Shown: positions 1 through 64,000 of the stretch, one piece after another
How the letters are laid out: each line of letters starts with the position of its first letter
How positions within the stretch are numbered: the stretch's first letter is position 1
Source: Actinomycetota bacterium
GTDB taxonomy: Bacteria; Actinomycetota; UBA4738; HRBIN12
NCBI GenBank assembly: GCA_038249195.1
Contig: JBBRWM010000001.1
Span: forward strand, 75,489 to 139,488
Length of the DNA: 64,000 nucleotides
Reading direction: 5' to 3'
Program-made: the position numbers and the translations under genes
The notes under the pieces: generated by a model
The model's input: the letters and a program-made list of their open reading frames with translations, nothing else
Told to the model about the DNA's origin: nothing
Databases searched by the model: none

Positions 1-417
<417 letters not shown>

Positions 418-421
<4 letters not shown>

Positions 422-1476
422 GCGAGCCGCTGGGCGTCTCCTCGCAGGGTGTCGAGTCCCACGAAGCCGAACAGGATCCAGGTGTGGCCGCCGGCGTCCA
501 CCGGCAGGACCGAGGCGAGCGGACCGGCGAACGGCAGCAGGGCGGACGCCTCGGGAGGAAGCGGCGAATCCAACCGCAGCGCCACGCGGGTATCGAACCC
601 CGATCCGAACGTGCGGATGGTGGGGTCGGGGATCGCGTGCGCGTCGGCGGCCGGACGGCTCGGCACCTTCGGCGTCGAGATGGCGGCACCCGCGGGCGGC
701 GTGAACGTGAAGACCGACGGGTCGATGGGTGCATACGAGACCGAGGTGAAGCCCAGGTCGATCGACGGCTCCGTGGCTCCCTTCGCGGTGATCTGCAGGC
801 GCAGCGGCAGCCGGGTCTCGGCATCGATCGCCACCGCGATGGAGCCGATCAGCGTCCGCGGTGACGATGGCGTGAGGACGAGCTCGTACGCCGAGCGTCC
901 CGCGACCTTCTCGGTTCCGGACACCGTGGCGTCCGCATAGGGAGCCAACGCGGTGAGCGCCAGGGATGCGAGCTTCGTCGGATCGAACCCGTGTCCCCCG
1001 AGCGATGCGCCGCCGCTTCCGAACCAGGCGCCGCTCCCCGGAGCCGGGAACGGGAGGTCCGCGTACACGAGGCGCTCCGCACGCATCCCGCTGGAGTCCC
1101 AGTACCAGGCCTCCGTGTGGTTCGCCACGAGGGTCTGTTCTCCCAGGTCGAACAGGTGCGACACGCGGAGTCCGTCGGGCGAGCGCCAGACCTTGTAGCG
1201 CTGGGACCCCAGCAAGGCGCTCGCCGGACCGAACGCGCCACCGCCGAGGCCGGCGGGAAGCTCCGGCAGCCCGAGGTCGACCCGGGTCCTGATCTCCCCG
1301 GAGACGCAGACGGGGCCGGCCGACGCCGCCAGCGTGGAGGCGAGGAGCTCGCTGGGGGTAACGGCGGCGAGCTTCGGGTTGGGATCGGCCCGCACCACCG
1401 AGACGCCCACCACGCTCAGCACCACCGCGAGGACCGCGCCGAGGCCGATCATCCGCGTCCGGGTCCGCTGCGCCAT
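418..1476 (-). CDS. Membrane-anchored exported protein, LolA-like/DUF4367-type (hypothetical), in an operon with the ABC ATPase
   Basis: Minus ORF with ATG at 1476 (MAQRTRTRMIGLGAVLAVVLSVVGV, N-terminal TM/signal). About 350 aa, Ala/Gly/Pro-rich exported domain. The longer 473-aa ORF upstream extension looks like GC-rich junk. Confidence 0.55.
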
Positions 1477-1550
1477 GGTTCCCTTGTACCACTCCGAGCC
1501 CCCAACGGTGGAGCCTTTCCACCGCGTTGGCGCAGGTTCGTCACATCGGC

Positions 1551-1889
1551 CTAGGACGGATCCTGGGCCCCGCCACGGTGTCCGAGGAACAGGCCCGCGA
1601 CGAACTGCATCACGAGGAAGATCAAGAACGTGAGGGGATACCACCAGAACCGATCGCGGAAGTAGTCGGCGAAGGCCCGACCTTGCAGGTAGGCACCGCT
1701 GCCATTGGGGTCCTTCAGGGTGGCCGACAGGTACAGGGAACCCGCGAGCGAGAGCCACATCCCCACACGCCCCACCACGAACGCGGCGAACAGCAGGTGG
1801 TCGCGCGGATCGGAACTGTCGAACGGCCTGCGGATCCAATGCACGAGCGAGCGGATCGCCATCGCGATCAACGCTCCCGCGAGCACGAG
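1551..1889 (-). CDS. Small hydrophobic membrane protein (hypothetical)
   Basis: C-terminal 110 aa of the ORF 1551..2030 are strongly hydrophobic (LVLAGALIAMAIRSLVHW...FWWYPLTFLIFLVMQFVAGLF). Candidate GTG start near 1889, just after the PRTase stop. Start is uncertain. Confidence 0.35.
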   Translation of the reverse strand, partial: LVLAGALIAMAIRSLVHWIRRPFDSSDPRDHLLFAAFVVGRVGMWLSLAGSLYLSATLKDPNGSGAYLQGRAFADYFRDRFWWYPLTFLIFLVMQFVAGLFLGHRGGAQDPS

Positions 1890-1900
1890 CTCGGCGATCC

Positions 1901-2536
1901 TCAGGCGTCCTCCCGGGCGTGCTCGAGAGCGGCTATGACCTCGGCGTCCGAGACCTGGTCGAACCGTTCGTACCACTGGCCGACCGCTCGCAGGTCGGCT
2001 GGGGTCTCGAGGATCACCGCCCGGTCGCACTCGCCCTCCAGGCGTCGGCCGACGCTCGCGGGGCCGATGGGGGCGGCGAACCAGGTCTCGGACGCGCCGG
2101 CGGCGCGGGCCCGACGGAGGGCCGCGATCGCGGTGGCTCCGGTCGCGACGCCGTCGTCCGCGATCAGTACCTTCCGGCCGATCAGATCCGGCGCTTGGGA
2201 GCCGGCGCGATACGCGGCCTCGCGCCTCGCCACCTCGCGCGCCTGGCGTGCGATCTCCGCCTCGAGGTAGTCCGGGGTCACGCCCAACATCGCGATCGCC
2301 ACGTCGTCGATCACCCGAACCTCCGCGGCCACGGCCCCGATCGCGAGCTCCGGGTTGCCGGGGGCCCCGAGCTTGCGGGTCACCACGACGTCGAGCGGTA
2401 CGCCGAACGCGGCGGCCACCGGCGCCGCAACGATCACCCCTCCGCGAGGGATGCCGAGCACCACCTCGGGGGCTTCTGTAGAGGGGCGCAGCGCCGCGAC
2501 GAGCCGCTCGCCGGCCTCCTCGCGATCGCGGAACAT
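1901..2536 (-). CDS. Phosphoribosyltransferase family protein
   Basis: 211-aa ORF with a PRPP-binding motif (VLIADDGVATGATAIAA). Confidence 0.75.
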   Translation of the reverse strand: MFRDREEAGERLVAALRPSTEAPEVVLGIPRGGVIVAAPVAAAFGVPLDVVVTRKLGAPGNPELAIGAVAAEVRVIDDVAIAMLGVTPDYLEAEIARQAREVARREAAYRAGSQAPDLIGRKVLIADDGVATGATAIAALRRARAAGASETWFAAPIGPASVGRRLEGECDRAVILETPADLRAVGQWYERFDQVSDAEVIAALEHAREDA

Positions 2537-2557
2537 GGCCTTATGGTGCCACCGCCT

Positions 2558-2623
2558 GCGCGGTTTGCCCGCGCGGTTTGCCCGCGCGGTTTGCCCGGGC
2601 GGTTTGCCGGAGCGGTTTGCCCG
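2558..2623. repeat. Five tandem copies of a 13-bp unit (GCGCGGTTTGCCC-like) in the divergent promoter region between the PRTase and Lrp-like genes
   Basis: The sequence reads gcgcggtttgccc gcgcggtttgccc gcgcggtttgccc gggcggtttgcc ggagcggtttgccc. Confidence 0.85.
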
Positions 2624-2675
2624 GCCGAGCCTCCCGCGGCTAGCATGGGCGCCCTCGATCGAGCGGGAGGTCAGC

Positions 2676-2909
2676 GTGGTTCAGGCGTACATCCTCATCC
2701 AGACCGAAGTGGGCAAGGCGGCAGCGGTCGCCGACGCCGTTCGAGGGATCGCCGGGGTCACCGAGGCCGAGGACGTCACGGGGCCTTACGATGTGATCGT
2801 GCGCGCCGAGGCCAAGACGGTGGACGAGCTGGGCAAGCTCGTCGTCGCGCGCATCCAGGGCGTCGAGGGCATCACGCGCACGCTCACCTGCCCCGTGGTG
2901 CACCTCTAG
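2676..2909 (+). CDS. Lrp/AsnC-family ligand-binding (RAM) domain-only small protein
   Basis: A GGGAGG RBS is followed by GTG at 2676. The 77-aa product VVQAYILIQTEVGKAAAVADAVRGIAGVTEAEDVTGPYDVIVRAEAKTVDELGKLVVARIQGVEGITRTLTCPVV matches the AsnC C-terminal domain. Confidence 0.6.
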   Translation: MVQAYILIQTEVGKAAAVADAVRGIAGVTEAEDVTGPYDVIVRAEAKTVDELGKLVVARIQGVEGITRTLTCPVVHL

Positions 2910-2922
2910 GCGGGCGGGCCCC

Positions 2923-4044
2923 TCAGGCGTCGAGCTCGCGGACGCGCGCGTCCGCGGTGGACTCGGCGGCGTGGCGCTCGATCGCGAGCTCGAGGAGCCG
3001 CTCGATCAGGTCCGGATAAGGCATGCCGCTCGCCTCCCACAGCTTCGGGTACATCGAGATCGTCGTGAATCCGGGGATCGTGTTGATCTCGTTGATCCAC
3101 GGCGACCCGTCGGTGCCCAGGAAGAAGTCCACCCGCGCCATGCCGGAGCACTCCACCGCGCGGAACGCCGTCACCGCCATGCGCTGGATCTGCTCCGCCA
3201 GCGCGTCCGGAAGCGGTGCGGGGACGCGGAGCTCCGCGCCGGCGTCGTCCAGGTACTTTGCGGCATAGTCGTAGAACGCGTGTCCGCGGGGAACCACCTC
3301 GCCGCACACGGAGGCCACCGGGTCGTCGTTGCCGAGCACCGCGCACTCGATCTCCCGCGCGGGCTCCAGGGCGCGCTCCAGCAGCGCCTTGCGCGCGAAC
3401 CGGAACGCCTCGCCCAGCGCGGCGTCGAGCTCGGACGCGTCGGCCACCTTGGAGATCCCCACGGAGGACCCCAGGTTGGCGGGCTTCACGAAGACTGGGT
3501 ATCCGAGCGCGGCGGCGTGCGCGCCGATGCCCTCGGGGTCCTCCTCGAGGTCGGGCTCGCGCACGACCTCCCACGCAAGGACGGGCAGGCCCGCAGCCGC
3601 GAACAGGATCTTCTGGATCGCCTTGTCCATCCCGACGGCGGAGCCGAGTACGCCCGCGCCGACGTAGGGCACGCCCGCGAGCTCGAGCATCCCCTGGACG
3701 GCCCCGTCCTCACCCATCGGCCCGTGCAGGACGGGGAACACCACGTCGATCGGCTCACGGCTGCCATCGGCGGCGACGAGCTCCCCGGAGGCGCCCTCGC
3801 TCGCCAGCTCCACGGCGCGCCCGACCCCTTCGGTGACCTCGGGCAGGCGGCCGGACTCGGCCGGCAGCGCGGGCGGCCCCGCCAGCACGTGCCAGCGGCC
3901 CCGCTTCGTGATGCCGATCGGCACGACCTCGTTGCGCTCAGGATCGAGCGCGTCGATCACCGAGCGCGCGGATAGACAGGAGATCTCGTGCTCGGCGGAG
4001 CGGCCGCCGAACAGTACGGCCACCCGTCGCTTGGGGCCGCTCAC
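2923..4044 (-). CDS. ddl: D-alanine--D-alanine ligase
   Basis: VSGPKRRVAVLFGGRSAEHEISCLSARSV...HGPMGEDGAVQGMLELAGVPYVG...NEINTIPGFT. GTG at 4042-4044 overlaps the upstream stop. Confidence 0.85.
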   Translation of the reverse strand: MSGPKRRVAVLFGGRSAEHEISCLSARSVIDALDPERNEVVPIGITKRGRWHVLAGPPALPAESGRLPEVTEGVGRAVELASEGASGELVAADGSREPIDVVFPVLHGPMGEDGAVQGMLELAGVPYVGAGVLGSAVGMDKAIQKILFAAAGLPVLAWEVVREPDLEEDPEGIGAHAAALGYPVFVKPANLGSSVGISKVADASELDAALGEAFRFARKALLERALEPAREIECAVLGNDDPVASVCGEVVPRGHAFYDYAAKYLDDAGAELRVPAPLPDALAEQIQRMAVTAFRAVECSGMARVDFFLGTDGSPWINEINTIPGFTTISMYPKLWEASGMPYPDLIERLLELAIERHAAESTADARVRELDA

Positions 4045-5225
4045 ACGCGCTCCAGCGCTCGCGCGACGTCCTCGAGGAGGTCGTCGGCGTCCTCGATGCC
4101 CGCCGACACGCGCACGAGCCCATCGGCGATCCCCGCGGCGCGGCGAACCTCGGGGTCCATCTGCCGGTGGGTCGTCGAGGCGGCGTGTCCGACCAGCGTG
4201 TGCGTCCCGCCCAGGCTCGTGGCCACCCACGCCAACTCGAGGCCGTCGCAGAAGCGTTGACCGCCCTCCACGCCGCCCTCGACCTCTACGGCGAGCATGC
4301 CGCCGAACCCCCGGGCGCCGAACATCGCGACCGCCGTCTCGTGGTCGGGGTGTGACTCGAGGCCCGGGTACCAGACCCGCTCGACCTTCGGGTGCGCCTC
4401 GAGGAGCCTGGCGAGCGCCATCGCGTTCGTGCCGTGACGCTGCATCCGCAATCCGAGCGTCATGATGCCGCGCAGGCTGAGCCAGGCCTCGAACGGGGCC
4501 ATCGTCCCGCCGGTGTCCAGCGCGGTGTCGCGCAGGAGCTCGCGGCCCTCTGAGGTGGTACAGACCACCCCGCCGATCAGGTCGTGATGGCCGCCCACGT
4601 ATTTCGTGACCGAGTGCACCACGTGGTCGAACCCCATGCCCGCAGGGTTGCACAGGTACGGAGACGCGAACGTGTTGTCGACCACCGCCGGGATCCCGGC
4701 GTCTCGGCACACGGCACCGAGCTCGCTCAGATCCGCGACCCGCACGTTGGGGTTCGCGATGGTCTCGACGAAGAAGAACGCGGCTCCCGGCAACGCCGCG
4801 CGAACGGCGTCGAGGTCATGGACGTCGACGAACTCGACGGCCACGCCGAAGCGCGGCATCACCTTCGTGGCGATCGAATGCGTGCCGCCGTAGAGCGCGC
4901 CCGAGCACACCACGCGGTCGCCCGCCCTGGCGAGTCCCGTGAAGAGCGTGTGCACGCCCGCCATCCCCGAGGCGAATCCGAACGCGTCGTCCGTCCCCTC
5001 CAGGTCCGCCATCTGCGACTCGAACGCCTGCACGGTGGGGTTCCCGTAGCCCCGGCTATAGGTGTAGCCGGGCTTGCGGAACGCGATCGTCTCGGCGTAG
5101 TCCTCGGAGCTGTCGAAACGATAGGTGGAGGTCTGGTAGATCGGGACGCTGGGGACCTGCTGGTCGATGGGCGGCGCCACCCCGCCGTGCACGGCCCGCG
5201 TCGAGAACCATCGCCCCTTGGCCAT
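4041..5225 (-). CDS. Cys/Met-metabolism PLP-dependent enzyme (cystathionine gamma-synthase / O-acylhomoserine sulfhydrylase family)
   Basis: 394-aa ORF MAKGRWFSTRAVHGGV...SVTKYVGGHHDLIGG (PLP lysine motif). Confidence 0.8.
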   Translation of the reverse strand: MAKGRWFSTRAVHGGVAPPIDQQVPSVPIYQTSTYRFDSSEDYAETIAFRKPGYTYSRGYGNPTVQAFESQMADLEGTDDAFGFASGMAGVHTLFTGLARAGDRVVCSGALYGGTHSIATKVMPRFGVAVEFVDVHDLDAVRAALPGAAFFFVETIANPNVRVADLSELGAVCRDAGIPAVVDNTFASPYLCNPAGMGFDHVVHSVTKYVGGHHDLIGGVVCTTSEGRELLRDTALDTGGTMAPFEAWLSLRGIMTLGLRMQRHGTNAMALARLLEAHPKVERVWYPGLESHPDHETAVAMFGARGFGGMLAVEVEGGVEGGQRFCDGLELAWVATSLGGTHTLVGHAASTTHRQMDPEVRRAAGIADGLVRVSAGIEDADDLLEDVARALERV

Positions 5226-5238
5226 GATGCCGGCCAGC

Positions 5239-5916
5239 CTACCCCTCGACGGACCAGCGCTTCGGGTACCGGGCGCGAAGGTCCGCCACCAGCGAGGTGA
5301 GCGCCGTCATCAGCTCGGCGGTCATCGCCTCCACGGCATCGTGGTCGTCGAGTTCTCCCGCCCGTGCGGTGACGTCGAACGCACTCCCCACCCTCGACCA
5401 CACGGGCCTTCCGAACTTCAGGCTTCCCCGCCCCGCCTTCTGCCACACGGCCTGCGAGCCCCAGCTCGCGAGCGGTGCGATGGGCACGCCCGAGGCGAGC
5501 GAAAGGCGGATCGCGCCGGTCCTGCCCTCCATCGGCAGGTGATCGGGACGCCGGGTGACCGTTCCCTCGGGGTAGATCACGACGCATTCCCCCTGGTCAA
5601 GGGCATCGAGCGCCCGCCGCAACGGGGCCTCCCCGCCCGTTCCCCGACGAACGGGGATCTGCCCGGCGCCACGGAACACGGTCCCGATCACGGGGATCTT
5701 GAAGAGGTCGTCCTTCGCCAGGAACCGGGGCCGTCGACCCGCGCGCACCACCGCGTCGGCGTTCGTGAGCGGATCGAGGTAGGAGAGGTGGTTGCACGCA
5801 ACGATGGCGGGGCCGCGCACGGGGATCGCGTCCAGGTCTTCGTAGCGCAGCCGGAACCACGCGCGCACCGGCGGTAGCGCCACCGTCTTCGCGACCTGGT
5901 ACCAGGGCTCCGCCAC
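5239..5916 (-). CDS. plsC: 1-acyl-sn-glycerol-3-phosphate acyltransferase (lysophospholipid acyltransferase)
   Basis: HXXXXD motif (VACNHLSYLDP) and PEGTVT motif. Start chosen at GTG 5916 (VAEPWYQ). The longer Arg-rich extension to 6027 is unlikely. Confidence 0.7.
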   Translation of the reverse strand: MAEPWYQVAKTVALPPVRAWFRLRYEDLDAIPVRGPAIVACNHLSYLDPLTNADAVVRAGRRPRFLAKDDLFKIPVIGTVFRGAGQIPVRRGTGGEAPLRRALDALDQGECVVIYPEGTVTRRPDHLPMEGRTGAIRLSLASGVPIAPLASWGSQAVWQKAGRGSLKFGRPVWSRVGSAFDVTARAGELDDHDAVEAMTAELMTALTSLVADLRARYPKRWSVEG

Positions 5917-5996
5917 GGTTCGACCTCTCGTGGAACGCTCATGCTGCGCAGACAGGCCGTGAGGGTACCGCGAGACTCGACTACCCTTGCGACCTC

Positions 5997-6641
5997 GTGC
6001 GCGTGATCGCTCTGCCCGTGAAGTCATTGGCCGACGCCAAGTCCCGGCTCGGCCCCGTCCTGTCGCCGTTGGAACGGGGGGCGCTCACGCTCGCCATGCT
6101 CGAGGACGTGCTGGACGTCACGCTGGAGCTGCCCGGGTGGGACACCTGGGTCGTCTCGCCCGACGAGTCGGTGCTGGAGATCACGCTCGCGCGGGGCGCG
6201 CACGCCATCATCGAGGAGGAGCCCCCGCTCACGAACGCGATCCTCCAGGTGCAGGAGGAGGCGAAGGCGCGTTCGGTCGAGCACCTCGCGGTCTTGCTCG
6301 CGGACACGCCGCTCGTGACACCCGAGGCCCTGACGCGGGCCCTCCACACGCTCGGGCCGGTCGTCCTCGCGCCGTCCGTGGACGAGAGCGGCACGAACCT
6401 GCTCGTGCGCCGGCCCCCCGCGGTCATCGACGCTCGGTTCGGCCCGGACTCCTACCGCCGACACCTCGAGGCCGCCGCGGAGACCGACGTCCCCGCCTCC
6501 GTGGTATCGATCCCGGAGCTGGCCTTCGACCTGGACGTCCCCGGCGATATCCTCACGGTGCTGGAAGCCGATAAGCCCGGCAGGACCCGTGACGTGGTGC
6601 GGGAGATGGACATCGGGTCGCGGCTGCCGACGCGGGCCTGA
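5997..6641 (+). CDS. cofC: 2-phospho-L-lactate / phosphoenolpyruvate guanylyltransferase (F420 biosynthesis)
   Basis: MRVIALPVKSLADAKSRLGPVLSPLERGALTLAMLEDVL ... GTNLLV...ARFGPDSYRRH aligns block by block with FbiD/CofC. Confidence 0.75.
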   Translation: MRVIALPVKSLADAKSRLGPVLSPLERGALTLAMLEDVLDVTLELPGWDTWVVSPDESVLEITLARGAHAIIEEEPPLTNAILQVQEEAKARSVEHLAVLLADTPLVTPEALTRALHTLGPVVLAPSVDESGTNLLVRRPPAVIDARFGPDSYRRHLEAAAETDVPASVVSIPELAFDLDVPGDILTVLEADKPGRTRDVVREMDIGSRLPTRA

Positions 6642-6679
6642 GGTCCCGGCACGAAGACCCGCACACGTAAGGAGCAGCG

Positions 6680-6889
6680 ATGGCTCAGGGGACGATCAAG
6701 GACTACGAGGACGAGACCGGGACCGGCAGCCTGCTGCTGGAGGACGGGCGGGAGGTGGAGATCGATGCGACGTCGATCGGCGATGAGGCGATCCGCACGC
6801 TCCGGCTCGGCCAGCGCGTGAAGTTCGACCTGGTGGAGACCGATGAGGGACTGCTCGCGCGCGACCTGCGCATCGTGACCTTCGATTAG
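6680..6889 (+). CDS. Small cold-shock-domain-like protein (69 aa)
   Basis: RBS aaggag, then ATG. MAQGTIKDYEDETGTGSLLLEDGREVEIDATSIG...GQRVKFDLVETDEGLLARDLRIV follows the CSD beta-barrel pattern but lacks the canonical RNP motifs. Confidence 0.45.
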   Translation: MAQGTIKDYEDETGTGSLLLEDGREVEIDATSIGDEAIRTLRLGQRVKFDLVETDEGLLARDLRIVTFD

Positions 6890-6898
6890 CGCTGAGCG

Positions 6899-7192
6899 CT
6901 ACCGCTTCCTGCGCACGCCGAGCACCTGCTCGCGGAACTCCTTACCGGGCGTGAACGCCGGCAGGTCGCGGGCCGGCACCACGATGGGCACCGTCGGCTT
7001 GCGGGGGTTCCGGGCGACGCGTTCGTTGCGGTGGCGGCGCTCGAAGGTGCCGAAGTCCGCGAGCGTCACGCGCTCGCCGCTCACCACCGACTCGCGCACG
7101 GCGTCGATCGAGGCGTCCACCACCCGGGCAACGTCGGCCTTGCTGAGCCCCGTCCGCTTGGCCACCTCGGCGACCAGACCGCCCTTGTTCAT
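6899..7192 (-). CDS. hup: DNA-binding protein HU
   Basis: MNKGGLVAEVAKRTGLSKADVARVVDASIDAVRESVVSGERVTLADFGTFERRHRNERVARNPRKP...PAFTPGKEFREQV. Confidence 0.85.
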   Translation of the reverse strand: MNKGGLVAEVAKRTGLSKADVARVVDASIDAVRESVVSGERVTLADFGTFERRHRNERVARNPRKPTVPIVVPARDLPAFTPGKEFREQVLGVRRKR

Positions 7193-7449
7193 GGCTCGTC
7201 TCCCTCCGGCGCGTGCAAGCTTCCTTGCGGCCCACCGTATCCGGATGCATACGCGCGGGTCAAACCAGGCTCCGGGCCGAACGAGGGACGACGGGCGTCG
7301 GTCTCGGGCACGCGTTTGGCCAACGAGCGTTTCAGCCTGGCCGTCGACGTCGTGCTCGGCACGCCGGGGGGCACGGTGGCTTGTATGCTGAGCGTTGCGC
7401 TGGAGGCTTCGGTCACCCTCGATAGGCCGCTGACCTGCGTCGATAGCCT

Positions 7450-7520
7450 TGGCCCGTGGTGTAACGGTAGCACGGCTGATTCTGGATCAGTTAGTCTTGG
7501 TTCGAATCCAGGCGGGCCAG
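7450..7520 (+). tRNA. tRNA-Gln (anticodon CTG)
   Basis: Manual cloverleaf fold. Acceptor TGGCCCG/CGGGCCA, U8, D-loop with GG. Anticodon stem GCTGA/TCAGT with loop TTCTGGA (CTG at 7482-7484). T-arm CTTGG-TTCGAAT-CCAGG. CCA is not encoded. Confidence 0.75.
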
Positions 7521-7528
7521 CGAGCGCC

Positions 7529-9148
7529 TCATGAACCGGCGGAGGGGTGCGTGGGATCCGGGTCCAGGACGAGGGGCGGGATCGGTTCCTGGGTGAAGTC
7601 GAAGTCCCTGCGCAGGTCGCCGAGGATCGGGACGTCCTCCCGCACGGTGGGTCGCGCGTCCGGCCAGCCGTCCACCGACGGATCGATGCGATCGCCTGTG
7701 AGGAACCGGTCTTCGATCAGCTTCAGGTAGGCGTCGAAGGACAGGAGCTGGCTCGAGACACCGGGTCGCGCCCACGGGCTCACCATGATGTCCGGCACCC
7801 GCAGGCCCCACCCGTTCTCGTCCACGACGGGCGGTCGCACGTGATCGTAGAAACCGCCCCAGTCGTCCCACGTGATGAAGATGGCCGTGTGCCTCCACTG
7901 CTCGGGGGGGCCCTGCATCACCGCGTTCACCACCCGGGTGACCCACGCCTGCCCGGGCGCGATGCTGTCGGGGGGATGCTCGGCGAGCGAGGTGGTGGGC
8001 ATGACCCAGGAGACGGCCGGGAGGTTGCCGTCCTCCGCCGCCTGGAAGAACTCAGGGCTCGGTCGGATGTTGTCCAGCTGGCCGGTGGCGGCCACGCTCG
8101 TGAATCCCGGCAACGGGTTCTGGATCGGCGCGGTCTCGACCCCCGCGATATCCGCGCACGGCGGCATGATGCAGCTGCCCGGTCCCACGAAGTACGCCCA
8201 CTCGACGCCGTGCTTGTAGAGGAGCCACGTGATGTCTCCCCACACGTAGGGGCGGGGCGGCCCCATCGTCGGGTTCCAGGAATGGGCGTGGCGCTTCGCC
8301 ACGTTGCGCCCCGGCCACTGCGCGTCGGAGCTGCAGGTCATCGCGTCCAGGGGATCAGCACACGAGGCCGACCAGCCCGAGACCAGGAACAGGTGCGAGG
8401 GCAGGGTCCACGAGTCCACGGGCGCGAACATGTGGTCGTGCAGGGTGAAGCGCCGCGCGTAGGCCCAGTAGTTGGGGATCTCGTGGGCGGTGTGGTAGCC
8501 GACCACGTCGGGCTGCCCCTGGGGTCCGCGGTTGACCCGCGTGCACGCCGGCTCGCCCGGATGCTTCGTGCACCCGTTGCCCACGAGGCGATACGACCGC
8601 ACGAACCCGTCCATCCTTCCCCCGTTCACGTCGATCCTCGACGCCTCCTCGCCGTGCGGCCCGCCCCCGTCCACCTGGTTCGTGTCGTGATACGGACGGT
8701 CGCAGCCGCCCCTGGGATCGGGTAAACACGCGGCGGGCCTGCCGTCGCGCATCGGGATGCCGTCCGCGCCGGGGAAGGTGCCGAAGTAGTGATCGAACGA
8801 GCGATTCTCCTGCACGATGAAGATGAAATGGTTGATGTTGCGGATGCCCTTGGCCGGGACGACGGCGAGTGCGTCGTTGGGGGCGGCGGCGGGCTGGGGC
8901 GGTGACTCCAGGGGTCCCAGGTCCACGCCCGCGGGCGCGCCGGAGGGATCCACGGGGTACTGATCCGGGATGAGGAACGGGTCGGCCTCACGCGAGGGGT
9001 CCGGCTCGGGCGGGCCGGTGCTCGACGCGACCGGGAGCGGAACGATCGGGTTCGCCGATCCACCCGAGCACGCGACGCCGACGGCCCCGGCGGCCACGAG
9101 GACCGCGAGCAGCGCGAGCCTCGGGCGGGTTGTCATGCGACGCATCAT
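7529..9148 (-). CDS. Phosphoesterase-family protein (PF04185; phospholipase C / AcpA acid phosphatase-like), lipoprotein
   Basis: 539 aa. Signal plus lipobox ([14 protein letters not shown]). [25 protein letters not shown] is the family signature. Confidence 0.8.
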
Positions 9149-9169
9149 GCGCGCGAGGCCCCGCCGCGT

Positions 9170-10642
9170 CTAGGGAGACGGGTCGAGGATGAGCGGGGCG
9201 ATCGGCGTTCGGGTCCAGTCGAACTCCTTGCCGAGGTTGCCCAGGCGCGAGGCTCTTTCCCGCACGGTCGGACGCGCGTCGGGCCAGCCGTCCGTGCGGG
9301 GGTTGAGCCGCTGACCGCCCAGGAAGCGGTCCTCGATCAACTTGAGGTAGGCGTCGAACGACAACGTCTGATGGTCCACCCCGCCGCGGGCGAACGGGCT
9401 GATGAGGATCCCGGGCACGCGGATCCCGTAGCCGTTGTGATCGATCCTGATGGGTTTCACATGGTCGTAGAACCCACCCCAGTCGTCCCAGGTGAGGAAG
9501 ATCGCCGTGTGCAGGTACTGGTCGCTCGGGCCCTTCATCACGGCGTTCACCACCCGCGTGACCCAGGCCTGCCCGTTGCCGATGTAGTCGGGCGGGTGCT
9601 CGCTCTTGTGGGTCGTGGGCATCACCCACGAGACCGAGGGGAGGTTGCCCGCCGCCGCTGCGTTGAAGAACTTCGTGTTTGCCTGCACGTTCTGCAGCTG
9701 GTGATCGACGGCGACGGTCCTGAACCCGGGAAGCGGGTTCTGGACCACGGTCGTCTGAGGCCCGCCCCCGGCGTGACACGGCGCCACCACGCACGTACCC
9801 GGACCGACGTAGTAGGCCCAGCTCACACCGTGGGCGTTCAGGAGCCAGGTGATATCCGCCCAGGCGTACGGGCGCGGGAGCCCGTCCGTAGGGTTCCAGA
9901 TGCGGCCCGAATCCGCCACGTTGTGGCCGGGGAACTTGAGGTCCGAACGGCAGCTCATCCCGTTGAGCGGGTTCGAACACGTGGCCGACCAGGCGGAGAC
10001 GAGGTAGAGATGCGAGGGCAGCGTCCAGGAGTCCGAGGGCGCGAACATCCGGTCCTGGAGCAGGTAGCGCCTCGCGTAAGCCCAGTAGTTCGGGATCTCG
10101 TGCGCCGTGTGGAACCCCATGACGTCGGGCGTCCGGTTGGGTCCCAGGTGCGCCTTTCGGCAGGGGTAGTAGCGAGGGAACTTGGTGCACTTCGTGCCCA
10201 TCGCTCGGAGCGAGCGCACGTAGCCGTCCATCTTCCCGTGGTCGATCGAGATGGTCGAACCGATCTCGCCGTGCGGGCCGCCCTGATCGAACAGGTTCGT
10301 GTCGTGATACGGACGCCGGCACGCCTTGGCTGCGGGATCGGGGATGCACGGTTTGAATCGACCCTTGGGGGTGCGCGGGATCCCGTTGGCCCCCGGGAAG
10401 GTCCCGAAGTAGTGATCGAACGACCGGTTCTCTTGGACCACGAACACCACGTGGTCGATGTTGCCGATGCCGAGGCTCGGATCGATGGGGGCGGCGGGCG
10501 CCGCCACGGCCGTCACGGACGGACCGAGCGCCGTCGCGCCCAAGCCGGACAACGCGAGGAGGCCGACGAGCAGCGTCGCGGAGCGAGTGGCTCGGTGCGT
10601 CACGGCGGGGCGCCGCGGCGAAGGGCCGCCCGATCTCATCAC
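9170..10642 (-). CDS. Phosphoesterase-family protein (PF04185), paralog 2
   Basis: [25 protein letters not shown]. Start GTG/ATG at 10639-10642 just after the upstream stop. Confidence 0.8.
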
Positions 10643-10643
10643 G

Positions 10644-12098
10644 TCATGGCCCCGGGTATCGCCCAAGCGGGGTGGGGTCGAGGATCACCGGCGGGATAGG
10701 GGCCTGCGTCCAGTCGAACTCCTTGGACAGGTTGCCCAGGCCGTGCTGGTTCTCCCGGACGCGAGGCCGGGCGTCGAAGATCCCGTATCGGCTCTTGAGG
10801 GTCTTGGGGTCCAGTCGTTCGCCGCCGAGGAACCGGTCCTCGATCAGCTTCAGGTAGGCGTCGAACGACAGGGTCTGGTGATCGATCGTGCCGCCCTTGG
10901 CGAACGGGCTGATGAGGATGCCGGGCACCCGGATGCCGTAGCCACTGGGGTCGATGCGGATCGGCTTGACGTGATCGTAGAAGCCGCCCCAGTCGTCCCA
11001 GGTGAGGAAGACCGCCGTGGTGTTGCGCTCGGCCGCGGGAGCTCGCATGACGGCGTTCACGACCTTGGTGACCCACTCCATGCCGGTGCCGATGTAGTCG
11101 GGAGGGTGCTCGCCCTTGTTAATGACGGGCATGACCCACGAGACGGATGGCAGCGTGTCCGTTCGCAACCCTTTGAAGAAGTTCGCGCGATCTTGGATGT
11201 TGCCCATCTGATGCGTGTCGGCGACGGTCTGGAAGCCGGGCAGCGGGTTCTGGTACCAGACGGTCGTCTTCTTGTCATAGGAGGGGCAAGGAGGAGCGAC
11301 ACACGTGTGTGCCCCCACGAAGTACCCCCACGAGACGTGGTGCTTGTACAGCAGGTACGTGATGTCCGTCCACTGGTAGGGGTAGGGCGGGCCATCGGGC
11401 GGCCGCCATCCATCCCCGGGAGCCGACAGGTCCGAACGGCACGATTGCGGCGTGAACTTCTTGCAGGTGGCCGACCAGGCCGAGACGAGGTAGAGGTGCG
11501 ACGGGAGCGTGTATGAGTCGGAGGGCGCGAACATGCGATCCTGCAGCAGGTACCTCTTCGCGTACCGCCAGTAGTTCGGGATCTCCTTGCCGGTGTGATA
11601 CCCCATCACGTCGGGCGTGCCCGCGGGCCCCGGGGTAGCGTGCCGGCAGTTGTAGGTCGGATCCTTGCTGTGTGAACACGGCGTCCCGAACTTGTGGAAC
11701 GTCTTGATGAAGCCGTTCATGCGGCCCCCGTGAACGTCGCCCGCCGACGCCTGTTCGTCGTGCGGCCCACCCATGTCGAACTGGTTCTTGTCGTGATACG
11801 GCCTGCGGCAGTGTCCGTACTGGGGGTCGGGCATGCAGGTCTTGAAATGGCCGCGCGGGCCCCGGGGCAGCCCGTTCGCGCCGGGGAAGGTCCCGAAATA
11901 GTGATCGAAGGATCGGTTCTCCTGCACCACGAAGATGATGTGCTGGAGGTTCCCGATGCCCAGCGTTGGGTCGATCCCCGGCGGGGCGGCTCTGCCGCGC
12001 GCACCGGCTGCGGCGGGCGCGGGCCGCGCGGCCATCGCGAAGGCGACGAGGGATCCGGCGACGAGGAGACAGGCGAGCGCGCGCAAGGAAGACCGCAT
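10644..12098 (-). CDS. Phosphoesterase-family protein (PF04185), paralog 3
   Basis: [23 protein letters not shown] signal. [25 protein letters not shown]. Confidence 0.8.
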
Positions 12099-12209
12099 GG
12101 GCCCCGCATCGTAGTCGGATGGGCGTGCCCTGGGAACCAGCCGCGGTGCTTTCTCCTACCATGGCCCGCGACGGCCGCGCCCGTGGCCGCGGAAGGAGAC
12201 GACCCGGCC

Positions 12210-13664
12210 GTGAGCGATGGAGCTGAACCGATCACCGTGACCCTGATCCCCGGGGACGGGATCGGGCCGGAATGCGTGCGTTCGGCCCAGGCCATCGTGG
12301 AGGCCACGGGCGCCCCCATCGCGTGGGAGGAGGCGGAGGCCGGCGCCGAGGTCTTCAGGCGCGGGGTGGCGTCGGGGGTTCCGGCCGAGACCATGGACTC
12401 CATCGCGCGCACGCGCGTGGCGCTGAAGGGCCCCCTGGAGACGCCCGTTGGTTTCGGCGAGAAGAGCGCGAACGTCACGCTGCGAAAGCTCTACGAGACG
12501 TACGCGAACGTTCGGCCCGTCCGGGAGATGCCGGGCGTGCGCACGCCCTACTCGGGCCGCGGGGTGGACCTGGTCGTGGTGCGGGAGAACGTCGAGGACC
12601 TCTACGCCGGCATCGAGTACATGCAGACGCCGGGCGTCGCGCAGACCCTCAAGCTCATCACGGTCAAGGGCTGCGAGAAGATCAGCCGCTTCGCGTTCGA
12701 GTACGCGCGCAGCGAGGGCCGCGCCAGCGTGGCGTGCGCCACCAAGGCCAACATCATGAAGTTCTCCGAGGGCACGCTGAAGCGGGTCTTCGAGCGCGTG
12801 GCGCCCGAGTACCCCGAGATCGAGTCGTGGCACGTGATCGTAGACAACGCGGCCCACCAGCTCGTGAAACGCCCCGAGCAGTACGAGGTCATCGTCACGA
12901 CGAACATGAACGGCGACATCCTGAGCGACCTGTCGAGCGCGCTGATCGGCGGGCTGGGGTTCGCCCCAAGCGCCAACATCGGCAACGAGGTCGCCATCTT
13001 CGAGGCCGTGCACGGCTCGGCGCCCAAGTACGCCGGCAAGGACGTCATCAACCCCACGGCGGTGATCCTGTCGTCGGTGATGATGCTGCGGTACCTCGGT
13101 CTCTTCGAGGAAGCGGCGGCCATCGAGCACGCGGTGTTCGTGACGCTGGAATCGGGCGTGCTCACGGGCGACGTGGTCGGGTACGACCGGGGGACCCCCA
13201 CCAGCGCCTACACGGAAGCGATCATCTCGAACCTCGGGAAGAAGACCGAGGCGTGGACGATCCGCGACCCTAAGCCGCTGCAACTCCCCCAGCTGTCGAC
13301 CGACCCTGACTACGTCAAGGTCTCCTCGCGCGCGGTGGTGGGCCTCGACGTCTTCGTTGAATCACCGCTCACGGCGGAGGAGCTGGGCGCCTCCCTAGAC
13401 GAGCTCGCCACCGGCACCCGGCTGGAGCTGCGGATGATCTCGAGCCGCGGGACCAAGGTCTTCCCGGCGACGGGTGCCATCACCGATACCGTCGATCACT
13501 GGCGGTGCCGCTTCATCATCCGCGAGGACCCGGGCGACCTGTGGGACGAGGACGTGCACCAGCTCCTCGCGCGCATCAGCCGCCGGCACACCTGGATGCA
13601 CATCGAGAAGCTCATGGAGTTCGACGGGGAGCTCGGGTTCACGCGGGACCAGGGCGAGAACTAG
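12210..13664 (+). CDS. icd: Isocitrate dehydrogenase (IDH/IPMDH superfamily) with an approx. 140-aa C-terminal extension
   Basis: RBS GGAAGGAG, then GTG at 12210. ITVTLIPGDGIGPE...NLYGDILSDL-like motifs (TNMNGDILSDL). The extra C-terminal domain resembles the Thermus-type IDH extension. Confidence 0.8.
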   Translation: MSDGAEPITVTLIPGDGIGPECVRSAQAIVEATGAPIAWEEAEAGAEVFRRGVASGVPAETMDSIARTRVALKGPLETPVGFGEKSANVTLRKLYETYANVRPVREMPGVRTPYSGRGVDLVVVRENVEDLYAGIEYMQTPGVAQTLKLITVKGCEKISRFAFEYARSEGRASVACATKANIMKFSEGTLKRVFERVAPEYPEIESWHVIVDNAAHQLVKRPEQYEVIVTTNMNGDILSDLSSALIGGLGFAPSANIGNEVAIFEAVHGSAPKYAGKDVINPTAVILSSVMMLRYLGLFEEAAAIEHAVFVTLESGVLTGDVVGYDRGTPTSAYTEAIISNLGKKTEAWTIRDPKPLQLPQLSTDPDYVKVSSRAVVGLDVFVESPLTAEELGASLDELATGTRLELRMISSRGTKVFPATGAITDTVDHWRCRFIIREDPGDLWDEDVHQLLARISRRHTWMHIEKLMEFDGELGFTRDQGEN

Positions 13665-13668
13665 TGCG

Positions 13669-14244
13669 TTACCCGAGCGCCTCGGTCGCTCTCGCCCTGC
13701 CGCGATCGCGTCGCTGACCCGTCCGACCGAGGGTCGATGATTCCTTCTCGGCCATATCTGCGACCTGGATGCTTGCCTCGGTGTGGACGATCGCCGCCTG
13801 GATCAAGAGCCGGACCAGCGGGTCGCCACGGTATCCGTCCTGAAGCCGCGTGAGCCCCGCGAGCTCTTGTTGATAGGCGCTCCGTTGCTCGGCGACTACC
13901 TGCGAAACCTTCTTCGACCCGAATCGCGCCGCGGCGAACAGCTTCAGGAAGAAGTCGTCTCGATACCCGCGAAGCCGAACGCTTGGCTCGGCGAGCCATC
14001 GCTCGAGCTCGCCTTCGCCGTCCCTCGTGATCCGGTACACATGCTTGTCGGGCCGGTTCGTCTGCTCGACCTGGCGCCTCGTGACGAGCCCCTCGCGAAC
14101 GAGGCGATCGAGCACCTGATAGACGTGGCCGATGTTCAGCTCACCCCATTGGGGACCGATGGCCTCCTCGAAGCGTGATCGAAGCTCGTAGCCGTGACTC
14201 GGCCCGTCTACCAAGAGGGCCAACACGGCGTGCTGGATGGGCAT
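13669..14244 (-). CDS. PadR-family transcriptional regulator
   Basis: MPIQHAVLALLVDGPSHGYELRSRFEEAIGPQWGELNIGHVYQVLDRLVREGLV. RBS ggaggagggagg sits upstream of the ATG at 14244. Confidence 0.7.
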   Translation of the reverse strand: MPIQHAVLALLVDGPSHGYELRSRFEEAIGPQWGELNIGHVYQVLDRLVREGLVTRRQVEQTNRPDKHVYRITRDGEGELERWLAEPSVRLRGYRDDFFLKLFAAARFGSKKVSQVVAEQRSAYQQELAGLTRLQDGYRGDPLVRLLIQAAIVHTEASIQVADMAEKESSTLGRTGQRRDRGRARATEALG

Positions 14245-14359
14245 GCGGAACGGCGCCTCCCTCCTCGAGTACCTAGTCGTGGTGTTGTTCGTCATGGTGT
14301 TGTTCATGATCGGTCTCGTCCTTCGAAGGGTGTTCAGGCACTAGACGCAAGGAAGGCGT

Positions 14360-14590
14360 CCCACTCGGTCGCCATCAACGCGGGAATATCGGCCGCTCTT
14401 CGGCCGCTCGACCTCACCCACGTCCAGTTCGTGCTCCTCGCCTGTACCTGGTGGCTGAACGACAGCGGCGAGCGCCCGTCGCAGATCGCCCTGGCGACGC
14501 AGCCGGCGCGGATGTCAAGACGGAACGTCTCAGGTGGTGCGGAGCCTCGAACGGAAGTCGCTCGTGCGCCGCAGGAGGGTCGAGCCCTAC
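14360..14590 (+). pseudogene. MarR-family regulator remnant (N-terminally truncated and frameshifted)
   Basis: Two frames together read ...LDLTHVQFVLLACTWWLNDSGERPSQIALATQ... then ...VVRSLERKSLVRRRRVEP*. This is the MarR recognition-helix and wing pattern split by a frameshift. Confidence 0.4.
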
Positions 14591-15552
14591 GGCAGCGGCA
14601 ACGGGGTGGCGCCGGACGCGTTCAGCAGGCGTGGGAGCCCATAGCGATCCTCGATGGCGGCCAGGAGCGAGTAGTGCGTGTAGGCCGTTGCGTCCGTGGC
14701 GCCGGGGGTGACGCCCGGCCCCTGGAGCGCTGCGTACAACGTCCCGGATTCGTCGAAGGTGATGAACACCTGGGCACCGGAGGCCAGCAGGGGCGGCACG
14801 TGGGACGCGAGCCAGGCGTCGCCCCGCTGGAGCAGGGCGTCGGAGTGCTGGATGCAGTTCACCCACTGCCCTCCCCCGCTTCCGTGGTCGTCGTTGCAGG
14901 CGTTGGGCGTGATGAACGTCACCGCGGGGGGGTTCGCGGGATCGAGGGAGCTGAGCGGCAGCACGTGCTCGGCACACGACGATGCGTTGAAGACGCTGGC
15001 GAACATCGGGGCGGGGACGTGCCGCATCAGATACGGGCCGCCGGTCGACGCGCTGTCCTGGGTCACGGCGCTCGAACAAGGCGAGGGCATCCCCTCCCCG
15101 TACACGCCCCAGCCGATGCCCGCGGCCTGCAGCTGGTCCCAGAGCGTGGTGGTGCACCCGGCGGCCGTGATGACGGGGTCCGCCGCCACGACGGAGTCGT
15201 CGGTCTTGCCGCACGACGATCCCGCCACCATCTGGAGGTAGTCGGCTAGGGAAGGTCCCCGGGACGAACCCTCCCGGTAGTCGGTGAAGCGGAGCCCTCC
15301 CGCCGCGAAGGCGTCGAGGTAGGCGCGATCCGCCGGGATCCTTGCTTGAAGCTCATCGTAGGAGAGGTTCTCCATCACGATGATCACGAGGCTGGGCGGG
15401 GTCGCCGTAGGGCTCGCGCTCGTGGGAGTCGCCGTCGCGGTCGCGGCGAGGGCGGTCGGCGTCGTTGCCGCCGTCGCGGCGGCGCCGCCCGGCGCACACG
15501 CGATCGCGGCAACGACCGAAACGGCGGCGAGCGTGAGGGTCGATCTCGTCAC
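14587..15552 (-). CDS. Phosphoesterase-family protein (PF04185), short secreted paralog 4
   Basis: Signal peptide plus Ala/Thr/Pro linker, then LVIIVMENLSYDE...ITPNACNDDHG. Confidence 0.7.
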   Translation of the reverse strand: MTRSTLTLAAVSVVAAIACAPGGAAATAATTPTALAATATATPTSASPTATPPSLVIIVMENLSYDELQARIPADRAYLDAFAAGGLRFTDYREGSSRGPSLADYLQMVAGSSCGKTDDSVVAADPVITAAGCTTTLWDQLQAAGIGWGVYGEGMPSPCSSAVTQDSASTGGPYLMRHVPAPMFASVFNASSCAEHVLPLSSLDPANPPAVTFITPNACNDDHGSGGGQWVNCIQHSDALLQRGDAWLASHVPPLLASGAQVFITFDESGTLYAALQGPGVTPGATDATAYTHYSLLAAIEDRYGLPRLLNASGATPLPLP

Positions 15553-15683
15553 GAGAGCTCCTGGTGCTAGGGGGCCGGAGGCACGACCCTAGAGCCGACG
15601 GGATGCCGACGGCAACCGTCGTCATCGTCGTCAAGAGCGACGCGACCGCTTGCTAGACTGCTCTGCGGTCGCGCCGTCGTCGC

Positions 15684-15756
15684 GGTCCCATCGTCTAGAG
15701 GCCTAGGACATCACCCTCTCAAGGTGAAGACACGGGTTCAAATCCCGTTGGGACTA
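15684..15756 (+). tRNA. tRNA-Glu (anticodon CTC)
   Basis: GGTCCCATCGTCTAGAGGCCTAGGACATCACCCTCTCAAGGTGAAGACACGGGTTCAAATCCCGTTGGGACTA. Anticodon loop CTCTCAA (CTC at 15718-15720). Strong similarity to bacterial tRNA-Glu. Confidence 0.85.
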
Positions 15757-15757
15757 C
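15710..15757. repeat. attL: 48-bp direct repeat formed by the tRNA-Glu 3' half (identical copy at 34789-34836; degenerate third copy at 36145-36184)
   Basis: atcaccctctcaaggtgaagacacgggttcaaatcccgttgggactac occurs at both positions with unrelated flanks. Confidence 0.85.
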
Positions 15758-15761
15758 TTCC

Positions 15762-15790
15762 GAAGCCGCAGGTCGGGGGCCTGCGGCTTC
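15762..15790 (+). terminator. Perfect 11-bp stem / 7-nt loop hairpin immediately after the tRNA-Glu/attL core (no U-tract)
   Basis: GAAGCCGCAGG tcggggg CCTGCGGCTTC. Confidence 0.35.
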
Positions 15791-15824
15791 GTCGTGGTCG
15801 GTGGTTGCTCGGTGTGGGTCGCAC

Positions 15825-15836
15825 ATGGGTCCCACA
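15825..15836. repeat. Candidate integrase arm-type site ATGGGTCCCACA (left end); two tandem copies at 34652-34675 (right end)
   Basis: The 12-mer occurs only near the two island ends. Confidence 0.4.
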
Positions 15837-15895
15837 TGCTGCGCCACAGCGCCAGGCGGACCCTCTCTGGTCGCCTGCCTGTCCACCAGGCGGAC

Positions 15896-16123
15896 CTAGC
15901 AGTGGATTACCATCTCACCCTCATGACAGAAGATGACCACCTGACCTCCTGTTTCAATCACATGGAAGCCCCGGTCCTTGGCCTCTTGAACCAACTCGCC
16001 TAGCGAGGCGTACTTCTCCACGTCGTCTCTCTTTCTGCGCACCACTCCACCCTGGGCCGCGGCGTCCGCGTTGAAGATCTGATCGATCCAGGCACTCATC
16101 GACGTTCTCCTCCCTATCCGCAA
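15896..16123 (-). CDS. Hypothetical small protein (75 aa) between the tRNA and the integrase
   Basis: ORF MRIGRRTSMSAWIDQIFNADAAAQGGVVRRKRDDVEKYASLGELVQEAKDRGFHVIETGGQVVIFCHEGEMVIHC. No recognisable family. Confidence 0.3.
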   Translation of the reverse strand: MRIGRRTSMSAWIDQIFNADAAAQGGVVRRKRDDVEKYASLGELVQEAKDRGFHVIETGGQVVIFCHEGEMVIHC

Positions 16124-16169
16124 TCTTCCTCGCCGTCAGCGTGACGGTAACGATTCGAAACGGCTCCCA

Positions 16170-17339
16170 CTACCCTGAGTCGAGCGACGCGCGCACGAGT
16201 GCGTCGATCGCGTCGGCAACCTGGCGCGAGACCTCCGGGTAGACCTCGACGTAGACGGTGTCCATCATGCGCGTCGACGTGTGGCCGAGCCTCGACGCCA
16301 CCGCCTTCATGTCCTTGGTAGCCGCGTAGGCGAGCGATGCGCCGGTGTGACGCAGCCACTCGGGGCGCACGCCCTCGACCCCGGCCTTCTCGCACGCGCG
16401 CTGCCAGATCGGGCGGAACACGTGCCGCCTCACAGGCCCTCCCCGCTCTCCCGAGAAGACCAGGCCTTCCAGGTTCGGATCCTCGGCGTCGACCAGCGGC
16501 GGGAACCGAAGGAGATGCTCGAGGAGCGGCGCCACGACGACGTCCGGCAGATCGACGACGCGGTTGGAGCGGGCGGTCTTCGGCGCGCCCCACTCGAAGC
16601 GCCCGTCGACCTCCACGAGCTTCTCATCGACGCCAACGGTTCGGCCCGACAGGTCGAGGTCGTCGCGCTTCACGGCGACCAGCTCCGACCAGCGCAGCGA
16701 CGAGTAGGCGCCCAGCAGCACGAAGGCTCGCCAGCGCGGTGGCAGCGCCTCGACGATCGCCGCGATCTCCTGCGGACGGAGGACGCGGATGCTCGAGCGC
16801 TCGGTACGCGGCGCCTCGATCCGCGCGGCCGGGTTCCGCCCGATCCGGTCGGCGTCCAGTGCGCTGTTCAGCATGACCCGGGCGAGCTTCAGGGCTTCCG
16901 CCGCCTGCCACGGGGAGCGCTGGGCGACCGTGGCGACCATGGCGCGGACGTCATCGCGCGTGATCCTCGCGAGCGCTGTGGCCCCGAGCGCGGGCTCGAC
17001 GTCCAGGCGCCACGTCCGCTCGTACTTCGACGCGGTGGACGGCGCGAGGCCTCCCGCCTTCGCGCGGACGAGCCAGGTCTCGTAGAAGTCCCTGAGGAGC
17101 ACCCGACCCGCGGCGGGATCGATGTAGTTGCCCCGGGTCTTGGACGACTCCGTGTCGTGCAGGAACCGCTCGGCGTCGGTGCGCCGCTGGAAGGACTGCG
17201 ACCGCTGGATCCCGTCGGGATCTCTCCAGCGGGCGATGTAGCCGAACGATCGGCCACTGCACTCCGGGCAGCTCCGGGCTCCGTCCGTGAGGCCGCGACG
17301 GCACACCCGGCGTCGGCACCGTTTCTGGATGCTCGCCAT
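16170..17339 (-). CDS. int: Tyrosine-type site-specific integrase
   Basis: ATG at 17339 (MASIQKR...). C-terminal catalytic region with R...HxxR...Y context (LRHTGASLAY...GHTSTRMMDTVY). The 497-aa ORF N-terminal extension is rejected. Confidence 0.85.
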   Translation of the reverse strand: MASIQKRCRRRVCRRGLTDGARSCPECSGRSFGYIARWRDPDGIQRSQSFQRRTDAERFLHDTESSKTRGNYIDPAAGRVLLRDFYETWLVRAKAGGLAPSTASKYERTWRLDVEPALGATALARITRDDVRAMVATVAQRSPWQAAEALKLARVMLNSALDADRIGRNPAARIEAPRTERSSIRVLRPQEIAAIVEALPPRWRAFVLLGAYSSLRWSELVAVKRDDLDLSGRTVGVDEKLVEVDGRFEWGAPKTARSNRVVDLPDVVVAPLLEHLLRFPPLVDAEDPNLEGLVFSGERGGPVRRHVFRPIWQRACEKAGVEGVRPEWLRHTGASLAYAATKDMKAVASRLGHTSTRMMDTVYVEVYPEVSRQVADAIDALVRASLDSG

Positions 17340-18055
17340 CAGGTCGCTCCACTGCCCTTGCTCTTGCGGAGCCGGTACGCCTCCTGCCGGGTGATCACGC
17401 GCAGTTGCGGGTGTGTGCTCATCGTCTCCTGGAGCCGATCGGCCTCGGCCTCGTCCCGGGCCACGTAGGGCACGCCGTGCTCGAGCTTCACCCGCACCTC
17501 GGCGCCCCACGGCCGCGCCGCCGTCGAGGTCTGCAGATCGCCCTCGCCCTCCCAGACGAAAATCGGACCGGGAAGCTTGGTCCGCTGCCGCAGCCGCGCC
17601 TCGCGTGCCGCGATGTAGTGCTCCCCGGGGGCCCCGCCCTCGCGGCGCCAGGATCGCGCCCACGGACGGGGAAGGTCGCCGGCGAGCGCGTCGATCGCTC
17701 GTTGTGCGGGCCGGGGGGCCGGTTCGGTCGGGCTGCGGACATCCCGGGTGAGGGTGATCCAGTCGCGGAAGGGGACCGTCCGCTCCCCCACGTCCAGACG
17801 CGCCGTCGCAGCGTCTCGGGTCGGCGCTCCGCCCGGGGTCCCCAGGATCGCGTGGACCGGCATCTCGAAGTAGGCGGCGATCGCGACGAGCTCCTCCACC
17901 TTGGCGTCGCGCCGACCCGATTCGGTCTCGGCGACGGTCTGGCGGACCCAGCGGAACCCCATCGCCTCCATCGCCTCCGCGAGTTCCGCCTGGGTCAGTC
18001 CGGCGGCTCGGCGCAGCGCACCGATGTTGTCCCCGACCAGCTCTGGAACCTTCAA
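17339..18055 (-). CDS. XRE-family HTH protein with a C-terminal domain of unknown function, translationally coupled to int
   Basis: RBS GAGGAGG, then TTG at 18055. HTH GALRRAAGLTQAELAEAMEAMGF. Its stop overlaps the int ATG (TGATG). Confidence 0.55.
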   Translation of the reverse strand: MKVPELVGDNIGALRRAAGLTQAELAEAMEAMGFRWVRQTVAETESGRRDAKVEELVAIAAYFEMPVHAILGTPGGAPTRDAATARLDVGERTVPFRDWITLTRDVRSPTEPAPRPAQRAIDALAGDLPRPWARSWRREGGAPGEHYIAAREARLRQRTKLPGPIFVWEGEGDLQTSTAARPWGAEVRVKLEHGVPYVARDEAEADRLQETMSTHPQLRVITRQEAYRLRKSKGSGAT

Positions 18056-18191
18056 CGACTCGCCTCCTCGCTCAACCCTGCGCGGCGATTCTCGCACATC
18101 TGTGCGACACCTTGCAAGCATGTCTTACCTAGCGTGATAAGCTGCACCGCGTCAAGAATCCTTCCCTGGTGTGATCGAAAGGAGGGGCACG

Positions 18192-18386
18192 TTGGGTCAA
18201 GAGCTGATGAGCCGGCGGGAGGTGGCGGCTTACCTCAGGGTTCCGGAGGCGACGCTCGCCCGCTGGGCCTACGAGAGGAAGGGCCCGAGGTTCTTCCGGG
18301 TCGGTCGCCACACGCGGTACCGCTTCGAGGACGTGGTCGGGTGGCTCGAGCGGAACGGCAGCGATCAACAGCGCAACGCGCCCTGA
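18192..18386 (+). CDS. Excisionase/Xis-like HTH DNA-binding protein
   Basis: AGGAGG, then TTG at 18192. MSRREVAAYLRVPEATLARWAYERKGPRFFRVGRHTRYRFEDVVGWLE is the classical excisionase-family HTH pattern. Confidence 0.55.
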   Translation: MGQELMSRREVAAYLRVPEATLARWAYERKGPRFFRVGRHTRYRFEDVVGWLERNGSDQQRNAP

Positions 18387-18489
18387 GCGAACGAGGCAGG
18401 CAGGTGCACCTGACGAGCGAGATATCCAAGGGAACGGCCGAGGCGCGAACGCCCCGGCCGCAGCGACGCGCTTCACGGGGAGGCGCGAC

Positions 18490-19395
18490 GTGAGCGACTC
18501 TACCGGCGGGGTCCGACATGGGAAGGCCGAGCGTTGGGCCCGCGACCTCTGGTGCGAAGCGATCGGTGACTCCACCCTGCCGAAGAGCGTCAGGCTCGTC
18601 GCCTTCGCGCTCGCCACGTTCATGAATCCCGAAGGAGTCGCGCGCCCCGCTCTCGCAACGCTCGCAGCCCGGGCCGGCGTGGCGCGATCGACGGCCGGTG
18701 AGGCCGTCGCCCGCATGATCGGCGACGGGTGGCTGGAACGGCTCGATGGAGGCGGCGGTTCGAGACGAGCCACCACCTACCGGGCGACACTCCCCGCCGG
18801 CAGCGTGGAGCCAGAGCGGCTGCGAACCGTCCGGTCTGGGCCGGACGGTTCCGAACCCGAACCGTCCGAAATCGGTCGCGAACCGTCCGGAACCGAGGCT
18901 CGAACCGTCCGGTCTGGGCCGGACACGAACAGACGAACAGATCCAACAGAGGGACGATCGCTCCGAGACAAGCTCACGGCGATCGGCGCCACTCCCGACG
19001 AGATCGCCGCTGTCTTGCGCCGTCATGAAGCCCGGCGAGACGGCGGCCTCCGCGTGAGTCTGCTGCCCGAAGTCCTCGAGACCGACCTGGCAGCCGCTCG
19101 GCGCCAGATGATCCGGGAGCAGCGCGATGCCGACGCCTACGCGGCGACACACGCGAGGACGACCGCGGAGGAGGCGATCGCGTTGATCAACCCCGCCTGG
19201 GCGCCGCTCCGCCAGCGGATCGTCGACCTGTTCCAGGAGGACGGAGGCGACTGCAGAGACCTCGACCGACTCAGGACGTGTGCGACCGACCTTGCCACAG
19301 TCGCAGAGAACGACCGCGCGGCCGGCTTGGCCGCGCTGCGGGCGTTCCGCCGACGGCGCCGACCCGCCGAGAAGCCGGAGACTGTGGATGCCTGA
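18490..19395 (+). CDS. Winged-HTH protein, replication-initiator-like, with an internal repetitive linker
   Basis: N-terminal wHTH (LVAFALATFMNPEGVARPALATLAARAGVARSTAGEAVARMIGDGWLERL). Peptide repeat RTVRSGPD x2 is encoded by DNA iterons. Confidence 0.5.
   Translation: MSDSTGGVRHGKAERWARDLWCEAIGDSTLPKSVRLVAFALATFMNPEGVARPALATLAARAGVARSTAGEAVARMIGDGWLERLDGGGGSRRATTYRATLPAGSVEPERLRTVRSGPDGSEPEPSEIGREPSGTEARTVRSGPDTNRRTDPTEGRSLRDKLTAIGATPDEIAAVLRRHEARRDGGLRVSLLPEVLETDLAAARRQMIREQRDADAYAATHARTTAEEAIALINPAWAPLRQRIVDLFQEDGGDCRDLDRLRTCATDLATVAENDRAAGLAALRAFRRRRRPAEKPETVDA
18823..18924. repeat. Iteron-like array: four direct and one inverted copy of GAACCGTCCGG, plus two copies of the palindrome-containing CCGGTCTGGGCCGGAC, inside the rep-like gene
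   Basis: Copies at 18823, 18858, 18879 and 18901, inverted at 18841. Spacing is 35/21/22 bp. Confidence 0.6.
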
Positions 19396-19610
19396 TCGCA
19401 GAGGCCTCCAGGGCTCAGAGCCGATCGAGGGCTCCGCCGTGACCACCTCGTCGCCCACAGGGGTAGGGCGGGTCGGAAACTTCATGACCGAGGCCGGGCG
19501 CACACCTCGCGCCTCCCAACTTCGCACGCGCCCGAAACTGGCGATTTCAGCCGGTCAGTTTTCGCCCGAAACTCAATCGAGCCGGTCACGAAACTCAGTC
19601 CGCTGGTTCC

Positions 19611-20453
19611 TCAGGAATGACTCGGTCCAGCACCGGATCGCTCGAGCACGCGTTGGAGTCCGTCAAGCTCATCTGTCGGGATCGCCTCTACGCCGACGTC
19701 GGAGAATAGCTCCAGCGACTCCCGGTAGATCTCCTCGTGCCGAGCCGACGGCTCACCCATCACGGCGCAGATCCTGATGATCCCCGCGCTCTGGTCAGCA
19801 TCGGAAGCGACCCATGCGACATGATCACGTTGCTTGATGACTTCCTCGGGTCTCTTCACCGAGAAGGAGAGCGGCTCCACAGCCACGGCCAGCTCAGACT
19901 TCAGGGTCCGCATGATGCCAACGTCGAGGCTGTTAGCCCCGTGTCGCACCGGGATCTGCGGGCGATCCACGATCCTCTCGCGTGGCACCCCCCAAGCGCG
20001 TAGACCTTCCATGAGTATGTTCCGCACCTTGGCGCGGCCAGGGGCAGGAGCGGGGGCCGGGAGCCCCCCGACGAATTCTCGGTAGAGCTGATCAAGCGTC
20101 TGCGAAGCCTCCACCACGAGGACGGGCCTGGGGGGGGTGAACTGCATCTGGAAGCCGAACTGCCCCGAGAGCTCCTCCAGACGATCCTTGGTCAACGCCT
20201 CCGGTAGGGTGTCAATGGCGGGTTGCCCGAAGTCCTCTGGGAAGCGCAGCCGGAAGTCCGCAAGGGCGCGCTCCGCCGCCCGCGGATCGAGGTCGGGCGC
20301 GATAGCGGCGATCTTCTTGCGGAAGGCCTTGGCGAACCGGTGATGCACATGTTGACCGCTCTCGGCGGACATCACGATCCCGACGTTGATCGCCTCGTCC
20401 CTGACCGGGTGCGGGACGAATCTCACCACCGAGTACAGGTAGAGATCGCTCAT
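19611..20453 (-). CDS. DUF3037-like protein
   Basis: N-terminus MSDLYLYSVVRFVPHPVRDEAINVGIVM matches the DUF3037 signature as I recall it (Y.Y..lR.vP...r.E.iNvG). Confidence 0.55.
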   Translation of the reverse strand: MSDLYLYSVVRFVPHPVRDEAINVGIVMSAESGQHVHHRFAKAFRKKIAAIAPDLDPRAAERALADFRLRFPEDFGQPAIDTLPEALTKDRLEELSGQFGFQMQFTPPRPVLVVEASQTLDQLYREFVGGLPAPAPAPGRAKVRNILMEGLRAWGVPRERIVDRPQIPVRHGANSLDVGIMRTLKSELAVAVEPLSFSVKRPEEVIKQRDHVAWVASDADQSAGIIRICAVMGEPSARHEEIYRESLELFSDVGVEAIPTDELDGLQRVLERSGAGPSHS

Positions 20454-20465
20454 GTCATCACTCCA

Positions 20466-21251
20466 TCAACCTCCGAGAATGGGCGTTAGCACGCCGTCGA
20501 GGGCAGCTCGCGACGTCACCAGGTATCGGCCAAGGGCATTCATCTCGTCCTCGGGAACCGCCCACTCGGCTGGCACGCCAGACACGGTCCCCAGTATGGC
20601 CAGATCGTCGACAGCGGCGACGGCCTGTAGGGCCCCGGCTAGGTCCTCTGAAGTGATGACCGTGCTCAGCGGCTCGAACGCTACGGGCGTCATCGACCCA
20701 GCCTTCCCATCTACGTCGGGTCCCCAGCTGTGATCGAAGCAGTGACCGTGGTCGTACCCGAGGATGTCCACGGCACCTCCGGGTGTGCTCTTGGAGATGA
20801 GGTGCTCGGGCTTTCCGTCCGTGTTCCGGGTCCACGTGTACAGCACGACGAGCCGAGCGAGGTCGCCGCGATTGCGCGCCGAGCGGCACGTCTCGGCGCT
20901 GGGACTGAGGACGCCTTCGATCCAGATCCGCCCGAAGGCGGCGCCAGGGGAAGCGTTGGTCAGCTCGGGAACCTCCCTCTTGACCCAATCGACAATCTCA
21001 GGGGCGATGGCGACGACATCGCCGTCGGGGACGGGGGCGCCGAACAACCGGGCCAAGCGAGCCACGACGAGTTCGTTCACGAGGATCCGATCCTGCGAAC
21101 CAGAGCTGGACTGGGGGTTCCCCCGGAGCTTTACTGTGCGCCGCACGCCGTCGTCGAAGTCCATCAGGACGGCGGCCGACCCACCCCCTCCAGCTTTCTG
21201 CAGAAACGTCGTCGCCGCGGGCCGTGTGGCCTCACCGGTTTCAGCATCCAC
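20466..21251 (-). CDS. HipA-core (CtkA/HipC-like) Ser/Thr kinase domain protein, 261 aa
   Basis: LVVLYTWTRNTDGKPEHL...GYDHGHCFD resembles the HipA C-terminal catalytic and activation motifs. No HipA N-terminal domains. Starts 15 nt after the hsdR stop. Confidence 0.55.
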   Translation of the reverse strand: MDAETGEATRPAATTFLQKAGGGGSAAVLMDFDDGVRRTVKLRGNPQSSSGSQDRILVNELVVARLARLFGAPVPDGDVVAIAPEIVDWVKREVPELTNASPGAAFGRIWIEGVLSPSAETCRSARNRGDLARLVVLYTWTRNTDGKPEHLISKSTPGGAVDILGYDHGHCFDHSWGPDVDGKAGSMTPVAFEPLSTVITSEDLAGALQAVAAVDDLAILGTVSGVPAEWAVPEDEMNALGRYLVTSRAALDGVLTPILGG

Positions 21252-21266
21252 GTCCGCAGCCCACGA

Positions 21267-24263
21267 CTACTTGCCCTGGGTCCCACGCAGGCGGTCGTAG
21301 ACCTCTTTCAGGTAGAAGCCCTTGATGGTGGCGGCGAAGTCGGGGTTGTCCATGATCTGGCGGAAGATCTCGTCGTTCGCCCCCATGCGCTCGATGATCG
21401 TGGCGTCGAAGACCTTGTCGAAGCCGAACTTGAAGTTCTCGATCGGGTTCGCGGTCGCCTGGTCGTGCAGGTCGGGGTTGGCGATCCACTCCTCCCGGAA
21501 CTGGTCGAACAGGAGCTGGTCGGCGTCCCCGAGGTTCAAGCCGAACCGTTCGTTGAGCAGGTCCACGATCGTGGAGAGGTGCTCGGACTCGGGCTCGTGC
21601 TGCTTGCCCACTCCCCCGCCGGTGACTGCCGGTGGCAGCTCGCCGCCTTCCCCGAGACCCAGCGAGATGTCGCCTTCGAAGGTCTTTTCCGTCCGCAGGT
21701 GCGTGAGCTCGACGTCCGAGCCGAGGTCGAGGCCTCCCTCACCCCGCCGAGGCAGGCGTGAACGGAGCGCCTTCGTGTAGACGTAGGTCTTCTCCAGGCT
21801 CGGGTCGGTCACCTGCACAATCTGGCCGAGGAACGAGTAGAGGTTGACGAACCGCTTGAGGATGTCCCGGTACTCGCGCTCCGCTTCCTCGTCGACGATC
21901 TTGAAGCGGTCCACCGCAGGGTCCAGGAACGCGTAGAGCTTGCCGTGATCGAGCGACGAAGCGTCTGACGAGAAGAACACCTGCGCGAACGCCTCGATCT
22001 CGTCCTCGCGGAGCACGTCGTACTCCCAGAGCCGATCGCGCGCATCCCAAAGCGCGTTCGGGTCGGTCGGCTCGGTGATCGTCGTCTCGTAGAACGGCGT
22101 GAACGCCTTCTGGATCTCTTCGGCGTCGTTCCTAAAGTCCAGGACGAAGGTGTCGTCCTTCCCCGGCGCGATCCGGTTCAGCCGTGAGAGCGTCTGGACG
22201 GCCGCGACTCCTTCGAGCTTCTTGTCAACGAACATCGTGTGCAGCAGCGGCTGGTCATAGCCCGTCTGGAACTTCTCCGCGACGACCATCACCTGGTACT
22301 CATCGGTGTCGAACTCGTTTCGGGTTTGGGTGTCCGGGAAGGGGTTCATCCAGGACTCGGTGTAGTCGATGCCCTCGTCGATCACCTTGCCGGAGAACGC
22401 CACGAGGGTCTTGACGTCGGTGTAGCCCTTCTCTGCGATGTAGGCGTCCAAGGCGCGCTTGTAACGGACGGCGTGCAGCCGGGAGGCTGTCACGACCATC
22501 GCCTTCGCCCGACCGCCGATCTTCTTGGCGGTGTGGGCACGGAAGTGCTCGACGACGATCTCAGCCTTCTGGGCGAGGTTGTAGGGATGCAAGCTCACGT
22601 AGCGCGCCACGGCCGCGACCGCCTTGGCCGGATCGAACTCCGGGTCCTCGGTCACCGCCTTCTCCACCCGCCAGTAGGTGTCGTAGGTCACGTAGGTCTT
22701 CAGCACGTCGAGGATGAAGCCCTCCTCGATCGCCTGACGCATCGAATAGAGATGGAAAGGCTCGAGCTTGCCGTCAGCGTTCTTCCGGCCGAACAACTCC
22801 AGGGTCTTGGCCTTCGGTGTCGCGGTGAACGCGAAGAAACTCAGGTTCGGCTGGTGGCCCCGCGCCGCGATCTGGGCGGCGAGGCGATCCTCGGCGTCGG
22901 GGAGCACGCCGCCCGACTCGGCGGCCTCGGCCTCGCTGAGCTCATCGTCCTCGCGGCCGGCGCCGAGGACGGCCTTCAGGTCCTTGGCGGCCTCGCCGGT
23001 TTGGGAGGAGTGCGCCTCGTCGACGACGACGGCGTAGCGCCGGTCACCGAGCTCCCCAACGAGGTCCTGGACGAAAGGGAAGGTCTGGAGCGTGCACACG
23101 ACGATCAGCGCCTGATCGCTTTCGAGCGCGTGGGCGAGGTGCTCGGACTTGGTGCCCGACCCGCCGATCTTCTCGACCATCCCGTGCTTGTGCTCGAACT
23201 GATAGATCGTGTCCTGGAGCTGGTGGTCCAACACGATCCGGTCAGTTATCACGATCACCTTGTGAAAGACCTTCTCGTCGTCGGCGTCGTGCAGGGTCGC
23301 CAGGCGATGAGCTAGCCACGCGATCGTGTTGGACTTCCCCGAGCCGGCTGAATGCTCGACGAGGTAGCGGTGGCCGGGTCCTTCTGCGCGGGCGTCGGCT
23401 TCGAGCTTCAGCACGGCGTCCCACTGGTGGAAGCGGGGGAAGATGACCCGGCTCGCCTTCTTCTTCGCGACCGAGGATCCCTCAGGCGGCCGCTCCACAT
23501 GGATGAAGCGCGCGAGGATGTCCAGCCAAGGATCGCGCGCCCAGACCTGCTCCCACAGGTAGGCGGTGCGGTGGCCCGCCGGGTTGGGAGGGTTCCCGGG
23601 GCCCCCGTCACTCCCCCGGTTGAAGGGCAGGAACTGGGTCTTCGCGCCGGCAAGCTGGGTGGTCATATAGACCTCGTCGGGATCCACAGCGAAGTGGACG
23701 ACGGCGCGCTTGCCGAGCAGCGTGTCGCGCGGATCGCGATCCTCCCGGTACTGCTTCTTCGCGTGTTCCACGGTCTGGTTCGTGAGCGGGTTCTTCAGCT
23801 CAGCCGTCGCAACCGGCAGACCGTTGACGAGCAGGCAGAGGTCGAGCTCGTTCTCATGGGCGGGTGAGTAGCGGAGCTGACGGGTGACGGTGAGCCGGTT
23901 CGCCTCGAAGTTGGTGACGAGGTCTGGCGTGAGGCCGTGGGCAGGTTTGAAGTAGGCAAGGCGGATCGTCACGCCGTGGTCGGTCACTCCGTGTCGCAGG
24001 ACATCGATCGTCCCGTGTTGGTCGATCTGCTTCGCGACGCGGTCGGCGAACTTCTCGCGGGCGGCATCCTCGCCGCCATGGAGCTGGACGAGGCGCGCCC
24101 ACTCTTCCGACTGCGTGGCGGTCACGAAGTCGAACAGCTCTGCGAGGTCGAGAGCGAGGTTCTGCTCATAGTGAGCGTCGGCTCCCGATGTGTAGCCGCC
24201 ATCACCGGTGAGTGACAGCTCGATCGCGTCCTCGAAGGACACCTCTTTCGCGACTTCCGGCAT
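21267..24263 (-). CDS. hsdR: Type I restriction enzyme R subunit
   Basis: 998 aa. ResIII/helicase motifs (VEHSAGSGKSNTIAW, VVVDEAHSSQTGE) and the C-terminal HsdR domain. Confidence 0.9.
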   Translation of the reverse strand: MPEVAKEVSFEDAIELSLTGDGGYTSGADAHYEQNLALDLAELFDFVTATQSEEWARLVQLHGGEDAAREKFADRVAKQIDQHGTIDVLRHGVTDHGVTIRLAYFKPAHGLTPDLVTNFEANRLTVTRQLRYSPAHENELDLCLLVNGLPVATAELKNPLTNQTVEHAKKQYREDRDPRDTLLGKRAVVHFAVDPDEVYMTTQLAGAKTQFLPFNRGSDGGPGNPPNPAGHRTAYLWEQVWARDPWLDILARFIHVERPPEGSSVAKKKASRVIFPRFHQWDAVLKLEADARAEGPGHRYLVEHSAGSGKSNTIAWLAHRLATLHDADDEKVFHKVIVITDRIVLDHQLQDTIYQFEHKHGMVEKIGGSGTKSEHLAHALESDQALIVVCTLQTFPFVQDLVGELGDRRYAVVVDEAHSSQTGEAAKDLKAVLGAGREDDELSEAEAAESGGVLPDAEDRLAAQIAARGHQPNLSFFAFTATPKAKTLELFGRKNADGKLEPFHLYSMRQAIEEGFILDVLKTYVTYDTYWRVEKAVTEDPEFDPAKAVAAVARYVSLHPYNLAQKAEIVVEHFRAHTAKKIGGRAKAMVVTASRLHAVRYKRALDAYIAEKGYTDVKTLVAFSGKVIDEGIDYTESWMNPFPDTQTRNEFDTDEYQVMVVAEKFQTGYDQPLLHTMFVDKKLEGVAAVQTLSRLNRIAPGKDDTFVLDFRNDAEEIQKAFTPFYETTITEPTDPNALWDARDRLWEYDVLREDEIEAFAQVFFSSDASSLDHGKLYAFLDPAVDRFKIVDEEAEREYRDILKRFVNLYSFLGQIVQVTDPSLEKTYVYTKALRSRLPRRGEGGLDLGSDVELTHLRTEKTFEGDISLGLGEGGELPPAVTGGGVGKQHEPESEHLSTIVDLLNERFGLNLGDADQLLFDQFREEWIANPDLHDQATANPIENFKFGFDKVFDATIIERMGANDEIFRQIMDNPDFAATIKGFYLKEVYDRLRGTQGK

Positions 24264-25537
24264 CAGGCCACCGCTCCGGTCCTCGAGAAGTCCCCTGAAA
24301 CAGCGCGAGTGATAAGAGCCTGGCGGCGCTCCGCCAATAGCCGGATCTGGTCCTTCAGCTGCCCAACAAGCAAACGCATCCGATCCCGCTCCGCATCGAG
24401 AGTCGCTACGACTTCCTCTTGCTCTGGCGGCGATGGATAGGGGAATCGGTGCGCTCGCAACTGCTCACGTGTGAGATGAACGATCGTGCTTTGGTTGCCC
24501 TCGACAGCGAACACGTCGCGGCCAGCGGCGGCGCGGAGACAGTACATCAGGAAGCGCGTCGAACCCAGGTGGCGCGGTCGCACTCGATGAACAGCCTTCT
24601 GGAAGAAGCAGGGCTCTACCTCACCCTTCCAGATGGCGGCCCTCCCCACCTCGCCTCCCTCACAAACCAATAGGTCCCCGGGGCGGAGCTCGCATCGACG
24701 TCGATCGAGCGCGTCGAAGTGCATCGAGTCGAGTTGATCTAAATCGAGGCGATCCCACTGCACGTTGGTGTTCCTGAGATACGGATACTGTTCAACGCCG
24801 GCACTAGCCTCAGGATTCACCATCTTCCCAAGCGTCACGTCGAAGTTGGCGCTCACCCTTTGCACGCTCCAGGACGTCGGAATCTCGCCGAGCCAGTCGA
24901 GTCCGGAGTCCTTCCTGGGTCCCTTCACGAGACCGCCCGAAATCAGATGGAAGACAGATGCCTCGAAGCGCTCTTCAAGCAGGGCAGCCACGTGCTGCTT
25001 CTTGTCAGTAAGCGCGTCGATGAGTGCGGTCTCGGCATTGAGATAGTCGGCGATGGCCCGCTGCCCAGGAAGAGAATGAACGGGAACCTCAATCGCAGCG
25101 ACCGCGTCGGCCCGAAGCCCGAAGCGGGTGACTCCACTCGCGGCAACCTCCTCCTGCGATCGCACCAACGTCGAGGCCATGCACCAGTACAGGAACTTGG
25201 GGATAACTCGCGACGGATCCGGCCTGATCAATGACAGGTGGTAGCCGCAGAGGACGCGATCCATGGGCTCGTCGATGAACGCCGGGACGCCGATGTCGTC
25301 GGCGGTCTCAGAGTCCTTCGTGATCAAGATGTCCCCGGGTTCAACCTGGAACTGTCGAATCTGGTCCTGAGTGGCAGTTGCGTCCATGAACTCGAGCTCG
25401 GACGTGATGAGCGGGTTGTAGTAGACATCCGTGTAGTTGCATAGGTGGACCGCCTGCTCCCCCTCCACGCTCTTCTTGTCGACATTGCTCGGTTTGACGG
25501 TGGCGAGATACTTCAGCTTCCTCGTCGCGTAGGTCAC
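24263..25537 (-). CDS. hsdS: Type I restriction-modification specificity subunit
   Basis: 424 aa with two target-recognition-domain halves separated by conserved coiled-coil repeats (…LIDALTDKKQHVAALLEERFEA… / …LVGQLKDQIRLLAERRQALI…). Confidence 0.85.
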   Translation of the reverse strand: MTYATRKLKYLATVKPSNVDKKSVEGEQAVHLCNYTDVYYNPLITSELEFMDATATQDQIRQFQVEPGDILITKDSETADDIGVPAFIDEPMDRVLCGYHLSLIRPDPSRVIPKFLYWCMASTLVRSQEEVAASGVTRFGLRADAVAAIEVPVHSLPGQRAIADYLNAETALIDALTDKKQHVAALLEERFEASVFHLISGGLVKGPRKDSGLDWLGEIPTSWSVQRVSANFDVTLGKMVNPEASAGVEQYPYLRNTNVQWDRLDLDQLDSMHFDALDRRRCELRPGDLLVCEGGEVGRAAIWKGEVEPCFFQKAVHRVRPRHLGSTRFLMYCLRAAAGRDVFAVEGNQSTIVHLTREQLRAHRFPYPSPPEQEEVVATLDAERDRMRLLVGQLKDQIRLLAERRQALITRAVSGDFSRTGAVA

Positions 25538-27528
25538 TCCGTCACCTCGCGGAGCAACTCTTGGATCTCCGCTTCAAGCGCCTTGATCTCCGCGTCGATC
25601 TCTTCGAGCGGCCGCGGCGCAACGTACTTGTAGAAGTGCCGCGTGAGCGGGACCTCGTAACCGAGCTTCGTCTTCGAAAGGTCTACCCAGGCGTCCGGCA
25701 CGAACTGGAGCACCTCGGTGTTCATGTAGCTCTCGATCGCCGCTCGGTATGGCTCCGAAGCCAAGTGCTCCACGGGGTCCGTGTCCCAGTCGACCTCGAC
25801 GTCGGGGAGCGGGACATTCTCGCTGTCGCGGACATCTGGATCTGCTTCAGGCGCTCCCTTCTTGTTCGTTACCACCGGGGCGTCGTGGTCACGCACGCTG
25901 AGCACGTCCCATAGCGCCTTCTCGATCGGCTTCGGCATGGCGCCGAGCTTCTTCGCGACCACCGTCTTGTCGGTCTCGGCGATGCCTTCGAGCGAGGCGA
26001 TCCGTTCCAGGAGATCGGTCTGCTCCTGTTCGCTGAGTTTCGTCCACGCCTTCTCGGCCGTGAGGCGCTCGGCCGTATCCGCCGTGACCTCCCAACGGAG
26101 CCGAAGCGGCCGCTCCACCGTGATCCGCATGAAGCCGAAGGTGTGATTCGGCATGAGCTTCACACGCTCGCCCTCGGCGAGTTCGCCATAGAGGCGTGTG
26201 ATCTCGTCGATCTGCTTATCGGAGATGCGCTTGCGTTTCTCGCCCAGGCTCTTGGGCATCTTCTCCCAGTACTCGCGGGCATCGACCAGCTGGACTTTGC
26301 CGCGGCGTTCGGGCGCCTTGCGGTTCGTCACGATCCAGAAGTAGGTGGAGATGCCGGTGTTGTAGAAGAGCTGGTCAGGAAGGGCCACCACGGCCTCCAG
26401 CCAGTCGTTCTCGATGATCCAGCGCCTGATCTCCGACTCGCCCGAGCCGGCACCGCCGGTGAACAGCGGTGAGCCGTTGAAGACGATCGCGAGCCGGCTC
26501 CCGCCCTTCTCTGGCGGCTTCATCTTCGAGATCATGTGCTGGAGGAACAGGAACGAGCCGTCGTTGATCCGTGGGAGCCCGGCTCCGAACCGCCCCTTGA
26601 ACCCGAGGTCCTCGGCCTCGGCACGGACCTCGTCTTCGACCTTCTTCCACTCCACACCGAAGGGCGGGTTCGCGAGCATGTAGTCGAAGCGCCAGTCCTC
26701 GAGGCCGTCTTCGGTGAAGGAGTTCCCCCGCAAGATGTGGGAGGCGTCCTGGCCCTTCAGCATCATGTCGGAGCGGCAGATCGCGTAGGTCTCCGGGTTG
26801 AGCTCCTGGCCGAAGACCTCGAGACGAGCGGCGGGGTTCAGGGCACGCAGGTGCTCCTCGGCGAACGAGAGCATCCCCCCGGTCCCACAGGCAGGGTCGT
26901 AGAGCGTGCGGACCGCTCCGGCCTTGCGGAGCGCGTCGTCGTCCTCGATGAACAAGAGGTTCACCATGAGGTGGATAACCTCGCGCGGAGTGAAGTGCTC
27001 TCCGGCGGTCTCGTTGGACTGCTCCGAGAAGCGCCGGACGAGCTCCTCGTAGACGTAGCCCATCTCCGTGTTGTCCACCGCGTCGGGGTGCAGGTCGATC
27101 TCGAGGAACTTGCCGACCACCATGTACAGGAGGTTCGCCTTGTCCAGGCGCGCGATCTGGGTCTCGAACCCGAAGTTGTCGATGATGTCGCGGGCGTTCT
27201 GGCTGAACCCGGCGATGTAGCTCCGCAGGTTCGGCGCGATGTTCGCCGGGTCCCCGACGAGCTTGCGGAAGTCGAGTTTCGACGTGTTGAAGAACTGCTG
27301 CCCGGCCTCGTGCGCGAGCACCTTCTCGACCATCTCAGGCGCGCCCTTGGTGGTCGAGGCTTTCTTGAGGACCTTCTCCTTGGTTGGTTCCAGCACGCAG
27401 TCGAGCCGCCGGATCACAACGAGCGGCAGGATCACGCGCCCGTACTCGGACTGCTTGTAGTCACCCCGGAGCAGGTCAGCGACCGACCAGATGAAGTTGA
27501 CCTTCTCGGAGAAGTGGCTCGGTGTCAT
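25534..27528 (-). CDS. hsdM: Type I restriction-modification DNA methyltransferase subunit
   Basis: N6-adenine methylase motif NPPFGVEW. HsdM N-terminal domain. Confidence 0.9.
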   Translation of the reverse strand: MTPSHFSEKVNFIWSVADLLRGDYKQSEYGRVILPLVVIRRLDCVLEPTKEKVLKKASTTKGAPEMVEKVLAHEAGQQFFNTSKLDFRKLVGDPANIAPNLRSYIAGFSQNARDIIDNFGFETQIARLDKANLLYMVVGKFLEIDLHPDAVDNTEMGYVYEELVRRFSEQSNETAGEHFTPREVIHLMVNLLFIEDDDALRKAGAVRTLYDPACGTGGMLSFAEEHLRALNPAARLEVFGQELNPETYAICRSDMMLKGQDASHILRGNSFTEDGLEDWRFDYMLANPPFGVEWKKVEDEVRAEAEDLGFKGRFGAGLPRINDGSFLFLQHMISKMKPPEKGGSRLAIVFNGSPLFTGGAGSGESEIRRWIIENDWLEAVVALPDQLFYNTGISTYFWIVTNRKAPERRGKVQLVDAREYWEKMPKSLGEKRKRISDKQIDEITRLYGELAEGERVKLMPNHTFGFMRITVERPLRLRWEVTADTAERLTAEKAWTKLSEQEQTDLLERIASLEGIAETDKTVVAKKLGAMPKPIEKALWDVLSVRDHDAPVVTNKKGAPEADPDVRDSENVPLPDVEVDWDTDPVEHLASEPYRAAIESYMNTEVLQFVPDAWVDLSKTKLGYEVPLTRHFYKYVAPRPLEEIDAEIKALEAEIQELLREVTE

Positions 27529-27646
27529 GGGGGTTCAGGGCTCCGTGTTGTCGTCAAGGAACAATGGCCGGAGCTTATCCCAGCTCTGTCAGCCGGTCCG
27601 GCAGGGCCGTCGGCCGTCTGTCAGGGCTTCGGACTACGGTTCAGTG

Positions 27647-29386
27647 ATGAATAGCGGGAGCGCCGTGGATAAGGGAAGCCTAGCCCGGGTTCGATCCGCC
27701 CTCGCCGGCGCCTCGGCGCTTCACGAAACTTCAGCCGCCCTGCGCGCTAGCTGGACTGATCAGGAGCCGGACCCCGCCGAACCGTTCATCTGGGCGTTCG
27801 ACTACCACTACCTTGAATCCAGCCAGCGGCTCGCTCGCGGGGCTTCAGGGCCGTGGGGACCGATGCTCGAGATGGATGGCCGCATCTGGCCACCCCCGCT
27901 CCCGACTGTCGCCGACGAACACTTGGCCGCTTGGGCGGATGCGGCCGCTGCGCTGTCAGATCTTCCCCTCGGCGCAGCCAGGCTCCACGACCTGCTCTGG
28001 GAACGCCGCTGGGGCGAACGGCCGGACCTCCACGCTCGATCGGCAGTCGACGCCTACACCGCGCTGATCCCCGAGTCCGAATCGCTCGACTCGGCGCACC
28101 ACATCGCTCGCTCGATGGAACTGGCGATAGCGGTTGGCGACCGCGAGAGAGAACGCGAGGTAGTTGCGCTCAGCCTGGCGGCGGCTCGACGGTCGCTCGA
28201 AGCCTCGACCCCGGAACCCGGAGTCGCGCTGAGACATGCCGAAGCGCTTCTCACGCTCCCGCGCGAGCGGCAACCTGCCGAAGTCGACGAACTCCTGGAG
28301 GGCGCGGCCAGCATCTATGCCGACGATCCGTGGATCGTCGAGACGGTGTTGGACCTCAAGGTCGAACGATCGACGGATCCAGATGCCGTTCGCGCACTGC
28401 GATTGCAGCAGGTCAACACATGGCGAGCCGCTGCAAGCGAGGCGGCAGGCTTGGTGAAGCTCAGCCACCTCCAGCGTGCTCTCGAGCTGGCTCGATTGCA
28501 TAACCTCGGATTCCTGATTGACGAGGTCCGACTCGAGCTTCAGGCGATCTCTGAGGAAGACCTGGACCTTAAGGAACTTTCAGCCGAAGTCACCGTCCCG
28601 GCAGACGAGGTGGAGAGGTACATCGAGAGGCTCGTCGGGGGGAGCTGGCAGGAAGCGTTGACCGCCATCGGTGCGGTCGGCCCGCCAAGCGGCCAGGTCG
28701 AGAAGAACATCGCGGATATCGAGCAGCAGATGAAGGACTTTCCGCTCTCACACCTCTTCACGCGGACCCTGCTCGGACCCGACGGCATCCCGACCAAGAG
28801 CGCTATGAGTGAGGAGGAGCATAAGGCGGAGGCGTTGATCCGGCAGGAACTGTTCGGCATCCAGGTCGAGAGTCATTTCAGAGCTGAAGCCTTGGACCGT
28901 GCCAGGGAACGCTACGGGCAGCCGTCGGCGGAGGAGCTGGCCGAGTTCTTCACGACTCCGCTCATCACCGCCGAGATCGCCGAGCGCTTCGCTCGGTCGC
29001 TGGATCTGTACTGGAGCGGCCACTTCGATGAGGCCGCTCTGGTCGCCCTGCCGCGCATCGAAGCTGTCCTCCGCAATGTTGCCCGAGAAGGAGGCTTCGC
29101 GATCGTCCGAGAGCCCCAACCGACCAAACCCGGCGGTGTGAAGCCGCTCGGAGAGATCCTCCGTCTCCTGGAAGGCGGGTATCCGGAGTCGTGGCGAAGG
29201 TACTTGCTGAACGCGCTCGTGGAGCCGACAGGGTTCAATCTCAGGAACGTCCACCTTCACGGGGTGCGGGCTGCCGCCACCCGCGAAGAAGCGGCCATCT
29301 TGATACAGATCGCCTGCCATTTGCGACTCATCCGAAGCGGTCCGTCGGACGACGAGACGAGTCCACACCACCCTGCGCCGGCCTAG
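27647..29386 (+). CDS. Large hypothetical protein (579 aa), mostly alpha-helical, with a C-terminal 'RN..HG' motif (DUF4209-like?)
   Basis: GTG/ATG at 27644/27647. C-terminus ...YLLNALVEPTGFNLRNVHLHGVRAAATREEAAILIQIACHLRLI. Divergent from hsdM across a 118-bp gap. The ORF's 5' extension of 52 aa is rejected. Confidence 0.5.
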   Translation: MNSGSAVDKGSLARVRSALAGASALHETSAALRASWTDQEPDPAEPFIWAFDYHYLESSQRLARGASGPWGPMLEMDGRIWPPPLPTVADEHLAAWADAAAALSDLPLGAARLHDLLWERRWGERPDLHARSAVDAYTALIPESESLDSAHHIARSMELAIAVGDREREREVVALSLAAARRSLEASTPEPGVALRHAEALLTLPRERQPAEVDELLEGAASIYADDPWIVETVLDLKVERSTDPDAVRALRLQQVNTWRAAASEAAGLVKLSHLQRALELARLHNLGFLIDEVRLELQAISEEDLDLKELSAEVTVPADEVERYIERLVGGSWQEALTAIGAVGPPSGQVEKNIADIEQQMKDFPLSHLFTRTLLGPDGIPTKSAMSEEEHKAEALIRQELFGIQVESHFRAEALDRARERYGQPSAEELAEFFTTPLITAEIAERFARSLDLYWSGHFDEAALVALPRIEAVLRNVAREGGFAIVREPQPTKPGGVKPLGEILRLLEGGYPESWRRYLLNALVEPTGFNLRNVHLHGVRAAATREEAAILIQIACHLRLIRSGPSDDETSPHHPAPA

Positions 29387-29423
29387 GCCTAGCCCAGACG
29401 GGAATCGGCGGTGTATACGTCTC

Positions 29424-29960
29424 GTGATGAGAGCGGACGCGACGGCGCGCGGGAAGGAGTGCCTTGCGCTTCTCGAGCAGGCCGGCCGCGATGCGGGTTG
29501 GACCGTGGTGCGGGAGTACCCGGTACCCGGCGGGAGAGTCGACCTTGTCTGGACCTGGCAGCCCGATTCGGCACTGGCCGGTGCCCCCGGACCGATCCCG
29601 ATCGTGGGCTTCGAGGTCGAGTCCAGTTGGCGCACCCGGCAGCACGTCAAGGGCGACCTCGTCAACCTGGCGGCCCTCCAGGCTGCGCTTGGAGTGATCG
29701 TCTTGCTTGGCCTCGATGAGGGCGACGGCTTGCTCCCGCACGCCGAGGAGCTGGTCGAGCGGTGGCCCTGGCGGATAGTCGTGTGGACCGAACGCGACGT
29801 CGAAGGACTCGTGAACGGCCTCGGCAACCAACCATTGAGTTTCGCGGCTGGCTGCGCAAGCGCGGGACCATCGACCGAGGACGATCCTGCTTCGACGACG
29901 ACGAGCCACGCGGGGGGTGGCGTGACGCCCACACACGGTCGTGTCCCGTCAAGTGGTTGA
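29424..29960 (+). CDS. Hypothetical protein with a possible PD-(D/E)xK-like core, 3' end abutting or interrupted by the IS256 insertion
   Basis: GRVDLVW...IVGFEVESSWRTRQHVKGD. The C-terminal 50 aa are low-complexity. The IS target duplication lies inside this tail. Confidence 0.35.
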   Translation: MMRADATARGKECLALLEQAGRDAGWTVVREYPVPGGRVDLVWTWQPDSALAGAPGPIPIVGFEVESSWRTRQHVKGDLVNLAALQAALGVIVLLGLDEGDGLLPHAEELVERWPWRIVVWTERDVEGLVNGLGNQPLSFAAGCASAGPSTEDDPASTTTSHAGGGVTPTHGRVPSSG

Positions 29961-31322
29961 GATTCGTCACCGCCATCCTCGCTTCCTAGGCGATCGCAGC
30001 GAGTAGTTCCTTGGGGTCCTCACCTCCCTCGAGCTCGGCGGCCTTGGCCATGGATCCGATCGAGAAGTAGCGGCGATCGGCCACCTGCCATTCGTCGTCT
30101 TGTTCAGCGAGCAGCGTCCCGACCATGCGCATCAACGAGTCGAGCGTCGGGAAGATCCCGATCACTCGGGTGCGCCGCTTGACCTCCTTGTGCAGCCGCT
30201 CGATCGGGTTGGTCGAGTGCAGCCGACGCCGGTGTTCCCGGGGGAAGTGCATGTGGGCCAGCACGTCTTCTGCGGCGTCTTCCAGCAGCTCCGCGGCCTG
30301 GGGGAACCTGGGCTCGAGCATCCGTGCGACCTCGTGCAGCTGGGTCATCGCCGAGGCGTGATCGGGGGCCACGAACACGGTGCGCACCACCGCGGCCACG
30401 GTGTCTTGAGCACCCTTGGGCACCGTGGACAGCAGGTTCCGCATGAAGTGAACCCGGCATCGCTGCCAGGTGGCCCCGGTGAGCACCTTCGCGATCGCCT
30501 GGCGCAGTCCCTCGTGCGCATCAGAAATCACCAGACGCACCCCTTTCAGCCCTCGCTTGATCAACGAGCGAAGGAACGACGTCCAGAACTGATGGTCCTC
30601 GCTCTGGCCGGTGGCCGCACCCAAGATCGTGCGTTGGCCTTCGGCGTTCACCCCGATCGCGACGACCGTGGCGACCGAGGTGACGCGGCCGGCCTGACGC
30701 ACCTTGTGGAAGGTGGCGTCCAACCACACGTAGGGGTGCTCGCCTTCGATCGGGCGCGTGAGGAAGTCCTTCACCTCGCCATCTAATGACTTGCAGATCC
30801 TGGAGACCTCCGAGCGTGAGATCCCATCGATCCCCAGGGCTTTGACGAGGTCATCGACCTTGCGGGTGCTCACGCCCTTGACGTAGGCCTCGACCACCAC
30901 CGCATGCATCGCCTTCTCGGCTCGCCGGCGGGGTTCGAGCAGGCTCGGGAAATAGGCCCCGGCACTCACCTTGGGGATCTTGAGCTCGATCGTGCCCGCC
31001 CGGGTGTCCCAGCGCCTGGTGCGGTAGCCGTTGCGGTAGGCGACCCGCTCGGAGCTGCGTTCATACGGCCCAGCACCGATCTGGGAGGAGACCTCGGTCT
31101 CCATCACGGCTTGGGCGAGCACCCGCACGCCTTCACGAAGCAGATCCACGTCGTCTTCCTCGAGAAGCTTGCCGACGAACGACGTGATGTCCATCCTGTT
31201 GGTGGCCATCGTCCCTCCCCATCTGACTGTCCTGTCGATGAGGATGGCGGTGGCCATCTATGTCACGGGGATTTCCACCCCGGATCTCCACTTCGAAAGT
31301 CCACCACTTCTCGGGACGCTAA
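29937..31322. mobile_element. IS256-family insertion sequence with imperfect terminal IRs and a 9-bp target-site duplication CCCACACAC
   Basis: Left IR ggtcgtGTCCCGTCAAGTGGTTGAGATTCG. The right end reverse-complements to GTCCCGAGAAGTGGTGGACTTTCG. TSD at 29928-29936 and 31323-31331. Confidence 0.8.
29986..31209 (-). CDS. tnp: IS256-family (mutator-type) transposase
   Basis: ATG at 31209 (MATNRMDITSFVGKLLEED...). DDE region ...VWLDATFHKVRQ...LVISDAHEGL. Confidence 0.9.
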   Translation of the reverse strand: MATNRMDITSFVGKLLEEDDVDLLREGVRVLAQAVMETEVSSQIGAGPYERSSERVAYRNGYRTRRWDTRAGTIELKIPKVSAGAYFPSLLEPRRRAEKAMHAVVVEAYVKGVSTRKVDDLVKALGIDGISRSEVSRICKSLDGEVKDFLTRPIEGEHPYVWLDATFHKVRQAGRVTSVATVVAIGVNAEGQRTILGAATGQSEDHQFWTSFLRSLIKRGLKGVRLVISDAHEGLRQAIAKVLTGATWQRCRVHFMRNLLSTVPKGAQDTVAAVVRTVFVAPDHASAMTQLHEVARMLEPRFPQAAELLEDAAEDVLAHMHFPREHRRRLHSTNPIERLHKEVKRRTRVIGIFPTLDSLMRMVGTLLAEQDDEWQVADRRYFSIGSMAKAAELEGGEDPKELLAAIA

Positions 31323-31603
31323 CCCACACACTTCGGCAAGTACCGGGCTCTATACGACTGGCTGACGGCCAATCAGCGGATCGCGTGCCAGCGACCTTCG
31401 GCCAGGTGGAGGAGATTCTGGGGTTCCCTCTCCCACGATCCTCAAGAGACCACCCGGCGCACTGGTCTGGGTACGAGGGCAGCGCAGTCGCGAGAGCGAT
31501 CGCTGACGCAGGCTGGCGAGCCAGGAACGTGAACCTGGCCGCCGAGACCCTCGTCTTCGAGCGCGTGACCTGAGGTGGATCGCCTCAGACGCGGCCCTGC
31601 TGA

Positions 31604-32449
31604 CTAGCTGTTTCCAAGAAGATCGTCGCGGACATCGCGCACGAAGGACGTGCACACGGCTTCCACTCGATCCGCTGGAACCCCGACGCGCAGAGCCTCC
31701 ACCGCCATCTGTATGCCACGGCTCGCCCGGGCTCCGAAGAGTTCGTCGAGGAACGCCAAGGCTGCTGCGGTCGGCGCCTCGGCTATGGGGTCGGCGAGCA
31801 GCGGCCGTAGCCTCTGGAGGAAGTCCTCGACCGGCACCGCCTGCATGATGCGGTAGACGTCCGCGGCGTCCTTGTCAGCGATCCGGTCATCCTTACCCGC
31901 ATGCAGGCGCTCGTGCAGCTTGTGGAGCTTCGCCACCACAAGGGCGGCCGGTCCGGCGACCCGGACCGAGAAGCTTCGAGTCTCCGTAGCTTCGAGCCCG
32001 GAGATCTCCATGACATCGACGTCGATGACCACTCCTTCAAGGCCCAGGGCCTTGCGCGCCGACATCTTGTCGTGGGGCTCGATCCGCGCGCCTCTGGTTC
32101 CGCCGGGAGGGGCGAGGCCCTCTGGCACCATGACGTCGACCGGGATGATCACGCTCCGCCCACCGACCCCGACGCTCTTGATCCAGGCCCCTGGCTGTTG
32201 TCCCTCTTGCGAGAACCCTCCTGCGCGCATCAGCTCCTCGAGGTGAGGCTGATCGGCCAGATCGGCAGGCGAGAGAGCGAGGTCCGCGTCGGTCGTGTAC
32301 GGGGCAACCGAGATATCGCCGTCCCCGGTCCTGAGGTAGACCGCCTGAGCGCCGACTACGACCACCGCGTCCCTCTGCGACCCGAGAGCCTCGAGCGCAT
32401 CCAGCAATACCGAGCGTGCGGCGACGTACAGCGGGTCGTAGTCAGTCAC
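31604..32449 (-). CDS. Nucleotidyltransferase-fold protein, AbiEii-like (putative type IV TA toxin / Abi)
   Basis: GTG at 32449, 3 nt after the upstream stop. N-terminal NTase motif VVVGAQAVYLRTGD...TTDADLAL (hG[GS]...DxD). Confidence 0.5.
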   Translation of the reverse strand: MTDYDPLYVAARSVLLDALEALGSQRDAVVVVGAQAVYLRTGDGDISVAPYTTDADLALSPADLADQPHLEELMRAGGFSQEGQQPGAWIKSVGVGGRSVIIPVDVMVPEGLAPPGGTRGARIEPHDKMSARKALGLEGVVIDVDVMEISGLEATETRSFSVRVAGPAALVVAKLHKLHERLHAGKDDRIADKDAADVYRIMQAVPVEDFLQRLRPLLADPIAEAPTAAALAFLDELFGARASRGIQMAVEALRVGVPADRVEAVCTSFVRDVRDDLLGNS

Positions 32450-32452
32450 CCG

Positions 32453-33568
32453 TCACTCGCGTTCGACCGCTGCGGCCATGGCCTCGATCGAGGCGTAGCG
32501 CCATGTGTTCTCGTTCTCGCGCATCCACTCGATCACGGCGTCGCCTTCGGCGGGCATCCGTCCGCTGCCGGCTAGGCAATCCATCGCCACCTGGCTGGGC
32601 GCGGCCCACACCAGGCCGCCGTCGCGGACCGCGCGCGCGAACACGACCTCGTTGTCGGGACGCACCAGGACGACGTCCGCGCCGGTCTCGGCGGGGAGGA
32701 GCTCGAGCTCTTGGGCGAGGTCGCGCGGCGACATCGTGTACATGACGAGCAGGGTCGGCGCGGCCACCGGCGAAAGACGAGCGGCGGCGAACGATCCGGT
32801 GATCGTCGGCGCTCCCTCCGGCCCGCGCATCGCCAGTTGCTCCACGAGTCCACGCGCGCCCTGGCGGGCGACGTAGCGGAAGCTCCCGGTCGGACGGAAG
32901 AGGTCGAGCACCTGTGCTCGGCGCCGGAGCACGGCGGGCCAGTCGACTCCGGTGACTGGGCCTGGGCTCTCCCTCTCGATCAGTCCCTCGTCGTCAAGGG
33001 TCTCCAGGATGCGGGAGACGTATCCCTCGTTGACGTTCGCTGCCTTCGCGATCTCGGCCCCGGTGTACGGCGGGGTTGCGTCGACCAGCACCCGAACGAC
33101 CGCACCGACCTTCGCGCCTCGCAACCCTCGTCGCGACTTCGTCGCCGAGGGGTCGCGCTGGGCGCCTTGGGTCTCGATGAAGACGCCGACCTGATCCAGG
33201 CTGATGCGGATGTTCCCCGTCAGGTCCACGTAGCTGACGCTCTCTTCCACCAGCAGCTCACGGACCTTCGGGCTTACATAGGGCGCGACGACCAGGATCG
33301 GGTAGTTCCCCATCTGCTTACGGAGGCGCCTCCACGGTCCACCCATGAGCACCTGCACATCGCGCACCGAGACGTCGGAGCGAGCTACGACGGCGACCGG
33401 TGTCTGAGATGACGGCTGCGGTCCCTTGATGATCAGGTCCTGGGGCTCGGGATCACCCCCGAGAGAGATCTTCTCGATGGCCCAGTTCGTGGGCAGGCGG
33501 CGGGTGAGCACATCGATCGCCGCGTCCAGGAGCTGGTTTTCCGTCCGTTCCAGTTGTTGGGCTTCCAT
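32453..33568 (-). CDS. Winged-HTH DNA-binding protein, AbiEi-like putative antitoxin/regulator
   Basis: AAGGAGG RBS, then ATG at 33568 (MEAQQLERTENQ...). Central MarR-like wHTH TGAEIAKAANVNEGYVSRILETLDDEGLIERE. Confidence 0.5.
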   Translation of the reverse strand: MEAQQLERTENQLLDAAIDVLTRRLPTNWAIEKISLGGDPEPQDLIIKGPQPSSQTPVAVVARSDVSVRDVQVLMGGPWRRLRKQMGNYPILVVAPYVSPKVRELLVEESVSYVDLTGNIRISLDQVGVFIETQGAQRDPSATKSRRGLRGAKVGAVVRVLVDATPPYTGAEIAKAANVNEGYVSRILETLDDEGLIERESPGPVTGVDWPAVLRRRAQVLDLFRPTGSFRYVARQGARGLVEQLAMRGPEGAPTITGSFAAARLSPVAAPTLLVMYTMSPRDLAQELELLPAETGADVVLVRPDNEVVFARAVRDGGLVWAAPSQVAMDCLAGSGRMPAEGDAVIEWMRENENTWRYASIEAMAAAVERE

Positions 33569-33576
33569 CTTGCCTC

Positions 33577-33598
33577 CTTGCCTCACCTTGGCAAGGGT
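33577..33598. promoter_or_regulatory. Inverted repeat TTGCC-N12-GGCAA overlapping the RBS of the wHTH gene, with further GGCAAGG direct repeats to 33682
   Basis: cttgcctccttgcctcaccttggcaagg and ggcaaggcttgtccagtctagacaaggcttgcc (contains GTCTAGAC). Confidence 0.35.
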
Positions 33599-33823
33599 AC
33601 ATGTATCGGGCAAGGCTTGTCCAGTCTAGACAAGGCTTGCCTGTCTCACGTGCGCGTGTCAGGGTCAGGCAATCTGGCAAGGTATCGGGTTCGCGCCTCG
33701 TTTCACTCTTTCGCCCGTTTCACCGCGGCGGTGAATATGGCCGATCCAGTGAAACGTGGCGCCTCCTGGTCGCGGGCTACCCTTGCGGGCGTTGGGGCGT
33801 CACCTGGGAGGTGGGACAGACCG

Positions 33824-34645
33824 ATGGCTGGGGTAGGGAGCACCGTGGGGCAGCTCTTCGTGATCGCCCGCAACCCTGAGCCGGACTCCAAGCTCCCTTA
33901 CCTGCTCAGCCTCCCGCTCGAGGGCCCCCTGATCCTCAAGGCACGCGACACCTGGCCGCGGGCCACGCGGATCTACTGCCACCCCTTCGAGGACGTGTGG
34001 CCCGCCGACGCCGACGTCATCGAGGAGACGCCGGTCACCTCGTGCCGGCGGCGGGGCGCGGTGATCGATCTGGTGCTCGACCGGCCGCGGAACACGCGGT
34101 CCCAGTTCGTGTTCACAGAGACCCGCGGACGACCCGCGATCTTCTGGCAGACGCAGAAGGCCGCCCGCGCGGCGAACCCCGGCGCTCGGATCCCGCGCCG
34201 CCGGGCCCTGACCGAGACCTTCACGATCTCGATCGACACGAGGGAGCGCTACCCCTACCGCTTCTCCGGCAGGAACGTCTTGGTCGAGCGCGCGACGCTG
34301 CAGGCCGGGGACTACGCGATCCTCGCCGACGGCGAGATCCTCGCGACGGTCGAGCGGAAGACCTTGGAGAACTTCGCGTCCTCGCTCTCGGACGGCACCA
34401 TCGCGTTCCAGATGCAGCGCCTCGGCGAGGCGCCGCGCGCCGCCGTGGTGGTGGAGGCCCGCTACTCCGCCCTGTTCAAGCTCGATCACGTTCCCGCGGG
34501 CTGGATCGCCGACGTGCTCGCCCGCCTGCAGGTCCGCTACCCGGAGATCCAGGTGGTCTTCGCCGACTCCCGGAAGTTCGCGGAAGAGTGGGCCTTCCGG
34601 TTCCTGGCTGCGGCGCTCGCCGAGGCCACCGACCGGGCGCCATAG
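33824..34645 (+). CDS. ERCC4 (XPF/Mus81-type) nuclease-domain protein, paralog 1
   Basis: ISIDTRE...GDYAIL...VERKTLENF matches the ERCC4 signature (V/IDxRE ... GDY ... ERKxxxD). Confidence 0.6.
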   Translation: MAGVGSTVGQLFVIARNPEPDSKLPYLLSLPLEGPLILKARDTWPRATRIYCHPFEDVWPADADVIEETPVTSCRRRGAVIDLVLDRPRNTRSQFVFTETRGRPAIFWQTQKAARAANPGARIPRRRALTETFTISIDTRERYPYRFSGRNVLVERATLQAGDYAILADGEILATVERKTLENFASSLSDGTIAFQMQRLGEAPRAAVVVEARYSALFKLDHVPAGWIADVLARLQVRYPEIQVVFADSRKFAEEWAFRFLAAALAEATDRAP

Positions 34646-34788
34646 CCATGAATGGGTCCCACATGGGTCCCACACGCGGACGCGAACCGGCGCGAAACGG
34701 CGCCACCCGACGCCAACCCTCAACCGCTCGTTTCCCCTGCTCAGCGGCCATTCAACTCCATCACCGCTGGTAGGCGAACCGCCCTCCG

Positions 34789-34836
34789 ATCACCCTCTCA
34801 AGGTGAAGACACGGGTTCAAATCCCGTTGGGACTAC
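34789..34836. repeat. attR: second copy of the tRNA-Glu 3' 48-mer
   Basis: Identical to 15710-15757. Confidence 0.85.
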
Positions 34837-35029
34837 GAGTCTGAACAGGCCGAACGCGTTCGGGGGACCTCCCGGGCCCGTGGCAACTGCGGTGGCAACG
34901 AGCCTCAGGAACGCCTCCTTCCAGGAGGACGCTTAACCGGGCTGAGCATCACGCATCAGGACCCTACGACCTTGTTCGCCTTCCCCTTGATCTGCCCTTC
35001 GTCCCTGCCCATAGTTCAACTCCCGGCCG

Positions 35030-35206
35030 CTACTTGAGGTGCAGACTGACCCCCAAGAGGATCAAGGGCCACAGAAGCACCGCGAGGACCGCAGACGCGA
35101 TCGGCTTCGCCGCGTCCAGATGCTCGAAGTAGTGGTGTCCGGCCGCCACGATCACGCCGACGATGATGTAGACGACGAAGAGAACCGCGCCCACCGTGCG
35201 ACTCAT
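35030..35206 (-). CDS. Small membrane protein (58 aa, two predicted TM helices)
   Basis: Translated manually as MSRTVGAVLFVVYIIVGVIVAAGHHYFEHLDAAKPIASAVLAVLLWPLILLGVSLHLK. Below the ORF-track cutoff. Confidence 0.35.
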   Translation of the reverse strand: MSRTVGAVLFVVYIIVGVIVAAGHHYFEHLDAAKPIASAVLAVLLWPLILLGVSLHLK

Positions 35207-35250
35207 GTCTGCCCCTATCTCTCGTCCTTCGTTCGGGCCGGACCTTCGTT

Positions 35251-35342
35251 CATGCGCGCCTCACGAAATAGATGATCGCCATCACGACAAGGACGACCAC
35301 GATGAGGCCGACGATCCCGATACCTCCGATAGCTGCAAGCAT
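35251..35342 (-). CDS. 30-aa hydrophobic peptide with a strong Shine-Dalgarno sequence
   Basis: gggagg-6nt-ATG. MLAAIGGIGIVGLIVVVLVVMAIIYFVRRA. Confidence 0.35.
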
Positions 35343-35720
35343 CGTTTTCCTCCCTTCGTATCTCCATCCGTACCAGCGTTCTTGCTGACAGCTCGCTTCC
35401 TCGCGTCACGCGAGCGTCACCGGACGCTCCTCCGCTTCCTGAGCGAGGAACAATTCCACCCAGGTCGGAACGATACCGTAGACACCCTCGGGAGCACCCG
35501 CCGTGGCCATCGCTGGCTCGGCGCCCCCCGAGTCGAGCAGTTGCGTGATCCGCGCTCGGAACCCGTCGCCACGTTGCCCTTCTATCCACACGCGAACGAT
35601 CAGGATCCCCGTGCGGTCCGATGTTTGCGAGCTCATGCGCTCATCTTCGTGAAAGCTCGTCACGGTGCTGTCACCGGCTCCCTGCTCCACCGGACCCATG
35701 GGCCGGATGGAACGAATCGG

Positions 35721-35924
35721 TCAGCGCAGGCCCTCGACCAAGGCTCGCAAGTTCTCCGAGGGGTCGAGCCCCGACTCCGCCCTGAAGGGGGGGCGGAACG
35801 CGTCGTACTCACGGAGGGCCGCATCGATGTTGTGCTCCGCGAGGTGCGCCTGGATGAGCGCGTGACGGGCGCTCTCACGCAAGGGCTCCCCCGACACCGC
35901 CGCGAGACCAGCCTCCTCGTTCAC
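35721..35924 (-). pseudogene. Fragment of a SARP/AfsR-type BTAD-domain regulator
   Basis: ALIQAHLAEHNIDAALREYDAFRPPFRAESGLDPSENLRALVEGL matches the BTAD consensus but is isolated (67 aa). Confidence 0.4.
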
Positions 35925-36144
35925 CTCGGCGACGTCGTCAAGGTCCTACGAGGGGTCGAGCACCCGGTGGGCGAGGGCTTTGCCTTCCCGCAGGTCGACG
36001 GCCACCGTCGGGGCCAGCTGGATGTGATCGCTCGTCAGCTCGAACGAATCATACGCCACTGCCTGAGCCCGGCAGGTGTAGGCCGGAGGCCTTGTAGTCC
36101 CAAGGCTTGCGCTGACCCTCCCGTAACGCAGGGCCCGAAGACAC

Positions 36145-36184
36145 TCTCGAGGTAAAGACACGGGTTCAGATCCCGTTGGGACTA
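36145..36184. repeat. Degenerate third copy of the tRNA-Glu 3' repeat (old att remnant)
   Basis: ctctcgaggtaaagacacgggttcagatcccgttgggactatc versus ctctcaaggtgaagacacgggttcaaatcccgttgggactac. Confidence 0.7.
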
Positions 36185-36236
36185 TCAGGAACGCTGTTCG
36201 CACCGCCATCACCCAAGGGTCATCCCGTGAGGACTC

Positions 36237-39218
36237 TCAGGCCGCGTACTGATCAGGTGCGGCAGTGAAGCTGTTGTGACAGCTCTGCGAACAGAAGGAG
36301 TACGTCGTGCCGTCGTACTCCTCGCTTGCGGCGGCCGTCGCCGGATCGATCTCCATGCCACACACCGGATCCTTCACGGTTGCCATGGTCTGCTCATCCT
36401 TGACGGGTTCTCGGTCGCCGACCTCCACCTGGACCGAACCGGTGACGGGGCGACCTCCACCGGCCACGGTTGGCGGCCTGAACCGGCGGAGGCGGTTCGC
36501 GTTCGTCACGACCGAGAGCGAGCTGGCGGCCATCGCCGCGGCGGCGATCATCGGGTTCAGCACGATCCCGAAGAAGGGATACAGGATGCCCGCCGCGATC
36601 GGGATACCGATCGCGTTGTAGATGAACGCGAAGAACAGGTTCTGCCGGATGTTGCGCATCGTGGCGCGGCTGAGCGCCAACGCCGACACCACGCCGCGCA
36701 GGTCTCCGGAGATGAGCGTGACGTCGGCGGCCTCGATCGCGACGTCGGTCCCGGTCCCGATCGCGATGCCGACGTCGGCTTGGGCGAGCGCCGGCGCGTC
36801 GTTGATCCCGTCGCCGACCATGGCGACCAGCTTCCCCTCATCCTGGAGCCGGAGAATCTCCAGCGCCTTGTCCTGCGGTAGCACCTCCGCGAGGACGCGC
36901 TCGATGCCGACCTGCCGTGCGACGGCCTCGGCGGTGCGCGCGTTGTCGCCGGTGATCATGACGACCTCGAGTCCGAGGTCCCGCAGAGCGCGCACGGCGG
37001 CAGGCGAGTCCTCCTTGATCGTGTCGGCGACCGCGACGACGCCGGCCAGACGTCCATCGATCGCGGTGTAGATGGCGGTCCTTCCCTCCGAGGCGAGACG
37101 CCCGGCGGTCTCCTCCAGCGCCGAGGGATCGGTGCCCGCGTCGGTGAGGAACTCCTTTCGGCCGACCAGCACCTCGTGTCCTTCGACGATCGCTCGGACC
37201 CCGTGGCCCGTCACGGAATCGAACGCGCTCGCATCGGCGAAGTCGATCCCTCGTGCCTGGGCTCCCGCCACGATCGCCGAGGCGAGCGGATGCTCCGATG
37301 AGCGCTCGGCGGATGCTACGAGACGAAGCAGCGCCTCGTCGCCGAAGCCGTTCGCGACGACGACATCGGTCAGGGCGGGCGCACCCTTGGTGATCGTGCC
37401 CGTCTTGTCCAGGACGATCGCGTCCAACTTGTGCGCGGTCTCCAACGCCTCCGCGGATCTGATCAGGACGCCGTTCTCCGCACCCTTTCCGGTCCCGACC
37501 ATGATGGAGAGCGGCGTCGCGAGCCCGAGGGCGCACGGGCACGCGATGATCAGGACCGACACGGCGCTCACGAGGGCGAACGTGAGGGCCGGCGACGGTC
37601 CGAAGTCGAACCAGATGACGAACGTGGCGATCGCGATGAACACGGCCGCCGGCACGAAGTAGCTGGCGACGAGATCCGCCAGCCGCTGGATCGGCGCCTT
37701 CGAGGCCTGGGCCCGCTCGACGAGCCCGATGATCTGCGCGAGCATCGTGTCGCGCCCGACCTTCGTGGCGCGGAACCGGAACGCGCCCGTCTGGTTGATC
37801 GTCGCGCCGATCACCGCGTCGCCGGTGTCCTTCGAGACCGGGATCGGCTCGCCGGTCACCATCGACTCGTCCACGGCCGATCGGCCATCGACGACCTCGC
37901 CGTCGACCGGGATCTTCTCGCCGGGTCGAACGAGGACCACGTCGCCGACCCCGACGTCCTCGATCGGGATCTCGCGCTCCTCGCCGTCGCGCACGACGCG
38001 CGCGGTCCTCGCCTGCAGCCCGATCAGTGTGCGGATGGCCTCTCCGGTTCCGGCCTTAGCCCTCGCCTCGAAGAGCCGACCCAGCAGGATCAGCGTGAGG
38101 ATCACGCCGACGGCCTCGTAGTAGACCTCCCGGAGCCCCGGCGGCACCATGCCGGGAGCGACCGTCACGAACAGGGAGTACCCGAACGCCGCGCACGTCC
38201 CGAGCGTGACGAGGGAGTTCATGTCGGCCGTGCGGTGGCTCAGGATGAGCCAGCCGGTGCGGTGGATCGGCCACCCCGTGTAGAGCATCACGGGTGCGAT
38301 GAACGCCAGCTGCACCCACGGGTTCAGCAGGAAGTCCGGCACCCAGGTCGCGTCGAAGAACTGCGTCGCCATGACGGCGACGAGCACGGGCGTCGTGAGG
38401 ATCGCGCCGACCACGACACGGCGCGAGAGGTCGCGGGTCTCGGCCCGCCGCGCGATCGCTTCCGTATCCTCCGTCTCGGCAGAGCCGGGCTCGCGCCGTT
38501 CCTCGACCCGATACCCGACCGCCTGGATGGCGTCGCGCATCTGCGCGGCGTCGACCTGCGATGGGTCGAAGTCCACAGCAACCCGCTCGGCGCCGTAGTT
38601 GGTCTCGACGCGGTCGACACCGGGGAGGCGGTCGAGCAGTGATCCGATGTTCGTAACGCACGTGGGGCATGCGAGCCCGTCGGCGCGAAGCGAGAACTCC
38701 ACCCGGCTCGTGCCGCTCACCTGTTGGTTCGGTCCCACCCCCACGGCTCTCGCCGCTTCGTGCGTGTGTGACGCGGCGGCAGACGGTTCGCGGCCGGCCT
38801 GCGTCGCCTCCGTCGCGGGCGCTCGCCTTTCGCCGTCACCGTCTCCCGCCTCGACGAGGAGGGTGCCGTGCAGCATGTTCATCCCACAGGCGAACCCGAA
38901 CTCCCCGATCCTCGTCGGCGTGAACTCCACCGTCGTCCGACCGAAAGCGGCGAGCGACTTGCCGACTCCGAAGTCCGGGAAGACCACCCGTGCGGAGCAA
39001 TCGCTGTTCTCCTGACGGTCGAAGACGAGCCGGAGGGGGACGCCTTCCTGCACCCGGATGAGGTTCGGCGAGTAGCCACCCTTGACGGTGATCTCGACCT
39101 CCTGGACCCCTCCGCGCACCTCGGCCCGTCGGGCCTGTTTGGGACCGAAGAAGAACCATCCGAGCCCCGCGATCAATGCCACGCCGCCCGCCGTTATCAG
39201 GACCTCCGTTCCCGTCAC
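36237..39218 (-). CDS. copA: Copper-translocating P1B-type ATPase with N-terminal cupredoxin-like and HMA domains and a C-terminal YHS/TRASH domain
   Basis: CPC ([13 protein letters not shown]), [13 protein letters not shown], CxxC HMA (GLACPTCV). C-terminal DPVCGMEID...YSFCSQSCH. Confidence 0.9.
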
Positions 39219-39295
39219 GTCGCTTCGCTCCTCCCGCAGATCTGGTGGCTCTCCGATGGCTCCTCGAACACCTTGACGCGCTTCTCGCTATACCT

Positions 39296-39312
39296 ATACC
39301 CTGGAGGGGTAT
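39296..39312. promoter_or_regulatory. CsoR-type operator palindrome ATACCC-N5-GGGTAT in the csoR/copA divergent promoter
   Basis: tatacctATACCCtggagGGGTATcat lies between the copA start (39218) and the csoR start (39354). Confidence 0.55.
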
Positions 39313-39353
39313 CATCCGTCAAACGGGATCTGCGGAGCGATCGGGAGGCGAAC

Positions 39354-39644
39354 GTGGCGATCCAGGCACGCGGGTACACGGCGACCAAACAGCAGCTGAT
39401 GCAGCGTCTAGCCAAGATCGAGGGTCAGGTCCGGGGCGTCTCGAAGATGGTCGAGGAGGACCGCTACTGCATCGACGTCGTGACGCAGATCAACGCCGCG
39501 AGGGCAGCGTTGGACAAGGTCGGCCTCGGGCTGTTGGACGGTCACGTCCGCCACTGCCTGATCGGCGGACACGGGGGCCCGACCGACCCGGACGAACAGG
39601 CTCAAGAGCTGATGGGAGCCGTGGGCCGGATGGTCTCGCGCTAG
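39354..39644 (+). CDS. csoR: CsoR/RcnR-family copper-sensing repressor
   Basis: gggagg RBS, then GTG. ...YCIDVVTQINAARAALDKVGLGLLDGHVRHC (Cys-His-Cys ligand pattern). Confidence 0.8.
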   Translation: MAIQARGYTATKQQLMQRLAKIEGQVRGVSKMVEEDRYCIDVVTQINAARAALDKVGLGLLDGHVRHCLIGGHGGPTDPDEQAQELMGAVGRMVSR

Positions 39645-39666
39645 GGCCGCGGCCGTGGCGGGAAGG

Positions 39667-40488
39667 ATGACCGACGAGAGGAGCGACGCTGGACGGCTCT
39701 TCGTCATCGCCAGCAACCCTGAGCCCGACTCCAAGCTCCCCTACCTCCTCAGCCTGCCCCTTGAAGGCTCCCCCATCCTGAAGGCGCGCGACACGTGGCC
39801 GAGAGCCACGCGGATCTACTGCCATCCATTCGATGACCTGTGGCCCTCCGACGCCGAGGTCATCGAGGAGACACCGGTCGCCTCATGCCGCCGGCGGGGG
39901 GCGGTGATCGACCTGGTGCTCGACCGGCCGAGGAACAAACGCTCTCAGTTCGTGTTCACACAAACCCGTGAGCGCCCCGCGATCTTCTGGCAGACCCAGA
40001 AGGCCGCGCGATCGGCGAACCCTGGGGCGCGCGTGCCTCGCGCCCGCGCCCTGAGCGAGACCTTCACGATCTCGATCGACACGAGGGAGCGCTACCCCTA
40101 CCGCTTCGCCGGCCGAGACATCGTCCTCGAGCGCGCCACGCTGCAAGCCGGGGACTACGCTGTCCTGGCGGAGAACGAGGTCATCGCGACGGTCGAGCGC
40201 AAGACCCTGGAGAACTTCACCGCCTCCCTCTCCGACGGCTCCCTCGCCTTCCAGCTGCAGCGGCTCGGCGAGGCACCGCGCGCCGCGGTCGTGGTAGAGG
40301 CTCGCTACTCGGCGCTGTTCAAACTCGATCACGTGCCCGCGGCGTGGATCGCCGACATGCTCGTCCGCCTGCAGGTTCGCTATCCGGAGATCCAGGTCGT
40401 CTTCGCCGACTCCAGGAAGTTCGCCGAGGAATGGACCTACCGCTTCTTGGCCGCGGCACTCGCCGAGGCCGCGGAGCGGACGCCATAG
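39667..40488 (+). CDS. ERCC4-type nuclease-domain protein, paralog 2 (about 85% identical to 33824-34645)
   Basis: LFVIASNPEPDSKLPYLLSLPLEG...ISIDTRE...GDYAVL...VERKTLENF. Confidence 0.6.
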   Translation: MTDERSDAGRLFVIASNPEPDSKLPYLLSLPLEGSPILKARDTWPRATRIYCHPFDDLWPSDAEVIEETPVASCRRRGAVIDLVLDRPRNKRSQFVFTQTRERPAIFWQTQKAARSANPGARVPRARALSETFTISIDTRERYPYRFAGRDIVLERATLQAGDYAVLAENEVIATVERKTLENFTASLSDGSLAFQLQRLGEAPRAAVVVEARYSALFKLDHVPAAWIADMLVRLQVRYPEIQVVFADSRKFAEEWTYRFLAAALAEAAERTP

Positions 40489-40524
40489 CACTCGATCGTG
40501 AACGACGCGGATCCGGCCTAGGGC

Positions 40525-41829
40525 TCAGCGTTCACTGATCGCGTCCACCGGCGGCGGGGCGTCCGGCAGGCGCATCACCGACCCACTCTCGGGCACCGAG
40601 ACGTGAACATGGCGCTCGGGCGGCTCAGGCGCCGCGTCGGGCATCTCGCGAACCTCCACCGGCAGCAGGCGATACCACAGGACGCCCAAGACCCCCGCGG
40701 CCGCGCATCCGATCCCTCCGATCATGAGCACCGCCCGGCCGCTCAGCACCACGAGAAGGCCGCCCGCGATCGCCGTGGCCGCCAGCTGCATGCCGTTGGC
40801 GAGGCCGCCGTAGGCCGCGAAGACCCGGCCACGATAGCGATCCTCCACCCGATGGACGATGAGGCTGCGCATCGAGACGCTCTGCACTCCGTTGGCGGCC
40901 CCCCCCACGGCGAACAGGATCAACGCGGGGATCAGTAGCGCGATGGCGGCCGCGCCACCCACCGCCAGCCCCAGGACGACGGAGGCGCCGAGGAGCGCGG
41001 GCACGAGCCGGCGGTTCGGCAGCTTGCGCGCGATCAAGGCGGCCCCGATCATGAGCCCGGCGAGCCACGCCGAGGCGAGCAGCCCGTAGCCCCACGCTCC
41101 CGCCATGAGGTTGTCCTGTGCGAAGAACACCTCCGCGACGTTGTCCATGGCTGCGAAGAGGATGACGGCCGTGAACACGGTGAAGGCCATGGCGAGGAGC
41201 GCGTCGCGGCGGATCACGCCCAGGCCGGCGCGCGCCTCCTCCTTCACGCCGTCCTCGGTCGCCTCCTGTGGCCGCCGACGCACGGTGAGGGCCAGCGCGG
41301 CCAGGGCGATGAGCACGAACGTGCCCGCGTCCACCAGCAGGGCCGCTCCAGATCCCACGCCGGCGGTGATCGTTCCCGCGAGGACCGGGCCGAGGATCAT
41401 GCCGCCGTAACGCGCCGTCTCGAGATACGCGTTTCCCGCCGTTGCGTGCTCGTCCCCCACAACGGCCGGCACGAGGGTGTAAAGGGCCGGGCTCGCGACC
41501 GCCAGCCCGGTCCCGAGCAGGAACGCCAACAACAAGAGGATGGGCAGCCCCGACGCGAAGGCAAGGCCGAGCGCCACCGCCGCCTGGAACGCCGTGGCCA
41601 CGGCGAGCGTGCGGGTTGTCTCGAAGTTGTCCACGATGACGCCCGCAGACGGCGCGAAGAGCACCAGGGGCAGCAGGCCGGCGAGTAGCAGGGCGGCCAC
41701 GGCCAGGCCGGAATGCGTGGCGGCGACCTTGAGGGTGAGGGCGATCAGGGCGAGTTCGTCGCCCAGGGAGGAGAGGCCGGAGGCCACCACCAACAGGCGG
41801 AAATCACGGCCGCGGAACGCCCCCTCCAC
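40525..41829 (-). CDS. MFS transporter
   Basis: 434 aa, about 12 TM segments. Typical MFS N-terminus. Confidence 0.8.
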   Translation of the reverse strand: MEGAFRGRDFRLLVVASGLSSLGDELALIALTLKVAATHSGLAVAALLLAGLLPLVLFAPSAGVIVDNFETTRTLAVATAFQAAVALGLAFASGLPILLLLAFLLGTGLAVASPALYTLVPAVVGDEHATAGNAYLETARYGGMILGPVLAGTITAGVGSGAALLVDAGTFVLIALAALALTVRRRPQEATEDGVKEEARAGLGVIRRDALLAMAFTVFTAVILFAAMDNVAEVFFAQDNLMAGAWGYGLLASAWLAGLMIGAALIARKLPNRRLVPALLGASVVLGLAVGGAAAIALLIPALILFAVGGAANGVQSVSMRSLIVHRVEDRYRGRVFAAYGGLANGMQLAATAIAGGLLVVLSGRAVLMIGGIGCAAAGVLGVLWYRLLPVEVREMPDAAPEPPERHVHVSVPESGSVMRLPDAPPPVDAISER

Positions 41830-42120
41830 GAGGAGGGATGCTAGGTGGCACCGGCCAGGGAGTGCATCACCCTAACGGCCTACCTTCGGGGACTCCGTGG
41901 GAGCTACGCCCGCGGCTGTGGGCCGGTGGACAACGGTCCCCGTCGACCAACGGGCGGGGGGCGACGAATGGGGCCCGCCCGAGGGCCTCGACCAGCAACC
42001 ATATGCGTGTCGTCGTCGGGCAGGCGCTTCGACCGGTGCGGGAGCGTCCTTCGGCGATCTTTGCCCGGGGTGTGACGCCCGTCACGGTGACGGCGACGCG
42101 AGCGCGTCAGCATCGAACAC

Positions 42121-43374
42121 ATGTTCGAGGGACTCCGAGACCTGCAAGGCGCAGCGCCCTCTGTGAGCAAGCTTCGTCTGGTGGTCGATTCGTTGCGTGC
42201 CGAGACGCTTGCCGAGCTGCCCGACGCGTCCATCGAGGCGGATCTCTGTGAGCTGCAGCGGACCTGCGAGGCCCTCGAGATCGAACGCGCACGCCGCGTC
42301 CGGGAGGCGGAGCGCCGCCGCCTGTTCGAACGCGACGGGCATCTTTCGGTCGGTGCGTGGCTCGTGGCTCGATTCCGGATGAGCTGGGCGGGCGCTCGGA
42401 GCCTGGCCGGATTGGGACGGAGCCTCGAGCAGATGCCAGTGACGCGGCGCGGCCTCGAGGACGGCGAGATCTCCCTCGCCGCCGCCCGGGTGCTGGCCGG
42501 CGCCCTCGCAGGCGAGCCGGAGGCGTTCGCCGAAGCGGAGCGGACGCTCGTCGAGGCCGCGAAGCTGCACTCGATCGTCGGGCTTCAACGCGTGGCGGCC
42601 CATTGGCGCGATGTGGTCTGCGAGGGGCTGGGATTTGATGGGCGCCTCGCGCGAAGGTTCCTCCATGCGTCCACGACGCTGGGGGGCATGGTGCGCGTGG
42701 ACGCAGACCTGGATCCCGAGACGGGTGAGAGCGTTCTGACGGCGATCCGTGCGGTGCTCGACGCGGAGGCGAGGAGCCGCACACCGCAGGACGATCGAAC
42801 GCCCTCCCAACGCAGAGCGGACGCCCTCGGCGAGGTCTGTCGGGCATGGCTCGAGCGCACAGATCGCCCCACCGTCGGTGTCGAGCGTCCCCACATCACC
42901 GTGACGGTACCGCTGGACGTTTTGCGCTCTCAGGGCATCGCGGAGTTCGACATCGCCGGCACCGCGAGCGCCGAGGCGGCCCGGCGCTTGGCGTGCGACG
43001 CCTCGGTGACGCGCGTCGTGCTCGGACCCCGCTCCGAGCCGTTGGACGTCGGGCGACGCACTCCCGTCGTTCCCGCCTCGATGCGCCGGGCGCTCCACGT
43101 GCGTGACGGGGCATGTCGGTTCCCGGGTTGCGAGCGTCCCAAGAGCTGGTGCGATGCCCACCACGTGCGGCACTGGGCACACGGCGGTCCCACCTCGGTC
43201 GGCAATCTCGTACTGCTGTGCCGACGCCACCACCGGTTGATCCATGAGGGCGGCTTCTCGGTCGTGATATCCGGCGGCCGACCCATGTTCGGGCGTCCGG
43301 ACGGCTCCAGCCTCGACGGCCTGTCCCCACCCCTGGGCGAGGTGCAGCCGGGGCCGATGTCCGCCTCACGGTGA
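42121..43374 (+). CDS. HNH endonuclease-domain protein (DUF222 + HNH; 13E12-repeat-type)
   Basis: C-terminal CRFPGCERPKSWCDAHHVRHWAHGGPTSVGNLVLLCRRHHRLIHE. Confidence 0.75.
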   Translation: MFEGLRDLQGAAPSVSKLRLVVDSLRAETLAELPDASIEADLCELQRTCEALEIERARRVREAERRRLFERDGHLSVGAWLVARFRMSWAGARSLAGLGRSLEQMPVTRRGLEDGEISLAAARVLAGALAGEPEAFAEAERTLVEAAKLHSIVGLQRVAAHWRDVVCEGLGFDGRLARRFLHASTTLGGMVRVDADLDPETGESVLTAIRAVLDAEARSRTPQDDRTPSQRRADALGEVCRAWLERTDRPTVGVERPHITVTVPLDVLRSQGIAEFDIAGTASAEAARRLACDASVTRVVLGPRSEPLDVGRRTPVVPASMRRALHVRDGACRFPGCERPKSWCDAHHVRHWAHGGPTSVGNLVLLCRRHHRLIHEGGFSVVISGGRPMFGRPDGSSLDGLSPPLGEVQPGPMSASR

Positions 43375-43381
43375 GCCTGGA

Positions 43382-44122
43382 TCAACAGGTTGGGACGACC
43401 CATTCGGGCGGCGGGCCTATGGGCACACCAGCCGCCCGCGACCGGGCCCGAAGGCGCGCCCGATAGATCTGCATGTACGGGTGTTGCCAATCGGCGTGGG
43501 TCTGACAGCGCCAGGAGGGGTAGCGTTCGTGATGGTAGGGGCTCATCAGGCTCTCCGCGTGGCCGATGACGTTGCGGTTCTGGATGGCGTACCGGGCACG
43601 CAGCCACAGCGTCAGTTGCAGCGACGACGCCATCATGGCTGGGTTCGCGAGGATCGCGGCCGCGCTGCGGCCCACGTGCTCGATGCCGATCGAGCGGTCG
43701 TTGAGTCCGATCGCATGCCGGCACCGCGTCCTCAGGTTCACGAGCTGGTAGATCGTGCCGTCCGTGTCGATCACGAAATGCGCGCAGGTACCCGGCTTCT
43801 CGCCGAGGTGAACCGCGTTGGACGCGAACGTGTTCCACGAGCCCTGGTAGGAGTCCCCGTCCGTGAAGTGCTCCACGATCACCCGCGGACGCGTGAGCCG
43901 CCAGGCCCACGCGCCGTAATGCCGGCGCGAGTACGCACCCATCTGCTGGCGGCGACGCGCGGGGAACGGGATCGGATCCCACACGATGTGCGGGCGCGCC
44001 GCGGCGACATGCGTCGCGCGGACGATCGCAGGCGCGCGGGGCGCCGCGGCGACGGTCACCGCCGACCCCGGGGCGAGCAGGGCGGTGCCCGCAAGGAGCG
44101 CCGCCATCCGAAGCGGCCTCAC
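43382..44122 (-). CDS. Secreted N-acetylmuramoyl-L-alanine amidase (Amidase_2/PGRP domain)
   Basis: Signal peptide. HFVIDTDGTIYQLV...HAIGLNDRSIGIEHVG. Confidence 0.75.
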   Translation of the reverse strand: MRPLRMAALLAGTALLAPGSAVTVAAAPRAPAIVRATHVAAARPHIVWDPIPFPARRRQQMGAYSRRHYGAWAWRLTRPRVIVEHFTDGDSYQGSWNTFASNAVHLGEKPGTCAHFVIDTDGTIYQLVNLRTRCRHAIGLNDRSIGIEHVGRSAAAILANPAMMASSLQLTLWLRARYAIQNRNVIGHAESLMSPYHHERYPSWRCQTHADWQHPYMQIYRARLRARSRAAGVPIGPPPEWVVPTC

Positions 44123-45546
44123 AGGCTCACCGCCCCGCGCAGTCGCGCCACCGTGCGCTCATGCCCGAGCAGGGAGAGCGACTCGGGCAAGGGCGGGGAT
44201 ACGTTCGATCCCGTCGCGGCGGCGCGCACGGGTTGCCAGCCTTTCGTGCGGTTCAGGCCGGCGCCGGCGGCGAGCTCGTCCAGCGTCGCCCCGATCGTTT
44301 CGGCGTTCCATTCCGGCAGGGCGGCGAGGGCCTCGGCGGCAGCAGATACGTATCCCTCGGGCGCCTTTGCGAGCAACGCCGCGGCCTTCTCGTTGGACAC
44401 GATGTCGTCGGTGAACAGGAACCTGAGCAGGTTCACGCTCTCGGTGAGCGTCTTCATCCGTTCCTTCACGAGAGGCATCGCCGCGCGCAGGGTGCCGGGA
44501 TCGGGCATGAGCCCCGCCTCCGTGAGGAAATGCAGGCATCGTGCGGCGAGGTCGTCGTCGTCCAGCTGCTGGATGTAGTGGTTGTTGAGCCAGGTGAGCT
44601 TCTCGACGTCGAACGCCGCGGGGTGCGAGGAGACGCGGTGCAGATCGAAGGCCGCGACCAGCTCGTCCCGGCTCAGGAACTCCCGATCCTCGGGCGCCGA
44701 CCAGCCCAGCAGGGCGAGGTAGTTCACCATGGCTTCCGGGAGGAAGCCCTGCTCGCGGAACGCCTGCACGCTCGTGGAACCGTGCCGCTTGGATAGGGGC
44801 TGCCGGTCGGGGCCGAGCACCTGGGGGACGTGGGCATACCGAGGGGGCACCCCGCCCAGCGCCTCGATCACCGCCGCGTTACGAGGCGCGCTCGCCAGCA
44901 GGTCGTCGCCTCGGACCACATGGGTGATCCCCATCGCCAGGTCGTCCACGGCCACGGCGAGCAGGAACACCGGCGAGCCGTCGGATCGCACGAGGACGAA
45001 GTCATGCACCTGCCCAGGCGCGAATCGCACCTCGCCCTTCACGAGGTCGTCGACGACCCATCCGCCTTCGGGCATGCGGAAGCGCAGCACCGACGAACGC
45101 CCCTCGGCTTCGAAGGCGGCGCGCTCCCGCGGGCCCAGCGCGCGACAGCGGCCGTCGTAGCCAGGGGCCTCCCCGCGCGCCATCGCGGAGGCCCGTCGTT
45201 CCTGCAATTCCTCCGTCGTGCAGTAGCAGCGGTACGCGTCGCCTTGGGCCAGCAGTCGGTCGGCTGCCGCGCCGTACACATCCATCCGCTGCGACTGGCG
45301 GTAGGGCTCGTGCGGCCCCCCCACCTGCGGACCTTCGTCCCAGTCCAGACCGAGCCAGCGGAGGTCCTCGAGCACGCCGAGAACGGCCTCCTCGGTGACG
45401 CGGCTCGCGTCGGTGTCTTCGACGCGGAGCACGAAGGAACCGCCCTCATGCCGGGCCCACAGCCACGAGAACAGCGCGCTGCGCACGTTGCCGACGTGGA
45501 GCGATCCGCTGGGGGCGGGCGCGAAGCGGCACCGGACCTCGCTCAC
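44119..45546 (-). CDS. gltX: Glutamate--tRNA ligase
   Basis: GTG start. HVGN (HIGH) motif and ...KLSKR-type region (PLSKRHG). Confidence 0.9.
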   Translation of the reverse strand: MSEVRCRFAPAPSGSLHVGNVRSALFSWLWARHEGGSFVLRVEDTDASRVTEEAVLGVLEDLRWLGLDWDEGPQVGGPHEPYRQSQRMDVYGAAADRLLAQGDAYRCYCTTEELQERRASAMARGEAPGYDGRCRALGPRERAAFEAEGRSSVLRFRMPEGGWVVDDLVKGEVRFAPGQVHDFVLVRSDGSPVFLLAVAVDDLAMGITHVVRGDDLLASAPRNAAVIEALGGVPPRYAHVPQVLGPDRQPLSKRHGSTSVQAFREQGFLPEAMVNYLALLGWSAPEDREFLSRDELVAAFDLHRVSSHPAAFDVEKLTWLNNHYIQQLDDDDLAARCLHFLTEAGLMPDPGTLRAAMPLVKERMKTLTESVNLLRFLFTDDIVSNEKAAALLAKAPEGYVSAAAEALAALPEWNAETIGATLDELAAGAGLNRTKGWQPVRAAATGSNVSPPLPESLSLLGHERTVARLRGAVSL

Positions 45547-45556
45547 GCGCGCGACC

Positions 45557-46318
45557 TCAGTCCACCACGGTGTTGGCGAGCGTCCCCACGCCCTCGACCT
45601 CGATCTCGACGAGGTCGCCGGCCGACAGGTTCCCCACGCCCTCGGGGGTCCCAGTGAGCAGCACGTCGCCGGGCAGCATGGTCATGAAGGTCGTGATGTA
45701 CTCGATCAGCGTCGCCACGCCGAACACCATGTCGCGCGTCTCGCCGGACTGCACCGTGTCCCCGTTCAGGCGGGTCCACACCCGGGTTTCGTTCGGATCG
45801 ACCTCAGTCTCGATCCACGGGCCGAGGGGACACGATCCGTCGAAGCCCTTCGCGCGAGTCCATTGATCGTCCGTTCGCTGCAGGTCGCGCAGCGTGACGT
45901 CGTTCGCGCAGGTGTACCCAAGGATGACGCGGTACGCGTCCTCCGCCCGGACGTTCTTGGCGAGCGCACCGATCACCACGGCGAGCTCGCCCTCGTAGTC
46001 GACCCTCGCGCTCACGGGCAGCAGTTGGATGGGCTCGCGCGGCCCGATGACCGCCGTGGAGGGCTTGAGGAACAGGAGCGGCTCCTCGGGCACCTCCATC
46101 CCGAACTCGGCCGCATGGGCCGCGTAGTTCTTGCCGACGCACACCACCTTCGAGGGCAGGACGGGTGCCAGGAGGCGGACGTCGTCCAACGGGATCTCCT
46201 CCCCCGTCGGGACGGGCCGCTCGAAGAAGGTTCCCTCGAGGACCCGGACAAGGTCCGTCCCCGGTTCCACCGCGCCCGTGGCGATGCGATCGGCATGGCG
46301 GAAGCGGACGAAACGCAT
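45557..46318 (-). CDS. Fumarylacetoacetate hydrolase (FAH) family protein
   Basis: KVVCVGKNYAAHAAE...DYEGELAVVIG...TGTPEGVG. Confidence 0.8.
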   Translation of the reverse strand: MRFVRFRHADRIATGAVEPGTDLVRVLEGTFFERPVPTGEEIPLDDVRLLAPVLPSKVVCVGKNYAAHAAEFGMEVPEEPLLFLKPSTAVIGPREPIQLLPVSARVDYEGELAVVIGALAKNVRAEDAYRVILGYTCANDVTLRDLQRTDDQWTRAKGFDGSCPLGPWIETEVDPNETRVWTRLNGDTVQSGETRDMVFGVATLIEYITTFMTMLPGDVLLTGTPEGVGNLSAGDLVEIEVEGVGTLANTVVD

Positions 46319-46348
46319 CCGCAGACGTTACCGCAGGCCGCCGGGCTC

Positions 46349-47137
46349 TCAGCCCAACCGGCTGCCGCTCGTGAAGGTCGCGCCGACTTGGCGCCAGTAC
46401 CCCGCGATCATCTCCACGGGCGCGAGCGCGTCGAGCTCGTCGTCCGGCGAAGCGTGCAGCTCGACCGTCGGCGTCCCGGCCCACGTCGGGCCTACGTCCA
46501 CGTCCTGAGAGGCCATCGTGACGAGCTCGTCGAGACTCGCCGCTCGCGATGGGTCGATGTGCGGCATCCAGCGCGAGTGCAGCATGGGCAAGGCGTTCAC
46601 GGATCCGCCGGTCTCCGCGCGCCCCGTGAGCGTGAGCGTGACGTCGGCGAGGCGGCGATCGTTGGCCGCCAGCGTGGCCCCCAGGACTCCCCCGGGGGCC
46701 AGACGCGGTCCCGCACGACCCACGGTGACCGGCCTCGTCATCCAGATCGCGCCGAGCTTCTTCGGGTACCCCTGGTACCAGCCGCGCGCGAGGGCGAAGT
46801 CCTTGTCGACCCAGATGTAGACGCACCGCGAATACGTCTCGCCCCCGTAGGTGCATCGCACGACCACGAAGCACTCCTTGTACTGCGAGCGAACGGGGTC
46901 CAGCAGCTCTCCGCCGTCGTCGCTGCACGATTGCCAGTCGGCCCAGATGATGGCGACGGCGCCGGGGTCCTCGTCGGCGACGCCGACCCCCCCGGGCAGC
47001 AACGCCGAGACGTTCGCCGGATCCGTGCGGTACTCGACGGTGAGGACGTCGCCCGAGTAGTGCCAGGGAGGCGGCGGCACGATGGAGGCGCGGCCCTCGG
47101 GTGACTTCGGGAGCATGAATCCGCTCGGCTCCGCCAT
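46349..47137 (-). CDS. Acetoacetate decarboxylase (ADC/MppR-like) family protein
   Basis: ATG at 47137 (MAEPSGFMLPKSPEG...PPPPWHYSGDVLTVEYRTDP). Confidence 0.6.
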   Translation of the reverse strand: MAEPSGFMLPKSPEGRASIVPPPPWHYSGDVLTVEYRTDPANVSALLPGGVGVADEDPGAVAIIWADWQSCSDDGGELLDPVRSQYKECFVVVRCTYGGETYSRCVYIWVDKDFALARGWYQGYPKKLGAIWMTRPVTVGRAGPRLAPGGVLGATLAANDRRLADVTLTLTGRAETGGSVNALPMLHSRWMPHIDPSRAASLDELVTMASQDVDVGPTWAGTPTVELHASPDDELDALAPVEMIAGYWRQVGATFTSGSRLG

Positions 47138-47195
47138 GGCGCCTATCGTACCCTTCGGTACCGGAGGGACTTCGCAGCGGACCGGAGGGCGAGGG

Positions 47196-48041
47196 GTGGA
47201 GACACGGCGGATCGTGCTGGATGGCGTTGCCGCGACGGTCACGCGAGAAGGCGGCGAGCTCGTCGCGGCCGACGGACGCCGCATGCCGGTGGATGAGCCG
47301 GTCCACCTCCCCCCGGTGGAGCCCTCCAAGATCCTCTGTGTCCACCTGAACTACGAGAGCCGCCGCGCGGAGTTCGGCGTGACCCTCGGGGCGGCGCCCA
47401 CCTACTTCCAGAAACCCACGAGCGCGCTGAACGGGCACGGCGGCCAGATCGTGCGGCCGCCTCGGTGCCGCTACCTCAATTACGAGGGCGAGATCGCGAT
47501 CGTGATCGACGGTGTGTGCCGCCACGTCGCCCCCGAGGACGTGGAGTCCTTCATCCGCGGCTATACCGTGGCCAACGACTACGGGCTGCACGACTTCCGC
47601 GACACCGACGCCGGCTCGATGCTGCGCGTGAAGGGCAGCGACAGCCTGGCCCCGCTCGGTCCGGGGCTCGTCACGGACTGGGACTTCCATGACAAAGGGA
47701 TCCGCACGCGCGTGAACGGCGAGCTCGTGCAGGAGGGGAACACCGAGGAGATGATCTGGGACATGCATTACCTCGTGGCCGACCTCGCCCGCACGATCAC
47801 CCTGATGCCCGGCGACGTGATCCTGTCCGGCACCCCAGCGAACTCCCGCCCCGTCGAGCCAGGCGACGTGGTTGAGGTGGAGGTGGACGGGCTCGGGACG
47901 CTGCGCAACGCGGTGGTGGAGGGGAGCGTCCCGATCCGCGAGGACGTGGGCGCCCAGCCGAGCGCGTCCGAGGAGGTCATCTCCACGACGTTCGGCGGGG
48001 ACTGGGAGTTCCGAGGGATCCGCCCTCCTCGGCGGACCTAG
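47196..48041 (+). CDS. FAH family protein (second paralog, divergent from the ADC gene)
   Basis: GTG at 47196. KILCVHLNYESRRAEFG...NYEGEIAIVIDG...SGTPANSRPV. Confidence 0.75.
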   Translation: METRRIVLDGVAATVTREGGELVAADGRRMPVDEPVHLPPVEPSKILCVHLNYESRRAEFGVTLGAAPTYFQKPTSALNGHGGQIVRPPRCRYLNYEGEIAIVIDGVCRHVAPEDVESFIRGYTVANDYGLHDFRDTDAGSMLRVKGSDSLAPLGPGLVTDWDFHDKGIRTRVNGELVQEGNTEEMIWDMHYLVADLARTITLMPGDVILSGTPANSRPVEPGDVVEVEVDGLGTLRNAVVEGSVPIREDVGAQPSASEEVISTTFGGDWEFRGIRPPRRT

Positions 48042-48049
48042 GCGGGGGC

Positions 48050-49042
48050 GTGCTCGCGACCGTGGATCGCGCCGTCGAGGCCTGGGCGGCGCTCGTCGCG
48101 GCATGCGTCCGGACGGATCGGCGAGGCCGCCTCCACCTTGCCGAGGGACCCCGCGGCCCGCGCGCACCCGTGTGGCCGTATGCGCAGGCGCTCGCGGCGG
48201 CCGTCGATCTGGATCGCGTTACGGGCGGCGACGAGTCGGCCCGCTGGGTGGACGGGCTCGCCGTATACGCGCGCGGCACTGCCTACGCCCCGACCCCTCG
48301 TCAGCGCCGCCGCTACTACGACGACAATGCCTGGATCGGGCTCGCGCTCGCGCAACGGCACCGACAGACGGGAACGCAAGCGGACGCGGACCACGCCCGG
48401 CGTGTGTTCGGCTTCGTTCGCGGGGGAGCCGATCCAGACGGCGGCGTCAGGTGGGTGGAGGGCCGGGGATCCCGCAACGCGTGCGCCACGGCGCCGGCGG
48501 CCCAGCTGGCGCTTTGGTTGCATCTCGCGCACCCCGACGAGGACGCCCTCGCGTTCGCGCGCCGGTCGATGGCGTGGATCGACCGCACGCTGGTGCTCGA
48601 GTCCGGGCTGATCGGTGACCACGAGGACGAGGGACGCGTCGATACCACCGTCTGGTCCTACAACCAGGGCGTCGCCGTGGGCGCCTGGACCCTGCTGGCT
48701 CGCGTCATGGGCGAGGGAGGTGAGCGGGCGGCACGGATCGCCACGGCGTCCCTCGATCGGTTCCGTGACGACGTCTTGTGGGCCCATCCGCCCGTCTTCA
48801 ACGCCATCTGGTTCCGCAACCTGCTCGCCCGACACGCTGTCGAGCCCATGGCCGGCCTGGTGGACCGGCTCGACGCGTATCTGGAACGGGCGTGGCTCGA
48901 AGCCCGCGACCCCGGGACCGGGTTGTTCACCGCTGGGGGGATCGGAAGCTACGACGGCACCCCCGCGATCGACCACGCCGGCCTCACCCAGCTCTTCGCG
49001 CTGCGCGCGTGGCCGGAGCCGGCCTGGACTGACATCGCCTGA
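48050..49042 (+). CDS. Glycoside hydrolase family 76-like (alpha-1,6-mannanase fold) protein
   Basis: YYDDNAWIGLAL and a six-hairpin-like repeat pattern. Confidence 0.6.
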   Translation: MLATVDRAVEAWAALVAACVRTDRRGRLHLAEGPRGPRAPVWPYAQALAAAVDLDRVTGGDESARWVDGLAVYARGTAYAPTPRQRRRYYDDNAWIGLALAQRHRQTGTQADADHARRVFGFVRGGADPDGGVRWVEGRGSRNACATAPAAQLALWLHLAHPDEDALAFARRSMAWIDRTLVLESGLIGDHEDEGRVDTTVWSYNQGVAVGAWTLLARVMGEGGERAARIATASLDRFRDDVLWAHPPVFNAIWFRNLLARHAVEPMAGLVDRLDAYLERAWLEARDPGTGLFTAGGIGSYDGTPAIDHAGLTQLFALRAWPEPAWTDIA

Positions 49043-49073
49043 GCGCAGATGCAGATGTCGGCCCTGCGAACGC

Positions 49074-50231
49074 TCAGCCCCAGAGCCGGTCGGCGACTCG
49101 GCCCACGAGCTCCAACTTCCGCCATTGGATGTCCTCGTCGATCTCGTTGCCGAGCATCACGGAGGCGAACCCGCACTGCGGGCTGATCGCGAGCCGATCG
49201 AGCCCGCCGACGAACCGCGCCGCCTCCTCCATGCGCCGCACGAGATCGTCCTCGACCTCCATGGTCTTGTGCTTCGAGCTGATGATGCCCATCACCATCA
49301 CGGCCTCCGGACGGAGGTGACGAACGGCCTCGAACCCGCCGTCCCGGCCGAGGTCGTCCCACTCCACCAGGAACGTGTCGTAGGTCAGCCCCCCGAACAC
49401 GCGCTCCGCGACCGGCTCGAGCGAGCCCTCGCACATCCACGACGAGCGGAAGTTCCCGCGACAGATGTGCAGCGCCACCGTGACGTGATCGGGGATCCCC
49501 TCGATCACGGCGGCGTCGGCCGCCAGCGCGGACGCGAGCACCTGCTGCACGTCGTGCCCGGCTGCCTCGAACCGATCGGTCCACGCCGGATCCACGAGGT
49601 ACGGATACAGCGGGAAATCGAACTGGACGTAGTTGGCCCCCGCGGCCACCGCGTCGGCCACCAGTTCGCGTTCGATCGTCACCGCCGCGTCCACGAATGC
49701 CTCAAGGGATCCGTACCCGGCACCGGCCGGGCCCGCGACCGTCGTGAGCGGGTGCGTGAAGATCGACGCGGCCGGGAACGTGACCTTGAACGGGTAGCCG
49801 TCGGCGGCCTCAGCAAGGAACGCGGCCTCGCGCGCGGCCGGAGAGTCCACCGTTTCCAGGCGGTCGACCACTTCGTGCACGTTGAGCTCCACGTCCTGGC
49901 CGCGCTCGTTGCGGAACGCCACGGTCTTGTCCGTGCGGATACCCCGCACGGCGTCGTAGAACGAGTTCATGAACATCCAGCGACGGAACTCGCCGTCGGT
50001 GACCACGTCCAGACCGCAGTCGCGCTGGCGGCGCACCGCGTCGCGCACCGCCTCGTCCTCGAGGGCGAGAAGCTCCGTGCGGTCCCTCGCGCGCTCCTCG
50101 TCCAGGACCGCGGAGTGTCCCGCATCGTAGAAGTGCTCGACGGCGGCCCTCAGCGCGGGCGGACGGAGCAGCGAGCCCACCGTTTCGGCGCGGGCGGGCG
50201 AGCGGGGGCGGACGGTCGAGTCGCCTCTCAC
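49074..50231 (-). CDS. Cobalamin-independent methionine synthase (MetE) C-terminal-domain-like protein
   Basis: GTG at 50231 overlaps the P450 stop. ...PFKVTFPAASIFTHPL...HICRGNF...SPQCGF. Confidence 0.7.
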   Translation of the reverse strand: MRGDSTVRPRSPARAETVGSLLRPPALRAAVEHFYDAGHSAVLDEERARDRTELLALEDEAVRDAVRRQRDCGLDVVTDGEFRRWMFMNSFYDAVRGIRTDKTVAFRNERGQDVELNVHEVVDRLETVDSPAAREAAFLAEAADGYPFKVTFPAASIFTHPLTTVAGPAGAGYGSLEAFVDAAVTIERELVADAVAAGANYVQFDFPLYPYLVDPAWTDRFEAAGHDVQQVLASALAADAAVIEGIPDHVTVALHICRGNFRSSWMCEGSLEPVAERVFGGLTYDTFLVEWDDLGRDGGFEAVRHLRPEAVMVMGIISSKHKTMEVEDDLVRRMEEAARFVGGLDRLAISPQCGFASVMLGNEIDEDIQWRKLELVGRVADRLWG

Positions 50232-51418
50232 GTGAGGCCCCGATCCGCGTCCCAGCGCACCCATAGGGAGTCCGGGGCGCGGAACTCCCAGCCGGTGAGC
50301 GTCACGGGACGTTCCTCGTTCGGCCGGAGCCCCGGGAGCCGGTCCAGCAAGATATCGAGCGAGACGCGCGCGAGGTGCCGCCCGAACCAGGCTCCGAGGC
50401 AGAAGTGGGTCCCGATTGCGAACGCGAGATGCGCGCCCTCCTTGCGCCTGACGTCGAATAGGTCCGGATCCGCCCATCGACGCGGGTCGCGATTTGCGGA
50501 GGTCAGGACCGCGCCCAGCAGCGCTCCCGCCTCCAGGGGGGCACCCGCAAGCTCCGTGTTGCACGTGGCCTGCCGCGTCGAGGTGCCCACCGGCCCGACC
50601 CAGCGCAGGGTTTCCTCCACGGCCGCCTTCACCAACGAGCGGTCGGCACGGACGTCGTCGAACTGCTCCGGATGCTGCATGAGCGCCCAGAGCGTGAGCG
50701 CGATGAGGTCGCGGGGTTCCTGCAGCCCACCCGAGAGCATGAGCTTTGTGTTCGCCACGATCTGCGGGCGTGACATGCGCCGCCCATCCTCCTCGTGGCG
50801 CACCATCCAGGAGAGCACGGAGCCGTCGGGCTCGGTATCCAGCCGGTCCAGCACGCGCTCGATCGCGGCACCGAGTTCCGCGCTCGCCTCGTCGGCCGGC
50901 ACCTGCTTGCCAGGGTCGGCCTCGAAGTTCGCGAGGCCGGGCATCAGGCCTTCGTTCCACCGCAGGATGTCCTGCCACGGGATGTCGTCGAGGCCGAGCA
51001 TGAACCGGAGCGATCGCACGCTCATGGGGTCGCAGTACGCGCGGAACAGGTCGACCTCGCCGGCGCTCGCGAAGCCGTCGATCAGCTCGTTCGCGAGGCG
51101 GGGGATCATGCCCTGGGTCCGGTCCTCGACGTCGCGCGGGCGGTACGGCACCTCCGTGATCGCTCGGATCCAGCGCTGGTCGGGGCCCTCCATGCCCAGC
51201 ATGTTCTCCCCCATCGTCCGGTTGAGCGTGGAGGGATCCGTGGCGGCCGTGAACGTGTCCGGATCCAGGTCGACCGCGCGCACGTCGTCGTGGCGCGTGA
51301 CGAGCCAGAGCCCCACCGCCGGGACCCAGCTCACGGGCTCCTCGTCTCGCAGCCGGGCATACACGGGGTAGGGATCACGCTCGAGCTCCTCGAGCGTGAT
51401 GGTCGCCCCGATGCTCAC
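50228..51418 (-). CDS. Cytochrome P450
   Basis: Heme loop HLAFAIGTHFCLGAWFGR. EXXR (AVEETLRW). Start taken at the second GTG after GGGAGGGAGG. Confidence 0.8.
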   Translation of the reverse strand: MSIGATITLEELERDPYPVYARLRDEEPVSWVPAVGLWLVTRHDDVRAVDLDPDTFTAATDPSTLNRTMGENMLGMEGPDQRWIRAITEVPYRPRDVEDRTQGMIPRLANELIDGFASAGEVDLFRAYCDPMSVRSLRFMLGLDDIPWQDILRWNEGLMPGLANFEADPGKQVPADEASAELGAAIERVLDRLDTEPDGSVLSWMVRHEEDGRRMSRPQIVANTKLMLSGGLQEPRDLIALTLWALMQHPEQFDDVRADRSLVKAAVEETLRWVGPVGTSTRQATCNTELAGAPLEAGALLGAVLTSANRDPRRWADPDLFDVRRKEGAHLAFAIGTHFCLGAWFGRHLARVSLDILLDRLPGLRPNEERPVTLTGWEFRAPDSLWVRWDADRGLT

Positions 51419-51526
51419 GCAGCCTCCCTCCCTGTCCACGGAGACGGTATTTTGTGCTCGAACGATTCACGCGCGCAAGCGGCGCGAGACCCGGCTATCG
51501 TGCGCGGAACGCTCCAAGGGAGGGTC

Positions 51527-52837
51527 ATGGACACGAACGGGAAACGCCTCCGCCTGCTCTACCCCGACGTCCACGGACTGGAACGCGGGAAGTATCTGTT
51601 CGGCGACGTCGCCGAATCGGGGCACGCGGCGTTCTGCATCGGCGTCTACCCCCTCACACACGATCGCGAGATCCTCATGGTGCCCGGCACGCAGTTCGAC
51701 GTGGGCCTACCCGACATCGAGGTGGATCTCGACCGCGAGTCGCTGCGGCCGAGCTGGGAGCCGGAGACGGTGATCGGCATCGGCGACGCGACGTTCAAAG
51801 GGAAGCCCGTCGCCATCGACCCGCGGCACGTCCTGCGCGAAGCCGTGGATGCCTGGCGGGCGATGGACTTGGAGCCACAGATCAGCTTCGAGCTCGAGTT
51901 CTACCTGCTGGAGCCCGAGAGCGGCGGCGGGACGTGGCGTCCCGTGAGCCTGCCGTCACACCGCGTGTACGGGACCGGCACGGCCATCGACCCCACGGGC
52001 TGTATCGACGACATGGTGAGCGCGGCGCTCGCGTGCGACTTCCCGGTGGAGAGCTGGAGCAGCGAATTCGACGAGGCTGCCTTCGAGGTGAACATCCGGT
52101 ACAACGACGCGATCCCCGCCGCCGACGAGGCGTTCATCTTCCGGCTGCTGATCCGCGAGGCGGCGACGCGCCGCGGCTATCTCGCGACGTTCCTGGGCCG
52201 GCCGCTCAACGATCGCGGCGGTAGCGGCATGCACGTGAACCTCAGTTTCCGCCGCGACGATGGGTCCAACGCGTTCCACGATCCGAACGACCCCCACGGG
52301 ATCTCGGAGCTCGCCCGTCGATGCATCGCGGGGATCCTCGGCCATCATGAGGGGATGGGCGCGATCATGGCCCCGCACGTGAACGCGTACAAGCGCCTGC
52401 AGCCCGACATGCTGAACGGGTATCTCGCCACGTGGGGCTTCGACGACCGAACGGTGTCGGTCCGCGTCCCCCCCGCGCGGGGCGAGGGCACGCGACTGGA
52501 GCAGCGCACCGCCGACGCCGCGGCGAACCCCTACCTCGTGGGCGCCGCCGTCCTGCACGCGGCCCGCTTCGGGGTGGAAGACGAGCTCGAACTGCCGCCG
52601 CCGCAGGTGGCGGGCGAGCCGCCCAACTCCGACGTCAGCATCCCGCCGAACCTCGACGCGGCCCTGGCGGCGCTCAACGCCGACACGCGCCTGGTGGAGG
52701 CGCTCGGCCCGGAGCTGGTGGAGGCGTTCACCATCCTCAAGCGCGGAGAATGGGAGCGCTACCTCGCCGCCACCGAGGATCGCGACACCACCGAGGTCAC
52801 CGACTGGGAGCTGCGCTACTACCTCCCCTACTACTGA
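51527..52837 (+). CDS. Glutamine synthetase family protein (GlnA3/gamma-glutamyl-amine synthetase-like)
   Basis: aagggaggg, then ATG. GSGMHVNLSF and ...RVPP...GTRLEQR motifs. Confidence 0.8.
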   Translation: MDTNGKRLRLLYPDVHGLERGKYLFGDVAESGHAAFCIGVYPLTHDREILMVPGTQFDVGLPDIEVDLDRESLRPSWEPETVIGIGDATFKGKPVAIDPRHVLREAVDAWRAMDLEPQISFELEFYLLEPESGGGTWRPVSLPSHRVYGTGTAIDPTGCIDDMVSAALACDFPVESWSSEFDEAAFEVNIRYNDAIPAADEAFIFRLLIREAATRRGYLATFLGRPLNDRGGSGMHVNLSFRRDDGSNAFHDPNDPHGISELARRCIAGILGHHEGMGAIMAPHVNAYKRLQPDMLNGYLATWGFDDRTVSVRVPPARGEGTRLEQRTADAAANPYLVGAAVLHAARFGVEDELELPPPQVAGEPPNSDVSIPPNLDAALAALNADTRLVEALGPELVEAFTILKRGEWERYLAATEDRDTTEVTDWELRYYLPYY

Positions 52838-53427
52838 GTCGCGCGCGTCGGTCCGCCGTGCTTTCCGGCCTCCCAGTGTCCGCCGTACCGATCTGCGGCG
52901 TAGGAGAGCGGCAACTCCTCGAGGGACGTTGCCATCGTGTCGTTCCAGCGGTTCAGGAACCCGAAGAGGCCGATGACCGCAAGCATCTCGACGATCTGTC
53001 CGTCGTCCCAATAGCGCCGGAGCTCCTCGAAATGGGCGGGCGTCACCTCGTTGGGAACCAGGGATGCGTCCCGCGCGAACCGCAAGGCGGCGCGCTCCCC
53101 GTCGTCGTATCGCGGGGAGCGCTCGAAGTCCCAGATCTGCGCGATCTTCTCGCCGTCGACGCCGCGCTCCCTCGCGTCGACGGCCTCGTGCGCCTGGCAG
53201 TAGCGGCACCCGGCGGCCACGCTCGCCATGATCCCGATGAGAGGCTTGAGATCCTTGGGCAGGGTGCCGGTGTTCCAGATCTGGGTGATCAGCTCGCTGA
53301 ACGCGCCGAGGATCTCGGGCCGCCGTGCCATGGTGTAGAGGCTGTTGGGCACGAAGCTGAGGGTCTCGTCGTAGTGGCGGAAGAGGGGCTCGAGTTCGGG
53401 ATGATCCTCCCGCCGCAGCGGTTCCAT
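52831..53427 (-). CDS. Carboxymuconolactone decarboxylase / AhpD-like family protein
   Basis: CRYCQAHE (CxxC..H AhpD core). Start at MEPL (GGAGG-11nt-ATG). Confidence 0.7.
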   Translation of the reverse strand: MEPLRREDHPELEPLFRHYDETLSFVPNSLYTMARRPEILGAFSELITQIWNTGTLPKDLKPLIGIMASVAAGCRYCQAHEAVDARERGVDGEKIAQIWDFERSPRYDDGERAALRFARDASLVPNEVTPAHFEELRRYWDDGQIVEMLAVIGLFGFLNRWNDTMATSLEELPLSYAADRYGGHWEAGKHGGPTRATQ

Positions 53428-53531
53428 GTTGGCCATGGCCTCCAGGCTAGCCGAGGCTCCGCCTTGCGACCGAAGCCGTTCGCGGGCAAGATGCTTCGGT
53501 AGCGAACGAGTGCCGAGCCGAGTGAAGGGAC

Positions 53532-54794
53532 GTGATGAGCGGCGCACTGGACGGGATCGATCTGGTGGACCCGGACAACTACGTGGAGGGGGTCCCGTTC
53601 GCGTGGTTCGACCGGCTGCGCGAGGAGGCGCCGGTGATGTGGCACCCGGAGCCCGGTCCGAACTCGGGCTTCTGGTCCGTCACCCGCTACGACGACCTCA
53701 CGACCGTTCACATGGACTGGCAGACGTACTCCTCCGAGGTGGGGGCGGTCTCTTTAGAAGAGCTCGACGAGGAGCAGCTCCTGATCCGCAAGTCGATGCT
53801 GGAGACCGATCCGCCACGACACACCGAGCTCCGCAAGGTGTGCTCGAAGAAGTTCAGCGCCCGCGCGGTGGGCGCGTTCGAGGACTGGATCCGCGACGTC
53901 GCCCGTAGCGTCCTCGATCGCGCGCTCCCGCTCGGCAATTTCGACTTCGTGAGCGAGATCAGTCGCGAGCTCCCCATCCGGTTCCTGTGCTCGATCTTCA
54001 CCGTTCCGCAGGAGGATGCGCCGGAGCTGATCCGTTGGGGCGACGAGATGATCGGCAACCAGGACCCCGACACCGCGGCCGTGGTCGTGGACAAGGAGGA
54101 CACCGAGGCCTACCGCCTCCTGCCGTTCCGCTCCCCCGCCGCCACCAAGGTGTTCGCGTACGCCGACCGACAGCGGGACGCACGCCTCGCCGAGCCCGCC
54201 GACGACGTTATCCAAGCGCTCACCATCGCCCAGTCCGAGGGCATCCTGGACGAGCAGGATTTCCACAACTACTTCTCGGTCCTGATGATCGCGGGCAACG
54301 AGACCACGCGTCACACGATCTCCCACGGGATGCTTGCGCTCATGGAGCACCCGGAACAGCTGCAGCTGCTCCGCGAAGACCCGTCGCTCATCCCCGCCGC
54401 CACGGAGGAGATCCTGCGATGGGCCACGCCGGTGTTTCATTTCCGGCGCACCGCCACGCGCGACGTGGAGCTGGGCGGGCAGCAGATCAAGGCCGGCGAC
54501 AAGGTCGTCACCTGGTACATCAGCGCGAACCGGGACCCCGCCGTGTTCCCCGATCCATACCGCTTCGACGTGACCCGCACGCCCAACGATCACGTCACCT
54601 TCGGGCCGGGCGGGCCGCACTTCTGCTTGGGCGCGCACCTCGCGCGCCTGGAGACGCGCATCTTGTTCCAGGAGCTGCTTCCTCGCCTGGATACGATCGA
54701 GTTGGCCGGCCCCGTCGTGCGGCTTCGCTCCAATTTCGTCAACGGGATCAAACGGATGCCCGTCAGGCTATCTACGGAGAGCGCCTCAGGGTAG
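53532..54794 (+). CDS. Cytochrome P450
   Basis: FGPGGPHFCLGAHLAR. EEILRW. AGNETT. Confidence 0.85.
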   Translation: MMSGALDGIDLVDPDNYVEGVPFAWFDRLREEAPVMWHPEPGPNSGFWSVTRYDDLTTVHMDWQTYSSEVGAVSLEELDEEQLLIRKSMLETDPPRHTELRKVCSKKFSARAVGAFEDWIRDVARSVLDRALPLGNFDFVSEISRELPIRFLCSIFTVPQEDAPELIRWGDEMIGNQDPDTAAVVVDKEDTEAYRLLPFRSPAATKVFAYADRQRDARLAEPADDVIQALTIAQSEGILDEQDFHNYFSVLMIAGNETTRHTISHGMLALMEHPEQLQLLREDPSLIPAATEEILRWATPVFHFRRTATRDVELGGQQIKAGDKVVTWYISANRDPAVFPDPYRFDVTRTPNDHVTFGPGGPHFCLGAHLARLETRILFQELLPRLDTIELAGPVVRLRSNFVNGIKRMPVRLSTESASG

Positions 54795-54943
54795 TCGGGA
54801 CGGCCTTCGTCGTACTCGTCGACACCTGCGTCAAACGCGCTCATCCCATGATCCTGCGGATCGACCGCATCGCATCTCCCACAGGCGCATAGGTTCCGGC
54901 CGTCGCCGGTGCCCATGGGACGGGGAGGATTGGGGGACGCGGA

Positions 54944-55744
54944 CCGAAGGGAAGGATCATCGCCACCACGACCGATCAACCTGCCATCCCCACGGGGGTC
55001 ACCGACGAGCGACTCGCCGGCCTCCGCCGCTGGAACATCGGCCTCACGATCCTGCATCTCGCCCAGGCGGCGCTCATCCTCTTCCTCGCCGACGACTTCG
55101 CGATCGCGGTCACGTCCTCGTTCCCGGAGGGCGCACCGGGTTCGCCGGCGCCTCCGCCCGAGGCGCTGTTCGATGTGCGGATCGGCGTGGCTGTGGCCAT
55201 CTTCCTCGGCCTGGCGGCGCTGGACCACCTGCTGACCGCGACCGTGAGCCGCGGCGTGTACGAGCGCGACCTGCGCCGGGGCATCAACCGCTTCCGGTGG
55301 GTGGAGTACTCGTTCAGCGCCACCCTGATGATCGTGCTGATCGGCTTCTACTCCGGCGTCACCTCGATCAACACCGTGATCGCGGTGGCGGGAGCCAACG
55401 TGGGCATGATCCTGTTCGGCTGGCTCCAGGAGCGCATGAATCCGCCCGGCCGCACTTCGACGACGATGCTGCCGTTCTGGTTCGGCGCGCTGGTCGGCAT
55501 CGCGCCGTGGATCTCGATCGCCGTCAACATCGTTGGTTCTTCTTCGGTGCCAGGGTTCGTCTACGGCATCGTGGTGGCGCAGTTCGTCTTCTTCTTCAGC
55601 TTCGGGCTGAACCAACTGCTGCAGTACCGCGAAACGGGTCCCTGGGCCGACTACGCGTTCGGCGAGAAGGCGTACCTCGTGCTGAGCCTGGGAGCGAAAT
55701 CGTTCCTCGCATGGCAGATCTTCGCCGGGTCACTCGCGACCTGA
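54944..55744 (+). CDS. Heliorhodopsin. The conserved TM1-2 region lies upstream of the first canonical start (55175); a possible frameshift or non-canonical start makes the 5' boundary unresolved
   Basis: Manual translation of frame 2 from 54944 gives ...DERLAGLRRWNIGLTILHLAQAALILFLADDFAIAVTSSF...NRFRWVEYSFSATLMIVLIG...MILFGWLQE...LPFWFG...VPGFVYGI...YLVLSLGAKSFLAWQIFAG. This aligns along its length with heliorhodopsin 48C12, including the retinal Schiff-base Lys in SLGAKS. Confidence 0.8.
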   Translation, partial: PKGRIIATTTDQPAIPTGVTDERLAGLRRWNIGLTILHLAQAALILFLADDFAIAVTSSFPEGAPGSPAPPPEALFDVRIGVAVAIFLGLAALDHLLTATVSRGVYERDLRRGINRFRWVEYSFSATLMIVLIGFYSGVTSINTVIAVAGANVGMILFGWLQERMNPPGRTSTTMLPFWFGALVGIAPWISIAVNIVGSSSVPGFVYGIVVAQFVFFFSFGLNQLLQYRETGPWADYAFGEKAYLVLSLGAKSFLAWQIFAGSLAT

Positions 55745-55799
55745 GACGCACGAGCGGTGAGCGAGGCTTCCCGCGCGGTCAGTCCTTCGGCCGGCTCGC

Positions 55800-56312
55800 T
55801 CAGGACCCGGCGTCGCCGGTCGCCACCGAGGCGAACAAGGTGCGGAGCATCGCCGCCAGGTCGTCCTGCTGGGCCGGCGAGAGGGGAGCGGCCACGGCGG
55901 ACTCCTCGAGGTTGAACGTGGGGAAGAGCGTCTCGATCGTGCTTCGCCCCGAAGGGGTCAACTCCGCGATCACCATGCGCCCGTCCTTGGGATCCTTGCG
56001 TCGTGTGAGGAACCCGCGGCCCTCGAGCGTGCTCATCACGCCCGTCGCCGTCGGCCGGCTGATGCCCACGGCGGAGGCGAACGCGCGGGCCTCCATCGGG
56101 CCCCACACCCATAGCACCCACAGGCCCACGAACGAGGTCCACGACAGCCGGTCGTTCGCGAGCACGCGCGCCTCCATGTGACGCCGGATGGCGGTCGAGC
56201 TTCGGAAGAGGTTCGAGATGGCCCACATCGCCCGGAAGTCGAGCGGCAGGTGCCCGAGCTCCTTCACGACCTTCCGCTCCGCCGGGAGCAGCTGGTCGTG
56301 CTGGTCGTTCAT
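55800..56312 (-). CDS. MarR-family transcriptional regulator
   Basis: ATG at 56312 overlaps the decarboxylase stop (ATGA). ...GISRPTATGVMSTLEGRGFLTRRKDPKDGR. Confidence 0.75.
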   Translation of the reverse strand: MNDQHDQLLPAERKVVKELGHLPLDFRAMWAISNLFRSSTAIRRHMEARVLANDRLSWTSFVGLWVLWVWGPMEARAFASAVGISRPTATGVMSTLEGRGFLTRRKDPKDGRMVIAELTPSGRSTIETLFPTFNLEESAVAAPLSPAQQDDLAAMLRTLFASVATGDAGS

Positions 56313-57736
56313 CGAGGCCGCTCCGCGGCGAGGCGCTCCCCCAGCTCCCGCGCCACGTCGATGAGCGCGAGCACGTCCTCCTCCGTGGTGCGGTAGTTCA
56401 CGAAACACGGACGCAACCAGAGCTCGTCGTCGATCAGCGCCGACGACAGATACACGCGGCCGTCCGCCTGGATCGCCCGTGCGAGCGCGTCGTTGTGCGC
56501 GTTCAGGTCGACCACCCCGGGCGGCGTGTGTCGCAACGGCACGATGGACAGCTGCGGCGGCGCCTCCAGCACGACGAAGTCCTCGGAAGCCTGCAGGTGC
56601 CGATACAACAGGTCGGCCTCCTCGAGGTTCCGCTCGATCGCCGCGCGGAACTGGGCCGCGCCGTGCGCGCGGAAGGCGAGCCACACCTTGAGCGCCCGGA
56701 AGGGCCTCGAATACTCCAACGTGATGTCCACCGCGTGCAGCTCGTGCCGCTGGTGCGGCAGGTAGCCCTGTTCGTGCGCGAACGCCGCCGCGAGCGCGTC
56801 GGCGTCCTTCATCAGGACGACGCCGCACGCCTTGGGCAGGTACAGCCATTTGTGGGCATCCACCGAGCACGAGTCCGCGCGCTCGATGCCCGCGAACTCT
56901 CGGGCCGCCCGCTCGGTGGCGGCGGCCGGGAGCCCGTAGGCCCCGTCGACGTGTAGCCAGACGCCGCGCGCGGCGCAGACGTCCGCCACCTCGCCGATGG
57001 GATCGACCGCGCCCGTGAGCGTGGTCCCGGCGGTGACGATCACGGCGATCGGCACGATGCCCTGGGCGACGTCGCGGTCGATGGCCTCGGCGAGCAGGTC
57101 GGGGCGCAGCCTGCGAAGGCCGTCCAGCGAAACGGCACGCAGCTGGTCCGAGCCGATCCCCAGGAGCTCCACGGCGCGCGTGACCGAGTAGTGGACCTCC
57201 TGCGAGCAGTAGACGGCGACGTCGCGTCCACCGAGCCCCGTCACGCGGGAGCCGGGCAACGCGTGCTCGCGCGCGGCGGCCAGGGCGGAGACGTTGCTGA
57301 TGGTGCCCCCGCTCGTGAACGCACCGCCGGTGGCCGGGAACCCGATGAACTCGGCCACCCACCGCACCGCCTGGTCCTCCACCTCGGTGGCCGCCCGCGC
57401 GTCCACGGCGAGGTTGATGTCGTAGCTGTGTGCCAGCAGGTCCGCGAGCGCCCCGATCTCGAGGCCGCTGGAGCCGATGAAGGCGAAGTACCGCGGGCGC
57501 GCCTGGGCGATCGATTCGTCGAGGATGCGTGCCGCGTCGTCCAGCGACTCGTGGACCGGGGTGGGTCGCTCGGGTAGCCCCGCCGCCAGCAGCCCCCGCA
57601 CGCGGTCGTCGAGCGGCGGCTCCTCCGGACGGAACCGGTCGAAGCTGTGCCAGGCCTCCCCCACGAGCCGCGCCGCGTGCTCGAGCGCCTCCTCACGAGG
57701 CGCGTCGAGCCGCAGCGGCCGTTCGGGATCGGTCAC
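56309..57736 (-). CDS. Group II PLP-dependent amino-acid decarboxylase
   Basis: SVDAHKWLYLPKACG (PLP-Lys). GTG at 57736, 10 nt after the permease stop. Confidence 0.85.
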   Translation of the reverse strand: MTDPERPLRLDAPREEALEHAARLVGEAWHSFDRFRPEEPPLDDRVRGLLAAGLPERPTPVHESLDDAARILDESIAQARPRYFAFIGSSGLEIGALADLLAHSYDINLAVDARAATEVEDQAVRWVAEFIGFPATGGAFTSGGTISNVSALAAAREHALPGSRVTGLGGRDVAVYCSQEVHYSVTRAVELLGIGSDQLRAVSLDGLRRLRPDLLAEAIDRDVAQGIVPIAVIVTAGTTLTGAVDPIGEVADVCAARGVWLHVDGAYGLPAAATERAAREFAGIERADSCSVDAHKWLYLPKACGVVLMKDADALAAAFAHEQGYLPHQRHELHAVDITLEYSRPFRALKVWLAFRAHGAAQFRAAIERNLEEADLLYRHLQASEDFVVLEAPPQLSIVPLRHTPPGVVDLNAHNDALARAIQADGRVYLSSALIDDELWLRPCFVNYRTTEEDVLALIDVARELGERLAAERPR

Positions 57737-57746
57737 GGCTCCGATG

Positions 57747-59264
57747 CTACGAGGGTGCGTCGCGATGGATCCGCTCGGCACCCCCGTCCGAGAGGTCGGC
57801 GAGCGCCTGGCTGGCGGGCTCGCGTCCGCGCATGATCGTGGTGACGACGGCGCCGATGACGAACCATCCCAGCGCGAACCAGGGCGCGAGCAGGGTGGGG
57901 CTGGGCACCTTGTAGAAGGCGCCGTAGATGGCCGCGCCCGTGAGCGCGATCCCGATCAGCGACGCGACCACGACCCCCACCATGTTGGCGTGGCCGGCCA
58001 GCCCGCGGAAGGCACCCACGGACATCAACAGGTAGACGACCACCAGCGCGAACCCACCGAACGTCGAGGCCCAGATGAACAGGGAGAAGTAGTGCGGGGT
58101 ATCGGGGAGCGCGAAGAGACTCGTCCAGAACTCGTTCAGGGCGATGAATCCCGCCATCACGAGGATCATCAGCGCGATGGCGCCCGTTGGCGTCCCGTAC
58201 CGGGCCGACACCCTCGCGAGCGGTCCCGGGATGCGGCGGTCGCGCGCCATGGCGAACACGCCCCTCGTGGACGCCGTCGCGGCCCCCACCCCGACGGCAA
58301 GGATGTCGAGCAGGACCACGACGATCAGCACCTTGAGGATCGCGTCGGAGCCGTAGCCGCCCGCGGCCTCGGGCGACCCGAGTGCGAACAGCGGCGCCGC
58401 CGCGGCCGCGAAGATGTTGTCGAGATTGAATCCGAAGCCGGCGACCTGCGTGTAGGCGGCGATCAGGTAGAAGACGCTCACCACCACCACGGACAGCAGC
58501 ACCGCGCGCGGGATCGCGCGCTTGGGTTCCGCGGCCTCCTCGGCGAGGTTCGCGGCGGTCTCGAAGCCCACGAAGATCAGGACGCCGTAGAGGACCCCGA
58601 AGAAGATCCCCGACCACCCGTCGACCGACGACGACGGGTTGAACGCCTTGGCGACGTCATTGTCGCCGCCGAGGTCCACGATGACCTTGATGAAGAAGGC
58701 CAACACCACGGCGACCGAGATCAGCGCGAGTGTGAGCTGGACCCGCGTGGAGATCTGTACGCCGAAGTAGAGGACCACGAGGACGAACAGGGCGAACAGC
58801 GCGCTCCACGCCCAGACCGGGAGCGGCGAGGACGAGCTGAACACGCCCGGCGCCGCCGCGTCCGCGGTGAAGATCGAATCGTGGATGTAGCCGCCGACCA
58901 ACACGCCGAGGCCGGCCGTGAGCACCATGGTGCCGCCGTAGTACAGCCAGCCGGCGGCCGCCCCCACGCTCGTGCCCAAGCCCGCCGACACGTAGTCGTA
59001 GAGCGAACCGGCAGCGTGGATCTTCTTGGCGTACTGCGCCACGATCCACCCGATCGCGAAGATGCCGATCGCGGCGATGAGCACGCTCAACGGCGCCGCG
59101 ACCCCGGCGCCCTTTGCGGCCGCATTGGCACCCACGATCAGGGGGATCAAGAACGCGGCCGAGAACACCGGCCCCATGAACCCCACGGACTGAGCCACGA
59201 CGTCGACGAGCGAGAGCTTGGGCGCTCCCAGCCGTTCGTAGCCGAGTGCTTCCTTGTCTGCCAC
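57747..59264 (-). CDS. APC-family amino acid/polyamine permease
   Basis: 505 aa, about 12 TM segments. APC N-terminal signature region. Confidence 0.85.
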   Translation of the reverse strand: MADKEALGYERLGAPKLSLVDVVAQSVGFMGPVFSAAFLIPLIVGANAAAKGAGVAAPLSVLIAAIGIFAIGWIVAQYAKKIHAAGSLYDYVSAGLGTSVGAAAGWLYYGGTMVLTAGLGVLVGGYIHDSIFTADAAAPGVFSSSSPLPVWAWSALFALFVLVVLYFGVQISTRVQLTLALISVAVVLAFFIKVIVDLGGDNDVAKAFNPSSSVDGWSGIFFGVLYGVLIFVGFETAANLAEEAAEPKRAIPRAVLLSVVVVSVFYLIAAYTQVAGFGFNLDNIFAAAAAPLFALGSPEAAGGYGSDAILKVLIVVVLLDILAVGVGAATASTRGVFAMARDRRIPGPLARVSARYGTPTGAIALMILVMAGFIALNEFWTSLFALPDTPHYFSLFIWASTFGGFALVVVYLLMSVGAFRGLAGHANMVGVVVASLIGIALTGAAIYGAFYKVPSPTLLAPWFALGWFVIGAVVTTIMRGREPASQALADLSDGGAERIHRDAPS

Positions 59265-59298
59265 GTGGTCCCCCTATCCTCGTGAAGAGGCGGTGGCG

Positions 59299-60195
59299 CT
59301 AGGCCGCGCCCCCGCCGGTCCAACCGTCCGCCGGGCGCTCGAACCACACGTGGACCTGGCCCGTGCCGACGGACGCTTCGTATTCGCTGAACAGCTCGCC
59401 GGGCGCCTGGCACCGCGCTCCGCCCACGGCGGCGGCCATCATCAGGTAGTGGCCGAAATGGCCCTCGGGCGCGGCGGCTCGATACTCGGGCATCCAGTCG
59501 ATCACGCCCGCGTGGTCGCCGTCTTGGAACATCTTGATCACGCGCTGATCGGCCTCGTAGGACTCCATCCCGAGGATATTCTGCGGGGCGGCGGAGCTCT
59601 CGTGCTGCCGCAGCTCCCGGAACGGGAAGAAGCGATGCGTCATGCCGCCCGAAGCCAGCAGCACGACCCGTCGCTCGCTCTCGGCCACCGCCTGCCCGAT
59701 CAGTTCTCCCAGCAAGAGGAAGTCCTCGGTGGTGCAGCACTGGTTGAGGGCCACGCTGATCCACCGCGTGGCCAGGTCTCCCAGATAGGTCCAGACGTTC
59801 ACCGTGCCGTAGAAGATGGGCAGGTACGGGTCGTCACACGCGAGGATCCATGTGTCGTCGCGGCCTTCGGCCTGCGCGGCGATCAGCTTCGCGAGGTCGG
59901 GATCGCCCGGCATGTCGTACGGGATCCCCGCCATCCCTCGCGGCAGCTCGTGGCTGGTGAACCGGCCCTCGCGCCGTTCGTGCGCCGTGACGATGTGCTC
60001 GAACGTCGATTCCCAGTGGGTGTCGAACACGATCACCGTGTCGGGCCGCAGCCGGTCGATGCACTCCGTGCGCATCCGACGCAGGCCCGGCACCAGCGTG
60101 ATCTCGTTGCCGTCGTTGAGCTCCCGGCGCGTGTCCTCCGGCAACATGATGGTGGGGACGTGCGCGACCAACGCCGCGCCGACGATCTCACCCAT
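59299..60195 (-). CDS. Class III extradiol ring-cleavage dioxygenase (LigB family)
   Basis: ...VIVFDTHWESTFEHIV...LASGGMTHRF (the His ligand pattern of LigB/DODA). Confidence 0.7.
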   Translation of the reverse strand: MGEIVGAALVAHVPTIMLPEDTRRELNDGNEITLVPGLRRMRTECIDRLRPDTVIVFDTHWESTFEHIVTAHERREGRFTSHELPRGMAGIPYDMPGDPDLAKLIAAQAEGRDDTWILACDDPYLPIFYGTVNVWTYLGDLATRWISVALNQCCTTEDFLLLGELIGQAVAESERRVVLLASGGMTHRFFPFRELRQHESSAAPQNILGMESYEADQRVIKMFQDGDHAGVIDWMPEYRAAAPEGHFGHYLMMAAAVGGARCQAPGELFSEYEASVGTGQVHVWFERPADGWTGGGAA

Positions 60196-60198
60196 GGA

Positions 60199-61695
60199 TC
60201 AGCCCCTTTCCCACGATGCGGTGCAGACGTTCTTCACGTCCGCATAGAAGTCGAAGCTCCAGGTGCCGCCCTCGCGCCCGATGCCCGAGTTGCGCGACCC
60301 GCCGAACGGCGCACCAAGGTCCCGCACGAAGAAGCAATTCACCCATACCGTGCCGGCCACCAGCCTGGAGGAGACGCGTTCGGCGCGACCCTCGTCGCCC
60401 GTGTACAGGATGGCGGCGAGGCCATACTCCGTAGCATTCGCGAGCGCCACGGCCTCGTCCTCGTCCTGGAACGCCTGTGCGGTGAGCACCGGGCCGAAGA
60501 CCTCCTGCGTGAGGATCTCCGAGCCGGCTGGGGCGTCGGCGAACAGGGTCGGCCGGTAGTAGAGGCCCCCGAGCTCCTCGTTCGGGCCCCCGCCGAACAC
60601 CACGCGCCCGCCGTCGGCCTTCGCACGCTGCACGAACCCGTCGACGCGCTCGAAGTGCTCGCGGGTGATCTGCGGGCCGAGGTCGGTGGACGCTTCACGC
60701 GGATCGCCCTGGACCAGTCCGTTCGCCCGTTCCGTCAGGCGCTCGAGGACCTGGTCGAAGATCGACGCCTCGAGGATGAGCCTCGTGCCCGCCAGGCAGA
60801 CCTGCCCCGCGTTGTCGAACTGGTTCACGGCCTGCTCCACCACCGCATCGATGTCCGCATCGGCGAACGCCACGAAGGGCGACTTGCCGCCGAGCTCGAG
60901 CGACGCGGGCGTGAGGTTGGCCCCCGCGGCGGCGGCCACGAGGCGCCCAGTGGGCACCGACCCGGTGAACGCCACGCGGTCCACGTCCGGATGCGCCACG
61001 AGCGCGGCACCGGCCTCCTCGCCGATCCCCTGCACCACGTTGAACGCGCCATCCGGGAGCCCGGCCTCGTGCGCGATGTCGGCGAGGAGCGAGGCGGTGA
61101 GTGGCGCCCACTCCGGCGGCTTGAGGACCACGGCGTTCCCCGCAGCCAGGGCGGGGGCGACGCGCCAGGTCGCGAGCATCAGCGGCGCGTTCCAGGGCGT
61201 GATGACCACGGCGACGCCCGAGGGTTCCCACGCGAAGCGTTCGGCGAACCCTTCGTGATCCTTCGTCTCGTCCCCGAGCCTCAGCAGGTGATCGGCGAAG
61301 AACCGGAAGTTGCGCGCCACCCGCGGCATGACGGAGTCTCGCATCGACCGCAGCAGGGAGCCGTTGTCGCACGTCTCCACGGCGGCGAGTTCGGGCACGC
61401 GCGCGATGACACCGTCGGCGACGCGATGCAGGACCTCCGCGCGTTCCTTGGGCGGCATCGCGCCCCACCGTTGCGAACCGGTGCGCGCGGCCGCGATCGC
61501 CGCGGCCGCCTCGCGCGAGCCGCCCCGAGCCACCTCGGCGATCGTCCGTCCATCGATCGGCGAGACGTCGCTGAAGGTGGATGCGGAGGCCAGCCGTTCG
61601 CCCCCGACCCAGTGGTGGGTGGAAACCTCAACCCCCGCAACCGTGGCGACCCCGTCCGTTGCGTCCCCCCGTCTTACGCCGGCGCGTCTGCTCAT
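60199..61695 (-). CDS. NAD(P)+ aldehyde dehydrogenase (hydroxy-/aminomuconic-semialdehyde dehydrogenase-like)
   Basis: ELGGKSP and catalytic Cys (GQVCLAGTRL) motifs. True start may be the internal GTG near 61626. Confidence 0.85.
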   Translation of the reverse strand: MSRRAGVRRGDATDGVATVAGVEVSTHHWVGGERLASASTFSDVSPIDGRTIAEVARGGSREAAAAIAAARTGSQRWGAMPPKERAEVLHRVADGVIARVPELAAVETCDNGSLLRSMRDSVMPRVARNFRFFADHLLRLGDETKDHEGFAERFAWEPSGVAVVITPWNAPLMLATWRVAPALAAGNAVVLKPPEWAPLTASLLADIAHEAGLPDGAFNVVQGIGEEAGAALVAHPDVDRVAFTGSVPTGRLVAAAAGANLTPASLELGGKSPFVAFADADIDAVVEQAVNQFDNAGQVCLAGTRLILEASIFDQVLERLTERANGLVQGDPREASTDLGPQITREHFERVDGFVQRAKADGGRVVFGGGPNEELGGLYYRPTLFADAPAGSEILTQEVFGPVLTAQAFQDEDEAVALANATEYGLAAILYTGDEGRAERVSSRLVAGTVWVNCFFVRDLGAPFGGSRNSGIGREGGTWSFDFYADVKNVCTASWERG

Positions 61696-61866
61696 GAGAA
61701 GTCGTTCGCTCCCGAACGGTATGGACGCGACCGGTGCATGTCAAGACGGGGCCGTCGCCGAGCGGCGGGGGGCGCGGTAGGACTCTCGGGCGTCGGCTCA
61801 TCGCGCAGGGAAGAATGGGCCATCGGCCCGATGGGGGGGCCGCCCCGCCCGTCTAAGGTCGGACCG

Positions 61867-62148
61867 ATGCATGATCCCCGCAGTCAACTGATCGACGTCT
61901 CCGACTCCGCGCTCGGCAGCATCGAACCGCGGAGCCCCGGCGCGCTTTTGACGCTGCTCGCGGAGCGGGAGCCCCTCGTGCTCGACGACGACGGCCCCCG
62001 CCGCGCCTATGCGGACTGGGCGCCGTTCGAAGACGCCTTCATCCGCACCGAGCGCGAGCGCGACCGGTCCATCGATGAGATGGCGGCCACGCTGGAGCGA
62101 ACGCCCGGCGCCGTGAGCCTCCGGCTGCGCAAACTTCGGGTGGGCTGA
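61867..62148 (+). CDS. Small HTH protein (sigma-70 region-4-like C-terminus), hypothetical
   Basis: 93 aa. ...RSIDEMAATLERTPGAVSLRLRKLRVG. Lies inside a 964-aa spurious ORF. Confidence 0.35.
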   Translation: MHDPRSQLIDVSDSALGSIEPRSPGALLTLLAEREPLVLDDDGPRRAYADWAPFEDAFIRTERERDRSIDEMAATLERTPGAVSLRLRKLRVG

Positions 62149-62158
62149 GCCGCCCGCG

Positions 62159-63097
62159 CTAGGCCCCCTGAACGCGCGACCACCCGTCCGCATAGAGCTT
62201 CTCCACGTCCGCGCCCAGGGCCGCCGTGAACGAGAGCCGGTCGAGCACGTCCGCCGGCGGGAAGATCACCGGGTTGTCCCTGACGGCCGGATCGAGCAAC
62301 GGCATCGCCGCCGGGTTCGCGGTGTCGTACTGGATCACGTTGGCGTTCTTCGCGCTGATCTCCGGCTCGAGGTAGAAGTTCATGAACGCCAGCGCGTTCG
62401 CGAAGTTCGGCGCGCCCTTCGCGACGGCCAGCGAGTCCACCCAGCGCAAGGCCCCGGCCTCGGGAAGCACGAAGCCCAGCTTCGGATTGTTCCCCTTGGC
62501 CTGAAGCACGTCTCCGGAATACGCGTGCGCGGCGACCAGATCGCCGTTCGCGAGGCCGTCGGCGTACGTCGCTGAGTCGAAGCCGCGGATGACCGCCCTC
62601 ATCTCGATCAGGCGATCGGTTCCGGCGTCGATCTCGTCCGGAGACGTCGTGTTTGGGTCCAGCCCCAGCGAGAACAGCGACGCCGCGTACGCGTCGCGGA
62701 TCTCATCCAGGACGGTCATCTTGCCCCGGTACTTGGCATCCATGAACACGGACCAGTCCGGGGGCTCGTCGAACACCGTGGTGTCGTATCCGATGCCAGT
62801 GGTCCCGGCGGCCCAGGGGATCGTGTAGCGGTTCCCGGCGTCGACCGGCTGCAGCAGCCCCAGCTCCAAGAACCGGCGCACGAAGTTCTCGCTTGGCACG
62901 ATCAGGTCGAACGAGGACTCCATCCTGTCGCCGGCACGCGGTGAAGACGTGCCCTTCAGGCGCTGCGCGAGCTCGTCGTTCGAGGCGTAGGTCTCGTAGG
63001 ACACGCCTATCCCGGTCTCCTCGCTGAATGCGCCGAGGACGCTGTGTGCGACATAGCCCGGCCAGTTGTGGAATACGAGCCGTGATGGACCGCTCAT
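62159..63097 (-). CDS. ABC transporter periplasmic substrate-binding protein, PotD/PotF polyamine-binding family
   Basis: 312 aa. PotD-like fold signature across the length. Confidence 0.75.
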   Translation of the reverse strand: MSGPSRLVFHNWPGYVAHSVLGAFSEETGIGVSYETYASNDELAQRLKGTSSPRAGDRMESSFDLIVPSENFVRRFLELGLLQPVDAGNRYTIPWAAGTTGIGYDTTVFDEPPDWSVFMDAKYRGKMTVLDEIRDAYAASLFSLGLDPNTTSPDEIDAGTDRLIEMRAVIRGFDSATYADGLANGDLVAAHAYSGDVLQAKGNNPKLGFVLPEAGALRWVDSLAVAKGAPNFANALAFMNFYLEPEISAKNANVIQYDTANPAAMPLLDPAVRDNPVIFPPADVLDRLSFTAALGADVEKLYADGWSRVQGA

Positions 63098-63137
63098 GAG
63101 CGAAGCCTCTCCACGACCCGCACGATGAACGGCGACC

Positions 63138-64000
63138 TCACGACGCGAAGAAGGCCGTGAGCGCGGGCTCTGCCCGAGCGTGCAGCGCCGCAGCCGCCCG
63201 TTGGCGCTCGAGGGTCTGTTGCAGCCCCTTCTCCGCCTGCGGGATGGGGTGCTCCGCGAAGAAGGCGGTCGCGTCGGCCACCTGCTCCGGGAGCGTGAGG
63301 AATCGAACGCCGTCGGCCATGCGGATGATCAAGGATGCCGGGAACCGCTCGTGCAGCTCGGCCCAATGCTCCTTGATGAAGTCCCACGCGCGCGGGCCCT
63401 GCTCGCGGTTCACGGTGGCGAACGCGAGCACGAACGGCGCGTTCTGGGTCCTGATCGTCCCGTCCGATGCGGCGGCGAGCGTGCGATCCATCTCGGCGAC
63501 CCCCCGGAATTGCGGGAGCGCGTAGAGGTAGCGCAGCTGCTCCTGGGGCGTCGGCGCCTCCCGGCTCATATGCTCGAACCCTTCGAAGTCCTGCGGTGTC
63601 CCGGTGCGCGCCAGCACCGTGATCGATGCGGCCGCGAGGGCGGCGTCCACGTCCAGGCCGGCGCGTGACTCCGACTCGAATTCGCGCGCGGCCGCCTGGG
63701 CATTCGGGTCCGCGCCCAGCACGCCGAGGCCTTGCAGCAAGGCCCCGCGGAGCGCGCGCGTGAGATCGAGGTCTTCCGCGCGGGCCTCCCAGCCGAGACG
63801 CTCGAGCGCCGGGGCCACCAAACGCCGGACGAACGAACGAAGGCTTTCGCGTGCCGCGCCGTCGAGGAACCGATCGCACCAACCGAGGCCCTGCAGCAGC
63901 GCCTGCCACACGGAGAGGTCGCCCTCATCGCCGAAACGCTCCGCGAACCGCACGAACTCGGGCGCGCTCGCCGCTCCCGATACCACGGCCGCCCACAGGT
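63138..64000 (-). CDS. pepN: Aminopeptidase N, C-terminal (ERAP1-like) domain. The gene continues beyond the window end
   Basis: Helical C-terminal domain pattern of M1 aminopeptidases. The ORF is open at 63986 and beyond. Confidence 0.7.
   Translation of the reverse strand, partial: LWAAVVSGAASAPEFVRFAERFGDEGDLSVWQALLQGLGWCDRFLDGAARESLRSFVRRLVAPALERLGWEARAEDLDLTRALRGALLQGLGVLGADPNAQAAAREFESESRAGLDVDAALAAASITVLARTGTPQDFEGFEHMSREAPTPQEQLRYLYALPQFRGVAEMDRTLAAASDGTIRTQNAPFVLAFATVNREQGPRAWDFIKEHWAELHERFPASLIIRMADGVRFLTLPEQVADATAFFAEHPIPQAEKGLQQTLERQRAAAALHARAEPALTAFFAS

Follow-up and report, generated by a model that had tools for sequence, protein, structure and literature searches.

Two ERCC4-type nuclease genes in an Actinomycetota genome, most likely separate acquisitions at one tRNA-Glu hotspot

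The 64,000-nt stretch of actinomycetal DNA analyzed here (hereafter, the window) carries two genes for ERCC4 (XPF/Mus81-type) nuclease-domain proteins which, judging from sequence comparisons, are most likely xenologs that were acquired separately at a single tRNA-Glu hotspot, with no duplication in place. Copy 1 belongs to the current, intact island, and copy 2, now located just behind csoR, appears to be the remnant of an earlier insertion, an assignment based on the comparison with relatives and on dS values. The encoded protein, we infer, is most likely a structure-specific nuclease that mobile elements carry as cargo. The joint explanation, namely a two-domain nuclease that travels as mobile-element cargo, was acquired twice and cuts branched DNA in the manner of Hef and XPF, best accounts for the results, and we give it a probability of about one half.

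Both genes are intact open reading frames (ORFs) on the forward strand, at the positions reported in a first-pass annotation of this DNA. Copy 1 (33824–34645) encodes a protein of 273 aa, with an eight-stranded beta barrel (residues ~15–114), a linker, and the ERCC4 nuclease domain (residues ~133–270). Copy 2 (39655–40488) encodes 277 aa when read from the GTG at 39655; the ATG at 39667, which is preceded by a GGAAGG ribosome-binding site, is the more likely start and yields 273 aa, the length of copy 2 in the database record. The two proteins are 84% identical in a gap-free alignment (E = 4e-170). The DNA-level alignment that the annotation had proposed gave 85.4% identity (33853–34646 versus 39696–40489) with zero indels, in line with the roughly 85% noted there. 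The similarity is confined to the ORFs and stops exactly at the stop codons; the flanking DNA of the two copies differs, as had been claimed. Third codon positions hold 74 of the 116 nucleotide differences, and therefore both copies have been maintained as coding sequence. The dN/dS ratios, 0.07–0.18 over ERCC4 pairs and 0.11–0.18 in pairs that include the window's copies, show that the ERCC4 genes are under purifying selection.

Copy 1 ends a 19-kb defense island (15758–34836) that is intact and bounded by perfect 48-bp att repeats. The target is a tRNA-Glu(CTC) gene (15684–15757, forward strand; ARAGORN; Rfam tRNA, 63.8 bits), the last 48 nt of which form attL (15710–15757, forward strand), and attR (34789–34836, forward strand) is a perfect (100%) copy of them. 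Both hallmarks of a tRNA-targeting island are thus present: direct repeats derived from the tRNA 3' end and, beside the tRNA, a gene for a tyrosine integrase. The integrase gene (16170–17663, reverse strand; Pfam Phage_integrase, Phage_int_M, and Phage_int_SAM_3) is given here as the longest ORF, and its true start probably lies downstream; matches to Xer-type recombinases of NCBIfam were weak. Two pairs of 11-mer repeats, putative arm-type sites of the integrase, lie at the two ends of the island on the forward strand: TGGGTCGCACA TGGGTCCCACA at the left end (15815–15836, starting at 15815 and 15826) and a doublet of TGGGTCCCACA at the right end (34653–34674, starting at 34653 and 34664). A search of the whole window with the TGGGTCCCACA pattern returned five matches, compared with 0.79 expected by chance. 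The right-end pair lies 7 nt past the copy 1 stop codon, within one base of the 6 bp reported earlier, and the positions of the att copies and of the TGGGTCCCACA repeats confirm that this copy occupies the extreme right end of the island, beside the arm-type repeats.

The island cargo (17339–31257; Pfam and PADLOC) has a GC content of 0.62–0.67, compared with about 0.70 in the flanks. It consists of an HTH protein, a DUF3037 and HipA-like pair (PDC-M66), type I restriction-modification genes hsdR/S/M (21267–27528), a PDC-S39-like ORF (27491–29386), and an IS256/Mutator-family transposase gene (29986–31257). Two reverse-strand ORFs (31604–33613), of 281 aa and of 386 aa with a winged-helix HTH, lie directly upstream of copy 1; family searches with them gave weak HTH matches only. 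This region (31640–33699) is 86% identical in nucleotides to positions 191–2252 of a related locus, L005, where the 386-aa protein is 92% identical and the counterpart of the 281-aa ORF is frameshifted. Between these ORFs and copy 1 lies a leader or promoter region (33699–33823, forward strand) that is conserved in relatives and in which a search for a sigma-70 consensus found none. To the right of attR, a third, degenerate att copy (88%; 36135–36184, forward strand) delimits an older insertion (34837–36184), most of which has been deleted and which holds a BTAD fragment.

The surroundings of copy 2 are different. A gene for a copper P1B-type ATPase (36237–39218, reverse strand; cupredoxin, HMA, and YHS domains in Pfam) is divergent from csoR (39345–39644, forward strand), identified as a metal-sensing repressor gene by Pfam Trns_repr_metal (1.1e-27), which bears out the earlier statement that the second copy follows csoR outside the island. 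The sequence ATACCCTGGAGGGGTAT in the copA-csoR intergenic region (39296–39312) is presumably a CsoR operator, a candidate that we name by its likeness to familiar CsoR boxes. Copy 2 begins 10–22 nt past the csoR stop codon, with no terminator-like site found in between, and the two genes are probably co-transcribed. An MFS transporter gene (40525–41829, reverse strand; Pfam) directly follows copy 2, likewise in L005; it is the first gene of a flank common to the relatives (MFS, amidase, gltX), with synteny to L004 and L005. Neither a conserved leader nor arm repeats nor an att copy could be recognized at copy 2, which would have lost all three and would remain, between csoR and the MFS-amidase-gltX flank, from an earlier element at the same hotspot.

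The origin of the two copies was assessed by comparison with related loci, which are non-independent MAG contigs of related lineages. All five syntenic relatives have one ERCC4 gene each, and in every case it is nearer to copy 1 (86–88.5% in nucleotides) than to copy 2 (84–85%). In other genomes, the copy 1 protein has counterparts with 91% (P0009), 89.7% (P0005), and 89% (P0002) identity; its identity to copy 2 is 83.5%. The segment 33699–34836, which comprises the leader, the ORF, the arm repeats, and att, is collinear with L034 (88.5%) and L006 (87.5%); the adjacent amidase-gltX core block is just ~72–74% identical in these comparisons. The leader is co-conserved with the ORF in L034 (from 9858), L006 (from 9886), L004, and L003 (~80–88% in nucleotides). 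The upstream leader, ERCC4, two TGGGTCCCACA repeats, and the tRNA-Glu 3' repeat together make up the block conserved in relatives, with which elements inserted at tRNA-Glu(CTC) terminate on their right side. The doublet follows ERCC4 in L006 (10832–10853) and, in degenerate versions, in L034 and L003, and att copies follow ERCC4 in L006 (10969–11015), in L034 (10954–10999), and, degenerate, in L004 (1253–1320), a mini-element of ~1.2 kb with the order tRNA-ERCC4-att. L005 has a single left-end repeat copy in the matching place (115–125), 57 nt past the tRNA end, and combines the 386-aa neighbor of copy 1 with the ERCC4-MFS junction of copy 2. Between genomes, dS is 0.31–0.61 for ERCC4 and 0.9–1.05 for the adjacent gltX, which is incongruent; for the pair L005-L006, it is 0.23 for gltX and 0.49 for ERCC4. 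The dS of 0.52 between the two copies is as large as that between genomes. The two copies thus appear to be independent arrivals, because copy 1 has nearer relatives elsewhere, because their dS is incongruent with that of gltX, and because ERCC4 is conserved together with a non-coding right end. In elements that use the 3' end of tRNA-Glu(CTC), ERCC4 is, in this lineage, the final gene, followed by the arm-type repeats and attR.

The domain assignment of the first-pass annotation was confirmed with the Pfam profile that it had suggested: both copies match ERCC4 (PF02732) with 52.7 and 56.6 bits (cutoff 24) over residues ~137–264, covering the full model, and phrog_3490 (ERCC4-type nuclease) was also matched. 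The AF2 model (pLDDT 89.6) has the Hef/XPF nuclease fold, with the Hef nuclease domain 1j22 as the best Foldseek match in the PDB (TM-target 0.81, rmsd 2.5 Å), followed by XPF and Mus81. The top 23 PDB matches are all ERCC4-fold chains (Hef, XPF-ERCC1, and Mus81-Eme1), mostly of the catalytic subunit, and the residue-level alignment to Hef, XPF, and ApeXPF spans GDY and ERK. With archaeal Hef and crenarchaeal XPF (1J22–1J25, 2BGW, and 2BHN), the window's proteins share the ERCC4 fold, in which D-x-x-E, GDY, and ERK align residue by residue, and their size fits a minimal homodimeric nuclease domain. Unlike these enzymes, they lack a helicase domain and the C-terminal (HhH)2 domain (no HhH Pfam match was obtained, and the model ends in a single helix, 254–274), have a beta barrel of ~100 residues before the nuclease domain, and belong to a bacterial host, with the gene here on mobile elements. 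No known dimerization or DNA-binding module is present in the window's copies. Distant members add a C-terminal Lsr2 domain (above the Pfam cutoff) or a winged-helix domain (with a DeoR-type match above the cutoff in one member), so the family apparently acts on DNA. XPF-ERCC1 and MUS81-EME1 belong to the same catalytic domain family (Foldseek E = 1e-5 to 1e-7), and, by analogy, cleavage of 3' flaps, forks, and nicked junctions would be the expected chemistry. However, each of these works only as a heterodimer with a non-catalytic partner and has large regulatory regions, whereas here a single gene is found, with no conserved partner gene among 271 neighbors.

The N-terminal all-beta, eight-stranded barrel is a previously undescribed family. 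Its sole confident fold match in the PDB is the LigD 3'-phosphoesterase (PE) domain (3P43 and 3N9B; Foldseek probability 1.0, TM 0.57, 124 columns), which is also an eight-stranded barrel and handles DNA 3' ends. Support for homology to LigD PE was not obtained at the sequence level, with an hhalign probability of 2.8% (alignment A3 against the PE alignment A6) and no match to Pfam LigD_N or a PDB profile; the His-x5-His-x-Asp-x-Arg and EDHP motifs of PE are absent, and only C56-H57, with the sole conserved His, is retained. That the barrel binds DNA is a guess.

The family is large and unusually conserved, with more than 5,500 matches in a word-indexed search and 2,070 cluster representatives, and occurs in Actinomycetota, Dormibacterota, Chloroflexota, and Myxococcota with 55–60% identity between phyla. 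To our knowledge, no bacterial XPF/Mus81/Hef-type nuclease has been characterized, and none was found in the literature searched. The earlier view of a poorly characterized family agrees with this, and its tie to mobile DNA is substantiated by homologs in several kinds of elements. An IS481-like rve transposase gene abuts ERCC4 in 11 of 84 loci, and in L084, L023, L029, L076, and L063 both genes lie between terminal inverted repeats (TGwrGGGGTCsAAAA). As in the IS481 family, an rve-type DDE transposase with HTH_32 lies within terminal inverted repeats starting with TG, but in the units of ~2.0–2.2 kb found in relatives, ERCC4 accompanies the transposase gene between the repeats. No description of an IS481-like IS with an ERCC4 passenger was found in the literature searched, and a search of the window for the transposase and such inverted repeats revealed no unit of this kind. 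In L027, a perfect 39-bp tRNA-Ala repeat brackets ERCC4. Within 1 kb of ERCC4 genes, 24 tRNAs were counted versus 2.7 expected, shared ancestry inflating both the tRNA and the IS counts. Homologs are also present on 23 actinobacterial plasmids, beside recombinases, IS21, and toxin-antitoxin genes, and plasmids of Mycobacterium (including pMUM002), Rhodococcus, and Streptomyces are among the carriers; the family is absent from the 50,697 phage records and IMG/VR that were searched. The window's island resembles P4-like and actinomycete tRNA islands with a tyrosine integrase in the tRNA 3'-end direct repeat, the integrase beside attL, the arm-type repeats at both ends, the low-GC cargo, and the tandem accretion with decayed att copies. 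It differs in that no conjugation or replication genes were seen in it and in that a conserved nuclease gene occupies the attR-proximal end and persists in mini-elements of ~1.2 kb (L004 and L027).

By analogy with archaeal Hef and XPF, the protein would dimerize through its ERCC4 domain. Mg2+ would be bound by D142, E145, D167, E181, R182, and K183 (numbered in copy 2 from the GTG at 39655) together with a relocated carboxylate, E186, next to N187, and branched DNA (3' flaps, forks, and nicked junctions) would be cut at single-strand/duplex junctions, which the barrel may help to recognize. The nuclease would clear branched intermediates that arise in recombination, replication, or transposition of the carrier element. 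Its activity may benefit the host as well, which would explain why the ERCC4 gene outlives the decayed element. A further, doubtful reading makes ERCC4, encoded at the extreme end of IS481-like and tRNA-integrating elements, a dedicated mobility accessory that takes part in their movement, by a second-strand cut, by resolution of figure-eight or Holliday-type intermediates, or by cleavage of empty target sites, which would promote spread. If true, this would establish a previously unrecognized type of helper in transposition or integration and give a bacterial XPF-family enzyme its first assigned function.

It is also possible, if unlikely, that islands, IS elements, and plasmids carry the gene as a nuclease for defense or inter-element conflict, either as a type IV-like restriction enzyme that detects modified or foreign DNA through its barrel or as one directed against competing elements. 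The copy 1 island, with its type I restriction-modification, PDC-S39-like, and PDC-M66-like genes, is rich in defense genes, which fits such a role equally well, and the gene is a single-gene unit in variable contexts, often beside PIN or toxin-antitoxin genes, that is found on plasmids yet absent from the phage collections. Lsr2, fused to some relatives, binds AT-rich foreign DNA. However, neither copy matched PADLOC-DB v2 at E ≤ 0.01, the conservation between phyla is unusually high for a defense gene, and restriction genes do not usually reside within a 2-kb IS. The barrel, moreover, has no confident match among known modified-base readers, its one confident fold match being a phosphoesterase.

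Less probable still is that ERCC4 is an ordinary chromosomal repair gene beside tRNA-Glu, captured by islands through imprecise excision or recombination, so that its mobile association would be a by-product of the hotspot. In L003 and L004, ERCC4 follows tRNA-Glu after 210–242 bp that contain little else, which would fit a resident gene. So would the conserved downstream synteny (MFS-amidase-gltX), the very high conservation, the low dN/dS, and the ordinary metabolic neighbors in most of the 84 loci; the direction of transfer is not provable, and the elements could have picked up ERCC4 later. Simple capture of downstream DNA, however, would place ERCC4 outside the att-bounded segment, whereas in the window, L006, and L034 it lies within that segment, with the arm repeats and attR to its right. 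Furthermore, the dS of ERCC4 does not track that of gltX, and the gene also occurs within IS481-like inverted repeats, the tRNA-Ala element, and plasmids of unrelated lineages.

The state of the active site bears on a further, improbable reading, in which the protein is a catalytically dead, DNA-binding ERCC4-like scaffold comparable to ERCC1, EME1, FAAP24, or LlaI.R1. Non-catalytic DNA-binding ERCC4 folds are known (preprint 10.64898/2026.08.31.748284). The first-pass annotation had made its proposal depend on the catalytic motif; GDxn...ERK is indeed conserved, but the final Asp of ERKx3D is replaced by Asn (N187) in both copies, as in most close relatives, with E186 before it (VERKTLEN), another difference from Hef and XPF. 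The remaining catalytic positions are near-invariant in the family (D142, E145, G166-D167-Y168, and E181-R182-K183), as is the column of E215, whereas ERCC1 and EME1 have lost catalytic positions. Among 216 scored members with the GD...ERK motif, [E/D]N occurs in 139 and xD in 68, and ~9 have no carboxylate at either position; 207 (96%) thus retain one at one of the two neighboring residues, and intermediates with ED or DD occur. The family-wide pattern suggests that the carboxylate has shifted and not that the active site has been lost; a Glu one residue before the Asn may nevertheless fail to reach the metal site.

The first-pass annotation had concluded that the gene was duplicated as such; this would have happened within this genome, one copy ending up later at the island edge, and the presence of the copies on the same contig, 5 kb apart and in the same orientation, with similarity limited to the ORF, would fit it. 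This reading is already contradicted and is now highly improbable: the nearest relatives of copy 1 lie in other genomes, both the coding and the non-coding flanks of copy 1 are conserved in other genomes at 86–88%, the dS between the copies is of between-genome size, and no gene-conversion tracts were seen between them, the longest identical run being 52 bp. Least probable of all is an anti-defense enzyme that degrades cyclic nucleotide signals, suggested by the mobile carriage of the gene and by analogy with the ERCC4-like ASFV protein EP364R, which cleaves the cyclic dinucleotide cGAMP (PMC9364804), and opposed by the DNA-binding fusions in relatives, the absence from phages, and the lack of a specific sequence link to EP364R.

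Under the preferred reading of two separate acquisitions, the apparent paralog pair is a record of two integration rounds at one tRNA hotspot, and the combination of ERCC4, two TGGGTCCCACA repeats, and att can serve as a marker to find such elements. Repair in eukaryotes and archaea relies centrally on XPF/Mus81/Hef nucleases, and homologs on plasmids of cultivable Mycobacterium, Rhodococcus, and Streptomyces open the bacterial family to experiment. That these genes recur at the ends of mobile elements of unrelated kinds suggests that their function is tied to mobile DNA, possibly through the processing of recombination or transposition intermediates, through inter-element conflict, or through a repair benefit that persists after the carrier has decayed.

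The window contains two genes for proteins with an ERCC4 (XPF/Mus81/Hef-type) nuclease domain, both on the forward strand: copy 1 at 33824-34645 (273 aa) and copy 2 at 39655-40488 (277 aa from GTG, or 273 aa from an ATG at 39667, which has a GGAAGG ribosome-binding site in front and yields the form present in the protein database). Both ORFs are where the first-pass annotation had described a roughly 85% identical pair: the proteins align without gaps at 84% identity, and the DNA identity is 85.4% (33853-34646 versus 39696-40489), with the likeness stopping exactly at the stop codons. The ERCC4 assignment holds as well, both copies scoring above the Pfam ERCC4 cutoff of 24 bits (52.7 and 56.6) across residues ~137-264. 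For residues 1 to ~130 of both copies, no Pfam or NCBIfam family was matched. Third codon positions account for 74 of the 116 nt differences between the copies and there are no indels, showing that both have been maintained as coding genes. The two copies have diverged to a dS of 0.52, and the dN/dS of all ERCC4 pairs is 0.07-0.18 (0.11-0.18 where the copies from the window are involved); the gene is under purifying selection.

Copy 1 terminates a 19-kb island integrated at tRNA-Glu(CTC) (15684-15757), the last 48 nt of which are repeated perfectly at 34789-34836 (attR). From the tRNA, the island encodes a tyrosine integrase, an HTH protein, a DUF3037/HipA-like pair, a type I R-M system, a PDC-S39-like ORF, an IS256/Mutator-family transposase (29986-31257), two unknown ORFs (281 aa and 386 aa, the latter with a winged helix) and ERCC4 copy 1. 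The GC content is 0.62-0.67 within the island versus ~0.70 outside. The 11-mer TGGGTCCCACA, a putative integrase arm-type site, forms a tandem pair just inside each island end (15815/15826 and 34653/34664) and has 5 matches in the window versus 0.79 expected. A gap of 7 nt separates the stop codon of copy 1 from the right-hand pair, and the position at the island edge was thus correctly described. To the right of attR, the segment 34837-36184 contains small ORFs, a BTAD-domain gene fragment (35721-35924, reverse strand) and, 1.3 kb from attR, a third, degenerate (88%) tRNA-Glu att copy at 36135-36184; it resembles what is left of an older tandem island. Rfam detected nothing beyond two tRNAs. 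Five metagenome contigs matching the arm-repeat doublet TGGGTCSCACATGGGTCCCACA showed no similarity to the window and were rejected as chance matches.

Several other features of this region were recorded. The defence island at 19611-29386 comprises the DUF3037 and HipA-like pair (PADLOC PDC-M66A/B), the complete type I R-M system (hsdR of 998 aa, hsdS and hsdM) and the PDC-S39-like ORF of 631 aa. The unknown ORF pair (31604-33613, reverse strand), for which PADLOC gave only very weak matches (PDC-M21B and PDC-M05A), also accompanies ERCC4 in a related locus, L005, in which the longer protein (386 aa) is 92% identical and the shorter ORF (281 aa) carries a frameshift; the pair could be toxin-antitoxin or abortive-infection-like. 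Between the 386-aa HTH gene and copy 1, four GGCAAGG(C/T)-type repeats (33590-33690) may be operator sites of the HTH protein. Just after tRNA-Gln, three tandem Pfam Phosphoesterase paralogues (539, 498 and 484 aa; 7529-12098, reverse strand) share 71-84% nt identity across their aligned parts; the relatives L002 and L003 have two.

The two copies had been taken for a gene-level duplication; this reading is replaced by independent acquisition of each copy at the tRNA-Glu hotspot. Copy 1 and copy 2 are not sisters in a neighbour-joining tree. Within a set of 120 close homologues, the proteins P0009, P0005 and P0002 are 91%, 89.7% and 89% identical to copy 1, respectively, but copy 2 is 83.5% identical to it. 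Five related MAG contigs (L003-L006 and L034) share a neighbourhood in the order tRNA-Gln, tRNA-Glu(CTC), a variable stretch, ERCC4, (MFS) amidase and gltX, with tRNA-Gln seen only on contigs that reach that far and L003 reaching only the amidase, not gltX. Each has one ERCC4 gene, nearer to copy 1 (86-88.5% nt identity) than to copy 2 (84-85%). The likeness of copy 1 to these relatives continues into non-coding DNA: the stretch 33699-34836, that is, a conserved leader of ~125 nt, the ORF, the 11-mer pair, a spacer of ~115 nt and the att copy, is collinear with L034 9858-10999 (88.5%) and L006 9886-11015 (87.5%), and the 11-mer doublet after ERCC4 in L006 is identical to that in the window. 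L004 is a ~1.2-kb unit in which ERCC4 lies between tRNA-Glu and a degenerate att copy. L005 combines the 386-aa neighbour of copy 1 upstream (92% aa identity) with an MFS gene directly downstream, as at copy 2. In the window, a DUF222 and HNH endonuclease gene (42121-43374, forward strand) lies between MFS and amidase; it has no counterpart there in L004 and L005 and is probably a separate mobile insertion.

The adjacent amidase-gltX core block shows only ~72-74% DNA identity between these genomes, and the dS of gltX between the window and the relatives is 0.9-1.05, compared with 0.31-0.61 for ERCC4. For L005 versus L006, gltX dS is 0.23, yet ERCC4 dS is higher, 0.49, which confirms the mismatch between the divergence of ERCC4 and that of the core. 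Most simply, ERCC4 would constitute, together with its leader, arm repeats and att copy, a right-end module of tRNA-Glu-integrating elements exchanged among these bacteria. Copy 1 would have arrived with the present intact island, and copy 2 would be left over from an earlier arrival, having since lost its leader (with csoR now in its place), its arm repeats and its att copy. A search downstream of copy 2 found no att or arm relic. The decayed att copy and the BTAD fragment between the copies fit the accumulation of tandem insertions at the hotspot.

Copy 2 begins 10-22 nt downstream of the csoR stop codon, with no terminator-like site in between, and scans for sigma-70 promoters and intrinsic terminators around both copies found nothing. 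The stretch 39219-39667 includes the divergent copA/csoR intergenic region, which has a CsoR-box-like palindrome, ATACCCTGGAGGGGTAT, at 39296-39312. From this palindrome upstream and the proximity of csoR, copy 2 is probably derepressed by copper. Its position behind csoR is likely to be an accident of insertion rather than a functional clue.

An AlphaFold model built from a 34-sequence alignment (mean pLDDT 89.6) comprises an all-beta domain of eight strands (residues 15-114) and a short helix, a low-confidence linker, and an alpha/beta domain. The top Foldseek matches in the PDB were exclusively ERCC4-fold chains of Hef, XPF-ERCC1 and Mus81-Eme1, mostly of the catalytic subunit (Hef nuclease domain 1j22: TM-target 0.81, rmsd 2.5 A), and the GDY and ERK motifs line up in the HMMER alignment with Hef, XPF and ApeXPF. 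Nearly invariant across the family are D142, E145, G166-D167-Y168, E181-R182-K183 and E215 (numbering of copy 2 from GTG 39655). The protein thus has the ERCC4 fold and a near-complete catalytic set. The textbook catalytic motif is ERKx3D; its last Asp is Asn in both copies (ERKTLEN) and is kept in distant members (ERKSLPD and similar). Altogether, 139 of 216 members have [E/D]N and 68 have xD (including ED and DD), with about nine lacking a carboxylate at either position. Judging from these counts, the carboxylate would have shifted by one residue without inactivation of the site.

Neither copy has an (HhH)2 domain, and more distant members have a C-terminal Lsr2 DNA-binding domain or a winged helix in its place. 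For the isolated N-terminal barrel (pLDDT 86.9), the one confident PDB neighbour was the archaeal LigD 3'-phosphoesterase (PE) 3p43 (prob 1.0, TM 0.57). Homology to LigD-PE was rejected: the support is at the level of the fold, with none at the sequence level from Pfam (23 members), a PDB profile search or hhalign (2.8%), and the PE catalytic residues are absent. On its predicted structure, the barrel is better described as a new one with a fold resembling that of PE than as a PE domain. Long family members that seemed to have extra domains were mostly frameshifted gene calls. In P0124 (450 aa), the C-terminal ~170 residues contain a GIY-YIG-like motif recognized by eye (GIYAVL...LYVGKA), with no Pfam match at E <= 1e-2.

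The family (5,512 word-indexed matches; 2,070 representatives at E <= 1e-3) is present in Actinomycetota, Dormibacterota, Chloroflexota, Binatia and Kofleriaceae MAGs (54-88% identity to the query), and various types of mobile DNA carry its gene. An IS481-like transposase (HTH_32 and rve_3) abuts ERCC4 in 11 of 84 loci. Units of 2.0-2.2 kb in which terminal inverted repeats (TGwrGGGGTCsAAAA) enclose the transposase, in either orientation, and ERCC4 are found at L084 8870-10836, L023 166-2178, L029 4099-6104, L076 8659-10856 and L063 3412-5607; a related IS carries a different passenger of 115 aa (L012 10632-12183). No clear target-site duplications were found around the IS481-like units. The IS-linked copies are dispersed over several clades of the family tree. 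In another clade, ERCC4 adjoins tRNA-Ala, and L027 has a 1.7-kb ERCC4 segment flanked by identical 39-bp direct repeats (4064-4102 and 5783-5821) that correspond to the 5' portion of tRNA-Ala(TGC). tRNA-Ile(GAT) is nearby in this clade; rRNA spacers are the usual place of both tRNAs. The remainder of these loci would predict 2.7 tRNAs within 1 kb of ERCC4 genes; 24 are present, a figure uncorrected for relatedness. In addition, 23 plasmids of Mycobacterium (including pMUM002), Rhodococcus, Streptomyces and Pseudonocardia encode homologues (45-49% identity), among them M. intracellulare WP_042910278 and pMUM002 WP_012552889. Most span both domains, and their neighbours are site-specific recombinases, IS21 or toxin-antitoxin genes. 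A phage origin found no support, with zero matches in 50,697 phage records and zero in IMG/VR. MAG contigs often end in or a few dozen bases from ERCC4 (for example, L011, L013, L016, L025, L028, L030, L036, L048 and L065), and one MAG, SRP119689_co1_113, has two ERCC4 loci (L012 and L070), suggesting that those genomes contain ERCC4 or its surroundings more than once.

The gene stands alone: among 271 first- and second-shell neighbours of the 84 loci there was no conserved partner, and the recurring neighbours were limited to rve transposases, PIN and glyoxalase, with Ku, LigD, helicase and methylase all absent. The protein would dimerise in the manner of Hef/XPF, the barrel would stand in for (HhH)2 by recognising a DNA junction or 3' end, and branched DNA would be cleaved. 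Of the candidate roles, we rank first, tentatively (probability about 0.35), the processing of branched intermediates formed as the carrier element itself recombines, replicates or transposes; the host would gain incidentally, and this gain would explain the survival of the gene in decayed elements. Plain repair cargo comes second and is rather unlikely. A role in defence or inter-element conflict is a slightly weaker candidate, and PADLOC has no model for the protein. That a protein with this catalytic set is an inactive scaffold is very improbable. Literature searches on IS481 and ERCC4, bacterial ERCC4 domain-containing proteins and ERCC4 plasmids in Mycobacterium found no study of the family. 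The domain architecture of the protein is new within a known nuclease superfamily, its association with mobile elements is consistent, and its function is amenable to study in cultivable actinobacteria.

Follow-up and report, generated by a model that had tools for sequence, protein, structure and literature searches.

In the autoregulation of infC, near-cognate start codons are discriminated against by IF3. The infC gene of Escherichia coli, which encodes IF3, and pcnB of the same organism have AUU start codons (bioRxiv 10.1101/063800). Initiation at AUC has also been detected in E. coli, at ~1–2% of the AUG level (range 0.02–3%), with N-terminal Met identified by mass spectrometry (bioRxiv 10.1101/063800). 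In E. faecalis, the start codon of ebpA is an ATT that had been misannotated to a downstream ATG, and this rare codon attenuates expression (PMC4447247). The use of AUC, AUU and AUA as rare start codons in bacteria is recognised, for example in the literature on translation in M. tuberculosis (PMC9094748). Our initial literature search for AUC starts in Actinobacteria returned nothing relevant. To our knowledge, hardly any AUC start conserved in nature has been documented in bacteria.

Heliorhodopsins (HeRs) are retinal-binding proteins with seven transmembrane helices, an inverted topology (N-terminus inside) and a slow photocycle. We analysed a stretch of 64,000 nucleotides from an Actinomycetota genome (“the window”) that contains a HeR gene whose conserved coding sequence begins upstream of its first ATG, GTG or TTG codon. 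On comparative grounds, it is quite probable that this is an intact, functional gene of 261 codons (54959–55744), with translation starting at the near-cognate AUC at 54959–61. Such a gene would share with infC and pcnB a near-cognate AUN start that is conserved and follows a normal Shine-Dalgarno (SD) sequence, with weak or conditional translation expected. It differs from them in that the codon is AUC rather than AUU, and in that HeR is unrelated to translation, with no obvious autoregulatory loop. The resemblance to ebpA lies in the in silico prediction of a rare ATN start, and in an annotation that wrongly picks a canonical codon further downstream. However, the ebpA start was verified by mutagenesis and reporter fusions, whereas the HeR ATC start is a prediction from sequence; and, unlike in ebpA, the rare start recurs across a clade, where it alternates with ATG among close relatives. 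The measurements of Hecht et al. for all 64 codons concern the mechanism that we propose here, but in synthetic E. coli reporters rather than in a natural, conserved gene of high-GC Actinomycetota. Near-cognate starts are already known from infC, pcnB and ebpA, and no new molecular mechanism would be implied by our reading; what would be new is a conserved, recurrent AUC start in a rhodopsin clade. We found no such start in the searchable literature, and no publication on heliorhodopsins and start codons that addresses ATC starts.

The open frame and the protein that it encodes

The HeR frame is closed upstream by an in-frame TAG and is then open to TGA 55742–55744, a total of 283 codons with the translation ...GRIIATTTDQPAIPTGVTDERLAGLRRWNIGL.... 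Its first in-frame ATG, GTG or TTG is GTG 55175, from which a mechanical ORF list derives a 189-aa ORF. Helix A and the A–B loop are encoded upstream of this codon. An earlier, sequence-only reading of the locus had reported that no canonical start lies between TAG 54890–54892 and GTG 55175, and had pointed to an ATG in the +1-shifted frame at 54915 and a GGGGG run at 54932–54936; we re-read the sequence and confirmed all three observations. Over the 94 codons ahead of the first canonical start (54893–55174), GC3 is 0.83, a coding-type value. We screened ~60 high-GC3 ORFs in the 64-kb window for extended stretches of coding character ahead of the first canonical start; conserved coding sequence in that position was found for the HeR gene only. 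Four other candidates were checked with Pfam; in all four, the domains start after a canonical start codon, and we rejected the possibility that start-codon use is relaxed across the window. The other genes in the window appear intact.

Identification of the product as a heliorhodopsin, including its Schiff-base lysine, had also been made from the sequence, and it holds. Residues 44–281 of the open frame match the complete PF18761 (Heliorhodopsin) model (positions 1–242 of 242; E=1.2e-96, 323 bits), of which the 189-aa ORF from GTG 55175 spans only positions 55–242. A protein search returned 4573 homologs, the top one 92% identical, and the best 120 of these 4573 all belong to PF18761. The window protein aligns with residues 8–253 of 48C12 HeR (PDB 6SU3; E=2.5e-63), and gap-poor alignment to solved HeRs predicts seven transmembrane helices. 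Numbered from ATC 54959, the Schiff-base lysine of helix G is K247 (SLGAKSFLAWQ in the window, SLVAKSALAWQ in 6SU3), which aligns with K241 of 48C12. The counter-ion glutamate is E116 (in FRWVEYS, aligned to E107 of 48C12), and both conserved histidines are present, as H33 (LHLAQ) and H90 (ALDHL), aligned to His23 and His80. We take the roles of the lysine, the counter-ion glutamate (helix C) and the histidines to be those described for HeR structures. The window protein thus resembles 48C12 HeR (6SU3/6UH3) and the T. archaeon HeR 6IS6 both in its match to the full family model and in its functional residues, and its length of 261 aa is typical of actinobacterial HeRs (260–262 aa). The difference from the family lies in the gene, where the ATG start of the orthologs is replaced by ATC. 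Judged by these matches, the protein itself is ordinary among heliorhodopsins, and what stands out is the initiation codon of its gene.

Table 1. Features of the HeR locus (positions in the window)
Feature	Position	Strand	Conservation and evidence
TAGGTT, −10-like (TANNNT) box, including the in-frame TAG that closes the HeR frame	54890–54895	+	GGCGCAT(A/G)GGTT invariant in window, L002, L001, L086
Putative 5ʹ untranslated leader of HeR mRNA, holding out-of-frame ATG 54915, ATT 54929 and G5	54902–54958	+	Divergence, indels
ATG in +1-shifted frame, outside the gene	54915–54917	+	GAG in L002, non-ATG in L001 and L086
In-frame ATT, secondary candidate start	54929–54931	+	Aligns with ATG (L001, L086) and ATC (L002)
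GGGGG run	54932–54936	+	GAGGG in L002 and L001; orthologs align in frame without indel
Shine-Dalgarno region GAAGGGAAGGA	54946–54956	+	Homolog is AAGGGAAG in L086 (ATG start) and GAAGGAG(G) in 20 related loci
ATC, proposed initiation codon	54959–54961	+	Positional homolog of ATG start in L086, L006
Heliorhodopsin CDS, 261 codons + TGA	54959–55744	+	PF18761 full-length; 48C12 alignment; dN/dS
GTG, first canonical start, codon 73, beginning of helix B	55175–55177	+	~Residue 63 of 48C12 in 6SU3 alignment
AAA, retinal Schiff-base lysine K247 (K241 of 48C12)	55697–55699	+	Alignment to 6SU3

ATC at the ortholog start position

Most orthologs are 259–262 aa long and begin 10–13 residues ahead of a conserved GVTD(E/A)RL motif. 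At the corresponding site, the window reads CCG AAG GGA AGG ATC ATC GCC ACC, and the ATG-starting ortholog L086 reads TCG AAG GGA AGC ATC ATG GCC ACC. With the leader included, AAGGGAAGGATC-ATC-GCCACC in the window is matched by AAGGGAAGCATC-ATG-GCCACC in L086. Positional homology is evident at the DNA level (window, CCGAAGGGAAGGATC-ATC-GCCACC; L086, TCGAAGGGAAGCATC-ATG-GCCACC), and a further ortholog, L006, has GGGAGCGATC ATG GCT ACG at its start site. By this DNA alignment with L086 and L006, the ATC at 54959–61 is the positional homolog of the orthologs' ATG. The start site is also ATC in L002 (GTC ATC) and L001 (ATC ATC), and Ile in P0001. The GAAGGG core of the SD region lies 7 nt before ATC 54959; this ATC is conserved, stands at a proper distance from the SD and is homologous to canonical starts. 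The adjacent ATC at 54956–58 may be an alternative initiation codon, inseparable from that at 54959. The leader/start region folds less stably than 197 of 200 shuffled sequences, and such weak folding is expected for an accessible initiation region.

In the mechanism that we propose, initiator fMet-tRNA would read the AUC, 7 nt after the GAAGGG core of the SD region, with a third-position mismatch. The product would begin with Met (M-ATTTDQPAIPTGVTDERL...; that is, M-ATTTDQ..., 261 aa). A start at ATC 54959 predicts the N-terminal peptide (M)ATTTDQPAIPTGVTDER, whereas an upstream start predicts the tryptic peptide IIATTTDQPAIPTGVTDER. The mismatch would make initiation inefficient and sensitive to proof-reading by IF3, resulting in a low dose of the photoreceptor; output would be low and condition-dependent. 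Judging by its sequence, the TAGGTT box probably serves as a −10 element, which would give a leader of ~55 nt. The box is kept in L002, and its equivalents are TGGGTT in L001 and L086, and TAGCGT or TAACGT in the loci of group B (see below). A scan of positions 54700–55900 for E. coli-type promoters and terminators found none. An Rfam scan of the window found only two tRNAs, and no leader RNA family.

Our table of start regions covers 22 loci. Twelve distinct HeR genes have ATC at the start position, with an SD spacing of 6–7 nt: those of the window, L002, L001, L003, L004, L082, L083 (identical to L084), L085, L087, L167, L168 and L169. All 12 have intact frames of 260–261 codons from ATC to stop, and in four cases (window, L002, L003 and L087) no ATG, GTG or TTG stands in frame between the upstream stop and helix A. 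From L003 onward in this list, the ATC is preceded by the group-B leader, ...TCGAAGGAG(G)CACGAC. In L088, L089, L012, L092, L096, L093 and L026, this leader precedes an ATG or GTG; L082, for example, has GAAGGAGGCACGAC-ATC where L088 has GAAGGAGGCACGAC-ATG. According to contig names, the source assemblies of the ATC genes include MEGAHIT (k127, k141), Logan short-read, JGI and NCBI metagenomes, and long-read-style contig_N. Since the ATC genes span short-read and long-read-style assemblies, a platform-specific homopolymer error is very unlikely. The carriers of all ATC genes are uncultured organisms.

Among the best 120 protein clusters, 14 have a long N-terminal extension, and in each of the 14 the exact position of Met1 in the other clusters is occupied by Ile. 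The extension residues before this Ile correspond to the SD read in two frames, S-K-E-H-D-I (TCG AAG GAG CAC GAC ATC) and S-R-R-R-H-D-I (TCT CGA AGG AGG CAC GAC ATC), and the leaders of related loci differ by indels of 1 and 2 nt. Because the SD is read in two frames and the leader indels are not multiples of three, the sequence upstream of the ATC appears to be untranslated. On this evidence, the N-terminal extensions are artefacts of gene calling. In L003, the start is pinned to the ATC by an indel of 1 nt located just 6 nt upstream of it. These comparisons strongly support an ATC start as a clade-wide feature of HeRs from uncultured soil Actinomycetota, and not as a peculiarity of the window.

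Constraint on the gene and competing readings of its start

The sequence-only reading had left four explanations open for the missing start: an assembly indel, a recent inactivating frameshift, −1 ribosomal slippage on the G-run, or a non-canonical start codon. With ATC at the homologous site in 12 HeR genes, the last of these has gained strong support, whereas the other three are contradicted by comparative data. In the comparison with orthologs that it had suggested, L002 shares the start-less architecture, and L086 and L006 have ATG where the window has ATC.

L002, an uncultured Actinomycetes MAG (MFD04944.bin.1.51), was found by a scan of species-representative genomes; it encodes a HeR with 97% amino acid identity to that of the window, and has the same P450 gene upstream. 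In L002 there is likewise an upstream in-frame stop and then no ATG, GTG or TTG before the homolog of GTG 55175. It has GAGGG in place of the GGGGG of the window, and GAG in place of ATG 54915. The two sequences differ at 10 of 34 positions (29%) in 54902–54935, which includes ATG 54915 and most of the G-run, at 2 of 23 positions in 54936–54958, and at 23 of 786 positions (2.9%) in the CDS. Given 29% divergence against 2.9%, ATG 54915 and the G5 run fall where constraint on the locus is weakest. Within the CDS, divergence is 3.2% before 55175 and 2.8% after it, and by this measure constraint is as strong in the helix-A region as elsewhere in the gene. From 54929 onward, the window frame aligns codon for codon with L001 and L086, with no frameshift. 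L001 (P0002) has a compensated −1/+1 indel pair in the A–B loop, which looks like long-read error or local decay.

We estimated dN/dS by the Nei-Gojobori method. For the window and L002, dS is 0.092, dN is 0.009 and dN/dS is 0.10; overall dN/dS for the window CDS and its relatives is 0.10–0.16. We considered separately the 60-codon stretch between the GVTD motif and the homolog of 55175. Among ATC genes (L003/L082/L083/L004/L085, and the window compared with L003 and L086), dN/dS is 0.17–0.30 over these codons and 0.09–0.21 in the rest of the gene. Values of 0.17–0.30 indicate that helix A and the A–B loop are translated and constrained although no canonical start precedes them.

The alternative that survives best, though we consider it unlikely, keeps the same intact gene but places its start ten codons upstream, at ATT 54929, with the protein M-GGRGPKGRIIATTTDQ...; the ATG that relatives have at this site would have become ATT in the window and ATC in L002. 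The codon aligned with ATT 54929 is indeed an in-frame ATG in L001, P0001 and L086 (ATC in L002), and the spacing from this upstream codon to the downstream ATC or ATG is a multiple of 3 in all four (30, 30, 33 and 30 nt). However, the purine-rich GGGGAGG abuts ATT 54929 directly (0-nt spacing), and the conserved SD sits between the ATT and ATC 54959. Relative to L002, the ten codons from ATT 54929 have three non-synonymous differences and one synonymous difference, whereas the 249 CDS codons from the GVTD motif to the stop have only five non-synonymous differences. By these counts, the ten codons after the ATT evolve like non-coding sequence. Furthermore, the homologous start in group B is pinned to the ATC by the 1-nt indel just upstream and by upstream stops.

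Is the gene decaying? A pseudogene that has lost its ATG, and that is either unexpressed or yields only a 189-aa fragment with helices B–G from GTG 55175, is a less probable explanation again. It would account for the lack of a canonical start in the window HeR gene, and it accords with the poor performance of AUC as an initiator in E. coli and with the internal frameshifts of L001. Nonetheless, the 12 ATC-state genes, at dS values of up to ~0.7, all retain intact frames of 260–261 codons, with dN/dS of 0.15–0.22 overall and 0.17–0.30 upstream of the first canonical start, and every functional residue is retained. Purifying selection upstream of 55175 argues against pseudogenes, and also against initiation at the internal GTG. 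GTG 55175 is not preceded by an SD, and a fragment lacking helix A and His33 would be implausible as a seven-transmembrane rhodopsin. We therefore rejected a start at this GTG, which would delete helix A and His33 from a protein whose upstream part is under purifying selection. A recent inactivating frameshift, in particular, is at odds with the identical architecture of L002 and with the absence of any frameshift relative to L001 and L086 from 54929.

An assembly or sequencing indel in the G5 run, with a true sequence of G6 and a gene starting at ATG 54915 (MGRGGLGGRGPKGRII...), is very improbable. The arithmetic is right, in that G6 puts ATG 54915 in the HeR frame, and the relatives come from long-read MAG projects; the compensated indel pair of L001 shows that errors of this kind occur in such data. 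However, the frame is also start-less in L002, where the G-run reads GAGGG and the counterpart of ATG 54915 is not an ATG, and the window frame from 54929 matches those of L001 and L086 with no shift. L003 and L087, which have short-read contig names, likewise lack a canonical start and have ATC. The extension predicted from ATG 54915 has no homolog in the best 120 clusters, and the remaining window genes look intact. Programmed frameshifting on the G-run, from a short ORF beginning at ATG 54915 into the HeR frame, is scarcely credible: an ATG in the neighbouring frame does have the G5 run 15 nt downstream, but neither the ATG nor the run is conserved, both being absent from L002 (97% identical), L001 and L086, folding of the leader/start region revealed no stimulatory structure, G GGG GAC is not an efficient slippery heptamer known to us, and ATC-start relatives carry entirely different leaders.

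Evolution and consequences of the start codon

In a neighbor-joining (NJ) tree of 120 core protein sequences, the Ile state is confined to the clade around the window and is interleaved there with the Met state. Some Ile-state genes are nearest to a Met-state gene (P0012 and P0041, 94.4% identity; P0004 and P0008, 93.2%). Fitch parsimony gives 7–9 changes in 200 bootstrap trees, compared with ~17 for shuffled states. With an ATG root, there are seven gains and one reversal of the Ile/ATC state; six of the seven gain clades were inspected at the DNA level, and all six have ATC. This suggests ~7 switches from ATG to ATC in the clade, a count that rests on a protein NJ tree and that leader recombination could inflate. 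The consistent use of ATC, never ATT or ATA, could be taken as an argument for selection, but that argument is weakened because ATC accounts for 98% of Ile codons in these HeR genes, and the pattern is partly an effect of composition. A possible ATA start was noted in L022.

Why would a lineage keep an ATC start? We tentatively suggest that the start codon could act as an evolutionary dosage dial. There would have been repeated switching between ATG and ATC (~7 inferred switches) behind an unchanged strong SD, and ATC alleles would have been selected for very low, IF3-tunable synthesis that depends on stress or growth rate. If true, bacteria would thereby have a first natural example of an AUC start conserved across a clade, and translational control would have been proposed for a rhodopsin for the first time. 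There is still debate about what heliorhodopsins do, and deliberately very low HeR translation in some lineages, if true, would suit a role in signalling or regulation better than one in energy harvesting. The alternation of ATG and ATC behind an identical leader also represents a clean natural experiment on what near-cognate initiation costs high-GC Actinomycetota and how it benefits them.

Gene finders of the Prodigal type take only ATG, GTG and TTG as start codons. As a result, genes of this HeR clade are called either as truncations (189 aa, in the window and L002) or with spurious extensions of 10–90 residues (14 of the 120 top clusters). Both kinds of miscall skew rhodopsin surveys, phylogenies and constructs for heterologous expression; for the window HeR, the correct expression construct would be M-ATTTDQ..., 261 aa.

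Leader and putative promoters of the heliorhodopsin gene

The distal part of the inferred leader (5ʹ untranslated region) of the heliorhodopsin mRNA is strongly diverged between the window (54902-54935) and L002 (2959-2992), the locus of the nearest genome: 10 of 34 positions differ (29%), which is roughly threefold the level at synonymous sites in adjacent genes (dS 0.09). Between the same two genomes, the cytochrome P450 gene upstream differs by 5.8%. TANNNT-type -10-like boxes are conserved upstream of the proposed ATC start, both in the window's group and in ATC-bearing loci of a second group of orthologs (see table). If these boxes are promoters, many of the upstream ATG, GTG or TTG codons chosen by gene callers fall outside the transcript. 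Apart from the two tRNA genes listed, nothing in the 64-kb window matched Rfam.

Features of the window, with the corresponding -10-like box of the second ortholog group
Feature	Position	Strand	Remarks
TANNNT-type -10-like box	54890-54895		TAGGTT or TGGGTT across the window's group; conserved
TANNNT-type -10-like box	~55 nt upstream of ATC in L003, L082, L083, L087 and L167		TAGCGT or TAACGT (second group); conserved
Cytochrome P450	53532-54794	+	Upstream of heliorhodopsin, same strand; syntenic in L002
MarR-family regulator	55800-56300	-	Downstream of heliorhodopsin, opposite strand
PLP-dependent decarboxylase	56309-57781	-	Downstream of heliorhodopsin, opposite strand
tRNA gene	7450-7520	+	Rfam match
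tRNA gene	15684-15756	+	Rfam match

Annotated heliorhodopsin N-termini

Six heliorhodopsin protein clusters (P0010, P0013, P0033, P0012, P0027 and P0046) have database entries of 289-351 aa with 40-102 surplus residues at the N-terminus, which arose when the gene caller passed over the ATC start and continued to the next canonical codon upstream. The 189-aa product expected from GTG 55175, the first canonical start in the heliorhodopsin frame of the window, has no exact record in the collection searched, which suggests that this collection lacks the genome of the window.

Two further heliorhodopsin loci

The heliorhodopsin gene of L022 (JBBQVZ010000090.1) has no ATG, GTG or TTG in the 30 codons upstream of helix A. 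Some 24 nt ahead of the GIDA motif, GGAGG is followed after 8 nt by ATA; the sister locus, L020, has an ordinary ATG one codon earlier. L022 may represent an ATA start that arose independently in another lineage of actinobacteria.

At L001 (ERZ25039464 contig_36175), a compensated -1/+1 indel pair within the heliorhodopsin gene (positions 320-385) changes the A-B loop of the encoded protein, P0002, from PEGAPGSPAPPPETLFDV to PRVRRVRRRPRPKRCSMC. A long-read assembly error is the probable cause; local decay is a possible alternative. Two PIN/PhdYeFM toxin-antitoxin pairs lie on the flanks of the L001 gene.
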